DNA from: Candidatus Palauibacter soopunensis
GTDB taxonomy: Bacteria; Gemmatimonadota; Gemmatimonadetes; Palauibacterales; Palauibacteraceae
Direction of reading: 5' to 3'
NCBI RefSeq assembly: GCF_947581735.1
Contig: NZ_CANPVT010000002.1
Span: 522,144 to 586,143, forward strand
Length of the DNA: 64,000 nt
Within the stretch, counting starts at the first letter, position 1. Every line of letters begins with the position of its first letter. Below are positions 1 through 64,000 of the stretch, piece by piece. A model generated the notes under the pieces. It searched no databases and was not told the DNA's origin. It saw nothing but the letters and a program-made list of their open reading frames with translations. A program made the position numbers and the translations under genes.

Positions 1-561
1 CAGCCACATCGCGTCCTCCCGGCCGGCGCGCCCGTTCGCGGCCCGGGCGAGCGTGAACAGCAGGTCGGAGAGACGGTTGATGTAGGGGACGACGACTTCG
101 GCGAGATCGGGCTGGCCATCGAGGAGAGCCGTGACGCCCCGTTCGGCCCGCCGACAGACGGTGCGCGCGACGTGCAACTGCGCGGCGAGGGGCGATCCGC
201 CGGGCAGGACGAAGGCCTCGAGCGCGGGAAGCTCGGCGTCCAGCGCGTCGATCCAGGCCTCGAGCGCGTCGATCCGATCGGCGGAGAGCACGGGAATCGT
301 GCCCTTCCGCAGCAACCGGTCGGGATTGGCGGCGGCGAGGCGGGCCCCGATCGTGAACAGATCCTCCTGGACGGCGCCGAGCGCCGGCCCCGATTCACCG
401 AGCGTCGCGGCGTCCGGATCGAGGGCGAGCGCCACTCCGATCGCGGCGTTGAGTTCGTCGACCGTGCCGTACGCCGCGACCCGCGCATCGTCCTTCGGGA
501 CCCGCGCGCCGCCGAGGAGCGTGGTCTCCCCTCCGTCCCCGCCTTTCGTGTATATCTTCAA
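1..561 (-). CDS. PduO-type ATP:cob(I)alamin adenosyltransferase (C-terminal end runs off window start)
   Basis: Minus-strand translation from TTG (complement of 559-561) reads LKIYTKGGDGGETTLLGGARVPKDD...LPALEAFVLPGGSPLAAQLHVARTVCRRAER...PYINRLSDLLFTLAR, the conserved PduO/MMAB adenosyltransferase blocks. The frame has no stop inside the window, so it is absent from the ORF track. The + ORFs 131..577 and 172..699 are alternate-frame artefacts. Confidence 0.75.
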   Translation of the reverse strand, partial: MKIYTKGGDGGETTLLGGARVPKDDARVAAYGTVDELNAAIGVALALDPDAATLGESGPALGAVQEDLFTIGARLAAANPDRLLRKGTIPVLSADRIDALEAWIDALDAELPALEAFVLPGGSPLAAQLHVARTVCRRAERGVTALLDGQPDLAEVVVPYINRLSDLLFTLARAANGRAGREDAMWL

Positions 562-700
562 TCGGGACCGGCCGTAATCGGGTTTGGCCGCGTGCCGCGC
601 GTGGTGCGCCACGCTGATAAGCGAACCTTAACAGCCCGCGGCGAAACGCCGCCACCTGGACCGCCAGCGCCATCTGGCACCGCCAACAGGGAGTCGTGAC

Positions 701-2482
701 GTGAAGACCGACGGAACCGACCTCGGACCTGTGGACAGGCAGTCACGACGGGCCTTCATCGCGACGGCGGCGGCCGGGGTGGGCGCCGTCGCGGCGGGCT
801 CGCTCGGCGGGTGCGGGCCAGACGGCGAAGAGACCGCGGTGAGCGCATCGGATACCGGCACGCCGGGCGGTGGCGGCGGGATCGTCGTGGCGCGCGGGCC
901 GATCGCCGTCGAGGCCGGAGTCGGCGCCCTCAGGCGCGGCGGCAACGCGATCGACGCGGCCGTCGCGACGGCGTTCGCGCAGTTCATCACGACGCCGTTC
1001 TCGGCCGGCGTGGGCGGCTTCGGTTGCATGGTCGTGTACGACGCGAGCACCCGACGCGCCACGTCCATCGACTTCCACGGGCGTGCGGGGAGCCGGGCCA
1101 CGCCCGACATCTACCGCAGCGCGCTCGAGGGGCGGATCTACGGGCACGCGGACCGCTGGAAGGTGCGCGGCGACATCAACCAGATCGGCTACAAGGCGGT
1201 CGTTACGCCGGGCACGATTGCCGGCCTGTGGGAGGCGTGGACGCGGTTCGGGACCCGGCCGTGGGCCGAACTCGTCGAGCCGGCGATCCGGCTCGCGTAC
1301 GACGGCTTCGAGATCCCCGGCGCCCTGGCGCGCGGCTTCACGACCCGGACGGAGTCGTCCTCGGGCGTCGTACCGTTCTTCACGAAGGTCCGGACGACCG
1401 AGGCCTCCGCGCGCATCTTCCTCAACGACGGCGTGCCGTGGCGGGCGCGGGAACGACTCGTGCAGCGGGACTACGGCCGCACGCTCGAACTCATCGCCGA
1501 GGGTGGCGCCGACGTGGTCTACCGGGGCGAGATCGCCGAGCGCATCGCGGCGGACTTCGAGCGCAACGAGGGCCTCATCACGATGGCCGATCTCGAGGCG
1601 TACACGCCCGACGTCTACGACCCGGTGCACGGCACCTATCGCGGACACGAGGTGTTCTCGAACGCCCTTCCGGGCAGCGGCGCCCAGGTCATCGAGATCC
1701 TGAACCTCCTCGAGGGCTACGACGTGCCGGGCCTCGAACACGGGAAGGCGGACCACGTGGAACTCCTGGGCCGGGCCCAGATCCTCTCCTTCATCGACCG
1801 GCGCCGGTACCACGGCGACCCGAAGTTCATCGACGACCCGACGGACATCCTCGTGTCGAAGGACCGCGCCGCCGAACTGCGGGACTTCATCGACCGGCGC
1901 GAACTCCCGCCCGACGTCGTCGAGGAGCCGCCGGAAGGGCCCGACACGACGCACCTTTCGACCGCCGACCGAGCCGGGAACTGCGTGGCGCTCACGCACA
2001 CGCTCGGCTCCGCCTCGGGGGTCGTCACCGAAGGCCTCGGCTTCACGTGGAACAACTGCATGTTCCAGTTCAACCCGGTCGCCGGCCGTCCGAACAGCAT
2101 CGAACCGGGGAAGGCGCGCATCACGGGAATCTCGCCGGCGATCGTGCTGCGGGACGGGCAGCCGATCCTGGTCACGGGCGCGGCGGGCGGCACCCGGATC
2201 CTGGGCGCCGTCCAGCACACGATCAGCAATACGGTCGACTTCGGCATGTCGGCGCTCGAAGCCGTCTCCGTCCCGCGCTGGCACTGGGAGGATCACCTGC
2301 TCGAACTCGAGCCGCAGCTCTATCATCACCTGAAGGAGGAGCTCGAAGGGCGTGGTCTCGACGTCGCGAACGACGCGTTCGTCGCGCAACTCCATGCGGT
2401 CGGGATCGACCCGGATACCGGGCAACTGACGGGAGGACCGGACCCGCGCGGATGGGGCGGAGGATCGGCCACAACAGGTTGA
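701..2482 (+). CDS. ggt: gamma-glutamyltransferase, Tat/lipoprotein-type signal
   Basis: 593 aa protein with GTG start after RBS cagggag and SRRAFIATAAAG twin-arginine motif. Carries the GGT hallmark TTHLSTADRAGNCVALTHTLGSASG (autocatalytic Thr) and a C-terminal GGxDxRxxG-like region. Confidence 0.9.
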   Translation: MKTDGTDLGPVDRQSRRAFIATAAAGVGAVAAGSLGGCGPDGEETAVSASDTGTPGGGGGIVVARGPIAVEAGVGALRRGGNAIDAAVATAFAQFITTPFSAGVGGFGCMVVYDASTRRATSIDFHGRAGSRATPDIYRSALEGRIYGHADRWKVRGDINQIGYKAVVTPGTIAGLWEAWTRFGTRPWAELVEPAIRLAYDGFEIPGALARGFTTRTESSSGVVPFFTKVRTTEASARIFLNDGVPWRARERLVQRDYGRTLELIAEGGADVVYRGEIAERIAADFERNEGLITMADLEAYTPDVYDPVHGTYRGHEVFSNALPGSGAQVIEILNLLEGYDVPGLEHGKADHVELLGRAQILSFIDRRRYHGDPKFIDDPTDILVSKDRAAELRDFIDRRELPPDVVEEPPEGPDTTHLSTADRAGNCVALTHTLGSASGVVTEGLGFTWNNCMFQFNPVAGRPNSIEPGKARITGISPAIVLRDGQPILVTGAAGGTRILGAVQHTISNTVDFGMSALEAVSVPRWHWEDHLLELEPQLYHHLKEELEGRGLDVANDAFVAQLHAVGIDPDTGQLTGGPDPRGWGGGSATTG

Positions 2483-2518
2483 CACCTCCCTTGTGCATTT
2501 GTATCCTGCGGGTCGCGC

Positions 2519-2592
<74 letters not shown>

Positions 2593-2597
2593 TCTTT

Positions 2598-2634
2598 CGC
2601 CTCGCCTCGCAAAGCTGCGGGGCGAGGCGTTTTG
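2598..2634 (+). terminator. intrinsic terminator-like hairpin (9 bp GC stem cgcctcgcc/ggcgaggcg plus TTTTG) directly after tRNA-Met
   Basis: Perfect 9 bp stem, 14 nt loop and a T-run, located inside the tRNA array between tRNA-Met and tRNA-Asn. Confidence 0.55.
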
Positions 2635-2667
2635 CTCTCCGATCCCTTTTGCGGGACGGGGGTATGA

Positions 2668-2740
2668 TCCGGGGTAGCTCAGTGGCCAGAGCGGGTGGCT
2701 GTTAACCACTAGGTCGTGGGTTCGAATCCCACCCCCGGAG
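2668..2740 (+). tRNA. tRNA-Asn(GTT)
   Basis: Acceptor tccgggg/ccccgga, anticodon loop CTGTTAA, T-loop GGTTCGAATCC. Confidence 0.9.
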
Positions 2741-2776
2741 TAGGGCAGCAGGGCTCTTGCCACGGGCTGCCAAAAG

Positions 2777-2849
2777 GGCTGGGTAGCTCAGGCGGTAGAG
2801 CACGGCGCTGAAAACGCCGGTGTCGGCGGTTCGACTCCGCCCCCAGCCA
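2777..2849 (+). tRNA. tRNA-Phe(GAA)
   Basis: Acceptor ggctggg/cccagcc, anticodon loop CTGAAAA, T-loop GGTTCGACTCC. Confidence 0.9.
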
Positions 2850-2890
2850 TTGCCACGGGCCGCCAACGGCCGGTTCGCGGGAAGCGGCAG

Positions 2891-2963
2891 AGGGGCGTAG
2901 CTCAATTGGTAGAGCACCGGTCTCCAAAACCGGCGGTTGGGGGTTCGAGTCCCTCCGCCCCTG
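2891..2963 (+). tRNA. tRNA-Trp(CCA)
   Basis: Acceptor aggggcg/cgcccct, anticodon loop CTCCAAA, T-loop GGTTCGAGTCC. Confidence 0.9.
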
Positions 2964-2966
2964 TCG

Positions 2967-3038
<72 letters not shown>

Positions 3039-3064
3039 TGGAGCAGCTTGGAACGGGATAGCGG

Positions 3065-3139
3065 GCGCCCGTAGCTCAGTTGGATCAGAGCACCGGCCTT
3101 CTAAGCCGGGGGTCCCAGGTTCGAGTCCTGGCGGGCGCG
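3065..3139 (+). tRNA. tRNA-Arg(TCT)
   Basis: Acceptor gcgcccg/cgggcgc, anticodon loop CTTCTAA, T-loop GGTTCGAGTCC. Confidence 0.9.
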
Positions 3140-3166
3140 TGGCAGAAGGGGACGACAGCGGCACGA

Positions 3167-3238
3167 GCCCCCATCGTCCAACGGCTAGGACACCACTCTT
3201 TCAAGGTGGAGATAGGGGTTCGATTCCCCTTGGGGGTA
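3167..3238 (+). tRNA. tRNA-Glu(TTC)
   Basis: Acceptor gccccca/tgggggt, anticodon loop CTTTCAA, typical Glu D-arm GTCCAACGGCTAGGAC. Confidence 0.85.
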
Positions 3239-3301
3239 CTGGAGCGGACGACCGGGCGGGAGTGCGGACCGCCCGTCCACGGAAGCGGAAGCAGGAAGCG
3301 C

Positions 3302-3374
3302 GGGGCCGTAGCTCAGCTGGGAGAGCGCTGCAATGGCATTGCAGAGGTCAGGGGTTCGAATCCCCTCGGCTCCA
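3302..3374 (+). tRNA. tRNA-Ala(GGC)
   Basis: Acceptor ggggccg/cggctcc with the G3:U70 identity pair, anticodon loop ATGGCAT (GGC). Confidence 0.9.
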
Positions 3375-3411
3375 TTCTCGCCGCCTCGGGATCGAGGTCG
3401 CGAGACCGTAC

Positions 3412-3484
<73 letters not shown>

Positions 3485-3549
3485 TTCCCCCACCGGCATC
3501 CTCGTTTCGCCTGCCGCCTCGCCTCGCTCCTCGGGGGCCGGCTTGCGCC

Positions 3550-4638
3550 TTATCGGTTCTCGCGCTCCTGGGCGCGGGCGCCCCGCAGGACGTTCTCCAG
3601 GGCGTAGTTCGCCTCGTGGCAGGCGTATTCGTAGAGGAGGTCGTCCATTCTCACGAACGGGACCTCGCCGCCCCACGGGGTCTCCCACGTGTCCGGGTCG
3701 TCGATCAGGAACTCATAGTTGATCGTGTTCGCGTCCACGCGCGTGAGCCGTTCCGTGATCTTCATGCTCGGACTCGCGCCGAAGAACTCGCGGTAGCCGG
3801 TGAGTTGCTGCGGATTGAGCTTCGTCGTCTCGATCACGAGGGTGTCGTCCTCCCACCAGCCGCGGGAATCCCCGAACCAGGGCCGGATCGCATCCGGGAA
3901 CGATGACGGGGCGCCGGTCTCGTCGGACTCTCCAGAGTCGGGAGCGACACCGATCGGGATGATGCGGGCGTCGTGCACCATCTCCGTCATGATCATGAGA
4001 TGGTCGGGGGTCTGCACGATGGTGTAGTTGTTGTTGTAGAAGTAGTTGGGAAGCATGGGAGGGCCGGCGTTGGACCCGAAGGAGACGATGCAGCGCTCCG
4101 AGAGGGGCCGGTTCTCGGGGTTGTCGTACTCGCCGTGCCGTCCGCGGACCGCGAGGAGCCCGCCGAGTCGCTGCTGGGCTTCCGCCGTGCGCGCGGGAAT
4201 GCGGCCATCCTTCGGCACCATGAGGAGGGAACTGCGCGGTTCTCCGTTCACGACGGCGACCTGATCTCCCCGGTCCAGATAGAAGAGGTTATAGCCGCCC
4301 GTGCCGCCGGCCGCCGCCTCCAGAACGAAGTCGCACCCGATGGTGGTGCCGCCCTCCGCCGGCGCGTCACGGTCCGGATCGCTGGATCCCGAGTGCGTCT
4401 CGATGCACTCCTGCCGGCCGCCCTCGATCTCGGCGACCTGCTCGGGCGTGAGCACGGCCTCGAAACCCTGGGGCCGTTCGATGGGCGTGATCGTCCCGTT
4501 CGTCCAGTTCCCCTGCAGGTCGGGGCGTCCGTCCGGCGTGCGCGGCAAGGCACCGCCATCCTGCGCCCGTGCGATCGGGATCGACACGGCGGCGAACAGC
4601 GCCACCGCGACCGTTGCGCGAATCATCGTTACCTTCAT
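3550..4638 (-). CDS. secreted hypothetical protein
   Basis: 362 aa with a clean Sec signal MKVTMIRATVAVALFAAVSIPIARAQ. The 3550..4638 track ORF is the only coherent frame here and no family is confidently recognised. Confidence 0.55.
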   Translation of the reverse strand: MKVTMIRATVAVALFAAVSIPIARAQDGGALPRTPDGRPDLQGNWTNGTITPIERPQGFEAVLTPEQVAEIEGGRQECIETHSGSSDPDRDAPAEGGTTIGCDFVLEAAAGGTGGYNLFYLDRGDQVAVVNGEPRSSLLMVPKDGRIPARTAEAQQRLGGLLAVRGRHGEYDNPENRPLSERCIVSFGSNAGPPMLPNYFYNNNYTIVQTPDHLMIMTEMVHDARIIPIGVAPDSGESDETGAPSSFPDAIRPWFGDSRGWWEDDTLVIETTKLNPQQLTGYREFFGASPSMKITERLTRVDANTINYEFLIDDPDTWETPWGGEVPFVRMDDLLYEYACHEANYALENVLRGARAQERENR

Positions 4639-4748
4639 CGGAACTTCCCTCGCGGTTCAGCGTCTCAGCGACACAGAAGGGTCGTCACTTTCTAATCATA
4701 TGGCTCGTTGCGCGATGGTTCACGGGGTGGCCGTCCGCCCGAGCCGGG

Positions 4749-5336
4749 ATGGAGATGCGGATGCCGGAATTCTCGTCCAACCGGGAAAGGCGCCTGTGGC
4801 TGTGGGCGCTGGCCGTGGTCGTGGCGATCTACGCGACGGCCGATCTCGCGCGAACGCTGGCCGACGCGCTGCGCGAGAGCGGGCTGCTCGAACTCACCCC
4901 CACCATGTTCAGCGCCGGCATGCTCCTGATCGGGATCATGATTCTGGTACAGGGGTTGAGGGAACGGTCGCGCGGCGTGGAGGTCGGCTTCGCGCTGGGC
5001 GTCGCCGCGATCGCCGTCCTCGGTTTCGCCCGGGGGATCGCCGCGGCCGAGCGTTCCCATCTCATCGAGTACGCGGTGCTGGCGCTCATCATCCACGAGG
5101 CCCTGGTGGAGCGGACGGCCCACGGGAGGCGCGTCCCGGTACCGGCCGTGCTGGCCATCGCGCTGACGACGGCGGTCGGCGTGGTGGACGAGTGCATCCA
5201 GTTCTTCCTCCCCAGCCGCACGTTCGACCTGTTCGACATCGGGTTCGACCTGCTGGCGAGCGTCCTCGCGGTCGGCTCGAGCGTCTCGATCCGCTGGGTA
5301 CGCCGCCTGATCGGAAGGTGGCGGCACCGGACCTAG
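4749..5336 (+). CDS. VanZ-like family membrane protein
   Basis: Starts at M61 of track ORF 4569..5336 (MEMRMPEF). Four TM helices and the VDECIQFFLPSRTFDLFDIGFDLLA motif typical of the VanZ family. Confidence 0.6.
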   Translation: MEMRMPEFSSNRERRLWLWALAVVVAIYATADLARTLADALRESGLLELTPTMFSAGMLLIGIMILVQGLRERSRGVEVGFALGVAAIAVLGFARGIAAAERSHLIEYAVLALIIHEALVERTAHGRRVPVPAVLAIALTTAVGVVDECIQFFLPSRTFDLFDIGFDLLASVLAVGSSVSIRWVRRLIGRWRHRT

Positions 5337-5439
5337 CTCGAGGAACCGTGTTTGATCGCCTGGCCTCAGATACCCGTGTACCGGCGGGGTGCCAGTCGTT
5401 ACGATGCGTCCCGTACTCGATCCGAATCAGGAGGTTCTC

Positions 5440-6726
5440 ATGCGGGGCATGATTCGCGCGCACCGTGGCGCGCTTTGGGCCGGACTCCTTGCCGTTTCAG
5501 CGACGGTCGCGTTTCCGGGCGTCGGGACCGCGCAGTACCTGCCCGCGCGCGGGGACGCGTGGGAGACGCGCACTCCGGAGCAGGTGGAGATGAACGCGGC
5601 CGGCGTCCAGGCGGCCGTCGAATACGCCCTCGAGCACGAGACGAGCCAGGCGCGAGACCGGGAGTTCCAGCACAGCCGGAGCTTCGGGCGCGAACCGCTC
5701 GGTGAGGGGATCGGCCCCTTCAACGTGCGTGGCGGGCCGGCCGGGATGATCGTGCGGCACGGCTACATCGTCGCGGAGTGGGGGGACACGAAGCGCGTCG
5801 ACATGACGTACAGCGTGACCAAGTCCTTCCTCTCAACGTCGGTGGGCCTCGCGTGGGACGAGGGACTCATCGGCTCGCTCGATGATACGGTGCGCGAGTA
5901 CATGGCCCCGATCGACGTGCCCCCGGGCGACGGGGAACCGGGCGTCGACCGCATCGGCTTCGGGAAGCCCGACCCGACGACGATGTTCGAGTCCGAGCAC
6001 AACCGCACCATCACGTGGGACGACCTCCTGCGGCAGACATCCGACTGGGAGGGCACGCTGTGGGGCAAGCCGGACTGGGCCGACCGTCCGAGCGGCGACC
6101 CCTCCACCTGGCTGACGCGGGAGCGCCATCCCTCGGGGACCGTGTACGAGTACAACGACACGCGGGTGAACCTGCTCGCGCTGGCTGCAATGAGCGTGCT
6201 GCGGCGTCCGCTGCCCGAGGTCCTGCACGAACGCGTGATGGGACCGATCGGCGCCTCGCCCACCTGGCGCTGGAACGGCTACGAGAACTCGTGGGTCACG
6301 ATCGACGGGCGTCGCGTGCAGTCGGTGAGCGGCGGCGGCCACTGGGGCGGCGGCATGTTCATCAGCGCCCGCGACCAGGCGCGCTTCGGCCTCTTCACCC
6401 TGCGGCGCGGGACGTGGGGAGACCGGCAACTCCTCTCCGAGGAATGGTTCGACCTCGCGACCACGCCGGGCCCGGCGAACGGCTCCTACGGGTTCATGAA
6501 TTTCATGCTCAACGTCGCGGACGACGAGGGAAACAAGCGCTATCCGAGCGCGCCCGAGGAGGCGTGGGCCCACCTCGGGAACGGCACGAACATGATTTAC
6601 TGCGACCCGGTGAACGATCTCGTCGTGGTGGCGCGCTGGATCCCGGGAGGGGCGATCGACGGCCTGCTCGACCTCGTCATCGACTCCATCGACAACGCGG
6701 CCGCGACCTCATCCGGGTCGCGCTGA
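5440..6726 (+). CDS. exported serine hydrolase, beta-lactamase (class C/S12) family
   Basis: Starts at M18 of ORF 5389..6726 after RBS caggagg. Signal peptide, SxxK motif YSVTKSF and a beta-lactamase-fold C-terminal region. Confidence 0.8.
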   Translation: MRGMIRAHRGALWAGLLAVSATVAFPGVGTAQYLPARGDAWETRTPEQVEMNAAGVQAAVEYALEHETSQARDREFQHSRSFGREPLGEGIGPFNVRGGPAGMIVRHGYIVAEWGDTKRVDMTYSVTKSFLSTSVGLAWDEGLIGSLDDTVREYMAPIDVPPGDGEPGVDRIGFGKPDPTTMFESEHNRTITWDDLLRQTSDWEGTLWGKPDWADRPSGDPSTWLTRERHPSGTVYEYNDTRVNLLALAAMSVLRRPLPEVLHERVMGPIGASPTWRWNGYENSWVTIDGRRVQSVSGGGHWGGGMFISARDQARFGLFTLRRGTWGDRQLLSEEWFDLATTPGPANGSYGFMNFMLNVADDEGNKRYPSAPEEAWAHLGNGTNMIYCDPVNDLVVVARWIPGGAIDGLLDLVIDSIDNAAATSSGSR

Positions 6727-6792
6727 ACCGAATCGCGGTCGGCCTCTGCGGCAGGTGGACGCTGGCGGCCGGCCCCGTTAGATTGCCCACAC

Positions 6793-6821
6793 GGCGCGTC
6801 GCCTCCTACGGCGGCGCGTTT
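6793..6821 (+). terminator. terminator-like GC hairpin plus TTT downstream of the hydrolase gene, immediately upstream of tRNA-Arg
   Basis: Stem ggcgcgtcgcc/ggcggcgcg with loop tcctac, followed by tttcgtg. Confidence 0.4.
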
Positions 6822-6828
6822 CGTGTCT

Positions 6829-6903
6829 GCGCCCGTAGCTCAGCCTGGATAGAGCGCTTGCCTCCGGAGCAAGAGGTCACAGGTTCGAATCCTGTCGGGC
6901 GCA
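6829..6903 (+). tRNA. tRNA-Arg(CCG)
   Basis: Acceptor gcgcccg/cgggcgc, anticodon loop CTCCGGA, nearly identical in framework to the E. coli Arg-CCG tRNA. Confidence 0.9.
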
Positions 6904-6976
6904 CTCGCCCCGGCTGAGCCAGCAGCACCGGTTCTCGGGGGGGCGACTCCCCGGACTGGAGAGTTCTGGGGCGCAG

Positions 6977-7061
6977 GCTCGGGTGGCGGAAATGGCAGAC
7001 GCGCAGGATTCAGGATCCTGTGGGATTAAACTCCCGTGGGGGTTCGACTCCCCCCCCGAGC
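6977..7061 (+). tRNA. tRNA-Leu(CAG), long variable arm
   Basis: GGTGGCGGAAATGGCAGACGC D-arm, anticodon loop TTCAGGA, variable arm tgggattaaactccc, T-loop GGTTCGACTCC. End points are within 1-2 nt. Confidence 0.85.
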
Positions 7062-7067
7062 ATCACC

Positions 7068-7153
7068 GGCCCAGGTGGCGGAACTGGCAGACGCGCTAGC
7101 TTGAGGGGCTAGTGTCCTTTTACGGACGTGGAGGTTCGAATCCTCTCCTGGGC
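7068..7153 (+). tRNA. tRNA-Leu(GAG), long variable arm
   Basis: Acceptor gcccagg/cctgggc, anticodon loop TTGAGGG, variable arm gtgtccttttacggac. Confidence 0.85.
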
Positions 7154-7193
7154 ATGCAGGACGACATCGCCGGTCGCGGGACGGCCGGCTCCG

Positions 7194-7267
7194 AGCGCCC
7201 GTAGCTCAACTGGATAGAGCACCTGACTACGGATCAGGAGGTTGGGGATTCGAATTCTCCCGGGCGC
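7194..7267 (+). tRNA. tRNA-Arg(ACG)
   Basis: Acceptor gcgcccg/cgggcgc, anticodon loop CTACGGA. Confidence 0.9.
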
Positions 7268-7460
7268 ATGCTTTCCTTCCTTCGGGCGTCGAGACTGCGC
7301 CCGCAAGAATTCGGGCGCTCCTGGAGCTTCGCTCCCCTTCGCTGGCCAAATTCTCCCGGGCACTTCCTTTCCTGCACACGTGCCGGGCGGCGTTGTCCCT
7401 AGGCTCGCGACGGGCTTCGCCCGCTCGCTGACGAATCTCCTCCAGGACGGGGTCCATTAG

Positions 7461-7913
7461 ATGCGCGTCAGGCCGGCTGAACGGGGGGATGTGGATCGGC
7501 TGCTGGAGTTGATGCGGGGGCTCGCGCGGTTTGAGGAGTACATCGACGACTTCGTGGTGACGCGGGAGAGTGTGCTCGAGCATGGGTTCGGGGACGACCG
7601 TCTTTTCACCGCGTTTGTCGCCGAAGAGGACGATGATCTCGTCGGGATGGCCGTGGTTTACACGATTCCGTGGACCTATACGCTGCGGCCCAAGGTCGTG
7701 CTCAAGGAGCTGTTCGTCGAAGAGGGTGCGAGAAACCTGGGGGCGGGAAAGGCCCTGATGGCGGCGGTGATTTCGCACGCCGAGTCCATCGGTGCGGCCG
7801 AGTTGATCTGGACCGTAATGGACGGGAACCGGGCTGCAGAAGGCTTCTACCGATCCCTGGGCGCTTCCCCGGATCTCAAGTGGAACAACTGGTCCCTGAG
7901 CCTCGACGATTGA
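7461..7913 (+). CDS. GNAT family N-acetyltransferase
   Basis: 150 aa. RBS ggacgggg upstream. Acetyl-CoA binding block LGAGKALMAAVISHAESIGAAELIWTV. Confidence 0.8.
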   Translation: MRVRPAERGDVDRLLELMRGLARFEEYIDDFVVTRESVLEHGFGDDRLFTAFVAEEDDDLVGMAVVYTIPWTYTLRPKVVLKELFVEEGARNLGAGKALMAAVISHAESIGAAELIWTVMDGNRAAEGFYRSLGASPDLKWNNWSLSLDD

Positions 7914-7923
7914 ACCGGATCCG

Positions 7924-9540
7924 TCACCGCGTGCTCTGACCGGAAGTCCGCGCCGGGGGGCGGCAGTCGGGCCACTGGGTGCCGGGTGGCATGGTGCGGC
8001 GGTCGCGGGGCATGCGGTCCGGGTCCTCGGAGGCCAGGTAGGCGAACATCGCGGTCATCACGGCGTCGTCGCGCAGGTCCTCAAAGACGATCTTGTCGAA
8101 GCTGTCGCGGTTCGTGTGCCAGGTGTAGGTACTCGTGTCCCAGCGGTTGTCGGCGATGTTCATCTCGCTCCGGCCGGCGCCCACGTGGAAGCTGAAGGCC
8201 GGCACCCCGGCGCACAGGAACGACGCGTGGTCCGTCCCGCCGGATTCAGGCATCCCCGGGACCTCGAGCGTGACGAGGTCGGACAGCTCGCTCGGGATCT
8301 TCGCGAGCCACTCGCCGAAGCGCCCCGCCGCCCCGGCGAAGCCCTGCATGGGAATGAAGGTGACCGGGCCGTTTCCGTGATCGACGTTGAACACGGTGTG
8401 GGTGCGTTCGAGGATCTCGGGATGGTCCTCGACGAAGGCGCGTGATCCGTTCAACCCCTGCTCCTCACCGTTCCAGAGGGCGCCGATGATGGTGCGGCGG
8501 GGGTTCGGGACGGCGTGCTTCAGGATGCGCATCGCCTCCATGATCGCGACGGCGCCGGTGCCGTTGTCGAGCGCGCCGTCGGAGCCGTCCCAGGAATCAT
8601 AGTGGCCTCCGAGGATCACGTACTCCTCGGGTTCCGCGCTGCCGGGGATGACGGCGAAGGCGTTGAAGACCGGCACTTCTCCCAGGAAACGGGCCTGCGC
8701 GTCGACGCGCAGCACCGGCCCCTGATCGTTCTCGGCCAGCCGGTACAGCAGCCCGTACGCCTCGCAGCTCAGGTCCAGGACCGGCGCCCGCTGCGCGCGG
8801 GTGCCGAAGATCTTGGTGACGCCCCAGCCGTCGGACCACTGCGAGCGGATGATCCCGGCGGGTCCGCCTGCGTTCAGCGCTTCCGGCAGCGAGCGCGCAT
8901 CGAACCCCGTGTTCCCCACGCGTTCGCTCCACTCCGCGATGGCGCGCTCCCGCTCCGCCGCCATGCGGGCCGTGGTCTCGGGCCGCGCGAACCACTCCAG
9001 GTTGTCGCGCGGGCGGCAACTCGGCTCCGGGCGCGAGACGAGCACGAACTTGCCGCGCACCTCCGACAGCGCTGCCTCGAAGGCTCCGGGGCTGTCCGCG
9101 TCCGGCAGGATCACCACCTCCGCCTCGACGGGCCCGTCCGTGGCCGGGCTCCACGCGGCCGCCATGCCCTCGAGCGATCGCATGCGCGGCTGGATGAGAT
9201 CGATGTGGCTGATCCCCCGCTCCCATCCCCGCCACGTGCCGTACTGCTCCTTGTACGCCTCGATGCCCCACTCCGCGTACTTCGCGAGCGCCCAGTCGTT
9301 GGCGCCGGCCATTGCGGGCGAGCCGGTCAGCCGCGGCCCGATGGAGTCCATCATCACCTGGCCGAGCTGATAGACCTGTGAGCGCTCGACCCCCTCCTCC
9401 CAGATCGCCCGGATGACGGGATCGTCAGAGGGAAACGACTGCGCCGCCGCGCCCCGGGTTACGCCCGGAATCAGCGAAGCCGTCAGAGTGGAGAGGCATG
9501 CCAGCGAACAGGCGAGTTCGAGACGAGCCGTGCGCTTCAT
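7924..9540 (-). CDS. M28 family zinc peptidase with PA domain, exported
   Basis: Starts at M31 of ORF 7924..9630 (MKRTARLELACSLA signal) with RBS gggag. M28 blocks HYDSWDGSDGALDNGTGAVAIMEAMR and ALWNGEEQGLNGSRAF. Convergent with the GNAT gene. Confidence 0.85.
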   Translation of the reverse strand: MKRTARLELACSLACLSTLTASLIPGVTRGAAAQSFPSDDPVIRAIWEEGVERSQVYQLGQVMMDSIGPRLTGSPAMAGANDWALAKYAEWGIEAYKEQYGTWRGWERGISHIDLIQPRMRSLEGMAAAWSPATDGPVEAEVVILPDADSPGAFEAALSEVRGKFVLVSRPEPSCRPRDNLEWFARPETTARMAAERERAIAEWSERVGNTGFDARSLPEALNAGGPAGIIRSQWSDGWGVTKIFGTRAQRAPVLDLSCEAYGLLYRLAENDQGPVLRVDAQARFLGEVPVFNAFAVIPGSAEPEEYVILGGHYDSWDGSDGALDNGTGAVAIMEAMRILKHAVPNPRRTIIGALWNGEEQGLNGSRAFVEDHPEILERTHTVFNVDHGNGPVTFIPMQGFAGAAGRFGEWLAKIPSELSDLVTLEVPGMPESGGTDHASFLCAGVPAFSFHVGAGRSEMNIADNRWDTSTYTWHTNRDSFDKIVFEDLRDDAVMTAMFAYLASEDPDRMPRDRRTMPPGTQWPDCRPPARTSGQSTR

Positions 9541-9666
9541 GGGTCGCTCCCGCGGGAAGATGGAACCTGTTCGAAGGTAGGGGTGCCCACGCGCGTTGCG
9601 AATCCCTGTCCACGCCCGGACTTTGCCCACTCGGCATCACACGCGAACTCGAATCCCGAATTCCCC

Positions 9667-10431
9667 ATGCGTCTGCACGGCAAGCGTGCTCTGGTAACCG
9701 GCGGCTCTCGGAGCATCGGTCGGGCGATCGCCCTCGGACTGGCCCGCGAGGGCGCGGATGTGGCGGTCAACTACCGGCGGAGTCGCGAGGATGCCGAGAG
9801 CGCCGTCCGTGAGATCGAGGCGATGGGGCGCCGCGCGGCCGCGGTGCAGGGCTCGACGGACTCCCGTTCAGACGTCGAGCGTTTTGTCGCGGAGGCCCAC
9901 GACGTCCTGGGCGGCCTCGATATCCTCGTGAACAACGCCGGGATCCTGAGGCGCACCCCGTTCCTCGAGATCGGCGAGGAGGAATGGGACGCCATTCAGG
10001 GCGTCAACCTGAAGGGGTACTTCCTGGTGGGTCAGGCGGTGGCGCGCCGCATGGTCGAGGCGGGAGCGGCGGGGGCGGTCGTCAACGTGTCTTCCGCCGG
10101 ACAGGCGGTGGCCGCGCCGAACCTCACGCACTACTGCGTGTCGAAGGCGGGGGTCGAGATGCTCACGAAGCAGATGGCGCTCGAACTCGCGCCGCAGGGG
10201 ATCCGGGTGAACGCCGTCGCGCCGGGCCTGATCGAGACCGACCTGAACCGCGCCGACATCGCGCGGGACGACTTCCGCGAGGGACGCCTCGCCCGCATCC
10301 CGCTCGGGAAGATCGGCGTTCCAGACGATGTGGTGGGAGCCGTCGTCTACCTCGCGTCGAACGAGGAGGCGCGACTCGTGACGGGTGCCAGCCTGTTCAT
10401 CGACGCTGGCCAGACGATCTGGGGTGCCTAG
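9667..10431 (+). CDS. SDR family NAD(P)-dependent oxidoreductase
   Basis: Starts at M29 of ORF 9583..10431 (MRLHGKRALVTGGSRSIGRAIA). Rossmann TGxxxxIG and YxxxK (YCVSK) catalytic motifs. Confidence 0.85.
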   Translation: MRLHGKRALVTGGSRSIGRAIALGLAREGADVAVNYRRSREDAESAVREIEAMGRRAAAVQGSTDSRSDVERFVAEAHDVLGGLDILVNNAGILRRTPFLEIGEEEWDAIQGVNLKGYFLVGQAVARRMVEAGAAGAVVNVSSAGQAVAAPNLTHYCVSKAGVEMLTKQMALELAPQGIRVNAVAPGLIETDLNRADIARDDFREGRLARIPLGKIGVPDDVVGAVVYLASNEEARLVTGASLFIDAGQTIWGA

Positions 10432-10434
10432 GTC

Positions 10435-10905
10435 GTGGACACGCGAGTCCATGTAGACAGGGCGGGCGGCTTCGTCATGGCCCTGCCGGTTTCGGACGCG
10501 TTCCCGCTGTTCAGCGCGGAGGGTGAGCGGCGGTGGGTCGCAGGGTGGGATCCGCGCTACTTGTCTCCGAACGGGCCCCACGCGAGGGAAGGTCTGGTGT
10601 TCCAGACCATCAAGGAAGGCGTGGGAACGGCGACATGGGTCCAGACAAGGCATGCGCCCGCCGCGGGCGTCGCTTCGTTCGTGTACATAGTTCCCGACCA
10701 CCACACCGCCATGGTGGACGTTCGTGTGACTCCCGACAGTGACAACCGAAGCCGGGCGTCTGTGAAGTATCGAATGACGTCGCTTTCGTCCGACGCGGAC
10801 GATTTCGTGCGAGCGTTCGGCGAAGCCTTTGAGGACTTTATGGCCCAGTGGGCTCAGGCCATCCAGCGACACATCGTGGAAGGTGCCGCACTTACTCGGG
10901 AGTGA
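10435..10905 (+). CDS. hypothetical protein, possible SRPBCC/Bet v1-like fold
   Basis: 156 aa ORF with GTG start 4 nt after the SDR stop. No strong family motif. The start could instead be the ATG at 10477. Confidence 0.4.
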   Translation: MDTRVHVDRAGGFVMALPVSDAFPLFSAEGERRWVAGWDPRYLSPNGPHAREGLVFQTIKEGVGTATWVQTRHAPAAGVASFVYIVPDHHTAMVDVRVTPDSDNRSRASVKYRMTSLSSDADDFVRAFGEAFEDFMAQWAQAIQRHIVEGAALTRE

Positions 10906-10939
10906 AGGCGAGGACCTGAACCCTCGGCGCCGGAAGGGG

Positions 10940-11944
10940 GTGGGCCTCGGGCTGGCGGTAGCGGCGACGCTACTCGTGGCGTCCTGCAGTGGCCCTGTGC
11001 CCCGCGACTCCGAACCGCCTACCTGGGAGGTACGCTTTTCCCACGTGCTGTCGACCGGCTCCGAGTTCCATCTCATGGCGGAGCGGTTCCGGGATCTCAT
11101 GCTCGAGCGCACGGATGGACGGTTCCGGGTCGTCATCTATCCGTCGGGACAGCTCGGGGGCGAGCGCGTCGCCTTCGAGCAGATCCAGGTGGGCGCGGTC
11201 CACATGGCGATTACGGGTACCCCCGTGCTCTCGGGCTGGGTGCCCGAGACGCAGGTCTTCGATCTCCCCTTCCTGTTCGAGACCCGGGACCACGGGCTCG
11301 CGGCGATGAACGGCCCGGCGGGAGACTGGTGGCGCGACCTCCTCCTTGAGCGCACGGGCGTCCGCTCGCTGGGCTTTCTCGACTACGGGTTCCGCCACGT
11401 CTACAATCGGCGCCGGCCCATCGAGGCGCCCGAGGATCTCGCCGGCCTCAAGCTCAGGGTCCTCCAGAACGCGACGTACCTGGCGGCCTATTCCGCGCTC
11501 GGCGTCCAGGCGACGCCGATGAACTACGGCGAGGTCTACTCCGCGCTGCAGCAGGGCGTGATCGACGGCGGGGAGGCGAACGCGATCGGTTTCGTGAGCA
11601 GCCGGCTCCACGAGGTGGCGAAGTTCTACAGCTTCACCTCCATCACGTACAACCCCATCACGCTTCTCGTGAACGAGCCGTTCTATCGGGGGCTCCCTGC
11701 GGAGATCCGGGAGATCGTCGACGGTTCCGCGGCCGAGGCGCTCGCCTACCAGAGCGAAGTCGCGCGCCGGATGGAGGCGGACGCCATCGTGGAGATGCGC
11801 GCGGCCGGCGTGGAGATCTCGCGTCCGAACCTGGCGCCGTTCGCCCCGGCCGTCAGACCGCGGATATGGGACGAACTGGCGAATCGGCTGCCGGACGGCG
11901 AAGCGCTGATCGCAAGGTTGGTGGCTTCGACGGAGCGCCGATGA
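10940..11944 (+). CDS. dctP: TRAP transporter substrate-binding protein (DctP family), probable lipoprotein
   Basis: DctP-family body (FRVVIYPSGQLGGE...QNATYLAAYSALG...EVAKFYSF). Start taken at in-frame GTG (residue 38 of track ORF 10829) after aaggggg, giving MGLGLAVAATLLVASC. The track ORF start at 10829 is a TTG overlapping the upstream gene, so the true start is uncertain. Confidence 0.8.
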   Translation: MGLGLAVAATLLVASCSGPVPRDSEPPTWEVRFSHVLSTGSEFHLMAERFRDLMLERTDGRFRVVIYPSGQLGGERVAFEQIQVGAVHMAITGTPVLSGWVPETQVFDLPFLFETRDHGLAAMNGPAGDWWRDLLLERTGVRSLGFLDYGFRHVYNRRRPIEAPEDLAGLKLRVLQNATYLAAYSALGVQATPMNYGEVYSALQQGVIDGGEANAIGFVSSRLHEVAKFYSFTSITYNPITLLVNEPFYRGLPAEIREIVDGSAAEALAYQSEVARRMEADAIVEMRAAGVEISRPNLAPFAPAVRPRIWDELANRLPDGEALIARLVASTERR

Positions 11945-12462
11945 CGAAGCGGCTGCAGGTGTTCAACGGGCTCCTGGTGAGGCTTGAAACCTACGCCGTC
12001 GGCATTCTTGTGATCGCGGTCTGCGACGTGGTTCTCCTCCAAGTGTTGATGCGCTACCTCTTCGCCTGGCCGAATCCGTGGAGCGAGGAGGTGTCGCGCT
12101 TCTGCTTCATCTGGATGTCGCTGCTCGGGGCTTCGCTGGCGGTGGCGCATCGGTCCCACTTCCGGTTCGACCAGGTCACGGGGCGGCTGCCTCCGCGCGC
12201 GAAGAAGGCGGTGGAGACGTCCGCGGCAGCGATCGTGCTGATGTTCGCGCTCCTCCTCATCGGCGCGGGCATCGCCCTCATGGACCTCACGATGGGAGAG
12301 CGTTCCGCCGCGTTGAACCTGCCCGTTGCGCTCGTGTATGCGGCGGCGCCCGTGTCCGGCGTGTTGATGGCGATCCACATGCTCGCGGGTCCGACGGTCG
12401 CCGATTCGGACCGGCGGCTCGCGCCGGGGGTTGAGGATCTTCCAGCCGAGGGCGGCGGCTGA
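11941..12462 (+). CDS. dctQ: TRAP transporter small permease (DctQ)
   Basis: ATG at M26 of ORF 11866..12462 overlaps the dctP stop (ATGA). Four TM helices typical of DctQ. Confidence 0.8.
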   Translation: MTKRLQVFNGLLVRLETYAVGILVIAVCDVVLLQVLMRYLFAWPNPWSEEVSRFCFIWMSLLGASLAVAHRSHFRFDQVTGRLPPRAKKAVETSAAAIVLMFALLLIGAGIALMDLTMGERSAALNLPVALVYAAAPVSGVLMAIHMLAGPTVADSDRRLAPGVEDLPAEGGG

Positions 12463-13736
12463 TGGGCGGACTCCTCCTCGGGGCTTTCGGCCTCCTCGTG
12501 CTGGCCGCCGTGCCCATCGGATTCGCGCTCGCAATCGCCGCCATCATCGCCATCGTGGTGGCGGATCTCCCACTCGTCGTCATCCCGCAGCAGATCGTCG
12601 CGGGGATGGACTCGTTCCCCATGCTCGCCGTGCCCCTGTTCATCCTCGCCGGCTACCTGATGGATGTCGGAGGGATCAGCCGTCGCCTGGTGACGCTGGC
12701 CCGCGCCCTCGTCGGCCACCTGCCGGGAGGGCTCGGGCAGGTGGTCGTCATGGCGGAGGTGTTCTTCTCGGGCGTGTCGGGTTCGACGTCCGCGGATGCG
12801 GCCGCCGTCGGCGGCATCATGGTGCCCCAACTGACCGCGAACGGGTACGGCCGGGCGCGTGCCACGGCGATCGTCTCGGCCGCGTGCGGGATGGGGATCC
12901 TCATTCCGCCCGCCATCGTGATGGTCGTCTACGGCGTCATCGGCAACGTCTCCATAGGCGCCCTGTTCATCGCCTCGATCGTGCCCGCGCTCCTCATCGC
13001 CGCGGGCCTGATGGCGCAGATCGGGTGGCAGGCGCGGAGGGAAGGGTGGCCCCGCGGGGAGTGCGCCTCGTTCGCGGAACTCCGCCGCGCGATGATCGAC
13101 GCGGTGCTCCCGCTCTTCATGATCGTCGTCATCCTGGGGGGCATCCGCTTCGGCCTCTTCACCCCCACGGAGGCCGCGGCGGTCGCCGTCGCCTATGCGC
13201 TGCTCCTGGCGGGATTCGTGTACCGATCGCTCACCCTGGCGGATCTTTGGAGCAAGGTCGTCCAGACCGCCGTGGTGTCCGGAATGGTGCTGTTCGTCGT
13301 GGGCGCCGCGCACCTTCTGGGCTGGGTCCTCGCCGTCCTGCAGCTGCCGCAGACGCTGGCGTCATCGGTGGTGGGGCTGGGCGGCGGCCAGATCGGCTTC
13401 ATGCTCCTCACGATTCTCGTCTTCCTTCCGCTCGGCGCCATCCTCGAGGGCGTGCCCGCGGTCGTCCTGCTGACGCCGATCCTTCTGCCGCTGGCGACGC
13501 AACTCGGGATCGACCCCGTGCACTTCGGCGCCGTCATCGTGGCGACGCAGGGGATTTCCGTGTTCCTGCCGCCCGTCGGCGTGAGCCTGCTCGTCGCCTG
13601 CTCCGTGGGAGGTGTCGAGCCGGCGGAGGTCGCGCGCCCGCTCTGGCCCTACCTCGCCCTCATGCTGGCGCTCACGGTCGCCATCGCGCTCCTGCCCGGC
13701 GTCGTCCTGTTCCTGCCGGAACTGCTCGGGTATTGA
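12462..13736 (+). CDS. dctM: TRAP transporter large permease (DctM)
   Basis: 424 aa polytopic protein. ATG overlaps the dctQ stop. DctM-family blocks such as FFSGVSGSTSADAAAVGGIMVPQL. Confidence 0.9.
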   Translation: MGGLLLGAFGLLVLAAVPIGFALAIAAIIAIVVADLPLVVIPQQIVAGMDSFPMLAVPLFILAGYLMDVGGISRRLVTLARALVGHLPGGLGQVVVMAEVFFSGVSGSTSADAAAVGGIMVPQLTANGYGRARATAIVSAACGMGILIPPAIVMVVYGVIGNVSIGALFIASIVPALLIAAGLMAQIGWQARREGWPRGECASFAELRRAMIDAVLPLFMIVVILGGIRFGLFTPTEAAAVAVAYALLLAGFVYRSLTLADLWSKVVQTAVVSGMVLFVVGAAHLLGWVLAVLQLPQTLASSVVGLGGGQIGFMLLTILVFLPLGAILEGVPAVVLLTPILLPLATQLGIDPVHFGAVIVATQGISVFLPPVGVSLLVACSVGGVEPAEVARPLWPYLALMLALTVAIALLPGVVLFLPELLGY

Positions 13737-13789
13737 AGGGTCTGAGGCATGCATCGTTTCGTGAACGACATGACCCCTGGGACCGCACG

Positions 13790-14335
13790 ATGGAGACACG
13801 GGAGTTCGAGATCAGAACGGAGCGGTTGCTGCTGCGGCCGCACCGCCTGGAAGACGTCGACGACATCTTCGAGTTCGCCCGCGACCCGGAGTGGGCCCGA
13901 TACCTGCCGGTGCCGGTGCCATACCTCAGGGAACACGCGGAGGAGTTCGTGGCGCAGCGGATCCTCACGTCCCGGGAGGAGTGGCCGGTGTGGGCGATCG
14001 TCCTGGCAGGGAAGGTTATCGGCGGCATCGGAATCAGGATCGACGTCGAGCATGCGACGGGCGCACTGGGCTACTCGATTGCGAAGGAGCATTGGGGCCG
14101 AGGCCTGACCGTGGAGGCGGCCCGCGCCGTCGTCGACTGGGCGTTCCGCGAGCGCGGGCTCGCGAAGGTGTACGCGTACGCCGATGTGCGGAACACGTCG
14201 TCCCTGAGGGTGATGGAAAAGCTGGGCATGACCCGCGAGGGCATGTTGCGCGGCCACCGGACGCTGCGGGAGGAGCGGGTCGACGACGTGTACTACGGAC
14301 TCCTCAGGGAAGAGTGGGGGAGGGACGAAGGCTGA
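13790..14335 (+). CDS. GNAT family N-acetyltransferase (RimJ/RimL-like)
   Basis: In-frame ATG inside long track ORF 12431..14335. METREFEIRTERLLLRPHRLEDVDDIFEF...YSIAKEHWGRGLTVEAARAVVDWAF matches the RimL-type acetyltransferase pattern. Confidence 0.8.
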   Translation: METREFEIRTERLLLRPHRLEDVDDIFEFARDPEWARYLPVPVPYLREHAEEFVAQRILTSREEWPVWAIVLAGKVIGGIGIRIDVEHATGALGYSIAKEHWGRGLTVEAARAVVDWAFRERGLAKVYAYADVRNTSSLRVMEKLGMTREGMLRGHRTLREERVDDVYYGLLREEWGRDEG

Positions 14336-14344
14336 GTCGGTCCG

Positions 14345-15079
14345 TCAGTACTTGATGTCGGTTCGGCCGACCGTCATCCCGATGTTGCCGACCCGCCGCC
14401 CCATCGTGTAGTGCTCGCCACTCCCGGCGGTCATCCCGAAGAAGTCCACGGCCGGCACGATCAGGCGGCCGGCGTCGTCGACCGCGCCCTCGATGGCGGT
14501 CGTCGCCACGACCTCCGCGAGGAACACCTTCCGCTCGGGCGGCACCTCGAGGGAGTCGAAGATCCGGCACTCGCAGTGGATGGGGGACTCCTCCACGGTG
14601 GGCGCATCGACGACGGTCGCCGCGCCGCGCGTCAGACCCGAGAGCTCGAACTTGTCGGCCACGCGGCCGGAGTTCATGTCGACGGTGTCGAACGCCTCCA
14701 CCATCGACGCGAGCGGGACGTTCAGCACGAACTCGTCGTGCATGTCCAGGAGTTCCCTCGCCTGATGCTCTAGGGCTGCGCTCACCCCGATCTGGGGCGG
14801 GTCGCCGCTCACGACGAACGTCCACAGCACCGAGATCTCGTCCGGGTCGCCGGGCCGGCCGTTCACGGTGAGCAGAATCGCCGGGACGGGCGGGAGCATC
14901 GGGCCCGGCTCCGCAAGCAACCGGCGAGCCCCGGTGAGCGGCGCCGGCGGCCTACCCCCGCCCACCGGCATCCCTTCGTCGGGTGCACATCCCCAAACAG
15001 CGGCAACCGCGGCGGCCGCCGAGCCACTCCCCAGAAACCGCCTCCGCGACCAGCCGTGCGTTGCTGACATCGTCTTCAC
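14345..15079 (-). CDS. flavin reductase-like (FMN-binding split-barrel) domain protein with Tat signal
   Basis: 244 aa. SRRRFLGSGSAAAAVAAV twin-arginine signal. C-terminal region resembles the flavin reductase/HpaC-like domain. Last gene of the minus-strand operon running from 18745. Confidence 0.65.
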   Translation of the reverse strand: MKTMSATHGWSRRRFLGSGSAAAAVAAVWGCAPDEGMPVGGGRPPAPLTGARRLLAEPGPMLPPVPAILLTVNGRPGDPDEISVLWTFVVSGDPPQIGVSAALEHQARELLDMHDEFVLNVPLASMVEAFDTVDMNSGRVADKFELSGLTRGAATVVDAPTVEESPIHCECRIFDSLEVPPERKVFLAEVVATTAIEGAVDDAGRLIVPAVDFFGMTAGSGEHYTMGRRVGNIGMTVGRTDIKY

Positions 15080-15115
15080 CGCCTCCTCGCGGATGACTCG
15101 CCGTTCGACCCGACA

Positions 15116-16255
15116 TCAATAGATGCCGGGGATGATCCGATATTTGACCCGTGCTTGATACTCGGCCCACTTCTCGGGGCCGTATTTTTCGGCGCAGAAC
15201 TTGTCGTCGAAGCGCTGTCGAAAAATGAACAGTCCGACGATGAAGACGAAGTAGGTCCAGGCCCAGGGGTTGGCGAAGTAGCCGAACACGAGGGCGATGG
15301 AGAGGGAGAAGAGGCCCTCGCCGAGATAGTTGAAGTGGCGGGCGACGCCCCACAGGCCGCTGCACAGGATCTTGCGGTCGCCGGCCTCGATGTACTCGGG
15401 CTCGATGAGACCGAGGAACTTGCGCTCGGGCCAGCGCTTGAAGGTGTACTTCTGCATGTTGGCGCCGCGCGTGATGCCCCATGCGACGAGGAACAGCGCG
15501 GGTGCGCCGATCAACCACACCTGTCTCCAGGGCGCCGCGAAGCCGGGGGCCGGGTACACGGCCAGGCCCCACAGCGGCAGGATGTAGAGCCACCCGTACA
15601 CCATGATCCCGCCCCAGATCATCTTGAAGCCGAGCTTCTCGTGGATCACATCGTACGTGTAGAGCTGGACGCGCTCGAAGATGAAGTAGTCGAAGACGTA
15701 GAACGTGAGGAACCCCGCGTAGAGGAAGACGCCGGGGTTGGAGTCCGCGCCGAAGAGCCCGTAGTGGTACGCGGCTCCGGAGAGGGCGTTCAGCGACAGC
15801 ATGGTCCCGCCGACGACGTACAGGAACATCTTCACGTCGAAGCGTTCGTTGAAGAACGAAAGCTCGAGGACGCGCCCTTCCCAGAGGGCGGCGAGCGGGC
15901 GCTCCACCTTGTCGCGCGACCCTCCGAACACCGCGAGGAGGGCGAAGACCAGGCACATGACCGTGCCGCCGGCCACCTGGTAGACGGTGGACCGGTAGAA
16001 CCAGTCTCGCGGCATCCCGGTGAGTTCGAGCGCCCACACGACCTCGGCGAGCACGAACACCGGCAGACCGTTCAGTCGGTAGCCGCGGGGCTCGCCGGTC
16101 TCCGGGTTGATGACGTAACCCGGGACCCGCCTTCCAGGCAGAATGAGTTGCAGCACGAAGAACGCGGCGCAGATCGCGAGCGGGGCGAGGAAGCCGGCAA
16201 GCGCTTCGGTCCCGGAAAGCGCGAACAGATGGCCGATGCCAAGCCATTCAATCAT
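15116..16255 (-). CDS. ERG4/ERG24 sterol-reductase family membrane protein (7-dehydrocholesterol/delta14-sterol reductase-like)
   Basis: 379 aa polytopic protein with the family signature CSGLWGVARHFNYLGEGL and C-terminal KYGPEKWAEYQARVKYRIIPGIY. Start ATG overlaps the upstream stop (TGATG). Confidence 0.8.
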   Translation of the reverse strand: MIEWLGIGHLFALSGTEALAGFLAPLAICAAFFVLQLILPGRRVPGYVINPETGEPRGYRLNGLPVFVLAEVVWALELTGMPRDWFYRSTVYQVAGGTVMCLVFALLAVFGGSRDKVERPLAALWEGRVLELSFFNERFDVKMFLYVVGGTMLSLNALSGAAYHYGLFGADSNPGVFLYAGFLTFYVFDYFIFERVQLYTYDVIHEKLGFKMIWGGIMVYGWLYILPLWGLAVYPAPGFAAPWRQVWLIGAPALFLVAWGITRGANMQKYTFKRWPERKFLGLIEPEYIEAGDRKILCSGLWGVARHFNYLGEGLFSLSIALVFGYFANPWAWTYFVFIVGLFIFRQRFDDKFCAEKYGPEKWAEYQARVKYRIIPGIY

Positions 16256-16599
16256 CAGAAAAGATCCTCCCCGGGGAACGCCGATGCCTGCCGGAGCCAG
16301 TCTGCCAGGAGATCCTCGTCCGGCTCGTCGTCCTCGTAGATGTGGAAGTAGCGCACCTGCTCGTGCTTCGATTCCACCGGCGGCGCGGGACGCAGCGAGG
16401 CGCCGTTGAGGAACGTCACCTTGACGTACCGCGTGAAGCAGTGGAACGAGAGGAACCAGCCCCTGTCTTCGATGCCGTAGAAGGGCGAGTTCCAGCGGAC
16501 CGCCCTGCGGACATCAGGCACGTTACGCTCGATGAGCGCGTCGAGGTGGCGGCCGACCTCCCGTTTCCAACCCGGCATGGCCGTGATGTACGCCTGCAC
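16255..16599 (-). CDS. DUF1801 (YdhG-like) domain protein
   Basis: Real gene is the C-terminal 114 codons of track ORF 16255..17322. GTG start preceded by aaggggga gives VQAYITAMPGWKREVGRHLDALIERNVPDVRRAVRWNSPFYG, typical DUF1801. Stop overlaps the ERG4-like start by 1 nt. Confidence 0.6.
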   Translation of the reverse strand: MQAYITAMPGWKREVGRHLDALIERNVPDVRRAVRWNSPFYGIEDRGWFLSFHCFTRYVKVTFLNGASLRPAPPVESKHEQVRYFHIYEDDEPDEDLLADWLRQASAFPGEDLF

Positions 16600-16667
16600 G
16601 GGCGCATCTCCATCCCCCTTCGGAATCTGGGGATTGCCGCCGGAGAGGAGTTTCGCGACCAGGCCCG

Positions 16668-18128
16668 CTATCCCTCCGTCCGCGCGAACCGCAGGTTCCT
16701 GACCCGCCCGGCGTCGACGATCAGCGCCTCGTGCCGGCCGCCGACGAGTTCGGAGAAGCGGAGGGTCGGCCCGTCCTCGGTCGTGAGTTGCCTCTCCGAT
16801 TCGGCCACGAGGGCGACCGGGTCCCGCCGGCCGACGTGCAGCATGAGCCCGGCAGCGCCGTCCTCCACGATCCGATACGTGGCGTCCAACTCGGGACTGT
16901 AGAAGGATCCGGCGTAACGCGCGCGGTTCGGAATGTCGTGGTCGGGCAGAGCCTCGGGAGCGTCCTCGTCTGCGGCCTGCATCTCCTCCTCTCCCTCCGC
17001 GACGTCCTCGGGCGGATCCATCGCGTCTTCCAGGTAGATTTCGGCCGTGCTCGCGATGAGGGCCATGGGATCGATCCGCGACCGGTTGCACAGGGCGACG
17101 AACGAGTAGCCGGCGTCGGGATAGCGGGACATGCCCGTGCGGTAGCCCACCCACGAGCCACTGTGCCGCACCGTGGCCAGCCCCCGGTGTTCGCCGTGGG
17201 AGAGACCGAAGGCGTACGGAATCGTGTCGCCGGAGGTGAGCACGCCCCGCTCGTGCATGAGCGCGACCCACTCCGGTCCGCCGACCGTACCCTCGGTGAG
17301 GTTGCGGTCCCAGGCGGGCCACTCCTCCACCGAAGTGTAGATGCCGCCGTCCCCGACCACGTCGAGCGTCGTCATGTTGATCCGGAAGCCGTCATCGGTG
17401 GGGGAATAACCGGTCGCCCGGTCGGCGACGACTTCGTTGTGGTCGTCGTGGAAGTGCGTGCGCGGCATGCCCAGAGGATCGAAGAACTCGGCCCGCGCGA
17501 ACTCCCGCAGGCTCTGCCCCGAAACCTTGGCCACGATCTCGGCGAGCAGGACGTAGCCGGAGTTGCTGTACAGGTACTCGGAGCCCGGAGGAAAGTTTAG
17601 TTCGCGCTGCCGGTGGATCGCATCGAGGATGTCCTGATTCGTGATGAAGTCCTCGCTCCGGTTCCCCGCCAGGGTGAAGAGCACGAGGTAGTCGCGCACG
17701 CCGGACGTGTGGTGGATCAGGTGTCGGACGGTGGGAGAGTCGGCGTAGTCGGGGAATTCGGGGATGTAGCGCCGGACGGGAGCATCCAGATCCACCTCTC
17801 CCCGGAGGGCGAGCAGGGCGACCGCGCCGGCCGTGAACTGCTTCGAGACGGACGCGATGCGGTAGATGGTCTCCGGGCCGTTCGGGATGCCGTGGTCGAG
17901 GTTGGCGGTGCCGTAGCCGGCGGCGTGGATCGGGCGGCCGTCCCGGATCACGGCCATGGAGCAGCCGGGCCCGTCGGCGCTGGCGTAGTCGGCGAAGACG
18001 GCGTCGACTTGGGCCTGCAGCTCGCCGTCGGCCCCCGGGGCGCAGCCTGTGAGCGCGCCGACCAGGATCGCGGCCACGGCGGCCGTCCCGGCCGGATGAC
18101 GGTCGGGGCGCCGCGGGTGCGCGGTCAG
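16668..18128 (-). CDS. beta-lactamase-family serine hydrolase, lipoprotein
   Basis: Beta-lactamase fold with SVSKQF (SxxK) and YSNSGY motifs. Probable CTG start (residue 277 of ORF 16668..18956) after gaggggg gives the lipoprotein signal LTAHPRRPDRHPAGTAAVAAILVGALTGC and overlaps the upstream stop as CTGA. An alternative GTG start lies at 18077. Confidence 0.75.
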   Translation of the reverse strand: MTAHPRRPDRHPAGTAAVAAILVGALTGCAPGADGELQAQVDAVFADYASADGPGCSMAVIRDGRPIHAAGYGTANLDHGIPNGPETIYRIASVSKQFTAGAVALLALRGEVDLDAPVRRYIPEFPDYADSPTVRHLIHHTSGVRDYLVLFTLAGNRSEDFITNQDILDAIHRQRELNFPPGSEYLYSNSGYVLLAEIVAKVSGQSLREFARAEFFDPLGMPRTHFHDDHNEVVADRATGYSPTDDGFRINMTTLDVVGDGGIYTSVEEWPAWDRNLTEGTVGGPEWVALMHERGVLTSGDTIPYAFGLSHGEHRGLATVRHSGSWVGYRTGMSRYPDAGYSFVALCNRSRIDPMALIASTAEIYLEDAMDPPEDVAEGEEEMQAADEDAPEALPDHDIPNRARYAGSFYSPELDATYRIVEDGAAGLMLHVGRRDPVALVAESERQLTTEDGPTLRFSELVGGRHEALIVDAGRVRNLRFARTEG

Positions 18129-18745
18129 GATCGCCCCCTCGGCCAGAGGCTGAACGGTTCGCGCGCGAACACCCGGCGGACCATCGGCTCGAAGAACTCG
18201 AGCGGGAGCGAGTCGTAGTCGGGGTCGAAGGCGCACTGGTCCCAGCGGTGGCAGAAGTCCACCGCGTCCTGGTACCAGGGGTGGTCGCGGTATCGGTCGC
18301 GCACGTTGCGGTCGCGGCCCAGGTGGTGGGCGTAGTAGACGAGCTGGAACAGGCCGTGGTGCCGGACGATCCAGTGCGTGCGCTCGGTCACGAAGGGGCG
18401 GAGCAGCAGGGCGGCCAGTTCGCCGTGGCTGTGCGGGGCCAGCAGATCGTCGATGTCGTGCAGGAGCGCCGCCACGACCATCTCCTCTTCCGCGCCGTCG
18501 CGATGGGCGCGGGTCGCGCTCTGCAGTGAATGTTCGAGCCGGTCGACGTGGTAGCCGCCAACGGAGCCTGACAGCTCGCGGAGGTGCGCCAGCACGCGGT
18601 CGGCGGTATCGGCGGCGAACTCGTCCTCGAGGCGCGCGAGCAGTTCGTAGTCCTCGCGGGTGCCGTCCTCCATGCGCGTGAAACTCACGACGGGGCCGCT
18701 CGGCCCTCTGCCGGCTCCTGCGCTCGTCCCGGCCGTACGGGGCAT
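18125..18745 (-). CDS. HD-domain oxygenase-like protein (PhnZ/TmpB-like mixed-valent diiron oxygenase family)
   Basis: About 206 aa from M26 of ORF 18125..18820 (RBS ggagag). HD motif LLHDIDDLL plus an additional His cluster (HWIVRHHGLFQLVYYAHHLG). Size and motif spacing match the small HD oxygenases rather than phosphohydrolases. Confidence 0.65.
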   Translation of the reverse strand: MPRTAGTSAGAGRGPSGPVVSFTRMEDGTREDYELLARLEDEFAADTADRVLAHLRELSGSVGGYHVDRLEHSLQSATRAHRDGAEEEMVVAALLHDIDDLLAPHSHGELAALLLRPFVTERTHWIVRHHGLFQLVYYAHHLGRDRNVRDRYRDHPWYQDAVDFCHRWDQCAFDPDYDSLPLEFFEPMVRRVFAREPFSLWPRGRS

Positions 18746-18882
18746 GCCGGTCACTCTCCGCTGAGGGTTGGATCGGGGGTTCCTCGCCGCAGCGTCGGCA
18801 GAAGCGAAGGGCATTGTCAAGATCGCTCGGGCGTCCGTAGCGTTCGCTGCAGGCCGGTGACCACGGACTGGGAGGATCGACC

Positions 18883-19998
18883 ATGGGTGCCTCGATCAGC
18901 AGCCTCGCGCAGAACGGCGACGCCCTGACGGCGGTCTGGAGCGACGGCGAACGCACCGATCTCCCCTACCTCTGGCTGCGCGACAACTGCGGCTGCGGAG
19001 AGTGCTGCGTCGAGCAGACCACGGAGAAGCGCTTCCACGTCTTCCGCGTCCCCAGCGACCTGAAGCCGTCGACGGTCGATATCGAAGGCGCCGGATCCGA
19101 CGACGAGGCGATTTCCATCGCCTGGCCGGACGGACACCGCACGCGCCACCGGTCGAGCGACATCCACGGCCTCCTGAGCCGGCCTCGTCTCGAATTGCAG
19201 TACTGGGACGGACGGTTCGAGCCCCGGAGGTTCGACTACCAGCGGTTCCTGGCGGACGACAGCGCGGCGGCGGAACTGATCGAGGAGTTCCTGCGCACCG
19301 GGGTGTGCGTACTGGTCGCCGCTCCCACCGAACCGGATTCGTTGGAGGAGCTCGCCGTCCGTCTGGGCCCGGTCCGGGAGGTGCTGTTCGAGCGCATCCA
19401 CAACGTCAAGCTCGATCCGAAGGGCTACAACATCGCGCATACGGCTCTGGCCGTCGGGGCGCACAACGACTTCACCAGCTACACGTGGCCCCCGAGCGTG
19501 CAGGCGCTGCACATGCTGGTGAACGAGTGCGAGGGCGGCGCGTCGACCGTCGTGGACGGCTTCGGCCTGCTCGAGGCGCTCCGCCGGGAGCACCCCGATA
19601 AGTTCGACGCCCTGTGCTCGGTGCCGGTGCCGTTCCGGATCTTCAGCGACGAGTACGAGTGCTACGCGGCGAACCCCATGGTCGACCTCGACAGTGACGG
19701 GGAGATCAGGATGATCCGCTTCAACACGGCGCAGATGCAGGCCGTTTCCCTGTCGGAGCCCCGGCTGGGCGAGTTCTACGCCGCCTACCACGAGCTGTCG
19801 AGCCGCGTCAACGACCCCGGCGCCCAGGTGACCTTCCGGCTGGAGGGCGGCATGATCCTTCTGTGTGCCGGACACCGCGTCCTCCACGGCCGCACCGAGA
19901 TGGTATCGTCCGGCGCGCGCCACCTGCAGGACGCCTACTTCGAACACGACAACGTCCGCACCCACCTGCGGCTCCTCCGCCGCACCGGCCGCGCCTGA
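18883..19998 (+). CDS. gamma-butyrobetaine hydroxylase/TmpA-like Fe(II)/2-oxoglutarate dioxygenase with N-terminal DUF971 zinc domain
   Basis: 371 aa. CxCxxC...H zinc motif (LWLRDNCGCGECC...DGHRTRH), TauD-fold HxD (AHNDFT) and a distal His (HRVLHGRTE). Divergent from the HD oxygenase gene. Confidence 0.8.
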   Translation: MGASISSLAQNGDALTAVWSDGERTDLPYLWLRDNCGCGECCVEQTTEKRFHVFRVPSDLKPSTVDIEGAGSDDEAISIAWPDGHRTRHRSSDIHGLLSRPRLELQYWDGRFEPRRFDYQRFLADDSAAAELIEEFLRTGVCVLVAAPTEPDSLEELAVRLGPVREVLFERIHNVKLDPKGYNIAHTALAVGAHNDFTSYTWPPSVQALHMLVNECEGGASTVVDGFGLLEALRREHPDKFDALCSVPVPFRIFSDEYECYAANPMVDLDSDGEIRMIRFNTAQMQAVSLSEPRLGEFYAAYHELSSRVNDPGAQVTFRLEGGMILLCAGHRVLHGRTEMVSSGARHLQDAYFEHDNVRTHLRLLRRTGRA

Positions 19999-20031
19999 GA
20001 ACCGGGTCAGCCCAATGCACGGACCACGACC

Positions 20032-20988
20032 ATGCCGAAGGAGAGTCCCATGAAGAGCCTGGGCGATACGACGCGACGCGACTTCCTGTCTTCCCTCGCG
20101 GGTGCCGGCGCTGTGCTGGCTGCCCCGCGCGCCCTGTTCGGGAGTACGCCCCCGGTCCAGGAGACGCTTCCCACCCGTCCGATCCCGGGAACGGAGGAGA
20201 CGCTGCCCATTGTCGGCTTCGGCTCCTCGAAGCCCGTGCTCGAGATCCCGACCGAAGGGACGGAGCCCGTGGCGAACGTGATCCGCATGCTCCTCGAGCA
20301 TGGGGGCCGCGTCGTCGATACCTCGCCGCGCACGCCGGAGATCGACGCGGAGTTCGGCACGGTCCTGACGGCGCCGGAGTTCGGCGGCCGCCTCTTCGTC
20401 GCCACGAAGATCAACACGGACGGGGAAGCCGCGGGCATCGAGCAGATGCGGCAGAACCAGCGGCTCGTCGGCAGCCGCACCCTGGATTTGCTCGAGGTCG
20501 AGAGCATGCGCGACCTGGACGTGCACTGGCCCAACGTGCTCCGCTGGAAGGACTCGGGCGAGGCGCGCTACATCGGCGTCACCACGTCCAGCATCCCCCA
20601 GCACGAGGCGTTCGAGTCGTTCATGCGGACGCAGCCCCTCGACTTCGTGCAGGTCAACTACTCGGTGATGGAGCCGAACGCGGAGGATCGTCTCCTGCCG
20701 CTCGCGCAGGATCTCGGGCTCGCCGTCCTCATCAACCGTCCGTTCATGAACGGTACCTACTTCCCCCGCGTGAGCGGACACGAGCTGCCCGAATGGGCGG
20801 CCGAGTTCGACTGCGCGAGCTGGGCGCAGTTCTCCCTCAAGTACATCCTCGCCCACCCCGCCGTGACGTGCGCCCTCACGGAAACGACGAATCCGGATCA
20901 CATGGCGGAGAACATCGGCGCCGCCTTCGGCCGCCTCCCCGACGAGGCCACGAAGCGCCGCATGCGGGAGTTGGTCCAGGACTTCTGA
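20032..20988 (+). CDS. aldo/keto reductase family protein with Tat signal
   Basis: 318 aa. TRRDFLSSLAGAGAVLAAP twin-arginine signal and an AKR TIM-barrel body. 34 nt downstream of the dioxygenase on the same strand. Confidence 0.75.
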   Translation: MPKESPMKSLGDTTRRDFLSSLAGAGAVLAAPRALFGSTPPVQETLPTRPIPGTEETLPIVGFGSSKPVLEIPTEGTEPVANVIRMLLEHGGRVVDTSPRTPEIDAEFGTVLTAPEFGGRLFVATKINTDGEAAGIEQMRQNQRLVGSRTLDLLEVESMRDLDVHWPNVLRWKDSGEARYIGVTTSSIPQHEAFESFMRTQPLDFVQVNYSVMEPNAEDRLLPLAQDLGLAVLINRPFMNGTYFPRVSGHELPEWAAEFDCASWAQFSLKYILAHPAVTCALTETTNPDHMAENIGAAFGRLPDEATKRRMRELVQDF

Positions 20989-21002
20989 AGCCCTGGTCCC
21001 GT

Positions 21003-21965
21003 TCAGCGGTCGGCCAGGATCTCTCCCCCGCAAAGGACGAGTTCGTCGTCGATCCAGACTGTGGGAGTGCGGTTGACCGCATCGAAGTGGGTTTTGGCGG
21101 AGACGGTGCCGCCGAGGTTGGCGGAGGTGCCGATGCCGATGTGGACGGTGCCGTTCACGCCTTCGTCGTTGAGCATTTCGCCGGTGAACTCGGTGCAGGC
21201 CGGGTTCAGGCCGAAGGCGAACTGGGCGAGGTTGTAAACCCAGGGGTCGTCCTGTCGGGCCAGCAGGTCCGCGAGGAATTCGGCCTGGTCGCCGCCCTCG
21301 ATGTCGGTGACGAAGCCCTTCGAAATGCGGAAGGTCACGGGTTTGCGGATGGGACCCACGCCGTAGTAGGGGATGCTCCCGTCACACACGAACACGCCCT
21401 CGGCGGTGCCCTGCGCGGGGGCACAGTTCGCTTCGATGTTGGGAACGGCGGAGAAGCCGGGGCCGTCCAGCAGGCAGGCGTGGCTGTTCCCGGTCACGCC
21501 TTCGAGGCTAATGGTGAGATCGGTGCCGGCGGGGTTCGTCACCCGCAGGCGCTCGCCGGCGGTGAGCTTCGCCGCGATGGCGTCGCACAGCGGCTTGCGC
21601 GCGCGGAAGTCCGTGAACAGCCCGCCGTCGCGCATCATCCGCTCGGTGAACGCGGTCATGGACAGAACTCGGGCTCCGGCGCCTATGGCCTCGCGGACCG
21701 CGCGGGTGTGCGCCAGGGCCAGCGTCACGGGCAGGAAGGCGATGTCGGCGGCCGAGAGCGCCGCGGCCACGGCGGGTCCCGGCTCTTCGTTGTCGATCGA
21801 CCGCTCCGGCGGGGTCACGATGCTCGCGACGGCCCCGGCCTCAAGCGCGGCGTCGGCGACGGTCCGGGCGATCGTCATCCGCTCCGGATCCGTGACGATG
21901 ACCACGTCCTCGGCGGGCTGCACGTTGGCGCACGTCCGCACCAGGATCTCCGCGCCTCTCCTCAC
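21003..21965 (-). CDS. M29 aminopeptidase-like / NicX-like family protein (paralog A)
   Basis: 320 aa. N-terminal VQPAEDVVIVTDPERMTIARTVADAALEAGA matches the M29 (aminopeptidase T) pattern, but the length is short for AmpS. Confidence 0.5.
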   Translation of the reverse strand: MRRGAEILVRTCANVQPAEDVVIVTDPERMTIARTVADAALEAGAVASIVTPPERSIDNEEPGPAVAAALSAADIAFLPVTLALAHTRAVREAIGAGARVLSMTAFTERMMRDGGLFTDFRARKPLCDAIAAKLTAGERLRVTNPAGTDLTISLEGVTGNSHACLLDGPGFSAVPNIEANCAPAQGTAEGVFVCDGSIPYYGVGPIRKPVTFRISKGFVTDIEGGDQAEFLADLLARQDDPWVYNLAQFAFGLNPACTEFTGEMLNDEGVNGTVHIGIGTSANLGGTVSAKTHFDAVNRTPTVWIDDELVLCGGEILADR

Positions 21966-21978
21966 GATGGTTCCTGCT

Positions 21979-22941
21979 TCATACCAGCACCTGCTTGTCG
22001 CGCTGGACGACGCGGCAGTCGACGGCGATGGTCGGCTCCCACATCAGCAGGTCGTAGTGCGTCGGGGCCACGATTTCGCCTCCGAGGGTATGGCTGGTGC
22101 CGATGCCGATGTGGATCGTGCCCATGACGCCCTCGTCCTCGAGCATCTCTCCGGTGAGGCGGGCGTTCGGGTTCAGGCCGACGCCCAACTCGGCGACGTT
22201 GAAGCAGTGGGGGTCCTCGAAGGACTCCAGGTGCTCGCGCAGGAAGTCGGCCTGCGTCCCGCCGGTCATCTCCACGATGGCGCCTTCGCGCACGGAGCAG
22301 ACGATGGGCTCCTCGAGGATGCCGATGCCGAGGTAGGGGACCGAGGCGTCGAAGATGAGCGTGCCCTCCGCCGAACCGGTCACGGGCACGACGTTGACCT
22401 CGATGTCGGGGACCGGGGCCAGTTCGCCGGGTTCCGGGATGTTCGTGAGGACGTTCGCGACGCGACCCTCGATCCCGAAGCGGAGATCCGTTCCGCGCGG
22501 GGAAGTGAGCCGCACGGACTTGCCCTCCGTGAAGGCCGCGCCAAGGCGGCGGCAGACACCGGCCTGCGCCTCGAAGTCGGTCTCGAGCAGCGCGGGGCTG
22601 GTCATGATCGCGTCGGTGTACGCCGTCATCATGCAGACGCGCCCGCCCGCCTCCAGTGCGGCCCGCATCGCGCGCGTGTGGGTGATCGAGATGCGCACGG
22701 GGGAGAAAATCACGTCGGCCTCGGCCATAGCCCGGGCGACCGGAGAGGGCGGCTCCTGCCCGTCCTGATTCCGCATAGGAATAATGCACACGGTGACGTC
22801 GGCGCCGGCGTCGCGGGCGGCCGCGGCCACGGCATCCGCGTACCGCCGCATCGTCGGGTCGGTCACGATCACGACGACTTCACCCGGCTGGACGCGCCCG
22901 TTCACGTGCACGAGCCGCCGCGCGCCGGGCGAGAGATCCAT
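21979..22941 (-). CDS. M29 aminopeptidase-like / NicX-like family protein (paralog B)
   Basis: Tandem paralog of the previous gene (VQPGEVVVIVTDPTMRRYADAVAAAARDAGA). Start taken at M18 of ORF 21979..22992 (RBS gagg), which aligns with the paralog A start. Confidence 0.5.
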   Translation of the reverse strand: MDLSPGARRLVHVNGRVQPGEVVVIVTDPTMRRYADAVAAAARDAGADVTVCIIPMRNQDGQEPPSPVARAMAEADVIFSPVRISITHTRAMRAALEAGGRVCMMTAYTDAIMTSPALLETDFEAQAGVCRRLGAAFTEGKSVRLTSPRGTDLRFGIEGRVANVLTNIPEPGELAPVPDIEVNVVPVTGSAEGTLIFDASVPYLGIGILEEPIVCSVREGAIVEMTGGTQADFLREHLESFEDPHCFNVAELGVGLNPNARLTGEMLEDEGVMGTIHIGIGTSHTLGGEIVAPTHYDLLMWEPTIAVDCRVVQRDKQVLV

Positions 22942-22963
22942 CCCGGCCTCAGCCACGGCCCCG

Positions 22964-24172
22964 TCAGCCACGATCCCTCGCGAAAAACTCATCGAATCGA
23001 CCGTCGAAGATGATCGCGGTGTAGCCGTCTCCGGTCGTGTTCGTCGCGGTGCGCAGCATGTCGGGGATACCGCCGGAGAGCGCGATCCAGCTCGCGATGA
23101 ACTCGCCCTGAGCCTGACCTTCCAGTCCCAGCATGCTCGCGAACAGCGTCGCGCTCCACAGCGCCGTCCCCATGCCGGCCGGGAGCCCGGGAGCGGCGAT
23201 CGTGAACAGGACGACGGCGGGCCACGCGGCGAGCATCATCATCCAGCTCAATTCCAGGCCGAACACGTAGCTGACGACGAAGGGTCCGTACGCGACGTAG
23301 GCCAGCGCGCTCGCGTCCAGGTTCGCGACGGCGCCGAACGGGAGGACGAAGTCGGCCACCTCGTCGCGGACGCCGACCTTCTTCGCGTTGGCGAGGTTGA
23401 CCGGGAGCGTCGCCAGCGAGGAACACGTGCCCGCGGCGAAGACCGCGGTGGGCACGTAGTACTCACTCAACACGGGCCCCACGGGCCGGCGTCCGACCCT
23501 CCGGACGAGCACGAACGTGTAGAACGCCCACCAGATGAGGACGAGGGCGCCGGTGTAGGCGGCCATCGTGAGATAGTGGGAGAGCCCCAGGCTCGCGCCG
23601 AAGCGCACGCCCAGCGTGATCCCGAAGGCGAGGATGAGCGGGAGCATGACGTAGGCCAGCTTGCCGCCCGCCTTCTCGATCGAGTCGGCGACTCGTCGGA
23701 GTACGCGGTAGGTCGGATCGTGCCGGGCGCCGAAGGCTCCGAGCAGGACTCCGGCGAGGATCGCGAGCAGCGGCCAGGAGGCCCCGCCGTCGCCGAGGCT
23801 CCGCAGCATGGCCGCGGCTTCGGTCCATACGCCCCGGTCCCCCGTGGCCAGCGGGATGCGGAAGATCGTGGCGGAGGTCACGACGGCGATGAGTCCGGCG
23901 ACCGTCGACGTGAAGACGTACCACAGGACGACCGCGCCCGCGAAGCGCCCGGCGAGCCCGCGACGAATCAGGGTCGCGATGGCCGGGCTGAGGGCCGCGA
24001 GGATCAGCAGCGGCACGACGGCGACAACCCAGGCGATAAGCGTGCCCGTGGCGTCGGCCACCGGCGCCAGCGGCACGGGGAGGGACCCACCCGCAGCCAG
24101 CCCTCCCGCCAGCGCCAGGATCGTCCAGACGTACGCGGGGACGTTACGCCTCCGCCGCCCTCGGGCCCTCAC
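22964..24172 (-). CDS. dicarboxylate/amino acid:cation symporter (DAACS/SDF family)
   Basis: 402 aa polytopic protein with GTG start. Sodium:dicarboxylate symporter-family features. Confidence 0.75.
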   Translation of the reverse strand: MRARGRRRRNVPAYVWTILALAGGLAAGGSLPVPLAPVADATGTLIAWVVAVVPLLILAALSPAIATLIRRGLAGRFAGAVVLWYVFTSTVAGLIAVVTSATIFRIPLATGDRGVWTEAAAMLRSLGDGGASWPLLAILAGVLLGAFGARHDPTYRVLRRVADSIEKAGGKLAYVMLPLILAFGITLGVRFGASLGLSHYLTMAAYTGALVLIWWAFYTFVLVRRVGRRPVGPVLSEYYVPTAVFAAGTCSSLATLPVNLANAKKVGVRDEVADFVLPFGAVANLDASALAYVAYGPFVVSYVFGLELSWMMMLAAWPAVVLFTIAAPGLPAGMGTALWSATLFASMLGLEGQAQGEFIASWIALSGGIPDMLRTATNTTGDGYTAIIFDGRFDEFFARDRG

Positions 24173-24318
24173 TCCGTCGAGCGTCGGCGAATCCGGGCGC
24201 GCAACATCTCGAAGTAAAGCCTATCGACGGTGACGATGGGAGCGGACTCACCACCCTCGAGCAGGAGATCTCGAAGGAACTGACGGTCGGCAGGGAGCGA
24301 GATGTTGATCGTGTTCAT
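24169..24318 (-). CDS. small hypothetical ORF (49 aa) translationally coupled to the symporter
   Basis: MNTINISLPADRQFLRDLLLEGGESAPIVTVDRLYFEMLRARIRRRSTE. Its TGA overlaps the symporter GTG (GTGA). No clear RBS, no homology recognised. Confidence 0.3.
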   Translation of the reverse strand: MNTINISLPADRQFLRDLLLEGGESAPIVTVDRLYFEMLRARIRRRSTE

Positions 24319-24397
24319 AGGCGAAGCGTAGTGTCTTCAGGAAAAAGTTGGCAACGCCACGGTCAACCTGCATCACCCCGCTGAGCCCGGAGGCCCC

Positions 24398-25666
24398 ATG
24401 GATCGCCCGTCATCACCGCTCCCGCGCCGCCGCTTTCTCCACCTGACCGGCGCCGCCCTGGGCCTCGCCGCGACCTCCGGCTGCGCAACCGCCGGGAGGA
24501 CGCGCAGTACGGGGGCCGGCCTGCTGTCTGCCGGTGCAGCCACGGACCGCACCTGGACCCCCGAGCGCTTCGATCCGTGGATCGAACTCGACCGCGCCGC
24601 CTGGACCCAAAACGTCCGGGAGGCCGCGCGGCTCGCGAGCGGGCGCCCCATCCTCGCGGTCGTGAAGAACAATGCGTACGGCCTGGGCGACCGTGCGGTC
24701 GGGCCGCTCCTCGCCGGGATGCCCGAGGTGGGCGGCATCGCCTCCGTGCGCGTCGAGGAGGCGCTCGCCATGCGGGAGGAAGGCGTGACCAAGCCGATCG
24801 TGGTCATGGCCGAGGGATCCGAGGACGAGATCGAGGAGATGGCGAGGCACGACATCCTCCCGTCCGTGTGGCTGGACGATGCGCCCGCGCGGCTGCGGAG
24901 CGTGTCCAGGCGACTCGGCCGTCCCGTGCCCGTCCAGCTCTTCATCGATACGGGGATGAACCGCGAGGGCATGCCGTACACCCGCGCGCGCCGCTGGATC
25001 GAGGAGCTCGTGCAGAGCGAATACGTCGACGTGAACGGCACCTACACCATGTTCATTCACGATCTCGACTTCAACCGGGAGCAGCTCGCGCGCTTCGAGG
25101 AACTCCTCGCGTGGGCCCGCGGGAAGAACCTTCCCCTCGGCACCCTCCACGCTTCACCCTCCTTCGAGCTGTTCAACCTGCCCGAGGCGCACTACGACAT
25201 GGTGCGTCCCGGGAACGCGCTGTTCGGAAACCACCTCTCCGGTGGGGAGGGCGCCGGGGAGATGGCCGACCTCAGGCCCGTGTTTCGCATGAACGCGCGC
25301 GTGGTGCGGGTCGAACGCCTCGAGCCGGGTGACGGCGCGGGCTTCCGCCACACCTTCACCGCCGACCGGGCCACCTGGGTGGCGCTGCTGCCGGTCGGCC
25401 GCACCGACGGCTATCCGTCCGAGGCGAACGGGACCTGCGAGGTGCTGATCAACGGCCGCCTGTACCCGGTCGCCGGAGGGGTCAACTCCGCGCACACCAT
25501 TCTCGACATCGGTCCGGAGAAGACGGTCGAGGTCGGCGACGTCGCGACCCTCATCGGCCCCGACCATCCGTCCGTGCTTCCCCACACCGTCGCCGAACGG
25601 ACGGGCCGCGGCTTCCTCGGCATCATCCAGTTCATGAACCCCCGGCTCCCGAGACGGGTGGTGTAG
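24398..25666 (+). CDS. alanine racemase-family PLP enzyme with Tat/lipoprotein signal (periplasmic broad-spectrum racemase-like)
   Basis: 422 aa. RRRFLHLTGAALGLAATSGC signal. PLP-lysine block AVVKNNAYGLG and the alanine racemase C-terminal beta domain. Confidence 0.8.
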   Translation: MDRPSSPLPRRRFLHLTGAALGLAATSGCATAGRTRSTGAGLLSAGAATDRTWTPERFDPWIELDRAAWTQNVREAARLASGRPILAVVKNNAYGLGDRAVGPLLAGMPEVGGIASVRVEEALAMREEGVTKPIVVMAEGSEDEIEEMARHDILPSVWLDDAPARLRSVSRRLGRPVPVQLFIDTGMNREGMPYTRARRWIEELVQSEYVDVNGTYTMFIHDLDFNREQLARFEELLAWARGKNLPLGTLHASPSFELFNLPEAHYDMVRPGNALFGNHLSGGEGAGEMADLRPVFRMNARVVRVERLEPGDGAGFRHTFTADRATWVALLPVGRTDGYPSEANGTCEVLINGRLYPVAGGVNSAHTILDIGPEKTVEVGDVATLIGPDHPSVLPHTVAERTGRGFLGIIQFMNPRLPRRVV

Positions 25667-25679
25667 GCCCCGCTCCCGG

Positions 25680-26972
25680 TCAGCCGCAGCGCGCCGCGAT
25701 GGCCGCGATCGCGGCGTCGATCTCCTCGCGGGTGTTGAAGAAGTGGATCGAGAGGCGGAAGTCGCGCTCCTCCCGGACCGGAGAGGCGAGGATCCCCTCG
25801 TCTTCGCGCAGGTCGCCGTACAACTGCGTGGCGTCGCACCCCTCCGGGAGCTGGACCACGAACACGCCCGAGCGGTCCGCGTGCGCCCGCGGAGACGACA
25901 CGCCGAGTCCCTCGGTGGCGTCCACGACTTCGATCGCGTGGTCGACGAGCGACTGGATCCGCCCCTCGATCCTCTCCAGTCCAATGCCCTCCATCCACTC
26001 CACCGCGCGGGCGAAGCCGGCGAAGTCCGCGAGCGCGCGGGTGCCGAACTCGTACCTCGCGGCGCTGGGGAGCAGGGTGTAGGCACCCTCGTAGTCCATC
26101 GTCGCGTGGCTGTGGGAACCGGCCCAGCTGAGCTGCACGTGGTCCAGCATTTCGCGACGCACGAAGAGCGCGCCGGCGCCCTTGGGGCCGAGCAGCCACT
26201 TGTGGCCGCAGGTGGAATAGCCGTCGCAGCCGAGGGCGCGGAAGTCGGTCGCGACGCAGCCGGGGCCCTGTGCGCCGTCGAGGTGGTAGCGCACGCCGCG
26301 GGAGCGCAGCAGGTCGCCCAGTTCCGCGGACTCGTCGGTCCGCAGCGTTCGTCCGTTGTTCCGCGACACGTGGCTGATGCTCACCATCCGCGTGCGGTCG
26401 GAGAGTTGGCCGCGAACCTCGTCGATGAGTCCGGTTCCGGGATTCAGGTCGATCTCGCGGATCGCGATTCCGAACCGGTCGCGGAGGACGTACCACGGGA
26501 CGACGTTGGCGGGGTGCTCCGTGTTGGAGATCACGACCTCGTCGCCCGGCTCCCAGTTCAGGCTCCAGGCGAGGATGGAGATCCCCTCGGAGGTGCTGTG
26601 CGTGAGCGCGACCTCTTCCGTCGCGGCCCCGAATACGCGCCCCAACTGAGCCCGCAGGTCGGGCTCGATGCGGGCCATCTCGTCCGAGATGCGGGGCTCG
26701 GCCGGGCTCCTGTTCTGGAAAGCGAGCCGTTCATGGACGTGGTCGATAACAGCGTTCGGAGCGGGGCCGATCCCGCCCGTCTGGAAGTACAGGCTCTCCG
26801 TCGAGGCGGGGATCTCGGCGCGCGCGCGGGCCACCCAGGCCTCCTGCGGACGACCCGAATCAGCGGGCCGCGATGCCGGATCGGCCAGGGCGAGCCGCCC
26901 GACGGGCACGATCGGGGCCAGCGCCAGCGCGCCCGCGGACCGGCGGAGGAAGTGGCGTCGACTCGTGTTCAT
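25680..26972 (-). CDS. aminotransferase class V (cysteine desulfurase/isopenicillin-N epimerase-like) with Tat signal
   Basis: 430 aa from MNTSRRHFLRRSAGALALAPIV (residue 445 of track ORF 25680..28304, RBS gagga). PLP-lysine region GYSTCGHKWLLGPKGAGALF. Start overlaps the upstream permease stop (ATGA). Confidence 0.8.
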   Translation of the reverse strand: MNTSRRHFLRRSAGALALAPIVPVGRLALADPASRPADSGRPQEAWVARARAEIPASTESLYFQTGGIGPAPNAVIDHVHERLAFQNRSPAEPRISDEMARIEPDLRAQLGRVFGAATEEVALTHSTSEGISILAWSLNWEPGDEVVISNTEHPANVVPWYVLRDRFGIAIREIDLNPGTGLIDEVRGQLSDRTRMVSISHVSRNNGRTLRTDESAELGDLLRSRGVRYHLDGAQGPGCVATDFRALGCDGYSTCGHKWLLGPKGAGALFVRREMLDHVQLSWAGSHSHATMDYEGAYTLLPSAARYEFGTRALADFAGFARAVEWMEGIGLERIEGRIQSLVDHAIEVVDATEGLGVSSPRAHADRSGVFVVQLPEGCDATQLYGDLREDEGILASPVREERDFRLSIHFFNTREEIDAAIAAIAARCG

Positions 26973-28429
26973 TCCGGGTCCTCGTCGCTGAGGATGAGCC
27001 AGCGGAGCCTCCTGTCGCTCACCTCGCGGCGGAGAGGCGCGGCGGCGCGGTAGAAGACGAGCCCGAGCGCCGCCCAGACGACGAGGACGATCCACTCGGC
27101 GGGGATCCGGCCGCCCGCGCCATGGAAGGGTTCCCAGATCGAAGCTCCGAGCAGCCCCAGCGCGATGACGGCACTGAGAACCAGGAAGCCCCGGCCGCCG
27201 GGCACGGTGTAGGGACGCGGATGGTCGGGGCGCGTCTTCCGCAGCCGCAGGACGCCCAGCACGACGACGAGGAAGACGATCATGGCCGAGATCGCGGCGC
27301 CTCCGACGATGACGAGGATGGCGTTGCGGCCGAACAGCGCCCCCACGCTCCCCATGACGGCCACGAAGATGACGGCGGCCGACGGCGAACCGTAGCGGTC
27401 GTGCACCCTGGCGAGGCGGTGGGGGATCATGTGCGCCCGAGCCATGGCGAAGACGATCCGCGTGGAGGCGAAGAAGATCGCGTTCCACGTCGTGATCAGC
27501 CCGCAGAGTCCGGCGAACAGCACGACCCGGCCCAGGAACGGCGAGCCCAGGGCGGCCTCGATCGCGGCCGCGGCCGGAAGCTCGGACGCGAGCAGTTCCG
27601 CGCGGGGCATGCTCATGGCCGTCGCCAGAATCACGAGGCAGTAGAAGACGAGCGCGAACAGGATGGAGGCGCCCATGACGCGCGGCAGGAGCCGCAGCTT
27701 CGCGCCCTCCTCCACCTCCTCCATCGCCTGCGGAATCGTGTCGAAGCCGGCGAACCAGAACGCGGCGGTCCCGAGCACGATGCCCACGCCGACCAGGGCC
27801 GCCCCCGGCGTCGTCCCGCTGAACATGGGCTCCAGGTTCGCGACGCTGCCCCCCACGACGCCCGCGACGACGAAGATGAGAGTGAGGATGATGAGCCCCG
27901 CCGTCATCAGGTCCTGGAACCAGGCCGCCGTCTTTCCGCCGCGGTAGTTGATGAACGTGATCGCGGCCATCACGGCGAGTCCGAGGGCGAGGCTCCACAG
28001 CCGCACCTCCTGCCCCAGCAGCGTGTAGATGACCGGACCGCCGAACCCCGGGACGAGAGCGGACACGACCCATTCCACGGAGATCGCCTCGAAGGAGGTC
28101 GTGAAGATGTAGGAGAACGCAAGGAACCACGCGGCGGCGAAACTCCAGCGCGCTCCCCACGCCTCGAATACGTACGCGACCTCGCCGCCGGTGACCGGGT
28201 ACGCGGCCGCCATCTCCGAGTAGCAGAGTCCGATCGCGAGAATGCCGAGGCCGCCGAGCACGAACGCGATGATGGCCCCGATCGCGCCGGCGCCGCTCAG
28301 CCACGCCCCCATGACCGTGATCCAGCCGACCCCAATGATGGTGCCGAAGGCGAGCGAGAAGAGCGACCGGAGCCGGATCCCCCGCCCGAGTTCCTCCCGT
28401 CCGCCCTCCGCCCCCGGCTGGCCCGGCAC
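26969..28429 (-). CDS. APC-family amino acid permease
   Basis: About 486 aa, 12 TM helices. GTG start (residue 130 of ORF 26969..28816) overlaps the BKACE stop (TAGTG). Confidence 0.8.
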   Translation of the reverse strand: MPGQPGAEGGREELGRGIRLRSLFSLAFGTIIGVGWITVMGAWLSGAGAIGAIIAFVLGGLGILAIGLCYSEMAAAYPVTGGEVAYVFEAWGARWSFAAAWFLAFSYIFTTSFEAISVEWVVSALVPGFGGPVIYTLLGQEVRLWSLALGLAVMAAITFINYRGGKTAAWFQDLMTAGLIILTLIFVVAGVVGGSVANLEPMFSGTTPGAALVGVGIVLGTAAFWFAGFDTIPQAMEEVEEGAKLRLLPRVMGASILFALVFYCLVILATAMSMPRAELLASELPAAAAIEAALGSPFLGRVVLFAGLCGLITTWNAIFFASTRIVFAMARAHMIPHRLARVHDRYGSPSAAVIFVAVMGSVGALFGRNAILVIVGGAAISAMIVFLVVVLGVLRLRKTRPDHPRPYTVPGGRGFLVLSAVIALGLLGASIWEPFHGAGGRIPAEWIVLVVWAALGLVFYRAAAPLRREVSDRRLRWLILSDEDPE

Positions 28430-29388
28430 TAGCTGTACCGTGTCGGCGTGGCCGAAAGCCCGAGCATTTCGCGCGCCTGCGCGGGCGTGGCGACCTCGCG
28501 GTTCAGCTCGTGTGCGATCCGGACGGCCCGCTCCACGAGCTGGCGGTTGCTCTCCACCTTGTGACCGCGGCGGTAGTAGATGTTGTCCTCGAGGCCCACG
28601 CGGACATGGCCTCCCATGAGAGTGGCGAGCGTGGTCATGGGAAGCTGGTGCGGCCCGATGCCGGAGCACAGCCAGACGGAACCCTCGGGGAACTCCCGGA
28701 CCATGTTCACGACGTTGTCGACGGTCGGCCAGCTCGACGTCTGGTAGCCCATCACGGTCTGAACCCAGTAGGGCGCCTCGATGAGGCCCTGCGCCATCAA
28801 GTCCCGGATCACCCACCCGCAGCCGGGGTGGTAGGTCTCGAGTTCGGGCTTGATGCCGCGCGCCTTCATCTCCGCCGCGAAGTGCGCGATCTGCCTGTAG
28901 GAGAACGGCGTGCAGTCGTCGAAGTCGATCGCGGGGCGGGGGTGCGTGTACTCCTCCCCGCGCGGCTTGAGTTTGAACTTGCCCATGTCCGGGGCGAGGT
29001 TCAGCGACGCGACCTCGGGGTTGGCGTCGAGGCAGGACAGGCGCTGTTCATCGTCCATCCACAGGTCGCCGCCGGTGGTATTGTTGATGATGATCTCGGG
29101 GCAGCGCTCGCGCAGGCGGCGGTTCGCCTCGAGCCAGACCTCGGTCGTCGTCGCCCCCTTCCACAGCGTCTCGGGGTTGCGGGCGTGGATGTGCACCATC
29201 GAGGCGCCTGCGTCGTACGCCTCGCCGACGGACTCGGCCAGCTCCTCGGACGTCTCCGGGAGGGCGTCGTTATACTCCTTGCCCTGGATGCCGCCGTTCG
29301 CGGCCAGACAGATGATGACGGGGGGCATGCCGCCGGCGACCCTGTCCATGTAGGCGTAGGGGTCGCCGTAGTTCCAGGTTCTGGTCAT
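28429..29388 (-). CDS. beta-keto acid cleavage enzyme (BKACE/DUF849, 3-keto-5-aminohexanoate cleavage enzyme family)
   Basis: 319 aa TIM-barrel protein with a close Kce-family match (YAYMDRVAGGMPPVIICLAANG...IHARNPETLWKG...GHVRVGLEDN). Confidence 0.85.
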   Translation of the reverse strand: MTRTWNYGDPYAYMDRVAGGMPPVIICLAANGGIQGKEYNDALPETSEELAESVGEAYDAGASMVHIHARNPETLWKGATTTEVWLEANRRLRERCPEIIINNTTGGDLWMDDEQRLSCLDANPEVASLNLAPDMGKFKLKPRGEEYTHPRPAIDFDDCTPFSYRQIAHFAAEMKARGIKPELETYHPGCGWVIRDLMAQGLIEAPYWVQTVMGYQTSSWPTVDNVVNMVREFPEGSVWLCSGIGPHQLPMTTLATLMGGHVRVGLEDNIYYRRGHKVESNRQLVERAVRIAHELNREVATPAQAREMLGLSATPTRYS

Positions 29389-29488
29389 CTGCTCCTCGGA
29401 AGGCTGTGAAGGCTGTTATCGTCTCAAGAGGTTGTCCCCGGTCCTCGGGGAGCCTTGGCCATTTCACACCGATTCACAAGAGGATGCC

Positions 29489-30391
29489 ATGTCCGGTACG
29501 GAGCGTGCCGCAGGGACCGTAGCCATCATCGGCGCGGGAACGATGGGACGACGGATCGCCTACGGCTGCGCCGTGCGGGGGGTGGGCGCGCGGCTGCACG
29601 ATGTCTCGGAGGAGGCGCTCGCCGGAGCGCTGGTTACCGTGCGCGAGTTGCTCGAGGCCGCGGACGAAGGGGACGGGCACGGGGCCGGCGCGACACATGG
29701 CGTCGTGGAGGCGTGCAGGGACCTCGAGGACTGCGTGCGGGAGGCGGACTGGGTCATCGAGACGGTCCACGAAGACCTCGAACTGAAACGCGTCGTCCTC
29801 GGGCGGATCGGCGCGGCGGCGCCGCCGGAGGCGTTCATCGCCTCCAACACCTCCTCGCTGCCGGGTTCGTGGATGGCGGAGTCGACGGGGCGTCCCGGGC
29901 GGTTCACGAACATGAACTTCGGCCCGCCGGAGGACCTCAAGGTCGAGGTCATGGGGCACCCCGGCACCGACCCCGCGACGATCGATGCGGCGAAGCAGTT
30001 CCTGCGCCGGCTCGGCCTCGTGCCGATCGTCGCCCGTCGCGAGATCCAGGGCTATCCGACGAACCGGATCTGGCGCGCGATCAAGAAGGAGTCGCTGCAG
30101 CTGGTCGCCGGCGGATACCTGAGCGCCGAAGAGATCGACCGGGCGTGGATGCTCGACTGGGGCACGCCGATTGGGCCGTGCGGACTTATGGACGTGGTCG
30201 GACTCGACGTCGTGCGCGACATCGAGAACGTGTACTACGAGGCCTCCGGCGACCCGTCCGACAAGCCGCCCGACTTCCTCGACCGGATGGTCGAGCGGGG
30301 GGAACTCGGTGTGAAGTCGGGGAAGGGGTTCTACACCTACCCGTCGCCCGTCTTCGAACGGGAGGGCTGGCTCACGGCCTCCGACGACTGA
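29489..30391 (+). CDS. 3-hydroxyacyl-CoA dehydrogenase family NAD-binding protein (carnitine/3-hydroxybutyryl-CoA dehydrogenase-like)
   Basis: Starts at M20 of ORF 29432..30391 with RBS aagagga. Rossmann block IIGAGTMG and a C-terminal HADH dimerisation domain. Divergent from the BKACE operon. Confidence 0.8.
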   Translation: MSGTERAAGTVAIIGAGTMGRRIAYGCAVRGVGARLHDVSEEALAGALVTVRELLEAADEGDGHGAGATHGVVEACRDLEDCVREADWVIETVHEDLELKRVVLGRIGAAAPPEAFIASNTSSLPGSWMAESTGRPGRFTNMNFGPPEDLKVEVMGHPGTDPATIDAAKQFLRRLGLVPIVARREIQGYPTNRIWRAIKKESLQLVAGGYLSAEEIDRAWMLDWGTPIGPCGLMDVVGLDVVRDIENVYYEASGDPSDKPPDFLDRMVERGELGVKSGKGFYTYPSPVFEREGWLTASDD

Positions 30392-30394
30392 CGC

Positions 30395-30832
30395 CTACCA
30401 GGTCACGACGCCGTCCCGGCCGACGCGCAATTCGTCGCCGGTCTCGACCCGGTCGAGCAGTTCGGGCCCCAGCCGGTCCACGCACACGATCGCCGTGTCG
30501 AGCCAGACATCGGCCAGGATGAGGCCGCCGGCCGTGAGCGGATCCACCTCCCCGGGCAGGAGGAGTGCGGCGGGGGCGAGGCCGAGTTCCGCGATGCGCT
30601 CCCAGCAGGGCCCGGCCGACGTCGATCCTACGCAGAAGGGCGCGAGGATGATCCGCCCGGTGAGCGGTTCGCCGAAGAGTTCGGTGTTCTGCGGATCCCC
30701 GCACACGGCCGTGTCGATTCCCCCGTCGAACTGGTCGCAGAAGCTCGCGAAGGGGTTGAACCCGGCCCGCGACACGGCGGCGGGCGCCGCGGTCTCGCCG
30801 GCGATGACCGCGCGGCCCCGGAAGCGCGGCAT
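30395..30832 (-). CDS. AcnX type II small (swivel, DUF126) subunit
   Basis: 145 aa from M124 of ORF 30395..31201 (MPRFRGRAVIAGET...ILAPFCVGSTSAGPCW). ATG overlaps the large-subunit stop (TGATG). Confidence 0.7.
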   Translation of the reverse strand: MPRFRGRAVIAGETAAPAAVSRAGFNPFASFCDQFDGGIDTAVCGDPQNTELFGEPLTGRIILAPFCVGSTSAGPCWERIAELGLAPAALLLPGEVDPLTAGGLILADVWLDTAIVCVDRLGPELLDRVETGDELRVGRDGVVTW

Positions 30833-32172
30833 CAGGCCTGCACCTCGGAGGAGGTCCCGAAGGAGGCCCGCATGGAGCCCGCGGCGGGGGTTCCCGCGCC
30901 CCCCGTCACCATCACCCGCAGGAGCGCGTCGTCGTCGAGCATGTACACGTTGCGACTGTAGTAGCGGAGCTTGTTCGAGTTCGTGACCACGCAGGCGGGC
31001 GCGAGGATCGGATCCTGCATGAACGCTTCGAGGCAGAAGGAGCCCACGTGTCCTCCCGCGAGAGCGAGGGTCGCGAAGCCCGGATGTTCGGCGCGGAAGC
31101 GGGACACCACGTCGGGGGCCGCGACGAAGACCGTCTCCACCGCGAGGCGGTCGCGTCCGGCGCGCGCGAGTTCGCCCTCCACCGCATCGGTCCACGCGCA
31201 CAACTGGTCGTAGGTGAGGTGTGGGCAGCCGAGCAGGACCTTGTTCGGCCGCAGCTCATCGACTGGGCGGTCGGCGCGCAGCGACGCTCCGACCGACTCG
31301 ATCTGTCCCTCGTCGATCATCAGCCGGCGAGCGTCGTCGCGGATGAGCCGCCGGCCGTACCGCTTCGCCTCCACGGTGACGCCCTCCACGTGGAAGAGGC
31401 CGACCCCGCCCCCCACGGAGGCGTTCGTCCCGAAATCGCGCAGGAACTTCGCGCGGGCCGGGTGTTCGCCGCCATCGAGCATGTCCGCGAGGCCCGTCAC
31501 CCAGGGGATCCCGTCCCCGACTTCCCGCCCGACGATGTAGCCGAGCACCTGTCCGTTGATCGGCCCCGCCGCCTCGACCTCGACGAGCCAGCTCGCGCGC
31601 CGCCCCTCGTCCGTCAGCAGGCCGGCGAGCGGCGTCTTGCCGACGACGTTGGAGATGAGATCGATGATCCCGGGATTCCGGTGCGTGCGCGCGCCGATGA
31701 CGGAGTTCGCGTACACCACCGCGGAGGACTCCGCCCAGGCCACGATCTGGCCGTACGAGGGCCGGTTCGCGACCTCCTCGAACCAGGGCGTGCAGGTCAG
31801 GCCGCCCGCGTCGCGCAGGCCCAGCTTCGTGAGCGCCTCCCGGTAGCGCAGCTCCATCGGGTAGGCGCGGGCAAGCCGCTGCCGCTGGTTGTCTGTCAGG
31901 TCCGATAGCGTCTCGTTGAGGATCGTGGCCGGGTCGGCCGTGAACGGAAGCGCGGCCCGGACCCCGGCGTCGACGAGCGACTCGAGAAACTCCGTCCGCG
32001 CCCCGACCCCGGGCTTGGACTCCGGAATCACGAGGTGCCCCGGACCCTCCACCGGCACGAGCCGCTCCGCATCCATCGCCTCGCCGAAGCGGACCATGGT
32101 GAGGAGGAGCTTGCGGGGGATCTCCCCCCGGCTCCCGTCGAGGACCTCTCGCTCGTCTCGGGTCAGATCCAT
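30832..32172 (-). CDS. AcnX type II large (DUF521) catalytic subunit (cis-3-hydroxy-L-proline dehydratase / phosphomevalonate dehydratase family)
   Basis: About 446 aa from M70 of ORF 30832..32379 (MDLTRDEREVLDGSRGEIPRKLLLTMVRFGEAM), typical AcnX N-terminus and body. Confidence 0.8.
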   Translation of the reverse strand: MDLTRDEREVLDGSRGEIPRKLLLTMVRFGEAMDAERLVPVEGPGHLVIPESKPGVGARTEFLESLVDAGVRAALPFTADPATILNETLSDLTDNQRQRLARAYPMELRYREALTKLGLRDAGGLTCTPWFEEVANRPSYGQIVAWAESSAVVYANSVIGARTHRNPGIIDLISNVVGKTPLAGLLTDEGRRASWLVEVEAAGPINGQVLGYIVGREVGDGIPWVTGLADMLDGGEHPARAKFLRDFGTNASVGGGVGLFHVEGVTVEAKRYGRRLIRDDARRLMIDEGQIESVGASLRADRPVDELRPNKVLLGCPHLTYDQLCAWTDAVEGELARAGRDRLAVETVFVAAPDVVSRFRAEHPGFATLALAGGHVGSFCLEAFMQDPILAPACVVTNSNKLRYYSRNVYMLDDDALLRVMVTGGAGTPAAGSMRASFGTSSEVQA

Positions 32173-32363
32173 CGCACCGTCGACTGTCACCTCTTTGGAC
32201 GTTCTCGGCCGTTCCCGGAGGCTCGGTCGCGGAGTGGCGGATTCACAAGACCGGCGCCATGTACGAAAACCTTCGTTGACAGGGTGCACCTCACCACGTA
32301 TTCTTTCGTACGAAGATGTTCGTATATGCGTGGGCGGGGACGTTTCCAGGAGGGGGTGAAGCC

Positions 32364-32738
32364 TTGAGGGATCCGACATTCAGCGACCGGGAGCTGGACA
32401 TCATGAGCGTCCTGTGGCGCCGCGGGTCCGGTTCCGTGAGCGAGGTCATGGACGCGCTCGAGGACGAGGTCGGCTACACGACCGTGCTCAAGTTCCTCCA
32501 GATCCTGGAGAAGAAGGGCGCCGTCCGGCACGAGGCCGAAGGTCGGGCGTATCGCTACTTCCCGCTCGTGGCCTCCGAGGCGGCGGGAGAAACGGCGCTG
32601 GCCCGGATCCGGGACAAGATCTTCGGCGGGTCGGCCGAACTCGTCCTCGCCCAGCTCATCTCGGGCCGGGAGGTCTCGCCGGAGGAACTGGAGCGCATGC
32701 GGCGGATCCTCGATGAACTGGAGGAGGGCGAGCTGTGA
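32364..32738 (+). CDS. BlaI/MecI/CopY-family transcriptional repressor
   Basis: Probable TTG start after ggaggggg gives LRDPTFSDRELDIMSVLWRRGSGSVSEVMDAL, the winged-helix penicillinase-repressor N-terminus. Confidence 0.8.
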   Translation: MRDPTFSDRELDIMSVLWRRGSGSVSEVMDALEDEVGYTTVLKFLQILEKKGAVRHEAEGRAYRYFPLVASEAAGETALARIRDKIFGGSAELVLAQLISGREVSPEELERMRRILDELEEGEL

Positions 32739-34174
32739 CTCTGGCCACGATGATCTATGGGCTGATCGTCGCCGTCCTTGTCGCCGGGGCCGCGTGGTGC
32801 CTCGACCGGGGTCTCCGGGCCCACGGGCGGCCGACTCGCTGGGTCTGGATCGGCGCCCTCGGGGTTGGCGGGCTGGCGCCGTTCTTTCCCCGATTCCTTC
32901 CGGCGGCGGCAACGGCGGATGGCCCCGGGCCCTTCGCCCTTCCCGTCCGCGCCCTCTATGAACTCGGAACTCCGGCGCCTTCGCTCCCGGAGCAGGGCGG
33001 GAGCTTCCTCGCCGGGGTCGGGATGGAGGATTCTCTGGGAGCCCTCTGGGTCGTGGGTTCCATCTTCGTCCTTGTCCTCTTCGCCCTGCTCTGCCTCCGC
33101 CTGCGGCGGTTGCGCACGACGTGGGAGCCCCGGGACGTCTGCGGCGAGGAAGTGCTGCGGTCGGAGAAGTTCGGGCCGGCCGTCGTGGGGCTCATCCGGT
33201 CACGGATCGTCCTTCCGTCGTGGGCCTTCGGCCTCGGCAAAAAGGAACTCGAGATGGTCGTGCTGCACGAACGGGAACACGTGCGGGCGTGCGATCCGAT
33301 CCTCCTGACAGTGGGGCTCCTGCTCGCGGCGCTCTCGCCCTGGAACCCCGCGGTCTGGTGGTCGCTCGCCAGGCTCCGGCTCGCCGTGGAAGGGGACTGC
33401 GACCGCCGCGTTCTGGCCCGCGGCACACCCGCCCGGAGCTACGCCCGCCTGCTTCTGACGGTTGCCGCCGGGTGTCGGCGGACGCCGGATCCGGCGCCGG
33501 CCCTGATCCGCGGCGGCCACTCGGTAATCGAAAGGAGACTCATGATGATCAGGACCGCGACGAGGAAGCCCCGAATCCGGGCTTCCATCCTCACCGCCGC
33601 AGCCGGGTTGGGCCTGTTCGCCCTCGCCTGCGACACCCCGATCCCGCAGAGCCCGGCCGAGCCCGAGCGCGCCTCGCGCGTGGAGGGCGTCGTCAGCGCG
33701 GAGGGAGTCGCCAACTGGGACGGTATGGAAGTGGAGGTCAAGTACGAGGATGGAACCTCCCTGGTCCACTCGGGAAAATGGGCGGTCGATCCGGAAGCAG
33801 GTGTCGGATACGTGGATGAAGACGGAACCTTCCAGGCGCTCGACCTCGGCCCGGAAGCCGAAGCGCGCGTTCGCAGCACCGTCGAGCGCCTCGAGCGCGA
33901 GGTCGAAATTGTGCGTGAGAGGCTCGATGGGCGCCTGCAATCGGGCGAAATCACGAAAGAGGCGATCCCGAGGGATCTTTGGCTGAGCCTTGAAGGCGTG
34001 AGCGAGCGCATCGGGGAGTTGACTCCCAGGCTGGAGGAGTTGGCCATGGAGGTCCGCCGGCTCGACGCGGCTGCCGAGGCAGGCGAGATCACGTACGACG
34101 AGTGGGAGCAAATGCTACGGACCTACATGGAGGCGCATAACGCCCGGCTGCGCGCGCGCGACAAGCCGCACTGA
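32735..34174 (+). CDS. BlaR1/MecR1-family M56 peptidase signal transducer with non-canonical C-terminal domain
   Basis: GTG overlaps the blaI-like stop (GTGA). TM region plus HEREHV zinc motif. The C-terminal 200 aa is coiled-coil/acidic and has no SxxK penicillin-binding sensor. Confidence 0.8.
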   Translation: MTLATMIYGLIVAVLVAGAAWCLDRGLRAHGRPTRWVWIGALGVGGLAPFFPRFLPAAATADGPGPFALPVRALYELGTPAPSLPEQGGSFLAGVGMEDSLGALWVVGSIFVLVLFALLCLRLRRLRTTWEPRDVCGEEVLRSEKFGPAVVGLIRSRIVLPSWAFGLGKKELEMVVLHEREHVRACDPILLTVGLLLAALSPWNPAVWWSLARLRLAVEGDCDRRVLARGTPARSYARLLLTVAAGCRRTPDPAPALIRGGHSVIERRLMMIRTATRKPRIRASILTAAAGLGLFALACDTPIPQSPAEPERASRVEGVVSAEGVANWDGMEVEVKYEDGTSLVHSGKWAVDPEAGVGYVDEDGTFQALDLGPEAEARVRSTVERLEREVEIVRERLDGRLQSGEITKEAIPRDLWLSLEGVSERIGELTPRLEELAMEVRRLDAAAEAGEITYDEWEQMLRTYMEAHNARLRARDKPH

Positions 34175-34242
34175 TCCGCGACCCCGGCGCCGGAGACCGT
34201 TGCGGCCCGGCGTCCCCGGCGGCACCGTAACTCCGTTCGGTC

Positions 34243-34283
34243 GCGCCTCCGAACCCTGACCCGAGGGTCGGACTCGGAGGCGC
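34243..34283 (+). promoter_or_regulatory. perfect 10 bp inverted repeat gcgcctccga...tcggaggcgc (21 nt spacer) between the blaR1-like and tannase genes
   Basis: Seen directly in the sequence. Could be a T-less terminator or an operator site. Confidence 0.35.
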
Positions 34284-34315
34284 CAGTCGCGGGACACTCC
34301 GACCCGGGGAAACAC

Positions 34316-35845
34316 ATGACTCCGACGCGCCGCCTCGCGGCTTCGTCCGCCGCCGTCCTGACCCTGACCGCCTTCGCCCCCGCCCCCACGGTCGACCTCG
34401 TCCCCGCCCTCGCGTGCGATGAACTGACCGCCATGTCGTGGAGCGGTTTCACGCTGGACGAGGTGTCGGAGGTCGAGGCCGGAGCCAACGACCCGGCGCA
34501 CTGCCGCGTGCGCGGGACGATCGACGAGGAGATCCACTTCGAACTCCTCCTCCCGCTGGCCGAAGACTGGAACGGCCGCTTCCTGATGGGCGGCGGCGGC
34601 GGGTTCGTGGGGAGCGTACAGAACCAGGCGCTCCAGTTCGCGGGGCCGGTTTCGGTCCTGAGCCGCGGGTTCGCCACGGTGGGCACGGACACGGGACACC
34701 AGGGCCCGGGCATCGACGCGAGCTGGGCGCTGAACCGGCCCGACCGCGAGGTGAACTTCGGCCACCGGGCGGTGCACGTGACGGCGGAGACGGCGAAGAC
34801 GATCGTCCGCCTCTTCTACGGCCGCGACATCGACTACTCCTACTTCATCGGCTGCTCGCGCGGCGGGGGCCAGGCGATGATGTCGTCGCAGCGCTATCCG
34901 GACGATTTCGACGGCATCGTGTCCGGGGCTCCGGCCTACGACTGGCCCGGCCTCGGCGCCTTCTTCCTCCAGACCCAGCAGGCGCTGTATCCCGACCCGA
35001 ACGACCTCGCGACGCCCGTGATCACGGACGAGGCCGCGGCCATCCTCGAAGCCGCGATTCTCGAGGCGTGCGACGGAAACGACGGCGTGGAGGACGGGTT
35101 CATGACGAACCCGATGGCGTGCGATATCGACATCGCCTCGATCCCGGGACTGACCGACGAACAGCGGGCGGCCGCGGAGGTCATCTACGGCGGCGCCCGC
35201 GCGGGGGACCGGCACGTTTACCCCGGCTTCCCCTTCGGGGGCGAGACGGACCAGGGGGGATGGAGGCTGTGGGTCACGGGCCGGGAGATGCAGCTCGGAC
35301 CGGGCGGACCCAACCTCCACTACGCCTTCGGCACCCAGATGTACAAGTACATCATCTTCGACGACCCCGAGTTCGACTACTCCACGTACGACTTCAGCGA
35401 CTACTTCTCGTGGGAGGAGGACACGCGCCGCGCCCGCGCGATCCTGAACGCGACGGACACGGACCTGAGCGGCTTCAAGACGGCGGGCGGGAAGCTGATC
35501 CTGTGGACCGGCTGGTCGGACTCGGCGATCCCCGCCAGCGGCACGATCGCCTACTACGAGGGCGTGACCACGGGCGACGAGGAGGCGGACGACTACACGC
35601 GGCTGTTCATGCTGCCCGGTGTGCTGCACTGCGCGGGTGGCCCGGGTCCCGACTTCGTCGACTGGATCGCCGCCATCCAGTCGTGGGTGGAGGAGGACGA
35701 GGCCCCGGAGCGGCTCGTCGCGTCGAAGTTCGGCGAGTCCGGCGTCGAGATGCAGCGGCCCGTGTGCCCGTGGCCGGCCTACGCCGCCTACAACGGCACC
35801 GGAGACCCGAAGCAGGAGGACAGCTTCGAATGCGTCGCACCGTGA
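34316..35845 (+). CDS. tannase/feruloyl esterase family alpha/beta hydrolase, secreted
   Basis: 509 aa with signal peptide and nucleophile motif GCSRGG in the tannase-family context. Confidence 0.8.
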   Translation: MTPTRRLAASSAAVLTLTAFAPAPTVDLVPALACDELTAMSWSGFTLDEVSEVEAGANDPAHCRVRGTIDEEIHFELLLPLAEDWNGRFLMGGGGGFVGSVQNQALQFAGPVSVLSRGFATVGTDTGHQGPGIDASWALNRPDREVNFGHRAVHVTAETAKTIVRLFYGRDIDYSYFIGCSRGGGQAMMSSQRYPDDFDGIVSGAPAYDWPGLGAFFLQTQQALYPDPNDLATPVITDEAAAILEAAILEACDGNDGVEDGFMTNPMACDIDIASIPGLTDEQRAAAEVIYGGARAGDRHVYPGFPFGGETDQGGWRLWVTGREMQLGPGGPNLHYAFGTQMYKYIIFDDPEFDYSTYDFSDYFSWEEDTRRARAILNATDTDLSGFKTAGGKLILWTGWSDSAIPASGTIAYYEGVTTGDEEADDYTRLFMLPGVLHCAGGPGPDFVDWIAAIQSWVEEDEAPERLVASKFGESGVEMQRPVCPWPAYAAYNGTGDPKQEDSFECVAP

Positions 35846-36324
35846 TTACGCTCAGAGTGAATGGCGAGACGCACTCGCTGGACGTGGAACCCTCGACCCC
35901 GCTGCTCTACGTCCTCCGGAACGACCTCGGACTCAGGGGGCCCCGGTTCGGCTGCGGCCTCGGCCAGTGCGGGACGTGCACGGTCCTCATGGACGGCCGC
36001 GCCATCCGCTCGTGCATGCGGCCGGTGTCCCGCGCGGAGGGCGAGATCACCACGCTCGAGGGACTCTCTGCCGACGGAGAGCTGGATCCCGTGCAGCAGG
36101 CGTGGATCGACGAGCAGGTGCCGCAGTGCGGGTACTGCCAGAACGGCCAGATCCTCACGGCCAAGGCGCTCCTCGACCGCAATCCGGAGCCGAGCGACGA
36201 GGAGATCCGGCAGGGGATGAACGGCGCGCTCTGCCGCTGCATGACGTACTACCGGATCCAGTCCGCCGTGAAGCGCGCCTCGGAGGCGATAGCGAACGGG
36301 GAAGGTGGGGAGGTGGACCGGTGA
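35830..36324 (+). CDS. (2Fe-2S)-binding small subunit of a molybdenum hydroxylase (IorA/CoxS-like)
   Basis: In-frame ATG inside track ORF 34438..36324. Two 2Fe-2S cysteine motifs (CGLGQCGTCTV and CGYCQNGQ...CRC). Overlaps the tannase 3' end by 16 nt. Confidence 0.85.
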   Translation: MRRTVITLRVNGETHSLDVEPSTPLLYVLRNDLGLRGPRFGCGLGQCGTCTVLMDGRAIRSCMRPVSRAEGEITTLEGLSADGELDPVQQAWIDEQVPQCGYCQNGQILTAKALLDRNPEPSDEEIRQGMNGALCRCMTYYRIQSAVKRASEAIANGEGGEVDR

Positions 36325-38738
36325 AGCGCCCGGCGGAGTTGTCCGCGAAGCTCGACGAGGCGCTTGCCCGGTGGGAGGGAGGCAGTTCCCGCCGCGACTT
36401 CCTGAAGACCTCGGGGCTGTTCGTCCTCGGCTTCAGCAGTGTGGGCTTCAGTGGCGGGTCCGGGACCGGTTTGGCGGGGTTCGGCCGGAACGGGTCCGGC
36501 GACCCCGACGAGGCGAACCCGTATCCGGATCCGGACTATCTCCAGCTGGACTCGTGGCTCGTCGTGCACGAGGACGGCACGGCCACGTTCTACGTCGGCA
36601 AGACGGACGGCGGGCAGGGGACCGGGACCGCCATGCGGCAGATGATGTGCGACGAACTCGACCTCGCGTACGACCGGGCCACGCTCATCATGGGCCGCAC
36701 GGACATGACGGTGGACCAGGGCGGCTCGGGCGGTTCGGACGCGATCGAGCGGGACGCCCTGGCCGCGCGGCGCGTCGCGGCCGAGGCCCGCCGCGTCCTG
36801 CTGGAACTGGCCGCGGACCGCTTCGAGGTCCCGGCCGACGAACTCGCCGTCAGCGAAGGCGTCATCTCCGTCGCCGCCGATCCCGCCCGCACGGCGACCT
36901 ACGGCGAGCTGATCGGCGGGCGGCGCTTCGACATCGCCCTCACCGGACGGAACGTCAACGAGACGACCGGCCTCGCGGCCGTGAAGCCGGTCCAGGAGCT
37001 GCGGATCGTCGGCCAGTCGGTCCCCCGGTACGACATCCCGTCAAAGGTCGACGGATCGCTCGAGTGGGCGGTCGACGTGCGGCTCCCCGGCATGGTCCAC
37101 GCGCGGAACGTGCGGCCGCCCTTCGCCGGCGCGCGGCTCGTCTCCATCGACGAGTCCACGGTGCGCGACATCCCCGGCTTCATCCGCGTCTTCCGGGAGG
37201 GCAACTACGTCGCGGTCGTCTGCGAGCGGGAGGAACAGGCGATCCAGGCGGCGGAGAGCCTCGCCCTCGAGTGGGAGAAGCCGGAGACGGCGCCCTTCCC
37301 GTCCTCCGAGGACCTCTTCGATTACATGCGCGGTGCGACCCCCGTCGACGCGGGGACCGGCGGGTCTCCCCGTCCTCGCGAGGAAGGGGACTCCGACGCG
37401 GCGCTCGCGGGCGCGGCGACGGTCGTCGAAGCCGGCTACGACATCCCCTTCCAGGGACACACGGCGATCGGGCCGGCGCACGCCGTGGCGGATCCCTCGG
37501 ACGGGCAGATGACGGTCTACACGAACGACATGAAGCCCTACAGCCACCGCACCGGGATCGCCGAATTCCTCGGCATGCCGCCGGAGCAGGTGCGGGTGAT
37601 CTGGATGGAGGGGCCGCAACTCTACGGGCGCACGGCGGCGGACGACGCGGGCTTCGAGGCGGCGTACCTGGCCCGGGAGCTGGGCCGCCCCGTCCGGGTG
37701 CAGTGGATGCGGCACGAGGAGACGGCGTGGGACACGAAGGGCCCCGCCTTCGCCATCGACCTGCGCGGCGGCCTCGATGACGCCGGCAACGTGGTCGGGC
37801 TCGACTATCGCGCCCGCATCGCGAACTACGCACACGTCGGGTACAACCAGGCGGACACCGTGCTCATCGCCCAGCTCATGGGAATTCGCCCCGAGCGGCC
37901 GTCGCCCGGCGGCGGCCGAGGCCCCGACGAGATGTACCACATCCCGAACCGCCGGGAGGAGACGCGGGCCGTCCGTTTCCCGCTCGCCTTCGAGACGCCG
38001 CTCCGCACCGGCAACCTGCGCGACCCCAACGGGCCGCAGACGACGTTCGCCGGGGAATCGTTCATCGACGAGATGGCCGCGGCCGCGAACGCGGATCCGG
38101 TCGAGTTCCGGCTCCGTCTCCTGCGCGGGACGACGGAGGACGACGCGACGTTCCGCCGGGCCCGCTCCATCGCCGTTGTGGAGGCGGCGGCCGAGGCGTT
38201 CGGCTGGGAGCCGAGACCCACGCCCCGCGAGCCGAGCGACGGGCGCATCCTCACCGGGCGCGGGATCTCCTACGCGTACCGCATACAGACGGCTGTTGCC
38301 ACGATCGCCGAGGTCGAAGTAGACCGCGAGAGCGGACGCGTGTGGGTGAAGCGCATGGTCTGCGCGCACGACTGCGGCCTCGTGATCAACCCCGACGGCC
38401 TCGAGAGCACGGTCCAGGGGAACCTCCTGCACGGGATCAGCCGCACCCTGTACGAGGAGGTGCAGTTCGACGGCGAGCGGGTGACGAGCGTCGACTGGCG
38501 CACCCACCCGACGCTGACGCACCCGGACGCGCCCGAGCAGGTCGACGTCGTGATCGTGAACGGCGATCCGAATCCGGACCGGCCGGACCTGCCGCACTAC
38601 GGGGCGGGCGAGCCCTCGCACCGCACGGTCCCGGCCGCCATCGCCAACGCGATCCACGACGCGACGGGCGTCCGCATGCGGCGCATCCCGCTGCGCCCGG
38701 AGCGCGTGCTGCAGGAGCTGGCAGCGGCCGGAGTCTAG
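36321..38738 (+). CDS. molybdopterin-dependent oxidoreductase large subunit (IorB-like) with Tat signal
   Basis: GTG overlaps the small-subunit stop (GTGA), RBS ggtggggagg. SRRDFLKTSGLFVLGF Tat motif and an aldehyde oxidase/xanthine dehydrogenase molybdopterin-binding body. No FAD medium subunit is present. Confidence 0.85.
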   Translation: MKRPAELSAKLDEALARWEGGSSRRDFLKTSGLFVLGFSSVGFSGGSGTGLAGFGRNGSGDPDEANPYPDPDYLQLDSWLVVHEDGTATFYVGKTDGGQGTGTAMRQMMCDELDLAYDRATLIMGRTDMTVDQGGSGGSDAIERDALAARRVAAEARRVLLELAADRFEVPADELAVSEGVISVAADPARTATYGELIGGRRFDIALTGRNVNETTGLAAVKPVQELRIVGQSVPRYDIPSKVDGSLEWAVDVRLPGMVHARNVRPPFAGARLVSIDESTVRDIPGFIRVFREGNYVAVVCEREEQAIQAAESLALEWEKPETAPFPSSEDLFDYMRGATPVDAGTGGSPRPREEGDSDAALAGAATVVEAGYDIPFQGHTAIGPAHAVADPSDGQMTVYTNDMKPYSHRTGIAEFLGMPPEQVRVIWMEGPQLYGRTAADDAGFEAAYLARELGRPVRVQWMRHEETAWDTKGPAFAIDLRGGLDDAGNVVGLDYRARIANYAHVGYNQADTVLIAQLMGIRPERPSPGGGRGPDEMYHIPNRREETRAVRFPLAFETPLRTGNLRDPNGPQTTFAGESFIDEMAAAANADPVEFRLRLLRGTTEDDATFRRARSIAVVEAAAEAFGWEPRPTPREPSDGRILTGRGISYAYRIQTAVATIAEVEVDRESGRVWVKRMVCAHDCGLVINPDGLESTVQGNLLHGISRTLYEEVQFDGERVTSVDWRTHPTLTHPDAPEQVDVVIVNGDPNPDRPDLPHYGAGEPSHRTVPAAIANAIHDATGVRMRRIPLRPERVLQELAAAGV

Positions 38739-38759
38739 CGGCAGCCGTCGCCGGAGTGC

Positions 38760-39845
38760 CTAGATCTTGATGTAGGTGCGGCGGCGATGGAGCAGCCACA
38801 TCACGCCCAGCCAGAAGGCCACCTGGGCCAGCGCCATGGCGAGCGAGCCGCCGTAGTCGCCGGCCCATGACCGGAACGCGTTCTCGTACAGCCATCCGCT
38901 CAGCGACGTGCCTCCGTCGCCCCCGACCCGGATGCGGGCGAGCGTCTTCGCGAACATGCCGGACGCGACGAACACGGCGATCGAGTTCATGCCGTAGATG
39001 ACGAACGGCGCCACCCACCCTCCGCGCAGACGCTTCACGTCGATCAGCCAGTACATGGCGCCGAACAGGAACAGCGCCGTTCCGGCCGTGAAGAGGACGT
39101 AGGAACTCGACCACAGGTTCTTGTTGATCGGGAACACGATGTCCCACAGGAATCCCAGCACGACGAGCCAGGCGCCGGCGATCCACATGCCCCGCGAGAT
39201 CTCGCTGCCCGAGCGATCCGACCGCAGCCAGTCGCCGCAGAAGATCCCGAGCAGGCACGTCCCGATGGCCGGCAGCGTCGAGAGGAGTCCCTCCGGATCC
39301 CACGTCCCCTGCCACAGCCGGTCTCCCATGAGGAACCGGTCGATCCGCGCTCCCAGGTTTCCGTCCGGCGACAGATCCCCGGCGACGAGGGCCCAGTACC
39401 CGAGGAGGAGCACTCCCACCGCGATCCACCGCACCCGCGCGGAGCCCCACAGGTAGAGCGCCGCCGCCGCGCAGTAGACGAGTCCGATCCGCTGCAGCAC
39501 GCCGTAGAGGCGCATGTCGAAGAGGTCGAAGTCGGGAATCGCCCGCATGGCGAGCCCGAGCCCGATGAGAATGAGCGAGCGCCGGACCACGTGCCGGAAC
39601 AGCCGGACCCGGTCCGTCCCCTCCGCCAGGCGGCGCGAGAAGGAGAAGGGGATGGCGACGCCGACAATGAAGAGGAAGTAGGGGAAGATGAGATCGGTCG
39701 GCGTCCACCCGTGCCATTCCGCGTGGGCGAGCGGCGCGTAGACGTAGCTCCAACTGCCGGGATTGTTGACGAGGATCATCGCCGCGATCGTCAATCCGCG
39801 GAACGCGTCCAGCGAGACGACCCGGCCCCCTGCGGGTTCGGTCAT
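38760..39845 (-). CDS. DUF1624/heparan-alpha-glucosaminide N-acetyltransferase-like membrane protein
   Basis: 361 aa polytopic protein. N-terminal FRGLTIAAMILVNNPGSW...HAEWHGWTPTDLIFPYFLFIVG is the HGSNAT-family pattern. Confidence 0.7.
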   Translation of the reverse strand: MTEPAGGRVVSLDAFRGLTIAAMILVNNPGSWSYVYAPLAHAEWHGWTPTDLIFPYFLFIVGVAIPFSFSRRLAEGTDRVRLFRHVVRRSLILIGLGLAMRAIPDFDLFDMRLYGVLQRIGLVYCAAAALYLWGSARVRWIAVGVLLLGYWALVAGDLSPDGNLGARIDRFLMGDRLWQGTWDPEGLLSTLPAIGTCLLGIFCGDWLRSDRSGSEISRGMWIAGAWLVVLGFLWDIVFPINKNLWSSSYVLFTAGTALFLFGAMYWLIDVKRLRGGWVAPFVIYGMNSIAVFVASGMFAKTLARIRVGGDGGTSLSGWLYENAFRSWAGDYGGSLAMALAQVAFWLGVMWLLHRRRTYIKI

Positions 39846-39861
39846 GCAGCCCCTGTCGGCG

Positions 39862-42753
39862 CTACCTCCGGAACCGGCCTCCGTCGCGTCCGCCCCGGCT
39901 GCCGCCGGCCATCGACTGGCTCCCGAGATACCAGGTGAAGTTCAGCATCACGTACTGCGTGAGCGATTCGACCCGACTCTCCTGAATGAAGCCGGGCGAA
40001 TTCGTGTACGATACGCCCTGATTCTGGCCGAGAATGTCGAACCCCACCAGTCGGATCTCGGCCCGGTCGTTCAGGATGAGGCGCCGGAGCGAGGCTTCCC
40101 ACAGCGCGACGTTCCGGCCCGGGCCGAACAGGTCCTGGTCGTACAGGCGCCACTGGAACTCCGTGCCCAGCGTCCACGGCCCCATATGAAGATCGGCGAT
40201 CGCGTACAGCGTGGAGTTGAGGTAATCCTCGTCCAACTCCTGGTTGAGGGAGTAGCTGACGTCGCTGAAGGTGAGCTTGGCGCCGCCGCGGACGTCGTAG
40301 TCCTCCTTGGCGCGGTTCTCGAGTTCGATCCCGAACGTGTGCGACAGCGACCGGCTCCGGTTCTCGAGGTCGTTGACGAATTCGTTCGAACTGGAGTAGC
40401 GGAGGTCGTAGTTCAGGTCCACCTGACCGCCCATCCAGCGCAGCGGCGTCCCGAAGCTCCCGCCGCCGCTGGCCGACCATGCGCTCCCGAGGTTCACCGG
40501 CGAGATCGTCTGAAGCCCGCGCTGCGTCACCGTTCGGGCCTGGGCGATGTCGTTCGTCGTGACGCTGACGTTCGCCCACGTGAACAGGTTGATGAAGCTG
40601 AAAGTGTCGAAGAACCGGTATTCCGTCCGCAGGCGGTGCGTGTATTCGGGCTGCAGGTCCGGGTTCCCCACCCGGATCCGCAACGGATCGCGGTTGTCGA
40701 CGAAGGGCTGGAGGTCCGTCATGCGCGGTTCGCGCGTCGATGTCGAGTACCGGAACTGTAGTGTGCGCCGGTCGTCGACCTGCATCCGGTATTCGGCGTT
40801 CGGCAGGACGTGCGTGTACCCGTTGGCGACCTCCTCGTCGCGGTCGAGGATCGTCCCCTCCAGGTTCGAGCCCTGCACGCGCAGCCCAAGCACGAACCGT
40901 CCGGCCTCGCTCGTGCGGTTGAAGCGGAACCCCCCGCGCAGGTAGCTGTACGTCCGCTCGAACCCGGATGTGAGGAGGGGATTCGGTGTCCGGCCGTCCG
41001 GCCCGATGTCGAACACCGACTGATTCTCATCCTCGGCGGTCGCACTCCGCTCGCCGTAGACCTCGAGCATGGACTCCCAGGGCATCGGCTGGGTCATCGA
41101 GAGGCGGACCGAGTGCGTCAGCGTCTGACCGACATTCGTCTGCTCCTGGAGCACGTCGCCGGCCCGGGCGCGCGGGTTTTCCACGTTGCCCTCGATCGAC
41201 GAAGCGAGGTTCGTCAGGCGGTCGGAATCGCTGAGATTCAACCGGGCTTCCGCGAAGAGGCTTCGCCCGCTGTCGTCGAGTCGCTTGCGCCACGTGAGTC
41301 GGGCATCGCCGCCCACGTCGTCGCCGTTCACGTCGTAGTTCGTCGCCGCGGCCGTGAGAAACTGCCCCGTGCCCGAGCGCGTGTCCTGGAAGTCCACGCG
41401 GTCGAGGAGGGAGCTGCGCGCGTTCAGGTTCCCGCGCAGCCGCAGTTCGTGGCCTTCGGCGAGCGTGAACTGGGAGTTCAGGTTGACCCTGTGGCTCGAG
41501 TTTTCGGTGTCCGTGCGCGTGGCGCGGTCGACGAGGGATGACGCGCTCGTGCCGAGGAGTTGCTCCTGCCGTCGCGTCTCGTTCTGGAAGTTGTCGAGCG
41601 TGCTGAGGCGGTAGCTCGTCCGGATCCAGTGGTCGTCGTTCCCGCCGAAGTCGTGGTTGACGTTGAGCCCCAGCATGGCGGTCTCGGTGAGCCCGTCGTC
41701 GCCTCCTCCGCCGCGGCCGAAATCCCGTCCGCCGAACGACATCGCATCGCCCCACCCGAACCCGGCCTGGTTCACGTTGTTCGCGCTTCCCACGAGGGCA
41801 AGCTGCGTGGTGGGAGAAAAGCGGTTGATCGACAGGGCGCCCGCGTACGGAATCCCGCCGGCCACGGTCCCGGTTTCGCTGCCGGCGGCCCTGGCGACCC
41901 TCGCGGCCACGGCCTCGCCGAACCCGGGGGAGACGGATGCGTTCTCAACGTCCGCCCCGAGTCCTCCCGACGTACGGCCGAAGTAGCCCGACCGCGCCTC
42001 TTCCTTGAGTTCCAGGTTGATCGTCCGCTCTTCCTCGCCGTCGGCAATGCCCGTGAACTCGGCCATGTCCGATTCCTTGTCGTAGACCTCCACTCGGTCC
42101 ACGGCCTCGGCGGGCAGGTTCTGGGTCGCCATCGTGGGGTCGCCGCCGAAGAACTCCCTCCCGTCGACGAGCACGTTCTCGACCTCTTCGCCCTGCGCCG
42201 TGATCGATCCGTCGGTCTCGACTTCGATCCCCGGAAGCTGGCGGAGGAGGTCCTCCACCGTCGCGTTGGGCCGCGTCCGGAAGGCGAGCGCGTTGTAGCC
42301 CAGCGTGTCCCGCCGGTTCAGGAAGGGGACGTGGTCGAGCGTGACGACGAGCGGGTCCACCTCCACCGCCATCACCTCGAGGTTGATCGTGCCGACGTTC
42401 ACATCTTCGCCGGTGAGGGAGAAGTCCTGCCGCACCGTGCCGTATCCGAGCAGGGTGACCTGCAGGATGTATTCGCCGGGTCCGAGATCTCCGAGGGCGA
42501 AGACGCCGTCGCCGCCGGAAGTCGTGAAGCGGGTGAGGACCGAGTCGGGCTTCGCCAGCGCCACGACCATGGCGCCGTTGAGGCCCGCGCCCGCAGTGTC
42601 GGCGATCACGCCGCTCACGGTGTATTCGGCCTGGGCCTCTACGGGACCGGGCGAGAAGGTCGAGACCGCCAGTCCAATGGCCAGCAGCGCCATGATCGAT
42701 CCCGCCCGCGCCGGGAACGCCCGCGCGGGACCCATCGGCCCGGGCCGCCTCAT
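39862..42753 (-). CDS. TonB-dependent outer-membrane receptor with carboxypeptidase-regulatory-like N-domain
   Basis: About 963 aa from M122 of ORF 39862..43116 (signal MRRPGPMGPARAFPARAGSIMALLAIGLAVS). CarbopepD_reg-like beta-sandwich, a plug region and a C-terminal barrel ending in aromatic residues. Confidence 0.8.
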   Translation of the reverse strand: MRRPGPMGPARAFPARAGSIMALLAIGLAVSTFSPGPVEAQAEYTVSGVIADTAGAGLNGAMVVALAKPDSVLTRFTTSGGDGVFALGDLGPGEYILQVTLLGYGTVRQDFSLTGEDVNVGTINLEVMAVEVDPLVVTLDHVPFLNRRDTLGYNALAFRTRPNATVEDLLRQLPGIEVETDGSITAQGEEVENVLVDGREFFGGDPTMATQNLPAEAVDRVEVYDKESDMAEFTGIADGEEERTINLELKEEARSGYFGRTSGGLGADVENASVSPGFGEAVAARVARAAGSETGTVAGGIPYAGALSINRFSPTTQLALVGSANNVNQAGFGWGDAMSFGGRDFGRGGGGDDGLTETAMLGLNVNHDFGGNDDHWIRTSYRLSTLDNFQNETRRQEQLLGTSASSLVDRATRTDTENSSHRVNLNSQFTLAEGHELRLRGNLNARSSLLDRVDFQDTRSGTGQFLTAAATNYDVNGDDVGGDARLTWRKRLDDSGRSLFAEARLNLSDSDRLTNLASSIEGNVENPRARAGDVLQEQTNVGQTLTHSVRLSMTQPMPWESMLEVYGERSATAEDENQSVFDIGPDGRTPNPLLTSGFERTYSYLRGGFRFNRTSEAGRFVLGLRVQGSNLEGTILDRDEEVANGYTHVLPNAEYRMQVDDRRTLQFRYSTSTREPRMTDLQPFVDNRDPLRIRVGNPDLQPEYTHRLRTEYRFFDTFSFINLFTWANVSVTTNDIAQARTVTQRGLQTISPVNLGSAWSASGGGSFGTPLRWMGGQVDLNYDLRYSSSNEFVNDLENRSRSLSHTFGIELENRAKEDYDVRGGAKLTFSDVSYSLNQELDEDYLNSTLYAIADLHMGPWTLGTEFQWRLYDQDLFGPGRNVALWEASLRRLILNDRAEIRLVGFDILGQNQGVSYTNSPGFIQESRVESLTQYVMLNFTWYLGSQSMAGGSRGGRDGGRFRR

Positions 42754-43589
42754 CGGAGCCCCCCTTCGAAGGGACGACGCCGGTTGCCGGCCCCGCGCGT
42801 GGCCCGGATTTCCTCGATTTTCTCCGCCACGATGGCTTCGTACTCCTGGCGCGTGACCATCTCCCCGTCCGTCGGCGGGGCGATCTCGACATCGCCCAGA
42901 CCCTCGAGGTTCACCTCGGTCGCCGAGTAGAGGAGGTGGCCGCCGTCGAGCGAGAGCACGAGGATGAGGCCGGGAAGGCCGCCGTACTGGCCGGGGCCCG
43001 CCTGTACCGGAATCTGGGGCGTGAACCAGGCTTCGATCTCCGATCCGTCGTGGACGGCCGTCGCCTGCTGCACCATGAAGCCGAGGAACTCGCGCTGCTC
43101 CGTGCCGAGCTTCCACTGATACGTGGGCCGGTCCCCGGAGATCAGGAACGTGCGTCCCATGAACTCGCGCGTCTCCGTAATCGCACCGCTCGCGAAGTCC
43201 ACGTAGGCCTGGAGCAGGTCCTCCTGGTCGCTGCGCGAAGCGGACGCCATGCGGAGTCGAAGCGCCATGCCGAGCGCGCGGCGGTCCGTCCGGTCCGAGT
43301 CGCCGGGGCCGCGTCGGGGCGCCGCTTCCTCCTCGTCCGGATCCGGCGTCATGATGGATCGGGAGCCGTCGAAGAGAAGGACCATCGAGGCGCTGCTCTG
43401 CGCCGCGATCCGGTCGCGCAACGCCGCCCAGCGCTCGGGCACCTCGAAGTCGTACTGCACCGAGCGCAGGTAGTGGACATGGCCCGTCTGCGCGCCCAGC
43501 GCCGCCGGCGCGAAGCCTCCGAGGGCGCCGGGAAGGGTCGCGAGAAGGAAAAGCTGGAACCGCCGCTGGAATCGTCGTCGTGTACTCAT
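42750..43589 (-). CDS. GLPGLI-family protein (TIGR01200-like), secreted
   Basis: Starts at M15 of ORF 42750..43631 (MSTRRRFQRRFQLFLLATLPGALG). Contains the eponymous GGLPGLILVL motif. Stop overlaps the receptor start. Confidence 0.6.
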   Translation of the reverse strand: MSTRRRFQRRFQLFLLATLPGALGGFAPAALGAQTGHVHYLRSVQYDFEVPERWAALRDRIAAQSSASMVLLFDGSRSIMTPDPDEEEAAPRRGPGDSDRTDRRALGMALRLRMASASRSDQEDLLQAYVDFASGAITETREFMGRTFLISGDRPTYQWKLGTEQREFLGFMVQQATAVHDGSEIEAWFTPQIPVQAGPGQYGGLPGLILVLSLDGGHLLYSATEVNLEGLGDVEIAPPTDGEMVTRQEYEAIVAEKIEEIRATRGAGNRRRPFEGGLR

Positions 43590-43688
43590 GGAACCCGCCG
43601 CTTGTCGTCCGTCATCCGTTAGATGGGACACACGGGGCCGAGGTCACGTTGTAGGGAGCGCCGGGTCGCGAAACGCGAGGGCGCCGGG

Positions 43689-45044
43689 TCAGGGCGCGTC
43701 GATGGCTACGCGTCGCACCTCGCGGCGGAGGACCTGCCTCAGGCGGGCGAACAGGAGGACGGCCACGACGGCGAGTCCGGCGGCCAGACCCCACCACAGG
43801 CCGCGCGGGCCCCAGTCGGCACGGAAGGCGAGGAAGTAGCTCACGGGCACGCCGAGCAGCCAGAAGCCGAGGGCGTTGACGAGGAAGGGCGTGAAGGTGT
43901 CTCCGGCCCCGCGCAGCACGCCGGCCGCGACGGTCTGGAGGCCATCGGTCACCTGGAAGACGCCCGCGATCGGGATCAGGGATGCGGCGATCCCGATGAC
44001 CGTGAGATCGTGCGAGTAGAGGCCGGCCCAGAAGCGCGGGAAGGCGAGAAAGGCGCCCGCCGTCGCGAGCATGAAGACGCCGCTGAGCTGGATCCCCGCG
44101 GCGGCGGCCCGCCGCGCCCCGTCCATGTCCTCCTGTCCGACCGCGCGTCCCACGCGCACGGCGGAAGCGGCCGCGATCCCGAACGGCACCATGAAGGTGA
44201 GCGCGGCGAGGTTCAGTGCGATCTGGTGCCCCGCCATCGCCTCGGTGCCGAGCCAGCCCATCATCACGCCGATCACGGCGAAGGCCCCGAACTCCAGTTG
44301 CTGCTGGAAGCCGATCGGCGTGCCGAGCCGCACCATGCGCGCGAGCGCGCGACGATCGAGGGCCTCGCGCCGAAAGCGGCCCAGGTAGGGACGCATCGAG
44401 CGCCAAGAGAGCGCCAAAAGCGCCGCCGCCATGCACCAGCGCGCGAGACTCGACCCCCACGCCGAGCCCACGGCCCCCAACTGCGGGACTCCGAGGTTGC
44501 CGTAGATCAGCACCCAGTTGAGGAAGGCATTCAGGAGGTTCGCCCCCGCGATGGTCCACACGATCGGGGCCACGCGATGCATCGCCTGGAGGCTTTGTCG
44601 GAGTACGACGAACGCGTAGAAGGGGAACATCCCCAGGATCGACCCCAGCGCGTATCCCCCGGCCACCGGCACGACATCCGCGGGCTGCCGGAGGAAGGCG
44701 AAGATGCGCGCGGCGGGCAGGAAGAGCAGGGACGTGATCGCCGTCAGAAAGAGGGTCAGAACGAGCGCCCGCTGGATCCCTCTGGCCGCGGCCTCATGGT
44801 CTCCGGCCCCCACCCCCTGCGCGACGATGGGATCGAGGGCCATGAGCACGCCCATCCCGAACACCGCGATCTGGAAGAAGTAGATGTTCCCCAGGCCGAC
44901 CGCCGCGAGGTCGGTCGCCGAGAGGTGGCCGACCATGAGCGTGTCCACGACGCCCATCATCATGATGCCGACCTGGACGGTCACGATCGGGAGGGCCAGG
45001 CGCAGCATGCGCGCGAGGTCCGCGCGGCGGGGGGTGAGATTCAT
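43689..45044 (-). CDS. MATE family efflux transporter
   Basis: About 451 aa from M13 of ORF 43689..45080. 12 TM helices in MATE (NorM-like) arrangement. Confidence 0.85.
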   Translation of the reverse strand: MNLTPRRADLARMLRLALPIVTVQVGIMMMGVVDTLMVGHLSATDLAAVGLGNIYFFQIAVFGMGVLMALDPIVAQGVGAGDHEAAARGIQRALVLTLFLTAITSLLFLPAARIFAFLRQPADVVPVAGGYALGSILGMFPFYAFVVLRQSLQAMHRVAPIVWTIAGANLLNAFLNWVLIYGNLGVPQLGAVGSAWGSSLARWCMAAALLALSWRSMRPYLGRFRREALDRRALARMVRLGTPIGFQQQLEFGAFAVIGVMMGWLGTEAMAGHQIALNLAALTFMVPFGIAAASAVRVGRAVGQEDMDGARRAAAAGIQLSGVFMLATAGAFLAFPRFWAGLYSHDLTVIGIAASLIPIAGVFQVTDGLQTVAAGVLRGAGDTFTPFLVNALGFWLLGVPVSYFLAFRADWGPRGLWWGLAAGLAVVAVLLFARLRQVLRREVRRVAIDAP

Positions 45045-45164
45045 CGCGCAATCCTGCGTCCGGCGCGTTCGGAAAGGCAAATCCGTTGCCGCCCCCCGGC
45101 GCCGCGGATAGACTCCGCCTCACCGCTCCGAGAGCAGGAAGCGGGCAAGAATCGAGGGGGCAAA

Positions 45165-45815
45165 ATCGAAATCCTGACGTTCGCCGGAGGACCGTTCGTG
45201 CAGAACACCCTGCTCGTGGTCTGCGAGGACGGCCGCACCGGACTTCTGATCGATCCGGGCACCGCGACGCCGGAGGCGCTGGCCGAGGCGCGCGCCCGCG
45301 ACCTCGACATCGCGGCGCTCCTCGTCACGCACGCCCACCTGGATCACATCGACGGCCTCAAGGAGGCGAAGGCGGAGACGGAAGCGCCCATCCATCTCCA
45401 TCCGCTTGACCGGCCGCTCTACGACAACATCGCGAACCAGGCCCTCGCGTTCGGCGTGCCCTGCGTGGAACCGCCGCCGCCCGATGTCGACCTCGTCCCC
45501 GGCACCAACATCGCCTTCGGCGGCTCGGAATTCGAGGTCGTATTCGTGCCCGGCCACGCGCCGGGGCACGTGATGTTCGTCTCGACGTCACACCCGGTGG
45601 CGATCGTCGGGGACGTGATCTTCCGCGGGTCGATCGGGCGGACGGATCTTCCGCACGGGAACTACGGCGTGCTCATGGAGTCCATCCGGTCGCAGGTGCT
45701 GACGCTACCGCCGGAGACGTGCCTCTACCCCGGTCACGGCCCCGAGACCACCGTGGCGCTGGAGCGCGACACCAACCCCTTCGTCCTCCAACTCCACGGC
45801 GGCCGCTGGGTTTAG
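45165..45815 (+). CDS. MBL-fold metallo-hydrolase (hydroxyacylglutathione hydrolase-like)
   Basis: HxHxDH motif THAHLDHIDG plus downstream His/Asp ligands. The N-terminus aligns from KIEILTFAGGPFVQNTLLV. The in-frame stretch after the agggggc RBS has no ATG/GTG/TTG, so the start (ATC 45165 or CTG 45174) is uncertain. Confidence 0.7.
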   Translation: MEILTFAGGPFVQNTLLVVCEDGRTGLLIDPGTATPEALAEARARDLDIAALLVTHAHLDHIDGLKEAKAETEAPIHLHPLDRPLYDNIANQALAFGVPCVEPPPPDVDLVPGTNIAFGGSEFEVVFVPGHAPGHVMFVSTSHPVAIVGDVIFRGSIGRTDLPHGNYGVLMESIRSQVLTLPPETCLYPGHGPETTVALERDTNPFVLQLHGGRWV

Positions 45816-45822
45816 TCCGGCG

Positions 45823-47274
45823 TCAGGGGTTCGTGGCTACGGGTTCGAACGCCTTGAGAACCTCCCGCGTCATATCCCAGCGGTCGAAGCCCTGCCGGCC
45901 GTAGTCGAGCCCGCGGCGGACGATGACGACGTCGTGCGACGGGACGATGACGACGAACTGGCCGCGGTTGCCGGCGGTGGAGTACGCGTCCTTCGGCACG
46001 TCGGTGCGGTCGTCGGGCACGAGCCAGAACTGGCCGCCGTAGAAGTTGCCGGTCTCGGATGTGGCGGGGGCCGGCGTCCGCACGAAGTCGATCCACTCCT
46101 CGGAGATCAGGCGCTCGTCCTTCCACATCCCGTTCTGTGCGTAGAGGAGCCCGAAGCGGGCCAGATCCCGCGCCGTCGTGTAGATCTGGCTGCTCATGAT
46201 GAAGTCGCCGAACCGGTCCGTGCTGAGGAACGTGTCCCGCATCCCGATCTTGTCGAGGAGGCGTTTCCGCGGGAACTCGAGGTAGGCCTGCGGGTCGCCG
46301 ATCACCTGCTTCATCGCGTACACGCCGAGCAGCGTGTCGTAGTTCTCGTAATCCCAGAACGTCCCGGGTTCCTGCATGAGCGAGCGGTTGCGGGCGCCGT
46401 GCACCGAGCTCTCCCCGGCCCAGTAGGAGAAGCCCGACCCGGTCGCGTACTCCATGCCCCAGCTGTCCACCGGATAGAGTCCGCTGGACATGTTGAGCAC
46501 GTGACGGAGGGTGATCTCCCGCCGGGGATCGTTCTCCGGAGAGCCCGCGTTCTCGGGCAGCCAGTCGAAGGGCAGGGGCTCGTCGAGCGCCAGCTTCCCC
46601 TCGTCGACGAGCATGCCGATCAGAGTCGAGGCGATGCTCTTCGCCGTCGACCAGGTGCGGGTCTTCGTGAACATGTCGATGCCGGGAGCGTAACGTTCGT
46701 GGATGATCTCACCGTCGTAGAGGACGATGAGACTGAGCGTCACCTGCTCCGGGGATTCGCGGTCGAAGGTCCAGTCGGACGCGGCTTCGAGGGCCACCGG
46801 ATCGACGCCGCGCGGGAGTGGGCGGCTCATGACGAGGTCGCCGTCCGGCCACGCCGCCCCGGCCGGATCGCCGGCCGGCGCGGGCATCGCCAGGATCGGC
46901 AGATCGTCGAGGTCGTCGAAGGTCTGGTCCGGCGACATGATCACGCACCCGATCCCTTCGCGGAACGCCGCTCTCATGGTCGGGGTCGCGCCGGGCTCGC
47001 CGATGGCGACCGTCTTCCTCTCCCAGTCGACGACGTAGTCTCCGCCGTCGGCCGTTCCGACGGGGTCCTGCAGGTAGGCGAGCTCCTGCTCGTAGACCTG
47101 CTCCAGCGTCCGGTCTCCCGTGAACAGGCCGTTGCACTGGAGGATGGCCTGGACGCCGCGCTGGATCATTTCCCGCTGCGGAGCGAAGTAATCGTAGGAC
47201 CGCTCCTGCTGGGCAGCGGCGGCTGCCGGTGCGAGGAGGGCGAGCGCGATGGCCGCGAACGTGAGGCGTTTCAT
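45823..47274 (-). CDS. exported serine hydrolase, beta-lactamase family (third copy in the window)
   Basis: About 483 aa from M50 of ORF 45823..47421 (MKRLTFAAIALALLAPAAAAAQ). SxxK as WSTAKS on a beta-lactamase fold. Confidence 0.8.
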   Translation of the reverse strand: MKRLTFAAIALALLAPAAAAAQQERSYDYFAPQREMIQRGVQAILQCNGLFTGDRTLEQVYEQELAYLQDPVGTADGGDYVVDWERKTVAIGEPGATPTMRAAFREGIGCVIMSPDQTFDDLDDLPILAMPAPAGDPAGAAWPDGDLVMSRPLPRGVDPVALEAASDWTFDRESPEQVTLSLIVLYDGEIIHERYAPGIDMFTKTRTWSTAKSIASTLIGMLVDEGKLALDEPLPFDWLPENAGSPENDPRREITLRHVLNMSSGLYPVDSWGMEYATGSGFSYWAGESSVHGARNRSLMQEPGTFWDYENYDTLLGVYAMKQVIGDPQAYLEFPRKRLLDKIGMRDTFLSTDRFGDFIMSSQIYTTARDLARFGLLYAQNGMWKDERLISEEWIDFVRTPAPATSETGNFYGGQFWLVPDDRTDVPKDAYSTAGNRGQFVVIVPSHDVVIVRRGLDYGRQGFDRWDMTREVLKAFEPVATNP

Positions 47275-47366
47275 GGCTTCCCCCGGAGTCCGGACGACAG
47301 GTTTCTGGAACCCTGTCAACATGCGGGACGCACGCGCTTCCGGCCACGGGTGCGAAGGTCGCGCCC

Positions 47367-48011
47367 GTGGCCGGGCGGGAATATCGTGTCTCCGTGATCG
47401 ACCAGATTCTCTACGGCTCAATTGCGCTCATCGCGCTCACGAACCCGCTCGCCGAGCTGCCCTTCTTCTTCGCGGCCACGGACGGGTCCTCGCGTGCGGA
47501 ACTGCGCCGCGCGGCGGTGAAGGTCGCCGTCGGGGTTCTCATCGTGCTTACCGTCGCCGCGGTCGCCGGGGCGCGCATCCTGAACCTCTTCGACGTGAGC
47601 TTCGCCGCGTTCCGGACGGCGGGCGGCCTCGTCGTCATCCTCGCCGCGCTCGAGATGCTCCGCGGCGCCGGGTTCGGGATCACGGGCGTGCGCCGGGATC
47701 CCGGCGAGACCGAGGACCACCTCTGGGTCCCGCTCGTCATGCCGCTGATTGCGGGACCGGCGTCGATCACGGCCGCGATCACGCTGGCGCTCGATGAGGC
47801 CGGCGCGTTGATCGGAATTCCCGTCGCCACGCTCATTGCGGTGTTCGTCGCGTCCGTGGGCGTGCTCGCGGTGCTGTTGGCGGCCAGCTTCCTCTCCCAC
47901 GCGCTGAGCCGCCGGGCGGTCCGGATCTTCGAGCGCTTCTCGGGCCTGATCCTGCTCGCCATCGGCTGCCAGATGTGCCTCAGCGGCGTTCGGGAGTTCT
48001 TCGCCGCCTGA
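47367..48011 (+). CDS. MarC-family (UPF0056) integral membrane protein
   Basis: 214 aa with six TM helices and MarC-like blocks. Alternative GTG start at 47394. Confidence 0.7.
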   Translation: MAGREYRVSVIDQILYGSIALIALTNPLAELPFFFAATDGSSRAELRRAAVKVAVGVLIVLTVAAVAGARILNLFDVSFAAFRTAGGLVVILAALEMLRGAGFGITGVRRDPGETEDHLWVPLVMPLIAGPASITAAITLALDEAGALIGIPVATLIAVFVASVGVLAVLLAASFLSHALSRRAVRIFERFSGLILLAIGCQMCLSGVREFFAA

Positions 48012-48045
48012 AGGAGTCGGCCGCCGGAGTCGGCGTCCGCGCCGG

Positions 48046-48585
48046 CTACCGGACCACGTCGACGGTGACGTTCTCGCCGAAGTGCGTGCCGATGTCCGAG
48101 AGGAACAGCGACGCGGTGGCGTGATGCCCCATGAGATAGCGGCTCACGAAGCGGAAGACCGGGCTGTAGACCTCGCCCTCCTCGGTGATCGTGACAGTCG
48201 CCCCCGCGGCGGCGGGTTCGATCTCGAAGATCCAGCGGCCGCCGAAGGGCATGCCTTCCGAGAGGATCGTCGTCACGAGCCGGGTCGGGGGTTCGCTCTC
48301 CGTCAACTCCATGGGGAGCGGTCCGGTGGCCCCGAGTTCCACCCAGGCCGGCTTCCCGTCCCGCGCCGGCAGCTCCTCGATTCCTTCCACGGACGGACGC
48401 CACTCCGGGTACGCGCGATAGTCCGCGACGGTCGCGAAGATCTCCTCGGGTGAGGCGGAGAACTCGGCGCGCACCGCCGCCACGTGATCCTCGGGCAAGG
48501 CACTCCCGACGCCGTAGACGACCCCGACCAGGCCCGCGATGACGATGAGCATGCCGATAATGATGCGCTTCAAGGTGCGATTCAT
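48046..48585 (-). CDS. membrane-anchored SRPBCC (polyketide cyclase/dehydrase-like) domain protein
   Basis: About 179 aa from M36 of ORF 48046..48690 (MNRTLKRIIIGMLIVIAGLV TM anchor). Start overlaps the upstream stop. Confidence 0.5.
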   Translation of the reverse strand: MNRTLKRIIIGMLIVIAGLVGVVYGVGSALPEDHVAAVRAEFSASPEEIFATVADYRAYPEWRPSVEGIEELPARDGKPAWVELGATGPLPMELTESEPPTRLVTTILSEGMPFGGRWIFEIEPAAAGATVTITEEGEVYSPVFRFVSRYLMGHHATASLFLSDIGTHFGENVTVDVVR

Positions 48586-49508
48586 GGGTGCGTTCCCCGT
48601 ATGGAGGGATGGTCGTCGCGCAGAATTGGCAGCGTGAGGCAGGTCGGTCCGCCCTCGCACGCGATGCAGAGCGCGTCCCCGTCGAAGCACGTGATGTCAC
48701 AGCCCGCGTCTCTCATCAGCCGGACGGTCTCCGGGAATCCGTCGAGGGCGATGCAGCGGCGCGGAGCCGTCGCGAGGACGTTGAGGTTCAGGCCGCCGGA
48801 GGCCCGGAACTCCTCGTCTCCCGCCTCAAGAAGCTGGATCCCGCGCTCCCGCATCAACTGGTGGAGGGCGACCGGAAAGAGCCGGGGGTAGATGAGTGCC
48901 AGGTCCCGGTCCAGCGGGCTTACCAGCGAGAGGAGGTGAAGACAGGCGGCGCTGCCGTTCCACATCGGGAGATCGAAAGCCCGGACTTCGATTCCGAGCG
49001 GGGCTACAATGGCCTGAAGCTGGTCGATGCCCGCCTGGTTGGTGCGGAAGCCGCGTCCTGCCGCGAGCGTACTCTCGTCCACCCACATCAGATCCCCGCC
49101 TTCCGCGAGCCCCGGGGCCTCGATGGCGCCTATGACCGGCACGCCGAGACGCCGGTAGAGCCCCTCGTGGCTCGCCACTTCGGGCTGCCGCAGTTCCTTG
49201 CCGGGCCGCAGGAGGATCGCGCCGCCGGGCGTCATGAAGGAGGGGTCGAACGGGAACATCGCGTCGGCGAGCCCGTCGTCGGCCGGGCCGCCGATCCACT
49301 CGATCTCGGCCCCTGAGGCCGCGACGCGCTCGGTGAACGCATCGTACTGGCGGAGCAGCCGGTCGGGCTCGATCGGCCCCGCGTAGTGCCAGCGCCCCGG
49401 ATCCGCCTCCAGCGTCGCCCGGCCCGGCCGGCGCATCGCCACGCGCCGAAGCGGCGCCGCCATGCCGGAGACGCCGAACTTCACCTCGGTTTGCAGCCGC
49501 CCGTTCAT
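48582..49508 (-). CDS. amidinotransferase-superfamily protein (dimethylarginine dimethylaminohydrolase / arginine deiminase-like)
   Basis: About 308 aa from M31 of ORF 48582..49598. C-terminal catalytic Cys region (ALCIACEGGPTC) and pentein-fold blocks. Confidence 0.65.
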   Translation of the reverse strand: MNGRLQTEVKFGVSGMAAPLRRVAMRRPGRATLEADPGRWHYAGPIEPDRLLRQYDAFTERVAASGAEIEWIGGPADDGLADAMFPFDPSFMTPGGAILLRPGKELRQPEVASHEGLYRRLGVPVIGAIEAPGLAEGGDLMWVDESTLAAGRGFRTNQAGIDQLQAIVAPLGIEVRAFDLPMWNGSAACLHLLSLVSPLDRDLALIYPRLFPVALHQLMRERGIQLLEAGDEEFRASGGLNLNVLATAPRRCIALDGFPETVRLMRDAGCDITCFDGDALCIACEGGPTCLTLPILRDDHPSIRGTHP

Positions 49509-49612
49509 CTGGCTGAAGCTACGTGGGCACCCGTACCTTCGCTGGCCGCCGCGGCGCAGGGATCGTCGGTCCCGGCGCGCCGGCCCATACCGCAGCAAGA
49601 GGGTTCCCGAGC

Positions 49613-50143
49613 TTGAACCGAGATCGATTTCACGGTGCCTCGACGTTCTCCGCCTACCTGGAGACGGTCGAGAAGAACCGCGAGTTCTGGCACGCGCTGG
49701 CGCGCCGCGCGGCGGTGGACGAGAAGACCCGGCAACGCGCCCGCGCCATCCCCGGCCGGTGGAACGTCATCGCGCTCACCGAGGACTGGTGCGGAGACGC
49801 GATCAACACCCTCCCCGTGTTCGATCGCCTCGCGGAGGTCGCCGCGAACATCGAACTGCGCGTCCTCCTTCGGGACGAGAACCCGGACCTGATGGACGCC
49901 CATCTGACGAACGGCACGAGCCGGTCCATTCCGGTCCTCATCATCTACGACGAGGCGTTCCGCGAGCGTGGGTGGTGGGGTCCCCGGCCGGCCCCGATCC
50001 AGGAGTGGGTGCTGACGGAGGGGATGAAGCTGGACCCGGAGGACCGGTATCGTGAGGTTCGCCGTTACTACGCGCGGGACAAGGGCCGCACCGCGCTGGA
50101 CGAATTCCTCCGGATTCTCGAGCGCGCGGCCGCCGGCGACTGA
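49613..50143 (+). CDS. thioredoxin-fold family protein
   Basis: TTG start after aagaggg (residue 31 of ORF 49523..50143). CxxD-type motif DWCGDAIN in a thioredoxin_9-like context. Confidence 0.55.
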   Translation: MNRDRFHGASTFSAYLETVEKNREFWHALARRAAVDEKTRQRARAIPGRWNVIALTEDWCGDAINTLPVFDRLAEVAANIELRVLLRDENPDLMDAHLTNGTSRSIPVLIIYDEAFRERGWWGPRPAPIQEWVLTEGMKLDPEDRYREVRRYYARDKGRTALDEFLRILERAAAGD

Positions 50144-50150
50144 GCGGGAA

Positions 50151-51518
50151 TCAGCCGCCACCGACCGGCCCATCCGCCTCGCCTCTTCCGCCGCCCACGG
50201 CCCGCATCACGACAAACACCGGGACGCCCGCCACCAGGAGGAGGAAACCCCAGAACACGATTTCGGGGCCCGCCCCCGCGATGGCCCAGAAGGAAAACCC
50301 GAAGGCGAGGACGGCCACGACCAGCCGCCCCACGGAAGGTGCCGAGCCGGGGGGCTGCGCCGCCCCCGAGGCGCCCCTCGCGGCGACGCGCTCGCGCACG
50401 GCGAAGAGCAGTCCCGTCGTGCTCGCGAACACATAGGCGAGCAGCGTCGCGAGCGTGGAGAGCAGGATGAGGAACGTAAAGGCCTGGACGAGGCCGCGGG
50501 TGTAGTTCATCGCGATGAGGATCGTCGCGACGCCCGCCGCGAAGATGAGCCCGAAGGACGGCGTGCCGCGCGGACTGAGCCGCGCAAAGGCGGCGGGAAG
50601 GAGGCCATCCTGCGCAGCGGCCCGCGGGAGCTGCCCGGAGAGCAGGATCCAGCCGTTGAGCGCGCCGAAACAGGCGATCGTGGCGCCCGCGCCAATCACG
50701 AGCCGGCCGGCATTCCCCCAGATCGATCCGGCCGCGTCCGCGAAGGGCGCGGTGGAAACGGCGAGATCCGCCGGTGCGATGATCCCCATCACGGCGGACG
50801 TGCTGATGATGAAGATCAATGCCGCGATCACGGTGCCGAGGATCGTGGCCCGCGGGATCGTGCGCGCCGGGTCACGAACGTCGGCGGCGGGGACGGTCGC
50901 GGCCTCGAGTCCCATGAAGGCCCACAGCGTAAGCGTCACGGTCGCCGTGACGGCAGCGACGGGACTGCCCCCCGCGGGATTGAACGGCCGAAAATGCTCG
51001 GGCTGGAAGTAGAGGAAGCCGATCGTGCCGATCGCCGCCAGCGGCAGGAGCTTGAGCACGGTTGTCACGAGTTGCACGTGTCCCGCCGCGCGCACGCCCC
51101 ACGCGTTCACGAACGTCAGACCCCAGAGGGCGACGAGGGATGCAATGCCGCCGGCGATGGGAGAAGCGCCCAGCATGGGCCAGAAGACGGTGGCATAGCT
51201 CACGGTCGCCACCGCGAGCGCCGCATTGGCCGTGAGCAGCGAGATCCAGTAGGACCACGCGACCCAGAATCCGATGAAGTCGCCGAAGCCCTCGCGTGCG
51301 AAGGCATACGGGCCGCCGACCTTCGGAATCAACGCGCCCAGTCGCGCCATCACGAGCGCCAGGCACATGGCTCCGCCCGCGCTCACCAGCCAGCCGAGGA
51401 TGCTGATCCCCCCGTAGGGAGAGAGCGAGGCGGGCAGCAGAAAGACGCCCGAGCCCACCATGCTCCCGACGACGAGGGCCGTGCACATCCACAACCCCAG
51501 GGCGGGTCTGGGCGTCAT
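50151..51518 (-). CDS. APC-family amino acid/polyamine permease (AdiC/PotE-like antiporter)
   Basis: About 455 aa from M97 of ORF 50151..51806 (MTPRPALGLWMCTALVVGSMVGSGVFLLP, the APC consensus N-terminus). Confidence 0.8.
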   Translation of the reverse strand: MTPRPALGLWMCTALVVGSMVGSGVFLLPASLSPYGGISILGWLVSAGGAMCLALVMARLGALIPKVGGPYAFAREGFGDFIGFWVAWSYWISLLTANAALAVATVSYATVFWPMLGASPIAGGIASLVALWGLTFVNAWGVRAAGHVQLVTTVLKLLPLAAIGTIGFLYFQPEHFRPFNPAGGSPVAAVTATVTLTLWAFMGLEAATVPAADVRDPARTIPRATILGTVIAALIFIISTSAVMGIIAPADLAVSTAPFADAAGSIWGNAGRLVIGAGATIACFGALNGWILLSGQLPRAAAQDGLLPAAFARLSPRGTPSFGLIFAAGVATILIAMNYTRGLVQAFTFLILLSTLATLLAYVFASTTGLLFAVRERVAARGASGAAQPPGSAPSVGRLVVAVLAFGFSFWAIAGAGPEIVFWGFLLLVAGVPVFVVMRAVGGGRGEADGPVGGG

Positions 51519-51550
51519 CCGCCGCTCCTGGCGGTAGCCGGCCGCTGCTG

Positions 51551-52696
51551 CTAGCGGTTGCCCCGATAGCTGCGGACGGGCGGCAGCCGGGCGCCGGTTC
51601 CGCCGGGCGGCTCCGTCTCGGCCACCACCTCGAGGGTCAGCGTGCCGATGCCGTCGATCGCAGCGCTGACGACCTCGCCGGGCTGCAGGAATCGCGTCTC
51701 GCCGCGAACCGCGGTGCCCATGCCGACCCCGCCCGAGGTGCCGTTGTTGACCACATCCCCGGGGAACAGCGTCGCGACCGAGGACCCATACTCGATCAGT
51801 TCCCACAGGGTGTGGATCATGTCTCCGGCGGTCGCCTCCTGCATGCGCTCCTCGCCGACGTCCAGCGTCTGGCGCAGCTTCTCCATCGGGTCGCCGTAGA
51901 ACTCCTTGGGGACGATCCAGGGGCCCATGGGCGCGAACGTGTCGTGCCCCTTCCCGACGAACCAGTCGGAGGTCATGGGGTTGCCGCCGGGCGGCCGCCC
52001 TCCGCGGTCGGAGACGTCGATCGTCACCGTGTACCCGAACACATGGTCCTGGGCGTCGCGGGCGTCGACGTACTTGGCGCTGCGCCCGATCACGGCGCCG
52101 AGTTCCACCTCCCAGTCCGTGCGGTCCCGGCCGAAGGGGATCACGATCTGGTCGTCAGCGCCGATCACCGCGCCGCGCGTCGGCTTGAGGAAGAGATAGG
52201 GCACGCCGCGGTTCTCACGCCGCTGCCGGCGGGCTTCGCGCCGCTCCTCCTCGGTGCCCGCCTCGTTGACGTGGCTGTAGAAGTTGACCGCCGCGTTCAG
52301 GATCTTTCCGGGGTACATGATGGGCGGGAGGACCCGCACGTCCTCGAGGTCATGGACGAAGTCGGCTCTGCCACGCCCCGACAGCCCGCCCCGGGCCACG
52401 AGGTCGTTGACGATCTCGTACAGTCGGAGTCGTATCCCGTACTCGTAGCGGCCGATGAGGTCGATCATGTCGGCCGGCGGCGGGACGGGTGGATAGGCGG
52501 GGTTTCGCTCGAGGTCCCGGTTCGCCTCCTCGATGTCGACGATGAGCGCGTCCCGCAGCACGAGGGCGACGCGCGGAACGCCGTCGATCTCGAATGTCCC
52601 TACCTTGAAGGGCTCCGCGATCTCGATCTCCGGCCCTCCCTGGGCCGACAGCGGAATGGAGAAAGCCAGGGCCGCGGCCGCGAGGAGCGCCCTCAT
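51551..52696 (-). CDS. fumarylacetoacetate hydrolase (FAH) family protein, secreted (tandem paralog A)
   Basis: About 381 aa from M82 of ORF 51551..52939 (MRALLAAAALAFSIPLSAQG signal). FAH fold blocks (GKGHDTFAPMGPWIV, DMIHTLWELIEY). ATG overlaps the paralog B stop. Confidence 0.8.
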   Translation of the reverse strand: MRALLAAAALAFSIPLSAQGGPEIEIAEPFKVGTFEIDGVPRVALVLRDALIVDIEEANRDLERNPAYPPVPPPADMIDLIGRYEYGIRLRLYEIVNDLVARGGLSGRGRADFVHDLEDVRVLPPIMYPGKILNAAVNFYSHVNEAGTEEERREARRQRRENRGVPYLFLKPTRGAVIGADDQIVIPFGRDRTDWEVELGAVIGRSAKYVDARDAQDHVFGYTVTIDVSDRGGRPPGGNPMTSDWFVGKGHDTFAPMGPWIVPKEFYGDPMEKLRQTLDVGEERMQEATAGDMIHTLWELIEYGSSVATLFPGDVVNNGTSGGVGMGTAVRGETRFLQPGEVVSAAIDGIGTLTLEVVAETEPPGGTGARLPPVRSYRGNR

Positions 52697-53868
52697 GAGC
52701 CTGGATCCCGCCTGTAGGTGCTCACGGGCGGCAGCCGGACGCCCATCTCGCCGAGAGGCTCGGGCCCCTCCACCACCGGAAGTTCGATCGTGCCGATCCC
52801 GTCGATCGTGGCCGTGACGACGTCGCCCGGCTGCAGGAATCGCGCCTCGCCCATGCCGACGCCGCCGGAGGTGCCGAGGTTGATCACATCGCCGGGGAAC
52901 AGCGTCAGGATCGACGAAGCGTATTCGATCAACTCCCACAGCGAGTGGATCATGTCGCCCGCCGTCGCCTCCTGCATGCGTTCGCCGCCGACATCCAGCG
53001 TCTGGCGCAGCTGCTCCATCGGGTCCCCGTAGAACTCCTTGGGGACGATCCAGGGGCCCATGGGCGCGAACGTGTCGTGCCCCTTCTCGACCAGCCAGTC
53101 CGAAGTCGTGGGGTTGCCGCCCGGAGGACGCCCGCCGCGGTCGGACACGTCGATCGTCACCGTGTACCCGAATACGGTCGCCTGGGCATCTTCGGAGGCG
53201 ACGTACTTTGCCGCCCGCCCCATGACGACGCCCAGCTCCACCTCCCAGTCGGTCTGGCTCCGGCCGTGCGGAATCACGATCCGCTCGCTGGTCCCGACCA
53301 CGGCGCCGCGCGACGGCTTGAGGTAGAGGTAGGGCACGCCCCGGTTCTCGCGGCGCTGGCGGACCGCTTCCTCTCTGTCGCCTTCGGCCGCATCCGCGGC
53401 AACGCGGCTGTAGAAGTTGCTCGCCGCGTTCAGGATCTTGCCCGGATACATGATGGGCGGGAGGACCCGGACGTCATCGACATCATAGACATAGTCCGCG
53501 CGAGTGGGGCCGGAGAGCCGCTGATAGGCCACCGTCTCGTTGACGATCTCGTACAGGCGCCGCTGGAGGCCGTACTCGTAGCGGCCGATGAGGTCGAGCA
53601 TTTCCGTCGGGGCCGGCACTCTCGGATAGGCGCGGTTCCGCTCGAGGACTTCGTTGGCGAGTTCGATGTCGACGATGAAGGCGTCACGCAGCACGAGCCC
53701 GACGCGCGGCACGTCTCTGATCGCGAACGTCCCCACCTTGAACGGTTCCACGAGGACGATGCCCGCGACATCCTGGGCGGCAAGAGAGACTGCGGAGAAG
53801 AGGACCGCGATCACTCCGAGCGGAAGGGCCCGTCCGGTCGAAGTTCGTTTGAGCAGTGCTGTTCTCAT
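52693..53868 (-). CDS. fumarylacetoacetate hydrolase (FAH) family protein, secreted (tandem paralog B)
   Basis: 391 aa with signal MRTALLKRTSTGRALPLGVIAVLFSAVSLAAQ. Roughly 80% identical to paralog A over long stretches. Confidence 0.8.
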   Translation of the reverse strand: MRTALLKRTSTGRALPLGVIAVLFSAVSLAAQDVAGIVLVEPFKVGTFAIRDVPRVGLVLRDAFIVDIELANEVLERNRAYPRVPAPTEMLDLIGRYEYGLQRRLYEIVNETVAYQRLSGPTRADYVYDVDDVRVLPPIMYPGKILNAASNFYSRVAADAAEGDREEAVRQRRENRGVPYLYLKPSRGAVVGTSERIVIPHGRSQTDWEVELGVVMGRAAKYVASEDAQATVFGYTVTIDVSDRGGRPPGGNPTTSDWLVEKGHDTFAPMGPWIVPKEFYGDPMEQLRQTLDVGGERMQEATAGDMIHSLWELIEYASSILTLFPGDVINLGTSGGVGMGEARFLQPGDVVTATIDGIGTIELPVVEGPEPLGEMGVRLPPVSTYRRDPGS

Positions 53869-53899
53869 GGGTCTTTCCTCTCGGTTGGGGACGGGGGGT

Positions 53900-55096
53900 T
53901 CAAGGCACCAGCCCGTCCAGTTCTTCGATCGTGGCCATTGAGGGATCGCGTTCGGCCTGGAGCCGGCGCGCGGTCGCTTCGGTGGCGCGCATGACGCGAA
54001 GCAGGTTGTCGGCCGCGAGGGCCCGAAGTTCGGATTCGGTCCACCCGCGGCGCGAGAGTTCAGCGAACAGGGCGGGGTACGTCGACACGTCCTCCAGCCC
54101 GACGGGGCCCCGGTCGATGCCGTCGAAGTCGCCCCCGATCGCGACGTGGTCGATGCCCGCCACGTCGCGGATGTGCTCGATATGCGCCACGACGTCGGCC
54201 ATCGTGGCGCGCGGGCGCCCCTCCGATGGGCCGAAGTAGTTGGCGACCTCCTGGTTCACAAAGGATTCGACGAACGTGACCATGACCACGCCGCCGTTCT
54301 CCGGCAGCCGGCGCAACACATCGTCCGGCACGTTGCGCGGGTGGTCCGTCACGGCCCTGGCGGAGGAGTGCGAGAAGATGACCGGCGCCTCGGTTACGTC
54401 GAGCGCATCGTGCATGCTTCCCGGCGACACGTGCGAGATGTCGACCAGCATGCCCAGCCAGTTCATCTCGCGCACGACTTCCTCGCCGAAGGCGGAGAGT
54501 CCTCCGAGTTCGGGCAGTTCGCAGCAGGAGTCGGCCCAGGGGAGGTTCGCGCTGTGCGTGAGCGTCATATAGCGGACGCCGAGCGCGTAGAACGCCCGCA
54601 GGGCGCCGAGCGAGTTCTCGATCGCGTGGCCTCCCTCCATGCCGAGCATCGAGGCGACCTTGCCGCGGTGGAACTGGTCCATCACATCCGCGGAGGTGAG
54701 TGCGAGCCCCAGGTCCTCGCGGTGATCGGAGATGATCTGGAGCGCGATGTCGATCTGCTCCAGTTGCATGCGCGCGCCGCCGCCGTCCTCCATGACCGAG
54801 GCGGGGACGTAGACGGACCAGAACTGGGCCCCGACGCCGCCGGCCCGAAGGCGGGCGAGATCGGTGTGTCCCGGCGTGGGGCGGGAGATGTCGTAGGCCC
54901 GGACGTCGCGCGGTGCGTCCGCGTTCCGGATCGCCCAGGGGAGATCGTTGTGTCCATCGAACAGGGGCACGCTCGACAACACGCGTTTGGCGATCTCGAA
55001 GTGTTCGTCCTGCGCGCGCGCATTCGCGGCCGCGAGTCCCAGAACGAGCGTGGACAGAACCGCCATCGCCGGCGTCCGGGTGATAATTCGCATCAT
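53900..55096 (-). CDS. membrane dipeptidase (peptidase M19, renal dipeptidase-like), exported
   Basis: 398 aa with signal peptide. M19 blocks including the DGHNDLPW zinc-ligand motif. Confidence 0.85.
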   Translation of the reverse strand: MMRIITRTPAMAVLSTLVLGLAAANARAQDEHFEIAKRVLSSVPLFDGHNDLPWAIRNADAPRDVRAYDISRPTPGHTDLARLRAGGVGAQFWSVYVPASVMEDGGGARMQLEQIDIALQIISDHREDLGLALTSADVMDQFHRGKVASMLGMEGGHAIENSLGALRAFYALGVRYMTLTHSANLPWADSCCELPELGGLSAFGEEVVREMNWLGMLVDISHVSPGSMHDALDVTEAPVIFSHSSARAVTDHPRNVPDDVLRRLPENGGVVMVTFVESFVNQEVANYFGPSEGRPRATMADVVAHIEHIRDVAGIDHVAIGGDFDGIDRGPVGLEDVSTYPALFAELSRRGWTESELRALAADNLLRVMRATEATARRLQAERDPSMATIEELDGLVP

Positions 55097-55248
55097 ATTG
55101 CACCGACTCCCGTCGACAAACGCAGTAGCCTAATGACCACAATGGATTCTCGCTTGGCGGACGGCGCGCCGCCAGCCATGCCGCGTCCCGGGCGGCGTCC
55201 CGGCGAGAGGCAGGTGCGGACGCCCTTCCCGCACGGGTATCTTCCCGC

Positions 55249-55980
55249 ATGCTGATCAACTGCGACATGGGAGAGAGCTACGGGCCCTGGGAGAAGGGGG
55301 CCGACGAAGTGGTGATGCCGCTGATCGACCAGGCCAACATCGCCTGCGGCGGCCATGCCGGAGATCCCGACACGATGGCTCGGACGCTCGAGCTGGCGGC
55401 CGAGCACGGCGTGCAGGCGGGGGCGCACCCGGGCTACCCCGACCGGCGGAACTTCGGGCGCCTGCGGCTGGACTGGCCGCTCGACTCGCTGGTGCTCGAG
55501 ATCCAGGCGCAGATCGGGGCGTTGCGGGGCGTCGCGTCGGCGCTGGGCGTCCGGTTGCGCCACGTGAAGCCCCACGGAGCGCTGTACCTCGCCATGATGA
55601 AGGACGACCGGCTTCTCACGCGGCTGGCGGAAGGCGTGGCCGCCCTGGATCCGTCGCTCGCGTTCGTCCTGCAGGCGACGCCGGAGCGCGAGCGGCACGC
55701 GACGATGCTGGAGCACACCGGGCTGGCGCTCGAATTCGAGGCCTTCGCGGATCGTGCCTACGCGGCGGATGGGCGCCTCCAGGCGCGCGGGATCGACGGG
55801 GCCGTCCTCTCCGATGCGGACGCCGTGGCCGACCACGTGGCGAATCTCCTCGACGGATTCGTGGAGACGCCCGAGGGTCCTCTGCCCGTGGCGGCCGAGA
55901 CACTCTGCGTTCACGGCGACAACCCCTCCGCCACAGCGGTGATCCGCCGCATCCGCGAACTCGTGCCGCGGAAGAAGTAG
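55249..55980 (+). CDS. pxpA: 5-oxoprolinase subunit A (LamB/YcsF family)
   Basis: 243 aa MLINCDMGESYGPWEKGADEVVMPLIDQANIACGGHAGDP, the canonical PxpA N-terminus. Confidence 0.85.
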   Translation: MLINCDMGESYGPWEKGADEVVMPLIDQANIACGGHAGDPDTMARTLELAAEHGVQAGAHPGYPDRRNFGRLRLDWPLDSLVLEIQAQIGALRGVASALGVRLRHVKPHGALYLAMMKDDRLLTRLAEGVAALDPSLAFVLQATPERERHATMLEHTGLALEFEAFADRAYAADGRLQARGIDGAVLSDADAVADHVANLLDGFVETPEGPLPVAAETLCVHGDNPSATAVIRRIRELVPRKK

Positions 55981-55987
55981 ATCGCCG

Positions 55988-56659
55988 GTGATCACTTTCC
56001 CGGGGCCGGTGAGCGCCCTGGTCACGCTTCCGGTGGCGGCCGACCGGGACGGAATCGCCCGCGTCCTCGAACTCGAACGCCGCGCGCGCGACGCGTTGCC
56101 GGATCTCCGCGCGACGATTCCGGCCTTCAACCGGCTGCTCGTCGAGGGCTCGCCTCACAGTTGGAACGCGACGGATGTGGAGTCCAGAATGGCCGCGGCC
56201 GCCAAGAAATGCCTTGCGGAGACGCCCCGGATCGACAAAGGAGACCCCGTGTCGCTGCCGGTGTGCTACGATCCGGAACTGGCGCCGGACCTCGAAGCCG
56301 TGGCGGCGAACGCGGGCGTGGACGTTGCGGAGGTGGCGCGGCTCCACAGTGGTGCGACATACGCCGTACTCGCGACCGGGTTCGCGCCGGGGTTCGCCTA
56401 CATGGGTGACGTGGACGCGCGGATCGCCATGCCGCGCCTAACAACGCCCCGCTCGCGGGTCGAACCCGGATCCGTCGGGATCGCGGATCGGCGCACGGGC
56501 ATCTATCCGGCAGCGGGGCCGGGGGGCTGGCGACTTATCGGCCGCGTTCCCTCGGCACTCTTTGCGGATGCCGCCGAGCGGGTCGCGCGCTTTCGACCCG
56601 GTGGCTCGGTCGAGTTCCGTCCGATCGACCGGGACGAGTACGAGGCCGCGGGCGGATGA
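55988..56659 (+). CDS. pxpB: 5-oxoprolinase subunit B (KipI/allophanate hydrolase subunit 1-like)
   Basis: 223 aa with GTG start. Cyclophilin-like KipI fold blocks. Confidence 0.8.
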   Translation: MITFPGPVSALVTLPVAADRDGIARVLELERRARDALPDLRATIPAFNRLLVEGSPHSWNATDVESRMAAAAKKCLAETPRIDKGDPVSLPVCYDPELAPDLEAVAANAGVDVAEVARLHSGATYAVLATGFAPGFAYMGDVDARIAMPRLTTPRSRVEPGSVGIADRRTGIYPAAGPGGWRLIGRVPSALFADAAERVARFRPGGSVEFRPIDRDEYEAAGG

Positions 56660-57606
56660 GTTCGCACGGCGTCGTGGACCGCCCCGGCCCGTTCTGCACG
56701 ATCCAGGACCTGGGCCGCCGGACCGGCCGCCGCGCCGGGCTGGCTCCGGGGGGCGCGATGGACCAGCGCGCGTACCTCTGGGCCAACCGGCTGCTCGGCA
56801 ACGATCCGGCGGCGGCCGCGCTCGAGATCACCCTGGGCGGCTTCGCCCTGCGCTTCGCCGTCGAGACGGCCGTGGCGCTGACGGGCGCGGACTGCGCCGC
56901 CACGCTCGACGGCGTCGAGACGGGTGCCTGGCGCACCGTCCGGGCAAGGCCGGGCCAGGTGCTCCGGCTCGGCTACAGCGCGACCGGCATGCGCGCCTTC
57001 GTCGCGTTCCCCGGCGGACTCGATGTCCCCACTGCGTTCGGCTCCGCGTCGGCCGTCGTGCGCGACGGACTGCCCGGGTTGCTGGGCCGGCCCCTGCGGG
57101 CGGGCGAGCCCCTCCGCTGGGGCGAACCCGGACGCGCGTGTCCGGTGCGGCGGGTGCCCCGCGGACTCGTCCCGCCCGCGACGGCCTCGCTGACGCTGCC
57201 GCTGATCGTCGGCTACGAGTGGGCCGAGTTCTCAAACGGAGATCGGGATCGGGTGTTCGAAGCGGAGTGGACCCTCGACCCGGCGAGCGACAGAACCGCG
57301 GGCCGACTGGCCGGCCCCGCCCTCACTTCCGGTCCGCGCGTCCTCGACTCGACGCCGCTCGTCGACGGAACCGTTCAGGTCACGGGCGATGGTCTGCCGC
57401 TGGTGTTCATGCGGGACCGCCCCACGATCGGCGGCTACGCGAAGCTCGGCGCCGTGGATCCGATCGCGCTCGACGCGTTCGCGCAGGCGCGGCCCGGCAC
57501 GCCCATCCGCTTCGCCCCCGCCGACCCCGAAGCGCTTCGCCGTGGGCTCGCCCGGCGGGAGCGTTTCTTCGAGATCCGCGACGAGCCGTCGGCGGGCGAA
57601 AGTTGA
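56656..57606 (+). CDS. pxpC: 5-oxoprolinase subunit C (KipA/allophanate hydrolase subunit 2-like)
   Basis: 316 aa. Start overlaps the pxpB stop. Typical KipA blocks (GAMDQRAYLWANRLLGN). Confidence 0.8.
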   Translation: MSSHGVVDRPGPFCTIQDLGRRTGRRAGLAPGGAMDQRAYLWANRLLGNDPAAAALEITLGGFALRFAVETAVALTGADCAATLDGVETGAWRTVRARPGQVLRLGYSATGMRAFVAFPGGLDVPTAFGSASAVVRDGLPGLLGRPLRAGEPLRWGEPGRACPVRRVPRGLVPPATASLTLPLIVGYEWAEFSNGDRDRVFEAEWTLDPASDRTAGRLAGPALTSGPRVLDSTPLVDGTVQVTGDGLPLVFMRDRPTIGGYAKLGAVDPIALDAFAQARPGTPIRFAPADPEALRRGLARRERFFEIRDEPSAGES

Positions 57607-57682
57607 AGGTCGGCGCCCCTATTGTTTATATTTCGGGTTCCGGTGCTGTTCGGGTGGGGTGGATCAGCGGGGTGGAGGCATC

Positions 57683-58411
57683 GTGAAAACCTGGACCGTA
57701 TTGCCGTTTCTTCTCGTCGCGGCCGTGCCCGGTGACATCTCGGGGCAGAGTCTCCGCGGGTCCACGAGTTCCCTGGACCGCCAGAACCGCGTCGCCCGCG
57801 AGCACGACTTCACCTACATCGCGACGCCCGCGCAATTGCAGCGTTTCGTCGACCAGGGCTATCTCGTGCGCGTGCCCGAAGGGGCCGACTACGAGCTTCA
57901 CGAAATCTCGTTCCCCTACGCGCGGCCCGAAGTCAGGCTGTTCATATCCCGGCTCGCGTCGCAGTACCGGCGCGCGTGCGGCGAGCGGCTCGTGGTCACG
58001 AGTCTCACGCGCCCCAAGAACCGGCAGCCGCGGAACGCTTCTCCCCGCTCCGTGCACCCCACCGGCATGGCGCTCGACCTGCGCCGGCCCGACCCGAAGT
58101 GCCGCGGGTGGCTCGAGCGCGTACTGCTCCAGCTCGAGGGGTCGAGGGTGCTCGAGGTCTCCCTGGAGCGCCGCCCTCCACACTACCATGTGGCGCTCTT
58201 CCCGCGGCAGTATGCCGCTTACGTCGAGCGAATCACGCGCGCGAGCGCGCAACAGTACGTCGCCGGCGGGGGGCGGTACCGGGTGAGGCCGGGCGATTCG
58301 CTGTGGAGGATCGCGCGCCGCCACGACACGACCGTGACCCGCCTCCGATCCGCGAACAACCTCAACGGAAGCCGGATCTATCCCGGTCAGGTTCTCACGC
58401 TTCCCGGCTGA
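57683..58411 (+). CDS. peptidase M15-like (VanY/D-Ala-D-Ala carboxypeptidase-type zinc motif) protein with C-terminal LysM domain, secreted
   Basis: GTG start after ggagg (residue 99 of ORF 57389..58411). Signal peptide. Zinc-ligand block SVHPTGMALDL and a C-terminal LysM (YRVRPGDSLWRIARRHDTTVTRLRSANNL). Confidence 0.65.
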   Translation: MKTWTVLPFLLVAAVPGDISGQSLRGSTSSLDRQNRVAREHDFTYIATPAQLQRFVDQGYLVRVPEGADYELHEISFPYARPEVRLFISRLASQYRRACGERLVVTSLTRPKNRQPRNASPRSVHPTGMALDLRRPDPKCRGWLERVLLQLEGSRVLEVSLERRPPHYHVALFPRQYAAYVERITRASAQQYVAGGGRYRVRPGDSLWRIARRHDTTVTRLRSANNLNGSRIYPGQVLTLPG

Positions 58412-58472
58412 ACCCCGCGGACGAGCGGGCCTCCCGCCGGTCGGAAGGACTCCAATTCGGACGGAGGCAGTC

Positions 58473-60875
58473 ATTCGTTTCCAGAGCAGAGCGGCGCTGA
58501 CGATCCTGGCCCTGGCGCCGTGGGCTGTCGCCGTGGCGGGAGCCGGCGGGGCAGACGCTCAGGAACCGGAGCCGATCCGCCTCTCGGGCTACGTGCGGGT
58601 GGCGGAGAACGACGAGGTGATCCGGGCCGCCCGGCTCGACATCGCGGAGCCCGGCCTCATCATCGGGACGAACCGGTTCGGGTTCTACTCGATCGAGTTG
58701 CCTCCCGGCCGGTATTCGATCCGCGTCTCCAGCCTCGGCTACGAGACCGTGACCGAGGCTGTGGATCTCCGGGAGACGACCTCGCTGGACTTCGCGCTCC
58801 CCCTCAGGCCGGTCGTCGTGTCGGAACTCACGGTGACCGCCGACCGGGAACCGCCGGACCTCGACCCGGCGAGCCTCGACATGAGCGTCGTCCGGCTCGA
58901 TGTCCCCACTCTCTCCGAACTCCCGCTTGTCCTCGGTGAGGCGGATCCGGTCCGCACGCTGACCCTCTATCCCGGAATCAGCACGGCGAACGACGCGACG
59001 ACCGCGATCAACGTGCGTGGGGGCGCCGGCGACGAGAACCAGATTCGCCTCGACGACTCCGAGGTGTTCAATCCGGCTCATGCCATCGGCCTCTTTTCGA
59101 CCTTCAACTCGGACGCGGTGGGGGACGTCACACTCTACAAGGGCGGGATTCCGGCCCGTTACGGCGGGCGGCTCTCCTCCGTGCTGGAGATCCACCAGCG
59201 CGAGGGGAACTCGCGCGAGTTCGAAGGGGCGGCGACGATCGGCCTCCTCTCCAGCCGCCTGAGTCTCCAGGGGCCGCTCTTCGACGGAAGGGGATCCTGG
59301 CTCGTCGCGGGCCGCCGCACCTACGCGGACCTTTTTCTGGGCCTGTCGAGCGACCCCTCGATCCAGGAGAGCGCCGCCTACTTCTACGACCTCAACGCCA
59401 AGGCCAACGCGCGCTACGGCGCCACCGGTCAGGTCATGCTTTCCGGCTACTTCGGCCGCGACCGGCTGCGGATCGGAACCCAGGCCTCCGCGGCGTGGGG
59501 GAACGCAACGGGCACGCTGCGCTGGAACCACGTGTTCGGCCCGGTCTTCTCCCATCTGACCGTGACCTACAGCGACTACGAGTATCACATCCAGAACAGC
59601 TTCAATGCCCAATCCGCCTCGCTCGACGCGGGGATCCGCAACTTCAGCGTGACCGTCGACGAGTCGTGGGATGTGGGTCCGTCGGACCGGCTGGAGTTCG
59701 GACTGGGGCTCCGCAGCTACGAGATCCAGCCCGCGAACATCGCCCCCGGCGAGGGCTCCGCGGTCATCGCGACGCAGTTCGAGTCCCGAAAGGGCATCGC
59801 TCCCGAGGCGTACATCGAGCACGAAACGGAGATCGGGCGGCTGGGGCTCCGTTACGGGCTTCGGGCGGCCGGGTTCATCCGCCGGGGTGCGGCCACCGTC
59901 TACGACTACGAGAACGACGCGCCCGTGGTGTATCGTCCGGCGCTGGGCCGGTACGAGCCCGGCGCCATCGTGGACAGCACGCGGTACGGAAACGGGGAGA
60001 CGATCGTCTCCTACGGGGGCCTCGAACCACGGCTCGGGTTGCGCTTCAGCCTCAGCGGCGCCGCGTCGCTCAAGGCGAGCTACTCCCGCACGCGGCAGTA
60101 CCTGCGGCTGGTGACGAACACGAACTCCCCCACTCCGCTCGACCTGTGGGACCCCGTGGGGCCGTACGTGAAGCCGCACGTCGCGGACCAGTTCGCGCTC
60201 GGCTACGTGACCGCGCTCGCCGCGGGGCGCTACGCGCTTTCGGGAGAGGTCTACTACAAGCGGGCGCGCCACCTGATCGACTACGTGGACGGAGCGGACA
60301 TCTACTTCAGCCGGCGTCTCGAAACGCTTCTTCTCCCGGGCGAGGGACGCGGGTACGGGGTGGAGTTCCTCCTCAGGAAGACCCGCGGACGCCTCACGGG
60401 CTGGGCGAGCTATACGCTCGCCCGATCGGATCAGCAGACGCCCGGGCTCACGGCGGCGGATCCCGGGGTCAACGGGGGGGACTGGTATCCATCGCCCTAC
60501 GACCGGACGCACGATTTCGCCCTGACGGGACTGTACAGGCTCGGCGAGGACTGGAGCCTCGGGGCGAACTTCGTCTTCGCCACGGGGCTGCCGACAACCT
60601 ACCCCGTCGCGCGGTACGAGTTCGCCGGCCTGATTCTCGGCGAGTACGGGCCGCGGAACGCCAGGCGCCTTCCGGCCTATCATCGTCTGGACGTGTCGGC
60701 CACCAGGAGGTGGGGCCGGGGAGAACTCCAGTTCGGGCTCTTCAACGTGTACAACCGCTTCAACGCGCAGGCGATCGCCTTCCGCCAGAACCGGGACTCG
60801 CGCAGGGTCACCGAGGCGGTGGAGACGGCCGTGTTCGGCCTCGTGCCGAGCATCAGCTATCGGTGGAACTTCTGA
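58473..60875 (+). CDS. TonB-dependent-receptor-like outer-membrane protein with CarboxypepD_reg N-domain (copy 1)
   Basis: 780 aa track ORF 58533..60875. The signal peptide extends upstream in frame (RFQSRAALTILALAPWAVAVAGA) with no ATG/GTG/TTG available. ATT at 58473 sits 5 nt after a GGAGG SD. An in-frame CTG at 58497 is the alternative. Confidence 0.7.
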   Translation: MRFQSRAALTILALAPWAVAVAGAGGADAQEPEPIRLSGYVRVAENDEVIRAARLDIAEPGLIIGTNRFGFYSIELPPGRYSIRVSSLGYETVTEAVDLRETTSLDFALPLRPVVVSELTVTADREPPDLDPASLDMSVVRLDVPTLSELPLVLGEADPVRTLTLYPGISTANDATTAINVRGGAGDENQIRLDDSEVFNPAHAIGLFSTFNSDAVGDVTLYKGGIPARYGGRLSSVLEIHQREGNSREFEGAATIGLLSSRLSLQGPLFDGRGSWLVAGRRTYADLFLGLSSDPSIQESAAYFYDLNAKANARYGATGQVMLSGYFGRDRLRIGTQASAAWGNATGTLRWNHVFGPVFSHLTVTYSDYEYHIQNSFNAQSASLDAGIRNFSVTVDESWDVGPSDRLEFGLGLRSYEIQPANIAPGEGSAVIATQFESRKGIAPEAYIEHETEIGRLGLRYGLRAAGFIRRGAATVYDYENDAPVVYRPALGRYEPGAIVDSTRYGNGETIVSYGGLEPRLGLRFSLSGAASLKASYSRTRQYLRLVTNTNSPTPLDLWDPVGPYVKPHVADQFALGYVTALAAGRYALSGEVYYKRARHLIDYVDGADIYFSRRLETLLLPGEGRGYGVEFLLRKTRGRLTGWASYTLARSDQQTPGLTAADPGVNGGDWYPSPYDRTHDFALTGLYRLGEDWSLGANFVFATGLPTTYPVARYEFAGLILGEYGPRNARRLPAYHRLDVSATRRWGRGELQFGLFNVYNRFNAQAIAFRQNRDSRRVTEAVETAVFGLVPSISYRWNF

Positions 60876-61774
60876 TGGGTGGCGGCGGTGGGAATCGCGC
60901 GGTGACGGCGGGCCGCCTGCTCGCGTTTGCCGGGTGTCTTGCGGCCGCGGGCTGCGAACGGGTCGTGGACGTCGACATCCCCGACCCGGAGCCGAGACTC
61001 GTCGTGGAAGGTCGGATCGAACGCCTCAAGGGTACGCCGAGCGATGCGTCGAGCGGAAGGCAGCGCATCCGGCTGTCGACGACGGCGGGCTTCTTCGACA
61101 GCCGGCCGACCCCGCCCGCGACCGGGGCCATCGTCACGGTCGTCGATGGGGCCGGCCGCGCCTACGCGTTCCCCGAGATCGAGCCGGGCCTGTACGGGAC
61201 GGAACATCTCGTCGCGAGCGTCGGCGAGATGTACACGCTCTTCCTCGAGTACGGGGGCGACGTGTACGAGGCGTCGGCTCGGCTGCGGGAGGTCCCCCCG
61301 ATCGACTCGCTGTACTTCGTGTACGAAGAGGAGACGCTCTTCATCGACGAGGAAGGCTATCGCGCCGCGATCGACTTCGTGGACCCGGCCGGGGTCCCGA
61401 ACTACTACTTGTGGGAACAACTCGTCGAGGGCGTGAACGAGATCCCGCCGGACCCCGGAAACGCGATCAATCTCGTGAGCCGGGACGAACTGTACGACGG
61501 GCAGGATGTGATCGGCTTCCAGCCGAACGATGAAATCGCCATCGTGCCCGGCGAACACGCGGAGATCCGCCAGATCTCGCTCTCGAGGCTGGGTTACGAC
61601 TACTACTACTCGCTCTTCGAGCAGAATGCGCTCGGGTCGGCGAACCCCTTCTCCATCCCGCCCGCCACCATCCGGGGGAACATCGTGAATCTGGACCGCC
61701 CGCACCGGTTTGCGTTCGGCTTCTTCGGCGCGGCGGAAGTGAGTATCGCGGAGGGGGTCGCCCCCGCCCGCTGA
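60875..61774 (+). CDS. DUF4249 family lipoprotein
   Basis: 299 aa from the M in ...ELLMGGGGG of track ORF 59495..61774. Lipobox LLAFAGC. Start overlaps the receptor stop (TGATG). This is the canonical DUF4249 partner of CarboxypepD_reg receptors. Confidence 0.7.
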   Translation: MGGGGGNRAVTAGRLLAFAGCLAAAGCERVVDVDIPDPEPRLVVEGRIERLKGTPSDASSGRQRIRLSTTAGFFDSRPTPPATGAIVTVVDGAGRAYAFPEIEPGLYGTEHLVASVGEMYTLFLEYGGDVYEASARLREVPPIDSLYFVYEEETLFIDEEGYRAAIDFVDPAGVPNYYLWEQLVEGVNEIPPDPGNAINLVSRDELYDGQDVIGFQPNDEIAIVPGEHAEIRQISLSRLGYDYYYSLFEQNALGSANPFSIPPATIRGNIVNLDRPHRFAFGFFGAAEVSIAEGVAPAR

Positions 61775-61780
61775 AAGTAC

Positions 61781-61800
61781 CCGAACCCGGAGAGCCGGGT
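61781..61800 (+). terminator. short hairpin aacccggagagccgggtt between the two receptor modules
   Basis: 7 bp perfect stem with 4 nt loop, no T-run. Confidence 0.3.
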
Positions 61801-61812
61801 TATCTTGGCCCC

Positions 61813-64000
61813 GTGTTCGACTCCGGCTTGAATTCCGGCGCCTCGAAGGCGCGAGCGGGCCCGACGATCCTGGCCCTGATTCCCATGGTCTTCGCCGCCG
61901 CCGGCGCCCGCGCGGCGTACGCGCAGGAGCCGGAACCGGTCCGCCTCTCGGGCTATGTGCGTTCGGCCGTGAGCGACGAGGTGCTGCGCGTCGCCCGGCT
62001 CGAGATCGAGGAGCCCGGCTTCACCATCGCGACCAACCGGTTCGGTTTCTACTCCATCGAGTTGGTCCCGGGCCGCTACACGATCCGCGTCTCGCAGCTC
62101 GGGTACGAAACGGCGACCGAGGTGGTGGATCTCGAAGCGACGGCCTCGGTGGACTTCGCGCTCGCGCTCCGGCCCGTGTCCCTGGCTGAGCTCACCGTGG
62201 AGGCGGACCACGAGCCCCCGGACCTCGACCCCGGTACGGTCGAAATGAGCGTGATCCGGTTCGACGCCCCCACCATCTCGCAGCTTCCCGTCGTGCTGGG
62301 TGAAGCCGATCCCGTGCGCACGCTGACGCTCTATCCCGGGATTACCACGACGAACGACGCGACGACGGCGATCAACGTGCGCGGGGGCGCGGGCGACGAG
62401 AACCTCATTCTGCTCGACGATTCCGAGGTCTTCAACCCGGCCCACGCGCTCGGACTCTTCTCGACCTTCAACACCGACGCGGTGGACGACGTCACGCTGT
62501 ACAAAGGCGGTATCCCCGCGCGCTTCGGCGGGCGGCTCTCGTCGGTCATGGAGATCCACCAGCGTGAAGGGAACTCGCGCGAGTTCGAGGGCTCCGCCAC
62601 GGTGGGGCTCCTGTCGAGCCGGCTGAGTCTCGAAGGGCCGATGTTCGACGGCGATGGTTCGTGGCTCGTCGCCGGACGCCGGACCTACGCGGACCTTTTC
62701 CTCGGCTTGGCCAGCGACCCGGAGGTGAGGGAGAGCGTCGCCTACTTCTACGACCTCAACGCCAAGGCCAACCTCCGCTATGGAGCGACCGGCCAGGTCA
62801 TGCTTTCCGGATACTTCGGCCGCGACCGCCTGAGCGTCGGCAACGTGGCGGCGGTGGGGTGGGGAAACGCGGCCGGGACGCTGCGCTGGAACCAGGGGTT
62901 CGGCCCTGTCTTCTCGCACGTGACGCTGGTCTTCAGCGACTACGACTACCACATCCAGAGCGGCTTCAACGCGCGCGCGGTGTCACTGGACTCCAGGGTC
63001 CGCCACCTGAGCCTGAGCGTGGACGAATCCTGGTCCCTGGGCCCCGGCGACGAGTTGCAGTTCGGCGTGGGGATCGGAACCTAGAACGTGCGGCCCGCCG
63101 ACGTCATCGAGGGCGAGAACTCGGCGATCATCCCTCAGGAACTCGACGCGCGTCACGGCCTGGCGCCCGATGCGTACATCGAACACGAGACGGAGCTGGG
63201 GCCCCTCGGGATTCGCTACGGGTTACGCGCGACGGGGTTCATTCGGCAGGGCGAAGCCACCGTCTACGGCTATCTCAACGACGAGCCCGTCGTCTATCAC
63301 CCGGAACTGGGCCGCTACGATCCGGGCGTCGTGACGGACAGCACGCGCTATGGGCCGGGGGAGAGCATCGCCTCGTACTGGGGTCTCGAGCCGCGGCTCG
63401 GGCTGCGCCTGCGGGTCGGATCCGCCTCGTCGCTCAAGGCCAGCTACTCGCGAACGCGGCAGTACATGCGGCTCGTCACGAACACGAACTCGCCCACCCC
63501 CCTGGACCTGTGGGACATCGTCGGCCCCTGGGTGGAACCGCATATTGCCGACCAGGTCGCGCTGGGCTACGTGACGACGTTGTCACGGTCGCGGTACTCG
63601 GTCTCCGGCGAGGTCTACTACAAGCGGGCCCAGCATCTCATCGACTATGTGGACGGGGCCGATCTCTGGGTGCCGCGGCAGCTTGAGACGATGTTGCTGC
63701 CCGGCGAGGGGCGCGGGTACGGCCTCGAACTCCTGCTCAGGAAGACGCAGGGCCGGCTGCGCGGATGGGCGAGCTACACGCTGGCGCGCACCGAGCAGCG
63801 GACGCCGGGGCTGACCCGGCGGGATCCCGGCATCAACGGGGGAAGCTGGTATCCGGCGCCCTTCGACCGGACTCACGATTTCGCGCTCACGGGACTGTAC
63901 GAACTCAGCGATACCTGGAGCGTCGGCGCCAACTTCATCTTCGCGACGGGTCTCCCCACGACCTTCCCCACGGCGCGCTACGAGTTCGCCGGCGTCATCC
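61813..64000 (+). pseudogene. TonB-dependent-receptor-like protein (copy 2) interrupted by an in-frame TAG at about 63082-63084; continues in the same frame to the window end
   Basis: Track ORF 61813..63084 aligns residue-by-residue with copy 1, and the alignment continues in frame after the TAG (NVRPADVIEGENSAI...FIFATGLPTTFPTARYEFAGVI). Copy 1 has TAC (Tyr) at the equivalent codon. Confidence 0.6.

Follow-up and report, generated by a model that had tools for sequence, protein, structure and literature searches.

A Palauibacter-specific, probably co-transcribed gene string headed by a PhnZ/TmpB-like HD-domain protein

Palauibacter is a sponge-associated genus of the Gemmatimonadota, and the 64,000-nucleotide stretch of Candidatus Palauibacter soopunensis DNA analysed here (the window) carries a string of five genes on its minus strand (Table 1). 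Following these analyses, we think it likely that this string is specific to Palauibacter and probably co-transcribed, and that it is a recent assembly of genes with no single pathway in common. The comparison with relatives argues for an independently inherited patchwork rather than a new lipid-tailoring pathway. A first-pass annotation had read the five genes as one stoichiometric system acting on a membrane or lipid-linked substrate. Its gene identities, most of its junctions, the type of the HD protein and the synteny in some relatives held up, but the single lipid-substrate pathway did not.

Table 1. Features of the string and of the adjoining divergent gene (window positions)
Feature	Coordinates	Strand	Basis
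HD-domain protein, 206 aa, PhnZ/TmpB-like putative diiron oxygenase, first gene	18125..18745	-	Foldseek, ligands, weak Pfam
Beta-lactamase-fold serine hydrolase lipoprotein, 486 aa, CTG start	16668..18128	-	Pfam Beta-lactamase E 1.7e-62
DUF1801 protein, 135 aa, CTG start 5 nt past hydrolase stop	16255..16662	-	Pfam DUF1801 E 4.4e-17
ERG4/ERG24-family NADPH reductase, 379 aa	15116..16255	-	Pfam ERG4_ERG24
Tat-signal lipoprotein, flavin-reductase/flavoredoxin-like FMN domain, 241 aa	14345..15070	-	Pfam Flavin_Reduct
Divergent intergenic region, promoter-like block	18746..18882	.	alignment of 8 Palauibacter loci
GBBH/TmpA-like Fe(II)/2-oxoglutarate dioxygenase, divergent	18883..19998	+	Pfam GBBH-like_N + TauD

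Gene junctions and transcription of the string

All five open reading frames were confirmed with the identities first proposed for them, each with Pfam support (HD, weakly, then Beta-lactamase, DUF1801, ERG4_ERG24 and Flavin_Reduct), and at the successive junctions the genes overlap by 4 nt, lie 5 nt apart, overlap by 1 nt and lie 45 nt apart. The CTGA overlap described earlier between the HD and hydrolase genes is real: the HD stop TGA occupies 18127-18125 and the hydrolase start CTG 18128-18126. This CTG start is supported by the relatives, in which the same position reads ATGA (loci L005 and L086), GTGA (L002) or CTGA (L001, L006 and L007), and a GAGGGGG Shine-Dalgarno-like motif lies upstream of it. 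The hydrolase/DUF1801 junction, not covered previously, consists of the stop TAG at 16670-16668, 5 nt, and then CTG at 16662-16660. These are the two genes of the five with CTG start codons, and their orthologues use ATG or GTG at the same positions. For DUF1801 the same codon is GTG in L011 and L012; an earlier start is excluded by L001, where a TGA lies in frame shortly before it. The TGATG junction between DUF1801 and ERG4 was likewise found, at 16257-16253. The 36-nt gap reported before the last gene had assumed a GTG start at 15079; because the conserved start is ATG 15070 (MSATHGWSRRRFL), 11 nt 3' of GAGGAGG, the gap is 45 nt.

The HD start, ATG 18745, is conserved and preceded by GGAGAG. 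In the intergenic region upstream, the alignment of eight Palauibacter loci revealed a conserved promoter-like block with TTGACA at 18820-18815 on the minus strand, and invariant blocks CTTGACAA..GCCCT.CGC and CCGACGCTGC. A consensus promoter scan of the HD/dioxygenase intergenic region gave no match, and a terminator scan found no terminator-like site on the minus strand; both scans were uninformative. The 4-nt and 1-nt overlaps, the Shine-Dalgarno-like motifs, the CTG starts and the one conserved promoter-like block suggest that the five genes are probably co-transcribed, and the CTG starts are consistent with termination-reinitiation. Co-directional bacterial genes often have overlapping or abutting junctions, and such junctions therefore argue for co-transcription and not for a common function.

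The HD-domain protein and its divergent dioxygenase partner

The Pfam HD match of the first gene product is below threshold (19.6 bits versus a cut-off of 22), and its identity as an oxygenase therefore rests on fold and ligand evidence. Residues H72, H96-D97, H107, H130 and D169 are invariant in 20 homologues and make up the H...HD...H...H...D metal-ligand set of PhnZ and TmpB; we infer that the final Asp ligand is D169 rather than D174. When the AF2 model (pLDDT 75.6) was compared with the PDB using Foldseek, PhnZ and TmpB chains were the sole matches at E < 0.01 (E 2.5e-4 to 1.6e-3, TM 0.48-0.68, 153-186 columns) and all later matches had E >= 0.1, so that the PhnZ-like assignment made at first pass stands. 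The likeness to PhnZ/TmpB extends over the full length of the fold and is not to HD phosphohydrolases. In sequence, however, the alignment to PhnZ/TmpB spans only about 50-70 residues, with 20-23% identity overall, and neither the NCBIfam TmpB cut-off (32.4 bits versus 300) nor that of Phn-HD (39.2 versus 214.6) was reached. The substrate-gating loop of PhnZ is YxxE, formed by Y24 and E27 (PMC8177086). In the HMMER alignment this loop is not in register in the HD protein, with PhnZ E27 opposite Tyr65 and no Tyr counterpart of Y24; unlike PhnZ, the HD protein has an invariant G64-Y65-x-x-D68 (GYxxD) three residues later. Overall, the protein is a putative diiron oxygenase of PhnZ/TmpB fold, with a predicted Fe(II)/Fe(III) cofactor and O2-dependent cleavage of a C-X bond.

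The first-pass annotation, which left out the dioxygenase gene lying outside its coordinates, had grouped HD with the genes of the string. The true conserved partner of HD is this divergent GBBH/TmpA-like gene. A GBBH-like/TauD gene adjoins HD in the window and in L001-L007, L010-L012, L081-L083, L086-L088 and L165, and is present beside HD in every locus with an HDIDD-type HD protein. In L081-L083 and L165, which belong to other phyla, GCV_T comes after HD and a DMGDH-like gene lies close by; in L010 the pair has a BCCT transporter gene as its neighbour. This company points to quaternary-amine catabolism.

Similar pairs are known in TmpA/TmpB of Leisingera caerulea and in PhnY/PhnZ, in which an Fe/2OG hydroxylase works with an HD mixed-valent diiron oxygenase to cleave the C-P bonds of (trimethyl)aminoethylphosphonates. 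As in these systems, a GBBH-family dioxygenase adjoins an HD protein of about 200 aa, and the pair of other phyla, lying among betaine and N-methyl catabolic genes, shares this likeness to TmpA/TmpB. The dioxygenase matches TmpA (E 5.6e-44) and BBOX (E 2.2e-41), and retains the HxD...H iron ligands, the N-terminal Cys3His zinc site and Asn187. The phosphonate-binding residues of TmpA are N187, N287 and R288 (PMC9296572). The first of these is kept (YNIAH), but Asn287 and Arg288 are missing, being replaced by Thr and Ala in the window and by T or A and by A or Q, respectively, in six HD-paired homologues; this weakens the earlier idea of a phosphonate head group. These replacements, together with a score of 233.5 bits against the NCBIfam TmpA cut-off of 400, speak against TmpA (TMAEP hydroxylase) as the identity of the dioxygenase. 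Gamma-butyrobetaine dioxygenase is not supported either: BBOX N191 is kept, but the second carboxylate-binding Asn (N292/293) is Thr, the position of the aromatic-cage Tyr194 is an invariant His (residue roles from PMC9296572), and the score against TIGR02409 is 237.2 bits versus a cut-off of 414.75. Given these residues and the sequence differences of HD, the substrate of the pair is probably neither TMAEP nor gamma-butyrobetaine.

The hydrolase, DUF1801, reductase and flavoprotein genes

The hydrolase resembles D-aminopeptidase (DAP) and the PBP-related protein Pab87, the nearest solved structures, in its SxxK, YxN and HxG motifs (SVSK, YSN and HSG) and in having a beta-lactamase domain followed by a C-terminal extension. 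It differs from DAP in scoring 160 bits versus a cut-off of 443, and from both in bearing a lipoprotein signal, with an LTGC lipobox conserved among homologues, and in being one of three such paralogues within the window. For the DUF1801 protein, a sequence search found no solved relative.

The reductase scores 125.9 bits against Pfam PF01222 (gathering score 27), placing it in the ERG4_ERG24 family with the delta14-sterol reductases (MaSR1 4QUV, ERG24/TM7SF2/LBR), and matches MaSR1 at E 3.4e-35. Its alignment begins only at MaSR1 residue 86. Conservation includes the NADPH-binding C-terminal half, where MaSR1 has the NADPH-pocket residues N359 and R395 (N547 and R583 in LBR; PMC4951196); these align with N309 and R346 of the reductase, both invariant in 28 clade members. 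Our synteny sample for this gene consists of the best 80 of at least 574 genome loci, and weaker associations are possible beyond those 80. Within it, the 379-aa clade shows 74-97% identity across at least 10 phyla, mostly in sponge-derived MAGs, and forms a single 50%-identity cluster, separate from the canonical sterol-cluster ERG24 (30-35% identity). No neighbour is conserved among these 80 loci, the commonest being generic SDRs in at most 12. The presence of the reductase in many sponge-MAG phyla recalls the sponge-symbiont ERG24-CYP51-OSC clusters, and Kelly et al. 2022 (PMC9531527) describe ERG24-type genes as scattered and enriched among sponge MAGs. Unlike ERG24 in those clusters, the reductase is not embedded; sterol genes adjoin it in 2 of the best 80 of at least 574 loci (L008 and L007, below), and none were found beside it in the other 78 or anywhere within the window. 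Most likely, its substrate would be a sterol or another polycyclic isoprenoid, made by host or symbiont, in which it would saturate a C=C bond.

The last gene encodes a Flavin_Reduct domain whose nearest solved structures are flavoredoxins, as in the flavoredoxin/DIM6-NTAB flavin reductase family. It differs from that family in a low-complexity linker and in a conserved Tat signal and lipobox: the N-terminus SRRRFL...VWGC, a twin-arginine motif followed by the lipobox Cys, is conserved in 24 homologues, and the score against TIGR01409 is 16.7 bits, exactly at the cut-off. These features predict a lipoprotein located in the periplasm, a compartment that lacks available NAD(P)H. In most Gemmatimonadota loci from marine and other environmental metagenomes the gene stands alone; among about 70 metagenome loci it has no conserved neighbour, and ERG4 lies beside it only in L087 and L088, in the Palauibacter order. 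Neither this gene nor the reductase thus fits the one-pathway claim.

Conservation of the string and competing explanations

The five genes are syntenic in some relatives, and on this point the first-pass annotation is not refuted, but the exact order was found only in the window, L001, L002, L006 and L088. Conservation ends at the limits of Candidatus Palauibacter, and several loci within the genus already depart from the order. The hydrolase is an accessory gene, variably present within the genus and missing in L003, L004 and L087; in L005, ERG4 and the flavin-reductase-like gene are some 850 nt apart; in L007, a CYP51 gene in antisense orientation separates DUF1801 from ERG4; and L008 has a five-gene sterol cluster (SDR / Rieske / ERG24 / CYP51 / squalene-epoxidase::OSC) between HD and DUF1801, its CYP51 being 79% identical to that of L007. 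In L086, HD and hydrolase occur without the other three, and unrelated genes and transposases come next. In the more distant Longimicrobiales (L010-L012), HD/GBBH-like, hydrolase, ERG4 and DUF1801 lie within about 14 kb, with the order rearranged and other flanking genes different; this loose clustering could reflect selection for linkage, which would count against a patchwork. Outside the Longimicrobiales, DUF1801 and the flavin-reductase-like gene were not found linked to ERG4. The claim of one stoichiometric pathway finds no support here, with the order limited to part of one genus and each component occurring without the others.

Could the five genes and the divergent dioxygenase nevertheless tailor or break down a membrane lipid whose head group is a quaternary amine or a phosphonate, for example a sponge phosphonolipid or a betaine lipid? 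In this scheme the hydrolase would free the head group for cleavage by the GBBH-like and HD enzymes, leaving the lipid moiety to the reductase and flavoprotein. Although the tight junctions behind a single promoter-like block, the order kept in five Palauibacter loci and the loose clustering in L010-L012 despite rearrangement speak for this, every component is also found apart from the others, three genomes do without the hydrolase, the string of L007 is interrupted by an antisense CYP51, other phyla have GCV_T-type genes and not string genes after HD, and the dioxygenase lacks the N287/R288 of TmpA. Already weakened by the synteny data, this explanation is improbable.

We consider it possible, if doubtful, that DUF1801, ERG4 and the flavoprotein are a sterol-modifying unit of a symbiont sterol-synthesis cluster, reached by read-through from an unrelated HD operon. 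The L008 cluster lies directly beside these three genes, the L007 CYP51 is inserted next to ERG4, the nearest named relatives of the reductase are delta14-sterol reductases and scattered ERG24-type genes are enriched in sponge MAGs; against this stand the rarity of sterol genes near the 379-aa gene, their absence from the 64-kb window, the distance from canonical cluster ERG24 and the unlinked DUF1801 and flavoprotein genes outside the Longimicrobiales. An indel hot-spot or genomic island lacking common transcription, with short gaps due to genome compaction, would account for the many different insertions and deletions at exactly these junctions in close relatives, and for the transposase and AAA_14/DUF4143 genes near the string in L086 and L011. 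It is nonetheless improbable, as promoters could not fit into junctions with 4-nt and 1-nt overlaps and a 5-nt gap, the CTG starts with Shine-Dalgarno-like motifs fit coupled translation, and the uninformative terminator scan gave no site on the minus strand.

In the patchwork that we favour, three modules can be distinguished. The HD and GBBH-like pairing is shown by its conservation; its chemistry is predicted, the dioxygenase hydroxylating a small trimethylammonium-type compound and the HD diiron oxygenase then oxidatively cleaving the C-X bond beside the new hydroxyl, with a product that would enter betaine or N-methyl catabolism. The periplasmic beta-lactamase-fold lipoprotein is an optional cassette, predicted to be translationally coupled to HD, and may free the substrate of the pair from an ester or amide conjugate. 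DUF1801, the ERG4/ERG24-family reductase and the Tat-exported flavoredoxin-like lipoprotein are three independently distributed genes. The region is best read as an ordinary mosaic operon of uncharacterised subfamilies of known enzyme families.

Gene junctions and conservation of the five-gene string

Five ORFs, all on the minus strand, occupy positions 14345-18745 of the window, which has a G+C content of about 69%. Their Pfam assignments (see table) agree with the gene identities proposed in the first-pass annotation, and each junction was then compared with the orthologous loci. For DUF1801, a sequence search gave no relative of solved structure. The overlaps CTGA and TGATG (the latter between DUF1801 and the ERG4-like gene) that it had described are real, but its 36-nt gap before the last gene is not: the flavoprotein start kept among homologues is ATG 15070 and not GTG 15079, and the gap is therefore 45 nt.

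Near the lipoprotein signal of the hydrolase there is no ATG, GTG or TTG. The gene starts with a CTG (18128-18126) that overlaps the HD stop (CTGA, 18128-18125) and has an SD-like GAGGGGG upstream; the same position reads ATGA in the orthologous loci L005 and L086 and GTGA in L002. The DUF1801 gene also starts with a CTG (16662-16660), 5 nt past the hydrolase stop, and here the codon is GTG in L011 and L012, while L001 has an in-frame stop immediately upstream. Two neighbouring genes, each behind an SD-like motif, have CTG starts, both of which are retained in several Palauibacter species and have ATG or GTG orthologues at identical codons. These two junctions are probably translationally coupled, which would make the locus a clean natural case of CTG starts kept at such junctions. 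Overlapping or abutting junctions of this kind are frequent in bacterial operons; they favour co-transcription and say nothing for a common function.

Features of the window and of related loci
Feature	Position	Strand	Remark
HD	18125..18745	-	Pfam HD weak, below cut-off (19.6 bits versus 22)
Hydrolase	16668..18128	-	Pfam Beta-lactamase, E 1.7e-62
DUF1801	16255..16662	-	Pfam DUF1801, E 4e-17
ERG4-like reductase	15116..16255	-	Pfam ERG4_ERG24, E 2e-36
Flavoprotein gene	14345..15070	-	Pfam Flavin_Reduct, E 2.5e-16
HD/GBBH-like intergenic region	18746-18882		divergent
TTGACA	18820-18815	-	perfect match
GBBH-like dioxygenase	18883-19998	+	Fe/2OG dioxygenase
Aldo/keto reductase	20032-20988	+	twin-arginine signal
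Two further beta-lactamase-fold ORFs	5356-6726, 45823-47427
Peptidase, alanine racemase and amino-acid permease genes	632-2482, 7924-9636, 21003-22992, 24332-25666, 53900-55129
CYP51-like P450, locus L007	8471-9838	-	79% identical to L008 CYP51
Sterol-synthesis cluster, locus L008	1290-9513	-	SDR/3beta-HSD, Rieske/VanA_C, canonical 368-aa ERG24, CYP51, 1188-aa squalene-epoxidase::oxidosqualene-cyclase fusion
BCCT transporter, locus L010	11739-13391		betaine/carnitine/choline

With the ERG4-like protein as anchor, the best 80 of at least 574 genome loci (L001-L080) were searched, with 10-kb flanks, for the other proteins of the window. The nearest genome match is a Gemmatimonadota MAG, followed by Candidatus Palauibacter species, several of which have names that refer to a host sponge or coral (P. 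irciniicola, P. rhopaloidicola and P. poriticola; PMC10469786). The anchor protein is 97% identical in L001 and 93-95% identical in L002-L004. The full order HD / hydrolase / DUF1801 / ERG4 / flavoprotein was found in L001, L002, L006 and the metagenome locus L088. The hydrolase is missing in L003, L004 and L087, and in the first two (both at about 9594) the HD stop CTGA goes directly into DUF1801. About 850 nt separate ERG4 from the flavoprotein gene in L005, and in L007 an inserted CYP51-like gene in antisense orientation separates DUF1801 from the ERG4-like gene. HD is 9 kb distant in L008, where a complete sterol-synthesis cluster sits directly upstream of DUF1801, the 379-aa ERG4 and the flavoprotein gene. 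In L086, another Palauibacter genome, HD and hydrolase are followed by unrelated genes and transposases. The Longimicrobiales L010-L012, which are less closely related, keep the genes of the string close by in a rearranged order. In all other phyla of the 80-locus set, none of the four partners occurs within 10 kb of the ERG4-like gene. All-against-all clustering of the neighbouring ORFs gave no conserved partner either, no family being present in more than 12 of the 80 loci; the biggest cluster (12 loci) was rejected as a partner, as it joined unrelated generic SDRs by single linkage.

The first-pass annotation had proposed that the five genes form one lipid-tailoring pathway. This is not borne out, since the string is genus-specific and its parts are independently distributed, and no new lipid-tailoring system is to be inferred from it. 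The five genes are a genus-specific mosaic that is probably co-transcribed. One half belongs to a putative module for the oxidative cleavage of a quaternary amine, with its essential partner encoded on the opposite strand; the other half consists of independently distributed genes, among them a notable ERG4/ERG24-type reductase shared by many symbiont lineages. The novelty sits in uncharacterised subfamilies of known enzyme families and not in the string as a whole.

The HD protein and its divergent dioxygenase partner

The sequence match of HD to the oxygenases PhnZ and TmpB is confined to the region of the first His and the HD motif. Residues H72, H96-D97, H107, H130 and D169 are invariant in all 20 HD homologues compared, and the AlphaFold model (pLDDT 75.6) resembles PhnZ and TmpB along their full length, these being the only PDB matches with E below 0.01. 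Because of the invariant ligand residues and the fold match, we placed HD with PhnZ/TmpB. The YxxE loop that gates the active site of those enzymes (PMC8177086) is out of register in HD, which has an invariant GYxxD three residues later.

The conserved neighbour of HD is the divergently transcribed GBBH-like dioxygenase gene. The two adjoin in every HD-bearing Palauibacter or Longimicrobiales locus except L008, where there is no GBBH-like gene within the 700 bp present upstream of HD. A Spirochaetaceae sponge MAG and another lineage have the order GBBH-like / HD / GCV_T with a DMGDH-like gene alongside, and in L010 a BCCT transporter gene adjoins the pair, between it and the ERG4-like gene. 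The HD family comprises two context types: proteins with HDIDD (L081-L083, L165) have the GBBH-like partner, with GCV_T and DMGDH-like genes close by, whereas those with HDIGD (L084, L166, L167, L168) have two flanking SDRs and luciferase-like monooxygenases and no dioxygenase.

The GBBH-like protein obtains equal scores with TmpA and BBOX, both of them under the curated cut-offs. TmpA binds phosphonate via Asn287 and Arg288, and the residue roles used in this comparison are those of PMC9296572. Like TmpA, the protein keeps Asn187, but it has Thr and Ala at the Asn287/Arg288 positions and, unlike BBOX, an invariant His at the position of Tyr194. We therefore rejected the idea that the pair are TmpAB orthologues, as neither Arg288/Asn287 nor the YxxE register is conserved and the scores are far under the equivalog cut-offs. 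By analogy, we infer a TmpAB/PhnYZ-like chemistry for the pair, in which the dioxygenase would hydroxylate a small quaternary-ammonium compound different from the TmpAB and PhnYZ substrates, HD would then perform an oxidative C-X cleavage, and the product would enter betaine or one-carbon catabolism. The HDIDD-type HD and its partner may be a third kind of hydroxylase-plus-HD-oxygenase pair, for which a quaternary-ammonium compound of sponge origin, other than TMAEP and gamma-butyrobetaine, is the candidate substrate.

In the region between the two genes, a perfect TTGACA and a further invariant block, CCGACGCTGC, are conserved across 8 Palauibacter loci; these blocks are likely to be a shared promoter or operator region. 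A consensus scan for promoters and terminators gave no minus-strand signal, matches being at or below shuffle expectation. An Rfam scan of 14000-20200 returned just one chance-level snoRNA match, and the divergent intergenic region therefore holds no riboswitch.

The hydrolase carries the motifs SVSK, YSN and HSG and the lipobox LTGC, and its closest relatives are the PBP-related protein Pab87 and D-aminopeptidase. It is found near the HD/GBBH-like pair in two arrangements, that of the window and that of L011 and L012. In Palauibacter this periplasmic protein could supply the pair with its substrate, a role that is possible, although three genomes manage without the gene. The hydrolase is a clean presence/absence polymorphism (L003, L004, L087, about 3642-3668, versus 16662-18128 in the window), and short CTG-NNC-GCG repeats at the hydrolase and DUF1801 starts could have mediated its deletion. 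The window has three beta-lactamase-fold ORFs, the hydrolase included, and many peptidases (GGT, M28, M19 and two M29/NicX-like), besides an alanine racemase and an amino-acid permease. Such a gene content suggests peptide and D-amino-acid scavenging. The aldo/keto reductase gene begins 33 nt past the GBBH-like gene; export is uncommon for an enzyme of this family, as the periplasm is not expected to supply NAD(P)H.

The exported flavoprotein and the 379-residue reductase

An alignment of 24 flavoprotein homologues was used to recover 78 metagenome loci, about 70 of them with a substantial match. Among these, L087 and L088, which have the Palauibacter gene order, are the only loci where ERG4 adjoins the flavoprotein gene; elsewhere, on a wide variety of marine and other environmental contigs, the gene is alone or beside a TRAP transporter, and no conserved partner was found. 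The 24 homologues share a twin-arginine motif (SRRRFL), a VWGC lipobox and a low-complexity linker, and the nearest solved relatives are flavoredoxins. For these reasons the protein is best described as a predicted Tat-exported FMN lipoprotein rather than as a demonstrated flavin reductase. Four 184-aa homologues (P0323, P0327, P0336 and P0346; 85-90% identity) were called without the Tat/lipobox N-terminus and may be either cytoplasmic variants or artefacts of gene calling.

The ERG4-like protein is 379 aa long throughout and 74-97% identical across L001-L080 (match at 10001-11137 in most), covering at least 10 phyla. The MAG titles name Gemmatimonadota, Dehalococcoidia/SAR202, Nitrospirales, Thermodesulfobacteriota, Acidobacteriota, Binatia, Latescibacterota, Nitrospinota, Opitutales and Rhodospirillaceae, with further named matches in Gammaproteobacteria, Acidimicrobiaceae and Dadabacteria, and wherever the isolate name reveals the origin these are sponge MAGs. 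Some carry two copies (L002 with L063; L043 with L045). An exact-sequence look-up found no record. Clustering of a library at 50% identity leaves the clade as essentially one cluster. Its next full-length relatives are 50%, 42% and 38% identical, followed by proteins of choanoflagellates and other eukaryotes and by annotated delta14-sterol reductases (35-45% over the C-terminal half). The G+C of the gene follows that of the flank or host (r = 0.84), which marks the gene as a long-standing resident under strong purifying selection rather than a recent arrival by transfer.

Two NADPH-pocket residues of the delta14-sterol reductase MaSR1, N359 and R395, are equivalent to N547 and R583 of LBR, which are disease residues (PMC4951196); both are conserved in the ERG4-like protein and invariant in its clade. 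ERG24-CYP51-OSC clusters have been reported in Ircinia symbionts, in which ERG24-type genes were also 'scattered' and enriched (Kelly et al., PMC9531527), and the L008 cluster resembles them. The 379-aa reductase could be taken for the ERG24 of such published sponge clusters, but we rejected this, as it is a paralogue at only 30-35% identity to the canonical ERG24 of L008 and does not form part of such clusters. Sterol genes lie near it only in L007 and L008, with 78 of the 80 loci and the 64-kb window having none; at the level of gene order, these two cases hint at a sterol substrate. The 379-aa clade may represent a sterol C=C reductase whose substrates are sterols of the host or of symbionts.

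That the string holds two separate uncharacterised activities, the HD/GBBH-like cleavage and the 379-aa reductase, with new chemistry bearing on sponge metabolites and sterols, is a tentative proposal that we consider rather unlikely as a whole. The HD/GBBH-like pair is widespread, and would carry the PhnYZ/TmpAB logic of 'hydroxylate, then oxidatively cleave' over to another substrate. The reductase is extremely conserved and common to the sponge microbiome, and could tie bacterial symbionts to sponge sterol chemistry; if true, this would bear on which organisms make or edit those unusual sterols of sponges that serve as biomarkers.

Follow-up and report, generated by a model that had tools for sequence, protein, structure and literature searches.

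The protein analysed here shares its Pfam family and predicted fold with MaSR1 (PDB 4QUV), a delta(14)-sterol reductase from Methylomicrobium alcaliphilum, and with the canonical C14 reductases (FACKEL-type of plants, ERG24 of fungi, TM7SF2/LBR). 24-isopropylcholesterol and similar sponge sterols underlie the oldest claimed chemical evidence of animals, and it is disputed whether symbiotic bacteria make or remodel sponge sterols. Sterol clusters and methyltransferases are already described from the bacterial symbionts of sponges, and the clusters listed were without a side-chain-saturating enzyme; no side-chain reductase appears among the sterol clusters described in the supplement of PMC10070321. 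The symbionts of Ircinia are enriched in sterol genes, K00222 among them, with signs of horizontal gene transfer (PMC9531527); that sponge symbionts are rich in such genes has already been published. The reductases of the sponge-symbiont clusters (CSG, Kelly et al. 2022, PMC9531527; Melophlus msbC, PMC7074536; Aplysina 'ERG24', PMC10070321) resemble our protein in habitat, kinds of host bacteria, superfamily, length and horizontal transfer, but ours is a different paralogue that usually stands alone outside a cluster. As far as their text shows, these papers did not single out a gene of this type; the 'scattered' K00222 matches of Kelly et al. (PMC9531527) may include it. Coxiella burnetii and the chlamydiae, likewise host-associated, also possess ERG4/ERG24-type sterol reductases, which we liken to our protein by description; with these enzymes, among them the delta-24 sterol reductase of C. 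burnetii (Gilk et al. 2010, cited in PMC9666466), the bacteria are thought to alter sterols of the host and not to synthesise their own. The enzymes are described as eukaryote-like acquisitions of intracellular bacteria; the closest relatives of the clade described below, by contrast, are bacterial.

In the window, that is, the whole stretch of 64,000 nucleotides analysed, the reductase gene occupies positions 15116-16255 of the minus strand and encodes an integral-membrane protein of 379 aa. A profile search matched residues 28-379 to model positions 77-432 of Pfam ERG4_ERG24 (PF01222; E 2.3e-36, 125.9 bits, cut-off 27), and the closest solved structure was that of MaSR1 (4QUV, E 3.4e-35), which is about 33% identical over about 330 residues. 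The two motifs quoted in the initial annotation, GLWGVARHFNYLGEG and KYGPEKWAEYQ, were located at residues 300-314 and 357-367, respectively, and its assignment of the 379-aa product to the ERG4/ERG24 family is confirmed. Its description of this signature as rare in bacteria is also fair, with 1251 cluster representatives recovered at E<=1e-3 among 1.84 billion. The stop-to-stop frame extends to 16513, and ATG 16255 is the furthest-upstream canonical start possible because no ATG, GTG or TTG occurs in frame up to that position. We rejected a pseudogene or a spurious ORF given a dN/dS of 0.08-0.2, indicative of purifying selection, and a GC3 of 0.895, similar to that of the neighbouring genes. 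Since the N-terminus is also conserved across phyla, we conclude that this is a live gene which, judged by its sequence, encodes a real membrane reductase of the sterol-reductase family.

An AF2 model of the reductase, of moderate confidence only (pTM 0.72, pLDDT 67), gave 4QUV as its sole match in a Foldseek search of the PDB (E 1.8e-10, TM 0.61-0.63), and the modelled protein is polytopic like MaSR1, with an NADPH pocket in its C-terminal part. It lacks an equivalent of the first MaSR1 helix, the match beginning at 4QUV chain residue 86 and at Pfam position 77. Residue roles in MaSR1 were drawn from two papers that cite its structure paper: N359 and R395 are equivalent to LBR N547 and R583, which are required for NADPH binding (PMC4951196), and Y241 is the proposed catalytic residue (PMC12489058). 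Residue mapping revealed that all three are kept, as N309, R346 and Y186, respectively, and that N309 and R346 are invariant within the clade of 379-aa proteins. The key residues of the window protein are Tyr186, Trp302, Arg306, Asn309, Tyr310, Glu313, Arg346, Asp350, Lys357 and Tyr358, of which the NADPH-binding ones (N309, R346, W302, R306, K357, Y358) and the proposed catalytic Tyr are common to MaSR1. Of the proposed catalytic pair Tyr241/Asp363, the Tyr is present as Tyr186 and Asp363 is replaced by Glu313.

NCBI names this protein DUF1295 (PF06966), an assignment that we dismissed: the full-length match is to ERG4_ERG24, whereas PF06966 scores a weak 25 bits over residues 213-369 only, with a C-terminal RHxNYxGE motif in common. 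Furthermore, a true DUF1295 protein (locus L044, 150 bits) is 21% identical to the window protein and lacks equivalents of MaSR1 N359 and R395. Some relatives were auto-named 'protein-S-isoprenylcysteine O-methyltransferase Ste14' by JGI, from which the protein might be read as an ICMT/PEMT-like methyltransferase. This reading is almost certainly wrong, as no match to the ICMT and PEMT families (PF04140, PF04191) was reported at E<=0.01, compared to 126 bits for PF01222, and both the conserved NADPH-contact residues and the lone structural match to 4QUV argue against it. The protein thus falls in the NADPH-reductase branch, as the initial annotation had supposed.

A complete sterol cluster next to a close homologue allowed a direct comparison with a C14 reductase of the same genome. 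In Candidatus Palauibacter sp. (locus L009, NZ_OZ253465.1), a 90% identical homologue lies in the same DUF1801-reductase-flavin reductase row as in the window. The cluster, located just upstream on the opposite strand, comprises a squalene epoxidase and cyclase fusion with DCTAE, a CYP51 (P450), SdmA/B-like genes, a Rieske gene and a reductase of its own, a 368-aa protein (ERG4_ERG24, 241.5 bits) that, rather than the window homologue, holds the position from the SdmA-like gene to CYP51. The two reductase genes are about 3 kb apart; the window protein shares 32% identity with the cluster reductase and has half its PF01222 score (126 vs 241 bits). In a neighbour-joining tree built without DHCR7 and ERG4 sequences, 98% of 300 bootstraps grouped the named plant, fungal and amoebal C14 reductases with MaSR1 and the L009 cluster reductase, leaving the window clade outside. 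The Glu in place of Asp363 is also found in the L009 cluster reductase, which falls inside the C14 clade. When cluster representatives were searched with the window protein, no long Tyr/Asp-type representative ranked above the C14-type ones, and the protein was closer to no other canonical type. On phylogenetic grounds, the window protein belongs to a non-canonical branch and is neither a canonical delta-14 reductase nor orthologous to the delta-14 subfamily.

The clade of the window protein is tight: nearly all members are 379 aa long and at least 74% identical, and their MAGs span about ten phyla. The exact sequence of the window protein was not present in the assembly index; complete chromosomes that carry the gene include OZ242312.1, a 97% relative of the window. 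Many of the records have names that point to a sponge source, and the host bacterium probably lives in sponges, as judged from record titles and the Palauibacterales paper. In the tree, the clade radiates shallowly from a long stem, and given a synonymous divergence of just 0.75-0.9 from phylum to phylum, we infer that the clade spread horizontally. A very recent transfer into the source genome is unlikely, since the GC content of the gene tracks that of its flanks across loci (r = 0.87). Known plasmids held no close relative, the sole match being 28% identical and located on a Planktothrix plasmid, and phages gave no match, so the vehicle of transfer was not found. The clade falls in a large ERG4/ERG24 branch, also present in choanoflagellates and other protists, whose sampled members bear no function-specific names, several carrying the label uncharacterised or hypothetical (e.g. 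Monosiga A9VAA6); most of this branch has Phe where the proposed catalytic Tyr stands. The names of 20 family representatives likewise provided no functional anchor, being limited to 'uncharacterized', 'hypothetical', 'DUF1295' and labels assigned automatically.

No sterol gene was seen in the 64-kb window. Among 80 homologous loci, 13 have sterol genes within 8 kb of the homologue, in at least four lineages and in varied arrangements, and about 67 have none within that distance. A sterol methyltransferase (SMT) lies beside the homologue in L006/L007, L022, L027, L053/55 and L081-86, with a Rieske/KshA_C gene also near it in L027 and an MMPL protein with a sterol-sensing domain (transporter type) in L081. 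In L008, a CYP51 gene (PDB 6MCW, E 1.9e-104; 79% identical to CYP51 of the L009 cluster) is divergent from the reductase homologue, 171 bp apart. Clusters of the Dadabacteria type are without CYP51, and their P450s are 23% identical to it. The operon of P0131, a more distant relative, also encodes a Rieske/KshA_C protein, SDRs and a sulfotransferase and by its gene content looks steroid-type. The initial annotation took the signature to mark sterol or hopanoid-like modification; the sterol link is plausible because close relatives have sterol genes, including the oxidosqualene cyclase fusion, beside the homologue, and no link to hopanoids was seen.

We propose that the window gene encodes an accessory sterol double-bond reductase, a horizontally spread second paralogue with a tailoring role, a reading that we regard as evenly balanced between right and wrong. 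The enzyme would be a nine-helix-type membrane protein of ERG4/ERG24 fold, with NADPH bound on its C-terminal half, reducing a C=C bond in a sterol or tetracyclic triterpenoid embedded in the membrane. Tyr186 would protonate the bond and NADPH would provide the hydride, with Glu313 in place of the usual Asp. As a divergent paralogue, it would serve as a tailoring enzyme and not as the delta-14 reductase of the pathway, and its presumed sterol substrates would come either from a separate sterol cluster of the bacterium itself or from the sponge host. The gene would have spread singly among sponge-associated bacteria of many phyla and then come under purifying selection. Our guess is that its target is a side-chain double bond (delta-24(25), delta-24(28) or delta-25). 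As a second paralogue with strong conservation, a history of movement between phyla and repeated placement beside SMT, CYP51 or whole clusters, the gene is a concrete and testable candidate for the missing side-chain step. It is conceivable, though rather doubtful, that the 379-aa clade as a whole represents an unrecognised kind of sterol reductase confined to the sponge (and coral) microbiome, transferred as a stand-alone gene among about ten phyla, which saturates side chains including those of 24-alkylated symbiont or host sterols. If the side-chain reading is true, the gene would supply the missing step in the bacterial synthesis or remodelling of saturated 24-alkyl sterols such as 24-isopropylcholesterol precursors, and if host sterols are the substrate, its role would resemble that suggested for the enzymes of Coxiella and chlamydiae.

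The bona fide CYP51 of L008, divergently paired with the homologue and with no canonical reductase seen in the 8-kb flanks, points to delta-14 rather than to the side chain. The protein could then be a delta-14 sterol reductase after all, an alternative or back-up to the cluster enzyme that acts on the 8,14-diene produced by CYP51, also in genomes with CYP51 only. Conservation of the Tyr and of the NADPH residues is consistent with this, as is the JGI auto-annotation 'delta14-sterol reductase' on some related sequences. We consider it unlikely, however, as L009 already possesses an orthologous C14 reductase in the adjoining cluster, the bootstrapped tree places the window clade outside the C14 clade, and most copies, including those at Dadabacteria-type clusters, have no CYP51 nearby. 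The substrate could instead be a non-sterol lipid or terpenoid (a polyprenol, a carotenoid-like compound, a sponge terpenoid or a polyketide), the proximity of sterol genes reflecting coincidence or loose lipid clustering. Most loci indeed have no sterol neighbour, no characterised member was found in the branch of the window protein, and enzymes of the wider superfamily reduce non-sterols, e.g. the DUF1295-like ene-reductase UsgR (PMC8597850); a genuine DUF1295 gene is found directly 5' of the homologue in Acidobacteriota loci. Yet the recurrence of sterol genes in different arrangements and separate lineages, the occurrence within one genus of SMT, CYP51 or a whole cluster no more than about 5 kb from this same locus, and the steroid-type appearance of the P0131 operon make this improbable in our judgement. 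Should the enzyme act on such a substrate, a function would be defined for the large uncharacterised ERG4/ERG24 branch that includes choanoflagellates and other protists.

Upstream of the reductase gene lies a gene for a small DUF1801 (YdhG-like) protein (16255-16662, minus strand; PF08818, E 1.2e-17). The initial annotation identified this family correctly, whereas the start that it gave, GTG 16599, is probably too short. The minimal ORF from this codon encodes 114 aa, the codon is GTA or GTC in relatives, and a conserved coding stretch, LLSGGNPQIPKGDGD, is found upstream of it at 16650-16600. CTG 16662 is likely the better candidate and yields 135 aa, the length of the called homologue in L087. 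At the TGATG junction (16253-16270, minus strand), direct reading confirmed that the stop of DUF1801 (TGA, 16257-16255) and the start of the reductase (ATG, 16255-16253) share base 16255, and a GGAGGA Shine-Dalgarno-like motif is located at 16270-16265, within the 3' end of DUF1801. This overlap, kept in L001-L006, had suggested that DUF1801 is a dedicated, translationally coupled partner of the reductase, which we now find very improbable. DUF1801 adjoins the homologue in 9 of the 80 loci (L001-L009), all of one genus-level lineage, and is not adjacent in the other 71. Even within this lineage, the overlap is limited to the first six loci, with a gap of 30-37 nt in L007 and L009 and the CYP51 gene inserted in L008. 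In other Gemmatimonadota loci, a DUF1801 homologue is found about 7 kb away, the closest ones in other genomes being next to an HTH gene, or none is seen. The dN/dS of DUF1801 is also higher, at 0.15-0.3 vs 0.08-0.15 for the reductase, reflecting faster evolution. With adjacency seen solely in the closest Candidatus Palauibacter genomes, a dedicated partnership with DUF1801 is rejected, and the comparison of loci identifies the overlap as local gene packing.

On the minus strand, genes are closely packed in the order serine hydrolase, DUF1801, reductase and a putatively Tat-exported flavin-reductase-like lipoprotein. The beta-lactamase-family serine hydrolase (16668-18128, minus strand; PF00144, E 2.2e-62) carries a lipoprotein-type signal (LTGC), has an uncertain start at CTG 18128 and stops 5 nt ahead of the probable DUF1801 start; in several Gemmatimonadota loci it is directly 5' of the reductase homologue, without DUF1801 in between. 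A scan of 13600-19200 for promoters and terminators revealed none above shuffle expectation. All-against-all ORF clustering of the 80 loci found no neighbour conserved in all of them, and an SDR neighbour present in 16 loci was dismissed as chance, these SDRs being non-orthologous (25-38% identity between phyla). The flavin-reductase-like gene (14345-15079, minus strand; PF01613, E 2.5e-16) begins 36 nt downstream of the reductase and encodes a 244-aa protein in which SRRRFL forms a twin-arginine motif and VWGC resembles a lipobox, its TIGR01409 TAT signal scoring exactly at the cut-off. This gene is directly 3' of the homologue in L001-L005 and L007-L009, is about 850 nt away in L006, and is likewise found 3' of the divergent copies L072 and L075.

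The reductase is encoded by a 379-aa ORF on the minus strand of the window (15116-16255). ORF analysis placed the earliest canonical start available at ATG 16255, with the frame open to 16513 and no ATG, GTG or TTG between, and the N-terminus (MIEWLGIGH...) is kept in homologues across many phyla, which with few exceptions are also 379 aa long. The membership in the ERG4/ERG24 family reported in the initial annotation was confirmed by a match to PF01222 (ERG4_ERG24; E = 2.3e-36, 125.9 bits, residues 28-379 on model positions 77-432) and by the best solved-structure match, 4QUV, the delta-14 sterol reductase MaSR1 of Methylomicrobium (E = 3.4e-35, query 34-379 on chain 86-427). The second such match, 9L5R, is also a delta-14 reductase (E = 8e-17). 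NCBI names the protein 'DUF1295 domain-containing protein'; its DUF1295 match in Pfam is weak (25 bits), and NCBIfam holds no model matching it.

The AlphaFold model of the reductase (pLDDT 67, pTM 0.72) had 4QUV as its sole PDB match (TM 0.61-0.63). MaSR1 residues N359 and R395 are reported to correspond to LBR N547 and R583, mutation of which lowers NADPH affinity (PMC4951196). Both align with residues of the reductase (N309 and R346), which also retains MaSR1 W352, R356, K406 and Y407, and all six positions are invariant in the 379-aa clade. MaSR1 Y241, proposed to protonate the double bond with Asp363 as its partner (PMC12489058), aligns with Tyr186, and Asp363 is replaced by Glu313. This substitution need not abolish activity, since the ERG4_ERG24 protein encoded within a sterol gene cluster of another Palauibacter chromosome (locus L009) has the same Glu. 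The first helix of MaSR1 is absent from both proteins. We infer that the reductase is an NADPH-dependent sterol ene-reductase, which would reduce a double bond of a membrane sterol.

Our motif scan of the loci around homologues found the cyclase signature DCTAE only in L009, where the homologue is 90% identical to the window protein and the DUF1801-reductase-flavin reductase-GNAT order is as in the window. According to Pfam, a complete sterol cluster lies here on the opposite strand (L009 1-7513, minus strand), and about 100 nt separate its end from DUF1801. It comprises an SdmB-like NAD-dependent epimerase/3-beta-HSD gene (6266-7513), an SdmA-like Rieske oxygenase, the 368-aa ERG4_ERG24 protein (4046-5152, 241.5 bits), a P450 that is a CYP51 (2673-4100) and a squalene epoxidase-squalene/oxidosqualene cyclase fusion that extends past the locus end, all on the minus strand. 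The same gene content is reported for the sponge-symbiont clusters CSG (PMC9531527), msbA-F (PMC7074536) and that of Aplysina (PMC10070321).

The cluster reductase shares 32% identity with the window protein and 40% with MaSR1. A profile of its group found named delta-14 reductases from plants, the ERG24 proteins of Rhizopus and Paramoeba and the TM7SF2 of Balamuthia. These formed a single group with MaSR1 and the cluster reductase in 98% of 300 neighbor-joining (NJ) bootstraps, in a tree whose named references are of the C14 type. The window clade fell outside this group. The 379-aa clade itself was supported at 99%, with the relative P0123 as sister at 94%. When the window protein was used as query, no candidate DHCR7 or ERG4 sequence scored above C14-type sequences. 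None of the sampled members of the larger branch holding the window clade has a name that specifies a function. The labels of several, such as those of Monosiga brevicollis (A9VAA6) and a chytrid, read uncharacterised or hypothetical, and the sequences of Barroeca and Corallochytrium stem from transcriptomes or metagenomes. Most of this branch carries Phe in place of the proposed catalytic Tyr of the canonical enzymes, and all but a few members have Glu in the NYxGD/E motif. Unlike its branch at large, the 379-aa clade has the Tyr (Tyr186). By its placement, the window protein is predicted to be a second paralogue and not the delta-14 reductase of the pathway.

Most homologue copies are solo genes amid unrelated genes. 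Nevertheless, sterol genes stand beside the homologue in 13 of 80 loci, from at least four lineages and in differing arrangements. In L008, a bona fide CYP51 (6441-7829, minus) is divergent from the homologue across a shared 171-bp intergenic region. This solo gene stands between DUF1801 and the homologue; its best PDB matches are all CYP51s (6MCW, E = 1.9e-104), and with the CYP51 of the L009 cluster it shares 79% identity. L006 (2226-3338) and L007 (2994-4025) encode a sterol methyltransferase (Sterol_MT_C) about 5 kb from the homologue, inserted between aldo-keto reductase and TauD genes that abut in the window at 19998/19999 with no methyltransferase between. In Dadabacteria-type loci (L081-L086, L053 and L055), two GPP34-P450 fusion genes and a Sterol_MT_C methyltransferase flank the homologue, as do a TP_0789-like protein and an MMPL transporter that has a sterol-sensing domain. 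In a Dehalococcoidia locus (L027), the genes after the homologue encode a Rieske/KshA_C oxygenase, a GPP34-P450 and a methyltransferase, and Gemmatimonadota L022 and L023 have the P450 fusion with or without a methyltransferase. A more distant relative, P0131 (42% identity, 361 aa, gammaproteobacterial label), belongs to an operon (L096 2293-10133) that also encodes a sulfotransferase, three SDRs, a Polyketide_cyc2/START-like protein and a Rieske/KshA_C oxygenase and may serve a steroid-modifying or sterol-sulfate pathway.

The GPP34 (GOLPH3-like)-cytochrome P450 fusions (L081 3239-7647, L053, L055, L022, L023 and L027) are 672 aa long, often occur as tandem pairs adjoining the homologue and sterol methyltransferase, and are about 23% identical to CYP51. 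Also in L081 (10474-15531), the methyltransferase has as neighbours the sterol-sensing MMPL transporter, a TP_0789-like/DUF1329 protein and a 448-aa protein that matches nothing in Pfam; this set could be a sterol transport system, presumably resembling the Bst proteins of Methylococcus.

These contexts bear on which bond would be reduced. We favour a side-chain double bond because L009 already encodes an orthologous C14 reductase, because the sponge-symbiont sterol clusters as described in PMC10070321 list no side-chain reductase, and because the homologue repeatedly accompanies methyltransferases. Delta-14 reduction nevertheless stays a serious rival since L008 pairs CYP51 with the homologue, although in L009 the cluster C14 reductase would already provide for that step. 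The enzyme could possibly act on a non-sterol substrate, as the UsgR precedent illustrates, but the sterol genes beside the homologue in those 13 loci, in several contexts, speak against it. The 379-aa reductase is a testable candidate for a missing sterol-tailoring step, and not a new type of system. The ERG4/ERG24 family, its fold and K00222 'delta-14 sterol reductase' genes in sponge symbionts are already published, as are the enrichment, low omega and horizontal transfer of K00222 genes there (PMC9531527). The published accounts that we found of sponge-symbiont sterol genes do not describe two reductase paralogues, a 379-aa paralogue outside the C14 clade and mostly a solo gene, or, in one genus, differing sterol genes that lie at its locus or no more than about 5 kb away.

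The reductase is a member of a closely packed minus-strand row. It follows the gene of a beta-lactamase-family serine hydrolase (16668 to about 18128), whose signal is of the lipoprotein type, and a DUF1801 gene (PF08818, E = 1.2e-17), and precedes by 36 nt a flavin-reductase-like gene (PF01613, 14345-15079). The latter product combines a twin-arginine motif for export with a lipobox-like cysteine (VWGC), unusual for PF01613, a normally cytoplasmic family. At the DUF1801-reductase junction (GGAGGA-N9-TGATG), the predicted overlap was confirmed, as TGA 16257-16255 and ATG 16255-16253 have one base in common. The claim that DUF1801 is a dedicated, translationally coupled partner was not borne out when the genes next to the reductase in the window were run by tblastn against the 80 loci: DUF1801 adjoins the reductase only in L001-L009, the overlap is confined to L001-L006, the gap is about 30-37 nt in L007 and L009, and a whole gene separates the two in L008. 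In other Gemmatimonadota, the serine hydrolase directly abuts the reductase and a DUF1801 homologue lies about 7 kb off, beside an HTH gene. The flavin-reductase-like gene is a more lasting neighbour, following the reductase in L001-L009 and also the divergent copies in L072 and L075, and is confined to Gemmatimonadota; no neighbour was conserved across phyla in the 80 loci. A recurrent 'SDR' neighbour was rejected, the SDRs being unrelated to one another.

The start given for DUF1801, GTG 16599, is not conserved (GTA in L002, GTC in L006). Just upstream (16650-16600), LLSGGNPQIPKGDGD is conserved at the protein level, with seven synonymous differences and one non-synonymous difference from L014, and CTG 16662 falls, in the alignment, on the GTG with which the 135-aa DUF1801 gene called in L014 and L087 begins. 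For these reasons, the gene probably spans 16255-16662, starting 5 nt past the stop of the beta-lactamase-family gene. Neither DUF1801 nor the serine hydrolase has a canonical start where conservation and the signal-peptide position need one (16600-16662 and 18126-18131, minus). Both have a CTG at or after the upstream stop (a CTGA overlap at 18128; 16662, 5 nt past TAG). In L004 and L005, which have no hydrolase, DUF1801 is linked to the hydrolase start region. CTG initiation of both genes is possible in this lineage.

A protein search returned more than 1000 relatives, of which the best 120 (74-91% identity, 376-397 aa) are nearly all exactly 379 aa. With one genome per species across bacteria and archaea, relatives are encoded in 533 stretches, of which the best 80 (75-97% identical) bear MAG labels of Gemmatimonadota (Candidatus Palauibacter, Longimicrobiales), Dehalococcoidia/SAR202, Thermodesulfobacteriota, Nitrospirales, Nitrospinota, Acidobacteriota, Latescibacterota, Binatia and Rhodospirillaceae, and the protein search added Dadabacteria, Acidimicrobiaceae and Gammaproteobacteria. 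The closest loci (97-90% identity) are Palauibacter genomes, which makes this genus the very probable source of the window. Several labels hint at sponges (epithets irciniicola and rhopaloidicola; isolates Spongia_Bin9, SB06xx, RHO, IRC, COS and APA), and at least one is coral-like (Plut). In the Palauibacterales paper, sponge-derived MAGs number 21 of 52. Judging by record names rather than sample metadata, the homologue-bearing bacteria would be of sponge-holobiont origin.

The window gene differs from a Dehalococcoidia copy by a dS of 0.75 and from a Nitrospirales copy by 0.90, with dN/dS of 0.08-0.2 throughout. Vertically inherited genes of different phyla are expected to be saturated at synonymous sites. 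By sequence comparison, the 379-aa gene has spread horizontally and then been retained. In the NJ tree, a long stem separates the closest outgroup, P0123 (50% identity), from what is a shallow radiation, with phyla mostly in their own clusters and a few lineages out of place (a second Gemmatimonadota clade, L072/L075; L048 with Latescibacterota; L061 with Binatia). Two copies occur per genome in one MAG (L003 and L075) and on one contig (L053 and L055). The gene appears not to be a fresh arrival in this genome, since its GC tracks flank GC across loci (r = 0.87) and its GC3 (0.895 in the window) is like that of adjacent genes. No carrier of the gene was found among plasmids and phages. A 70%-identical cluster representative (L095 14165-15621) has in its vicinity the Kiwa defence genes KwaA/KwaB, toxin-antitoxin genes and a large helicase. 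The 436-aa family member P0184 (L098) lies on a 719-kb contig, possibly of giant-virus or eukaryotic origin, that is rich in large genes without annotation.

Pfam on large ORFs and tblastn with related-locus proteins found no squalene/oxidosqualene cyclase, squalene synthase or epoxidase, CYP51, SdmA/B or sterol methyltransferase in the 64-kb window. Other large ORFs with Pfam matches encode TRAP and amino-acid transporters, peptidases, gamma-glutamyltranspeptidase, a TauD/GBBH-like dioxygenase, an aldo-keto reductase, TonB-type receptors and similar functions. The window contains three genes for serine hydrolases of the beta-lactamase family (5356-6726, 16668-18128 and 45823-47427), with many peptidases and transporters nearby. 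A minus-strand ORF (18125-18895) that carries the HD-like motif LHDIDD and matches no Pfam family at 1e-5 is divergent from the TauD/GBBH-like dioxygenase (18841-19998, plus), a pair that we take to be reminiscent of the phosphonate-degrading pairs PhnY/PhnZ or TmpA/TmpB.

Follow-up and report, generated by a model that had tools for sequence, protein, structure and literature searches.

Two neighbouring genes of Candidatus Palauibacter soopunensis, hereafter E and F, raise the question of whether an alanine-racemase-fold protein and a class V-fold protein are both exported as PLP enzymes and, if so, whether they act together. The original prediction, made from the letters of a 64,000-nucleotide stretch of this genome (the window), had described them as two Tat-exported PLP enzymes and suggested that outside the cytoplasm they interconvert D/L-amino acids, or aminated metabolites, which the flanking transporters then take up. 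The bacterium is a sponge symbiont. On re-check, the coordinates and reading frames that had been given for E and F were correct, and the two genes are convergent with 13 nt between the facing stop codons (Table 1). The G stop codon overlaps the F start codon (ATGA), and the GTG start codon of G overlaps the H stop codon (TAGTG); H is the first gene of an H-G-F operon, and translation of F is coupled to that of G, the APC permease gene. On the other side, D is divergent from E, with a 225-nt spacer between them.

Table 1. Genes, signals, and active-site positions at the E/F locus (coordinates are those of the window)
Feature	Coordinates	Strand	Description
Gene A	20032..20988	+	Aldo/keto reductase with Tat-like signal (TTRRDFLSSLAGAGAVLAAP)
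Genes C and B	21003..22992	-	Two NicX/peptidase-M29-like proteins, downstream of D; weak Pfam M29 matches
Gene D	22964..24172	-	DAACS/SDF symporter; Pfam SDF 1.1e-35
Gene E	24398..25666	+	Alanine-racemase-superfamily (fold-type III) PLP protein, 422 aa
E signal (predicted)	24425..24484	+	R10-R11-R-F-L-H-L, uncharged h-region, lipobox A-T-S-G-C29
E Lys90	24665..24667	+	PLP Schiff-base lysine (Lys39 of G. stearothermophilus Alr); invariant, 108/108
E His221	25058..25060	+	Invariant, 3 residues past Met218; OrnR catalytic Cys164 position; candidate replacement base
E Phe316	25343..25345	+	At catalytic Tyr265' position; Phe in 108/108
Gene F	25680..26972	-	Class V-fold (fold-type I) PLP enzyme, 430 aa, predicted Tat signal
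F Leu395	25788..25790	-	At SufS persulfide-Cys position; HMMER alignment to 8d8s, HHCAQP in SufS vs ILASP
F Lys258	26199..26201	-	PLP Schiff-base lysine, motif S-T-C-G-H-K; aligned with SufS SGHK; invariant
F twin-arginine motif	26943..26963	-	S4-R5-R6-H-F-L-R10; R5 and R6 invariant in alignment A1
Gene G	26969..28429	-	APC-family amino acid permease; Pfam AA_permease_2 1.5e-49
Gene H	28429..29388	-	Beta-keto acid cleavage enzyme (BKACE); Pfam BKACE 3.8e-82

H scored under all NCBIfam equivalog cutoffs. Homologs of C and B at one further locus (L085) are precomputed as PF26233 NicX, and the synteny of gene A is found only inside Palauibacter. Rfam matches across the whole window were tRNAs only, with no riboswitch or other RNA element at the E/F locus, and a scan not tuned to this phylum found no sigma-70 promoters and no intrinsic terminator in the spacer. 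A second, canonical alr was found neither in the window nor in the fetched loci.

To judge export, we applied rule-based predictions of Tat and lipoprotein signals, backed by conservation. Both proteins carry an S/T-R-R-x-F-L-K-type motif near the N-terminus. In E, whose N-terminus is MDRPSSPLPRRRFLHLTGAALGLAATSGC, the motif is P-R-R-R-F-L-H, and RR-x-[F/L..] is present in all 108 homologs of at least 405 aa. Under a stricter rule, which asks for 12 or more uncharged residues after RR, 101 of the 102 E homologs with the N-terminal region kept pass; E itself has 21 such residues. A PROSITE-type lipobox, [LIVMFWSTAG]2-[LIVMFYSTAGCQ]-[AGS]-C, lies at the end of the h-region, and this is where the uncharged stretch of E ends, in A-T-S-G-C29. 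Cys29, like R10 and R11, is invariant in alignment A2, and the cysteine is kept in 99 of 101 homologs; a variable Ser/Thr/Ala/Gly/Pro-rich tether follows it. The invariant lipobox cysteine indicates that E is a predicted Tat-exported lipoprotein. The lipobox had been absent from the original prediction.

The N-terminus of F reads MNTSRRHFLRRSAGALALAPIVPVGRLALA followed by DP. After the motif come the h-region SAGALALAPIVPVG, 14 uncharged residues in all, Arg26 in the c-region, and A-L-A ahead of Asp31. RR-x-F/L-L occurs in every F homolog with the N-terminus retained. The stricter rule is passed by 84 of 108 F homologs; in most of the 24 that fail, the uncharged core is shorter (11 residues in the counted examples) and broken by Arg or Lys, and three of the 24 are N-terminally truncated entries that still satisfied the selection criterion. 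For a signal that is cleaved off, the h-region motif AP(I/V)VPVGRLA shows unusually high conservation, and therefore F might stay signal-anchored or the segment might serve otherwise.

The RR motifs might instead be by-products of Arg-rich, GC-rich coding or of mis-called starts, leaving both proteins in the cytoplasm. The genome is indeed 66 to 72% GC (69% in coding sequence), several F database entries begin downstream of the signal, and the F h-region is short, holds two prolines, and in some homologs contains an Arg. Against this, S/T-R-R-x-F-L, the h-region, and the AxA site or lipobox are kept across families at 62 to 100% identity, whereas the linker after the signal is free to vary in length and sequence. 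The ATGA overlap with the upstream gene pins the F start, close cytoplasmic relatives of F lack the ~45-residue extension, and E, without Tyr265 (see below), could not be a cytoplasmic housekeeping Alr. Cytoplasmic residence of both proteins is thus very improbable. These patterns argue that the RR motifs of E and F are not chance, and the twin-arginine part of the original prediction holds because the motif is kept across each family. Export as folded, cofactor-loaded protein is, from sequence, the most likely reading. PvdN, a class V-fold protein, and PtaA are PLP enzymes that Tat exports in folded form with PLP bound (PMC6206403); by analogy, PLP binding and folding of E and F would take place in the cytoplasm, before passage across the inner membrane via Tat. 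Lipid on Cys29 and a flexible linker of ~30 residues would tether E to the membrane.

E has the general features of an alanine racemase. It matches Pfam Ala_racemase_N (2e-42) and Ala_racemase_C (1.6e-21), passes NCBIfam TIGR00492 (182.7; cutoff, 168), and is 100% identical to a Candidatus Palauibacter soopunensis entry named "alanine racemase." Residues 1 to 50 comprise the signal and the low-complexity tether (pLDDT below 50 in the AlphaFold model), and residues ~56 to 422 form the two-domain fold-type III Alr domain, for which Foldseek gave TM scores of 0.80 to 0.87 to alanine racemases. We read the active site against a verified reference, Alr of G. stearothermophilus (PDB 1l6f). E shares with Alr/DadX the PLP lysine Lys39 and also Tyr43, Arg136, and Arg219, which correspond to Lys90, Tyr94, Arg189, and Arg270.

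The second catalytic base and its partner differ. Phe316 occupies the Tyr265' position, with the same Tyr-to-Phe replacement in HMMER alignments of E to PDB 4ecl and 4y2w, and Met218 replaces His166 in 108/108 homologs. The Met312'/Asp313' pair is Ser364/Ala365 in every one of the 108, and the substrate entryway is altered (Tyr284' to Arg/His, Tyr354 to an invariant Leu407, and Lys129 to Phe/Tyr). Relative to Alr, four residues are deleted directly after His221. In two more distant relatives that bear Tat signals (L094 and L095), Tyr265 is retained and the +3 position is Glu rather than His. Phe at Tyr265 and Met at His166 indicate that E is not a canonical alanine racemase. The description of E as a racemase therefore fails in its textbook form: canonical two-base racemization is excluded across the 108 homologs, and any racemization would have to rely on another base. 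The missing catalytic tyrosine had gone unremarked in the original prediction.

Bsr enzymes carry Sec-type signals, whereas E has a Tat signal and a lipobox. E scores 115 against NF009879 (cutoff, 434), a model named only "alanine racemase" that we treat as standing for the Bsr-like group with signal peptides, and it lacks the Tyr of the Bsr Lys/Tyr pair. BsrV and P. putida Alr are extracytoplasmic (PMC7890096), as predicted for E.

A closer architectural parallel is OrnR of Salmonella, an Alr-superfamily racemase with neither the catalytic Tyr nor the stacking His166 (Phillips et al. 2025; PMC13397332). Its catalytic Cys164 lies three positions past Asn161, the His166 equivalent (PMC13397332). 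By register, Asn161 corresponds to Met218 of E, and an invariant E residue stands at the OrnR catalytic position. That residue is His221 instead of Cys, and OrnR is cytoplasmic, its gene sharing an operon with that of a D-ornithine/lysine decarboxylase. In the mechanism that we prefer, E would still be an amino-acid racemase or epimerase in which Lys90 serves the D face and His221, as Cys164 does in OrnR, the L face; judged by this analogy of sequence register, we give it a little under an even chance.

The main alternative is a single-base, D-specific enzyme carrying out elimination, retro-aldol cleavage, or a transamination half-reaction, which we consider quite possible, if short of probable. 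The Y265A variant of alanine racemase gains D-specific aldolase activity and is discussed in reviews as an engineered aldolase. Both Y265A and Y265S transaminate D-alanine and not L-alanine (as cited in PMC13397332). A broader form of this explanation, in which E is no racemase at all and either performs such Lys-only D-face chemistry or is a non-catalytic PLP/amino-acid-binding lipoprotein, also draws on the invariance of Phe316 and Met218, the remodelled entryway, and the exported peptidases and amidohydrolases that are frequent among E neighbours. However, OrnR racemizes without the Tyr by means of a base that lies at the very position of His221, and the strict conservation of the PLP- and carboxylate-binding residues argues for catalysis over mere binding. 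We regard this broader explanation as possible but somewhat doubtful.

F matches Pfam Aminotran_5 (8e-50), and its structure model has a pTM of 0.80. Its resemblance to SufS, to C-DES, and to PvdN is of about the same degree. Its best matches are the group II desulfurases SufS/CsdB and C-DES (PDB 1elq), at 116 to 121 bits, 23 to 27% identity, and TM scores of 0.76 to 0.85; C-DES gives the best TM score normalized to target length (0.85) and a full-length HMMER match. As in these enzymes, the PLP- and α-carboxylate-binding residues are kept (His153, Asp232, Gln235, Lys258, and Arg406). By contrast, SufS has a persulfide Cys where F has Leu395, which together with S397 and P398 is invariant in alignment A1. 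The invariant Leu at this position indicates that F is not a desulfurase of the SufS/IscS/NifS type. Accordingly, the original prediction escapes the contradiction that it had set for itself, a grouping of the class V enzyme with cytoplasmic IscS/SufS desulfurases with intact persulfide loops. C-DES, a cystine C-S lyase that acts by beta-elimination, likewise lacks an active-site cysteine. Both SufS/CsdB and C-DES are cytoplasmic, whereas F has a Tat signal and an insert at residues 282 to 310 that is invariant and poorly modelled.

PvdN of Pseudomonas pyoverdine tailoring (PDB 5i90) shares with F the class V fold, PLP, and a twin-arginine signal; the NCBIfam PvdN model spans F end to end, including the signal, and Foldseek gave a TM score of 0.81. 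However, F scores 85 bits against a cutoff of 650, with 22% identity, and SufS models score it higher. The neighbours of F encode BKACE, the APC permease, the Alr-like protein, and DAACS, and pvd genes are absent nearby. Other Tat-type class V clades (P0277, P0293, and the class V neighbour of E at locus L103) are nearer to PvdN than F is, at 141 to 146 bits. F lies below every NCBIfam cutoff (155 vs 475), with desulfurase models far below theirs; with scores far under cutoff, PvdN, IscS/SufS desulfurase, kynureninase, and EgtE were each rejected as its identity. The nearest relatives of ~390 aa are likewise unnamed.

From its active site and context, F would most likely be a periplasmic cosubstrate-free lyase, desulfinase, or decarboxylase acting on a free α-amino acid, and the product may then be imported by the co-transcribed APC permease, or ancestrally by a DAACS carrier. 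The F clade (63 to 97% identity) comprises MAGs of Gemmatimonadota, Acidobacteriota, and Opitutales, many from sponge or coral sources; this pattern suggests horizontal spread of periplasmic amino-acid processing among host-associated bacteria. RR motifs occur in about 24 of the 150 nearest F cluster representatives and, with PvdN and PtaA already known, an exported class V enzyme is less unusual than had been supposed. Literature searches returned nothing relevant on exported desulfurase-like enzymes besides PvdN, or on Tat-dependent alanine racemase lipoproteins.

We then asked whether E and F belong together, using 80 genome loci and 19 further loci. Their adjacency is found only in Candidatus Palauibacter, at 13 of the 80 genome loci (L001 to L012 and L015) and at one metagenome locus (L089), and this synteny rules out a conserved E-F operon. 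In 14 sister-genus loci, F-D-C occurs without E and F adjoins the DAACS gene, and in four complete genomes of Longimicrobiales E and F are apparently both present, at a distance of more than 10 kb. A further 11 contexts show E by itself, with no class V gene. Exported peptidases (S15, S9), amidohydrolases, or sortilin/BNR proteins often lie nearby, none of them conserved; inferring the function of E from neighbours was rejected for this reason. The partners of F likewise differ by lineage: an APC permease; DAACS and NicX-like genes; an AzgA-like Xan_ur_permease and an S15 peptidase; or, in Acidobacteriota, a polytopic membrane protein and a zinc-ribbon protein. With none consistent, they do not give its substrate.

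E and F are probably real, independently functioning exported PLP enzymes that lie side by side through a lineage-specific arrangement and form no conserved two-enzyme system. The competing idea, in which the two proteins work together in the periplasm, interconverting or processing D/L-amino acids or aminated metabolites ahead of DAACS/APC uptake, takes support from the convergent arrangement with its 13-nt spacer, from amino-acid-type carriers on both flanks, and from the coupling of F to the APC permease. In an independent lineage (locus L103), moreover, an E homolog of 66% identity is convergent with, and 16 nt from, an unrelated PvdN-like class V gene that bears an RR motif. Two such cases among about 12 contexts are more than chance would give, which we put roughly at ~0.3% per context on the assumption of 5 to 6 class V genes per genome of ~3500 genes. 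The L103 adjacency counts against the explanation by independent enzymes and hints at a real functional link. However, a locus of the same E subclade (L104) lacks a class V neighbour, E lies on the opposite strand with its own upstream region, and the canonical racemase base is missing from E. In addition, the E-F adjacency is confined to one genus, and elsewhere the two genes appear to occur apart from each other. We consider a functional pair unlikely. At least seven proteins in the window have Tat-like signals, a point missing from the original prediction, so that two adjacent ones are statistically unremarkable here. Of the proposed link to transport, the part that concerns F stands, given its coupling to the permease and its position beside the DAACS gene in sister genera; the part that joined E to F does not.

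A wider proposal would make the E family a hitherto unrecognized class of membrane-tethered, Tat-exported Alr-fold enzymes, with a Lys/His pair or new D-specific chemistry, that repeatedly cooperates with exported Cys-less class V enzymes (two independent pairings, in Palauibacter and at L103) as a periplasmic module by which Gemmatimonadota symbionts salvage unusual amino acids (D- or sulfur) from host-derived peptides. We consider it speculative and rather improbable.

The E-F pair in itself is ordinary, and the claim of a dedicated racemase-epimerase pair should be dropped going forward. The F clade, strongly conserved, lengthens what is still a short list of exported class V PLP enzymes. 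The Tyr-less lipoprotein clade of E is a variant of moderate interest; among homologs with a taxonomic label, it is so far found only in Gemmatimonadota. More than 100 sequence clusters pass TIGR00492 and are automatically named "alanine racemase," yet they lack the textbook mechanism and are predicted to be extracytoplasmic; for the E clade this name is an annotation error, and the mismatch gives enzymologists a lead. If His221 is indeed the second base, the Alr superfamily would have a third way of filling this acid/base role, besides Tyr and the Cys recently shown in OrnR.

E (an alanine racemase (Alr)-fold PLP protein of 422 residues) and F (a class V PLP enzyme of 430 residues) are, as the original prediction held, convergent genes with twin-arginine signals; their stop codons are 13 nt apart, the Pfam domain assignments are solid, and the Schiff-base lysine is kept in both (Lys90 and Lys258, respectively). 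Among the 120 best homologs of E (62–100% identity), RR was present in all 108 of at least 405 residues, and 101 of the 102 that include the N-terminal region passed a stricter rule that asks for 12 or more uncharged residues after RR. RR-x-F/L-L occurs in every F homolog with a retained N-terminus; F homologs lacking RR begin inside or past the signal, as if their gene calls were truncated. Both families have, ahead of the catalytic domain, a stretch after the signal that is free to vary in length as well as in sequence, the pattern expected of a signal plus linker, and AlphaFold pLDDT is <50 for residues 1–50 of E and residues 1–4 and 16–39 of F. Because the twin-arginine motifs are conserved across homologs, they are not chance occurrences, and both enzymes are predicted to be exported. 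The uncharged core of F is short (14 residues), and 24 of 108 F homologs failed the stricter rule, most having a shorter core (11 residues in the examples counted). Residues 17–30 of F (approximately 26883–26924, minus strand) contain an h/c-region, (L)A-P-(I/V)-V-P-V-G-R-L-A, kept even between phyla, whereas the following linker is not. Cleaved signal peptides do not usually show such h-region conservation; the segment might act as a signal anchor or bind a chaperone. Owing to the short core and the unusually conserved motif, we regard export of F as quite probable rather than certain.

Features of the window, with positions, strands, and N-terminal signals
Feature	Product	Position	Strand	Signal
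	γ-glutamyltranspeptidase	632–2482	+	Tat-like, lipobox
tRNA array	9 genes in ~1 kb	2519–3484	+	
tRNA array	4 genes in ~450 bp	6829–7268	+	
	flavin-reductase-like protein	14345–15115	-	Tat-like, lipobox
	ERG4/ERG24-family ORF	15116–16513	-	
	β-lactamase-family/PBP-like protein, 765 aa	16668–18965	-	
A	aldo/keto reductase	20032–20988	+	Tat-like
B and C	NicX/peptidase-M29-like	21003–22992	-	
D	DAACS/SDF carrier	22964–24172	-	
E	Alr-fold protein	24398–25666	+	twin-arginine, lipobox
F	class V PLP enzyme	25680–26972	-	twin-arginine
G	APC permease	26969–28429	-	
H	BKACE	28429–29388	-	
I	3-hydroxyacyl-CoA-dehydrogenase family	29432–30391	+	
J and K	aconitase X (large and swivel subunits)	30395–32379	-	
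	BlaR1-type M56 peptidase sensor	32717–34174	+	
	tannase/feruloyl-esterase family protein	34175–35845	+	weaker RR motif
	molybdopterin-binding oxidoreductase subunit	35568–38738	+	Tat-like

E also has a lipobox (A-T-S-G-C29), approximately 16 residues past RR, which the original prediction had missed along with the non-canonical active site. Cys29 is invariant in the family alignment (A2) and was found in 99 of 101 homologs; lipobox and RR together make E a predicted Tat-exported lipoprotein on a flexible tether. The predicted model shows a complete alanine racemase fold (TM 0.80–0.87), and E passes NCBIfam TIGR00492 (182.7 versus a cutoff of 168), which explains the name of the 100% identical NCBI entry, "alanine racemase [Candidatus Palauibacter soopunensis]". 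We aligned 108 homologs with Geobacillus stearothermophilus alanine racemase (the reference sequence agrees with PDB 1l6f at every residue). Equivalents of Lys39, Tyr43, Arg136, and Arg219 are kept, whereas the second catalytic base, Tyr265', is Phe and its partner His166 is Met in 108/108 homologs. Further replacements are Met312' to Ser, Asp313' to Ala, Tyr354 to Leu, Tyr284' to Arg or His, and the carbamylated Lys129 to Phe or Tyr. Independent HMMER alignments to VanT (4ecl) and Thermoanaerobacter tengcongensis Alr (4y2w) gave the same Tyr-to-Phe correspondence. Judged by its sequence, E is not a canonical alanine racemase, and that label has to be withdrawn.

Ornithine racemase from Salmonella (OrnR) is an Alr-superfamily enzyme without the catalytic Tyr; it has Asn161 in the place of His166, and its L-face base is Cys164, three residues further on, the C164A variant being inactive (Phillips et al. 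2025, PMC13397332). At the corresponding places, E has Met218 and an invariant His221, just after which four residues are deleted. Two distant Tat-bearing metagenome relatives, L094 (42% identity) and L095 (36%), keep the tyrosine in an "SY" motif and have Glu rather than His at +3, so that Tyr loss and His presence coincide in the few lineages covered. The main alternative is that E has shifted to D-face chemistry with a single base. Alr mutated at Y265 gains D-specific aldolase activity, and reviews treat the Y265A variant as an engineered aldolase. Y265 mutants also transaminate D-alanine (cited in PMC13397332). Given the OrnR precedent, the invariant His221, and the co-occurrence of Tyr loss and His, we favor E as still a racemase or epimerase, in which, going by the sequence register, Lys90 and His221 would serve as the two bases.

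By sequence and fold, F was matched best by SufS/CsdB-type group II desulfurases (approximately 116–121 bits, 23–27% identity), by the Cys-less cystine lyase C-DES (a full-length match, with the best target-normalised TM, 0.85), and by PvdN (TM 0.81). F keeps the PLP-stacking His153, Asp232, Gln235, Lys258, and the carboxylate-binding Arg406. The SufS loop HHCAQP corresponds to ILASP in F, and Leu395, invariant across the family, occupies the position of the SufS Cys; F is therefore not a desulfurase. F is far below every curated NCBIfam cutoff, including those for SufS (155 versus 475) and PvdN (85 versus 650), and none of 10 scanned relatives reached one. An exhaustive profile search delimited a tight clade at approximately 58% identity or more; beyond it lie one Tat-bearing relative at 41% and then many proteins of ~390 residues (33–40%) without the N-terminal extension. 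Those whose C-terminal sequences were inspected mostly lack a cysteine at the corresponding loop position; by a rough motif count, 81 of 118 sequences in which the motif could be located have no Cys near the loop. Of the 150 cluster representatives nearest to F, about 24 carry RR motifs, and some of these (for example P0277 and P0293) resemble PvdN more closely than F does. Export thus recurs among class V enzymes, mostly in groups that have not been studied, and F is one such clade. Since an aminotransferase cycle needs a periplasmic amino acceptor, we infer that F would catalyze a cosubstrate-free lyase, desulfinase, or decarboxylase-type reaction on an α-amino acid; cystine and cysteine sulfinate are our guesses at substrates.

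PvdN and PtaA are established examples of PLP enzymes that leave through Tat carrying their cofactor (PMC6206403), and BsrV is an established periplasmic racemase (PMC7890096). At least seven Tat-like signals occur in the window, those of E and F included. This organism thus seems to use Tat routinely, as a major way of exporting proteins, and there is nothing special about two Tat substrates being encoded side by side. In this DNA (GC 66–72%), H, G, and F form a translationally coupled series: the H stop codon shares bases with the GTG at which G starts (TAGTG), and the G stop codon does so with the F ATG (ATGA). F is therefore the last gene of a BKACE–permease–F operon. E lies on the opposite strand, and the 225 nt upstream of it are common to the divergent D. 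The grouping of H with the divergent I and with J and K (28429–32379) is reminiscent of carnitine/β-keto-acid and hydroxyproline catabolism, both plausible for host-derived substrates; none of these genes reached an NCBIfam equivalog cutoff.

Among 80 species-representative genome loci carrying F, E is adjacent only in 13 (L001–L012 and L015), all from Palauibacter and closely related Gemmatimonadota metagenome-assembled genomes (MAGs), and additionally in metagenome locus L089. Fourteen sister-genus loci have F-D-C on one strand without E, and in some (L016, L085, and relatives) the F-D junction, the place of E in Palauibacter, holds an opposite-strand AAA_14/DUF4143 ATPase gene; this site seems to have received insertions repeatedly. 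The gene order in other Longimicrobiales is AzgA-like Xan_ur_permease, F, S15 peptidase; in Acidobacteriota, F has an unknown polytopic membrane protein on one side and a zinc-ribbon membrane protein on the other. In four complete genomes (OZ220732, OZ244837, OX638356, and OZ242028), both genes are apparently present with E >10 kb from F, and 11 further E contexts lack a class V gene. Read most simply, these contexts place E at the F-D junction in no lineage but Palauibacter, through insertion there or loss elsewhere. That E and F form a functional pair is unlikely, given this confinement of their adjacency, although locus L103 (5001–7655) has an E homolog (66% identity) convergent with, and 16 nt from, a different class V gene. 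The latter is 26% identical to F, with PvdN as its top NCBIfam match (141 bits); its in-frame upstream extension is DRRIFLNGLGVASASFL, and the called start probably truncates a DRRIFLNG Tat signal. Two independent adjacencies of this type in about a dozen contexts exceed a rough chance estimate, but L104, from the same subclade, has no class V neighbor. Of the proposed interconversion of D/L-amino acids before DAACS/APC uptake, export and the missing persulfide cysteine stand, whereas the canonical racemase and the conserved pair do not.

The closest genomic loci belong to Candidatus Palauibacter and other Longimicrobiales/Gemmatimonadota MAGs; from species epithets and isolate prefixes, we infer a sponge or coral origin for many, and sponges and corals are listed among the habitats of the phylum (PMC10469786). 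F is 62–73% identical between Gemmatimonadota, Acidobacteriota/Vicinamibacteria (L048–L076), and Opitutales (L077–L078) MAGs, many of sponge or coral by name, a level seemingly high for cross-phylum vertical descent that suggests horizontal transfer among co-resident symbionts. Elsewhere in the window, the ERG4/ERG24 ORF, which matches a sterol reductase family of eukaryotic type (Pfam 5.5e-36), lies directly upstream of the flavin-reductase-like gene on the same strand and may be a sign that a sponge symbiont modifies sterols or isoprenoids. The PBP-like protein and the BlaR1-type sensor are cell-envelope related, and the density of the 13 tRNA genes in two tight arrays is unusual for a bacterial chromosome. 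The novelty lies mainly in E and its clade, so far known from Gemmatimonadota-labelled sequences: predicted Tat lipoproteins with an Alr fold that lack Tyr265 and have an invariant His where OrnR has its catalytic residue.
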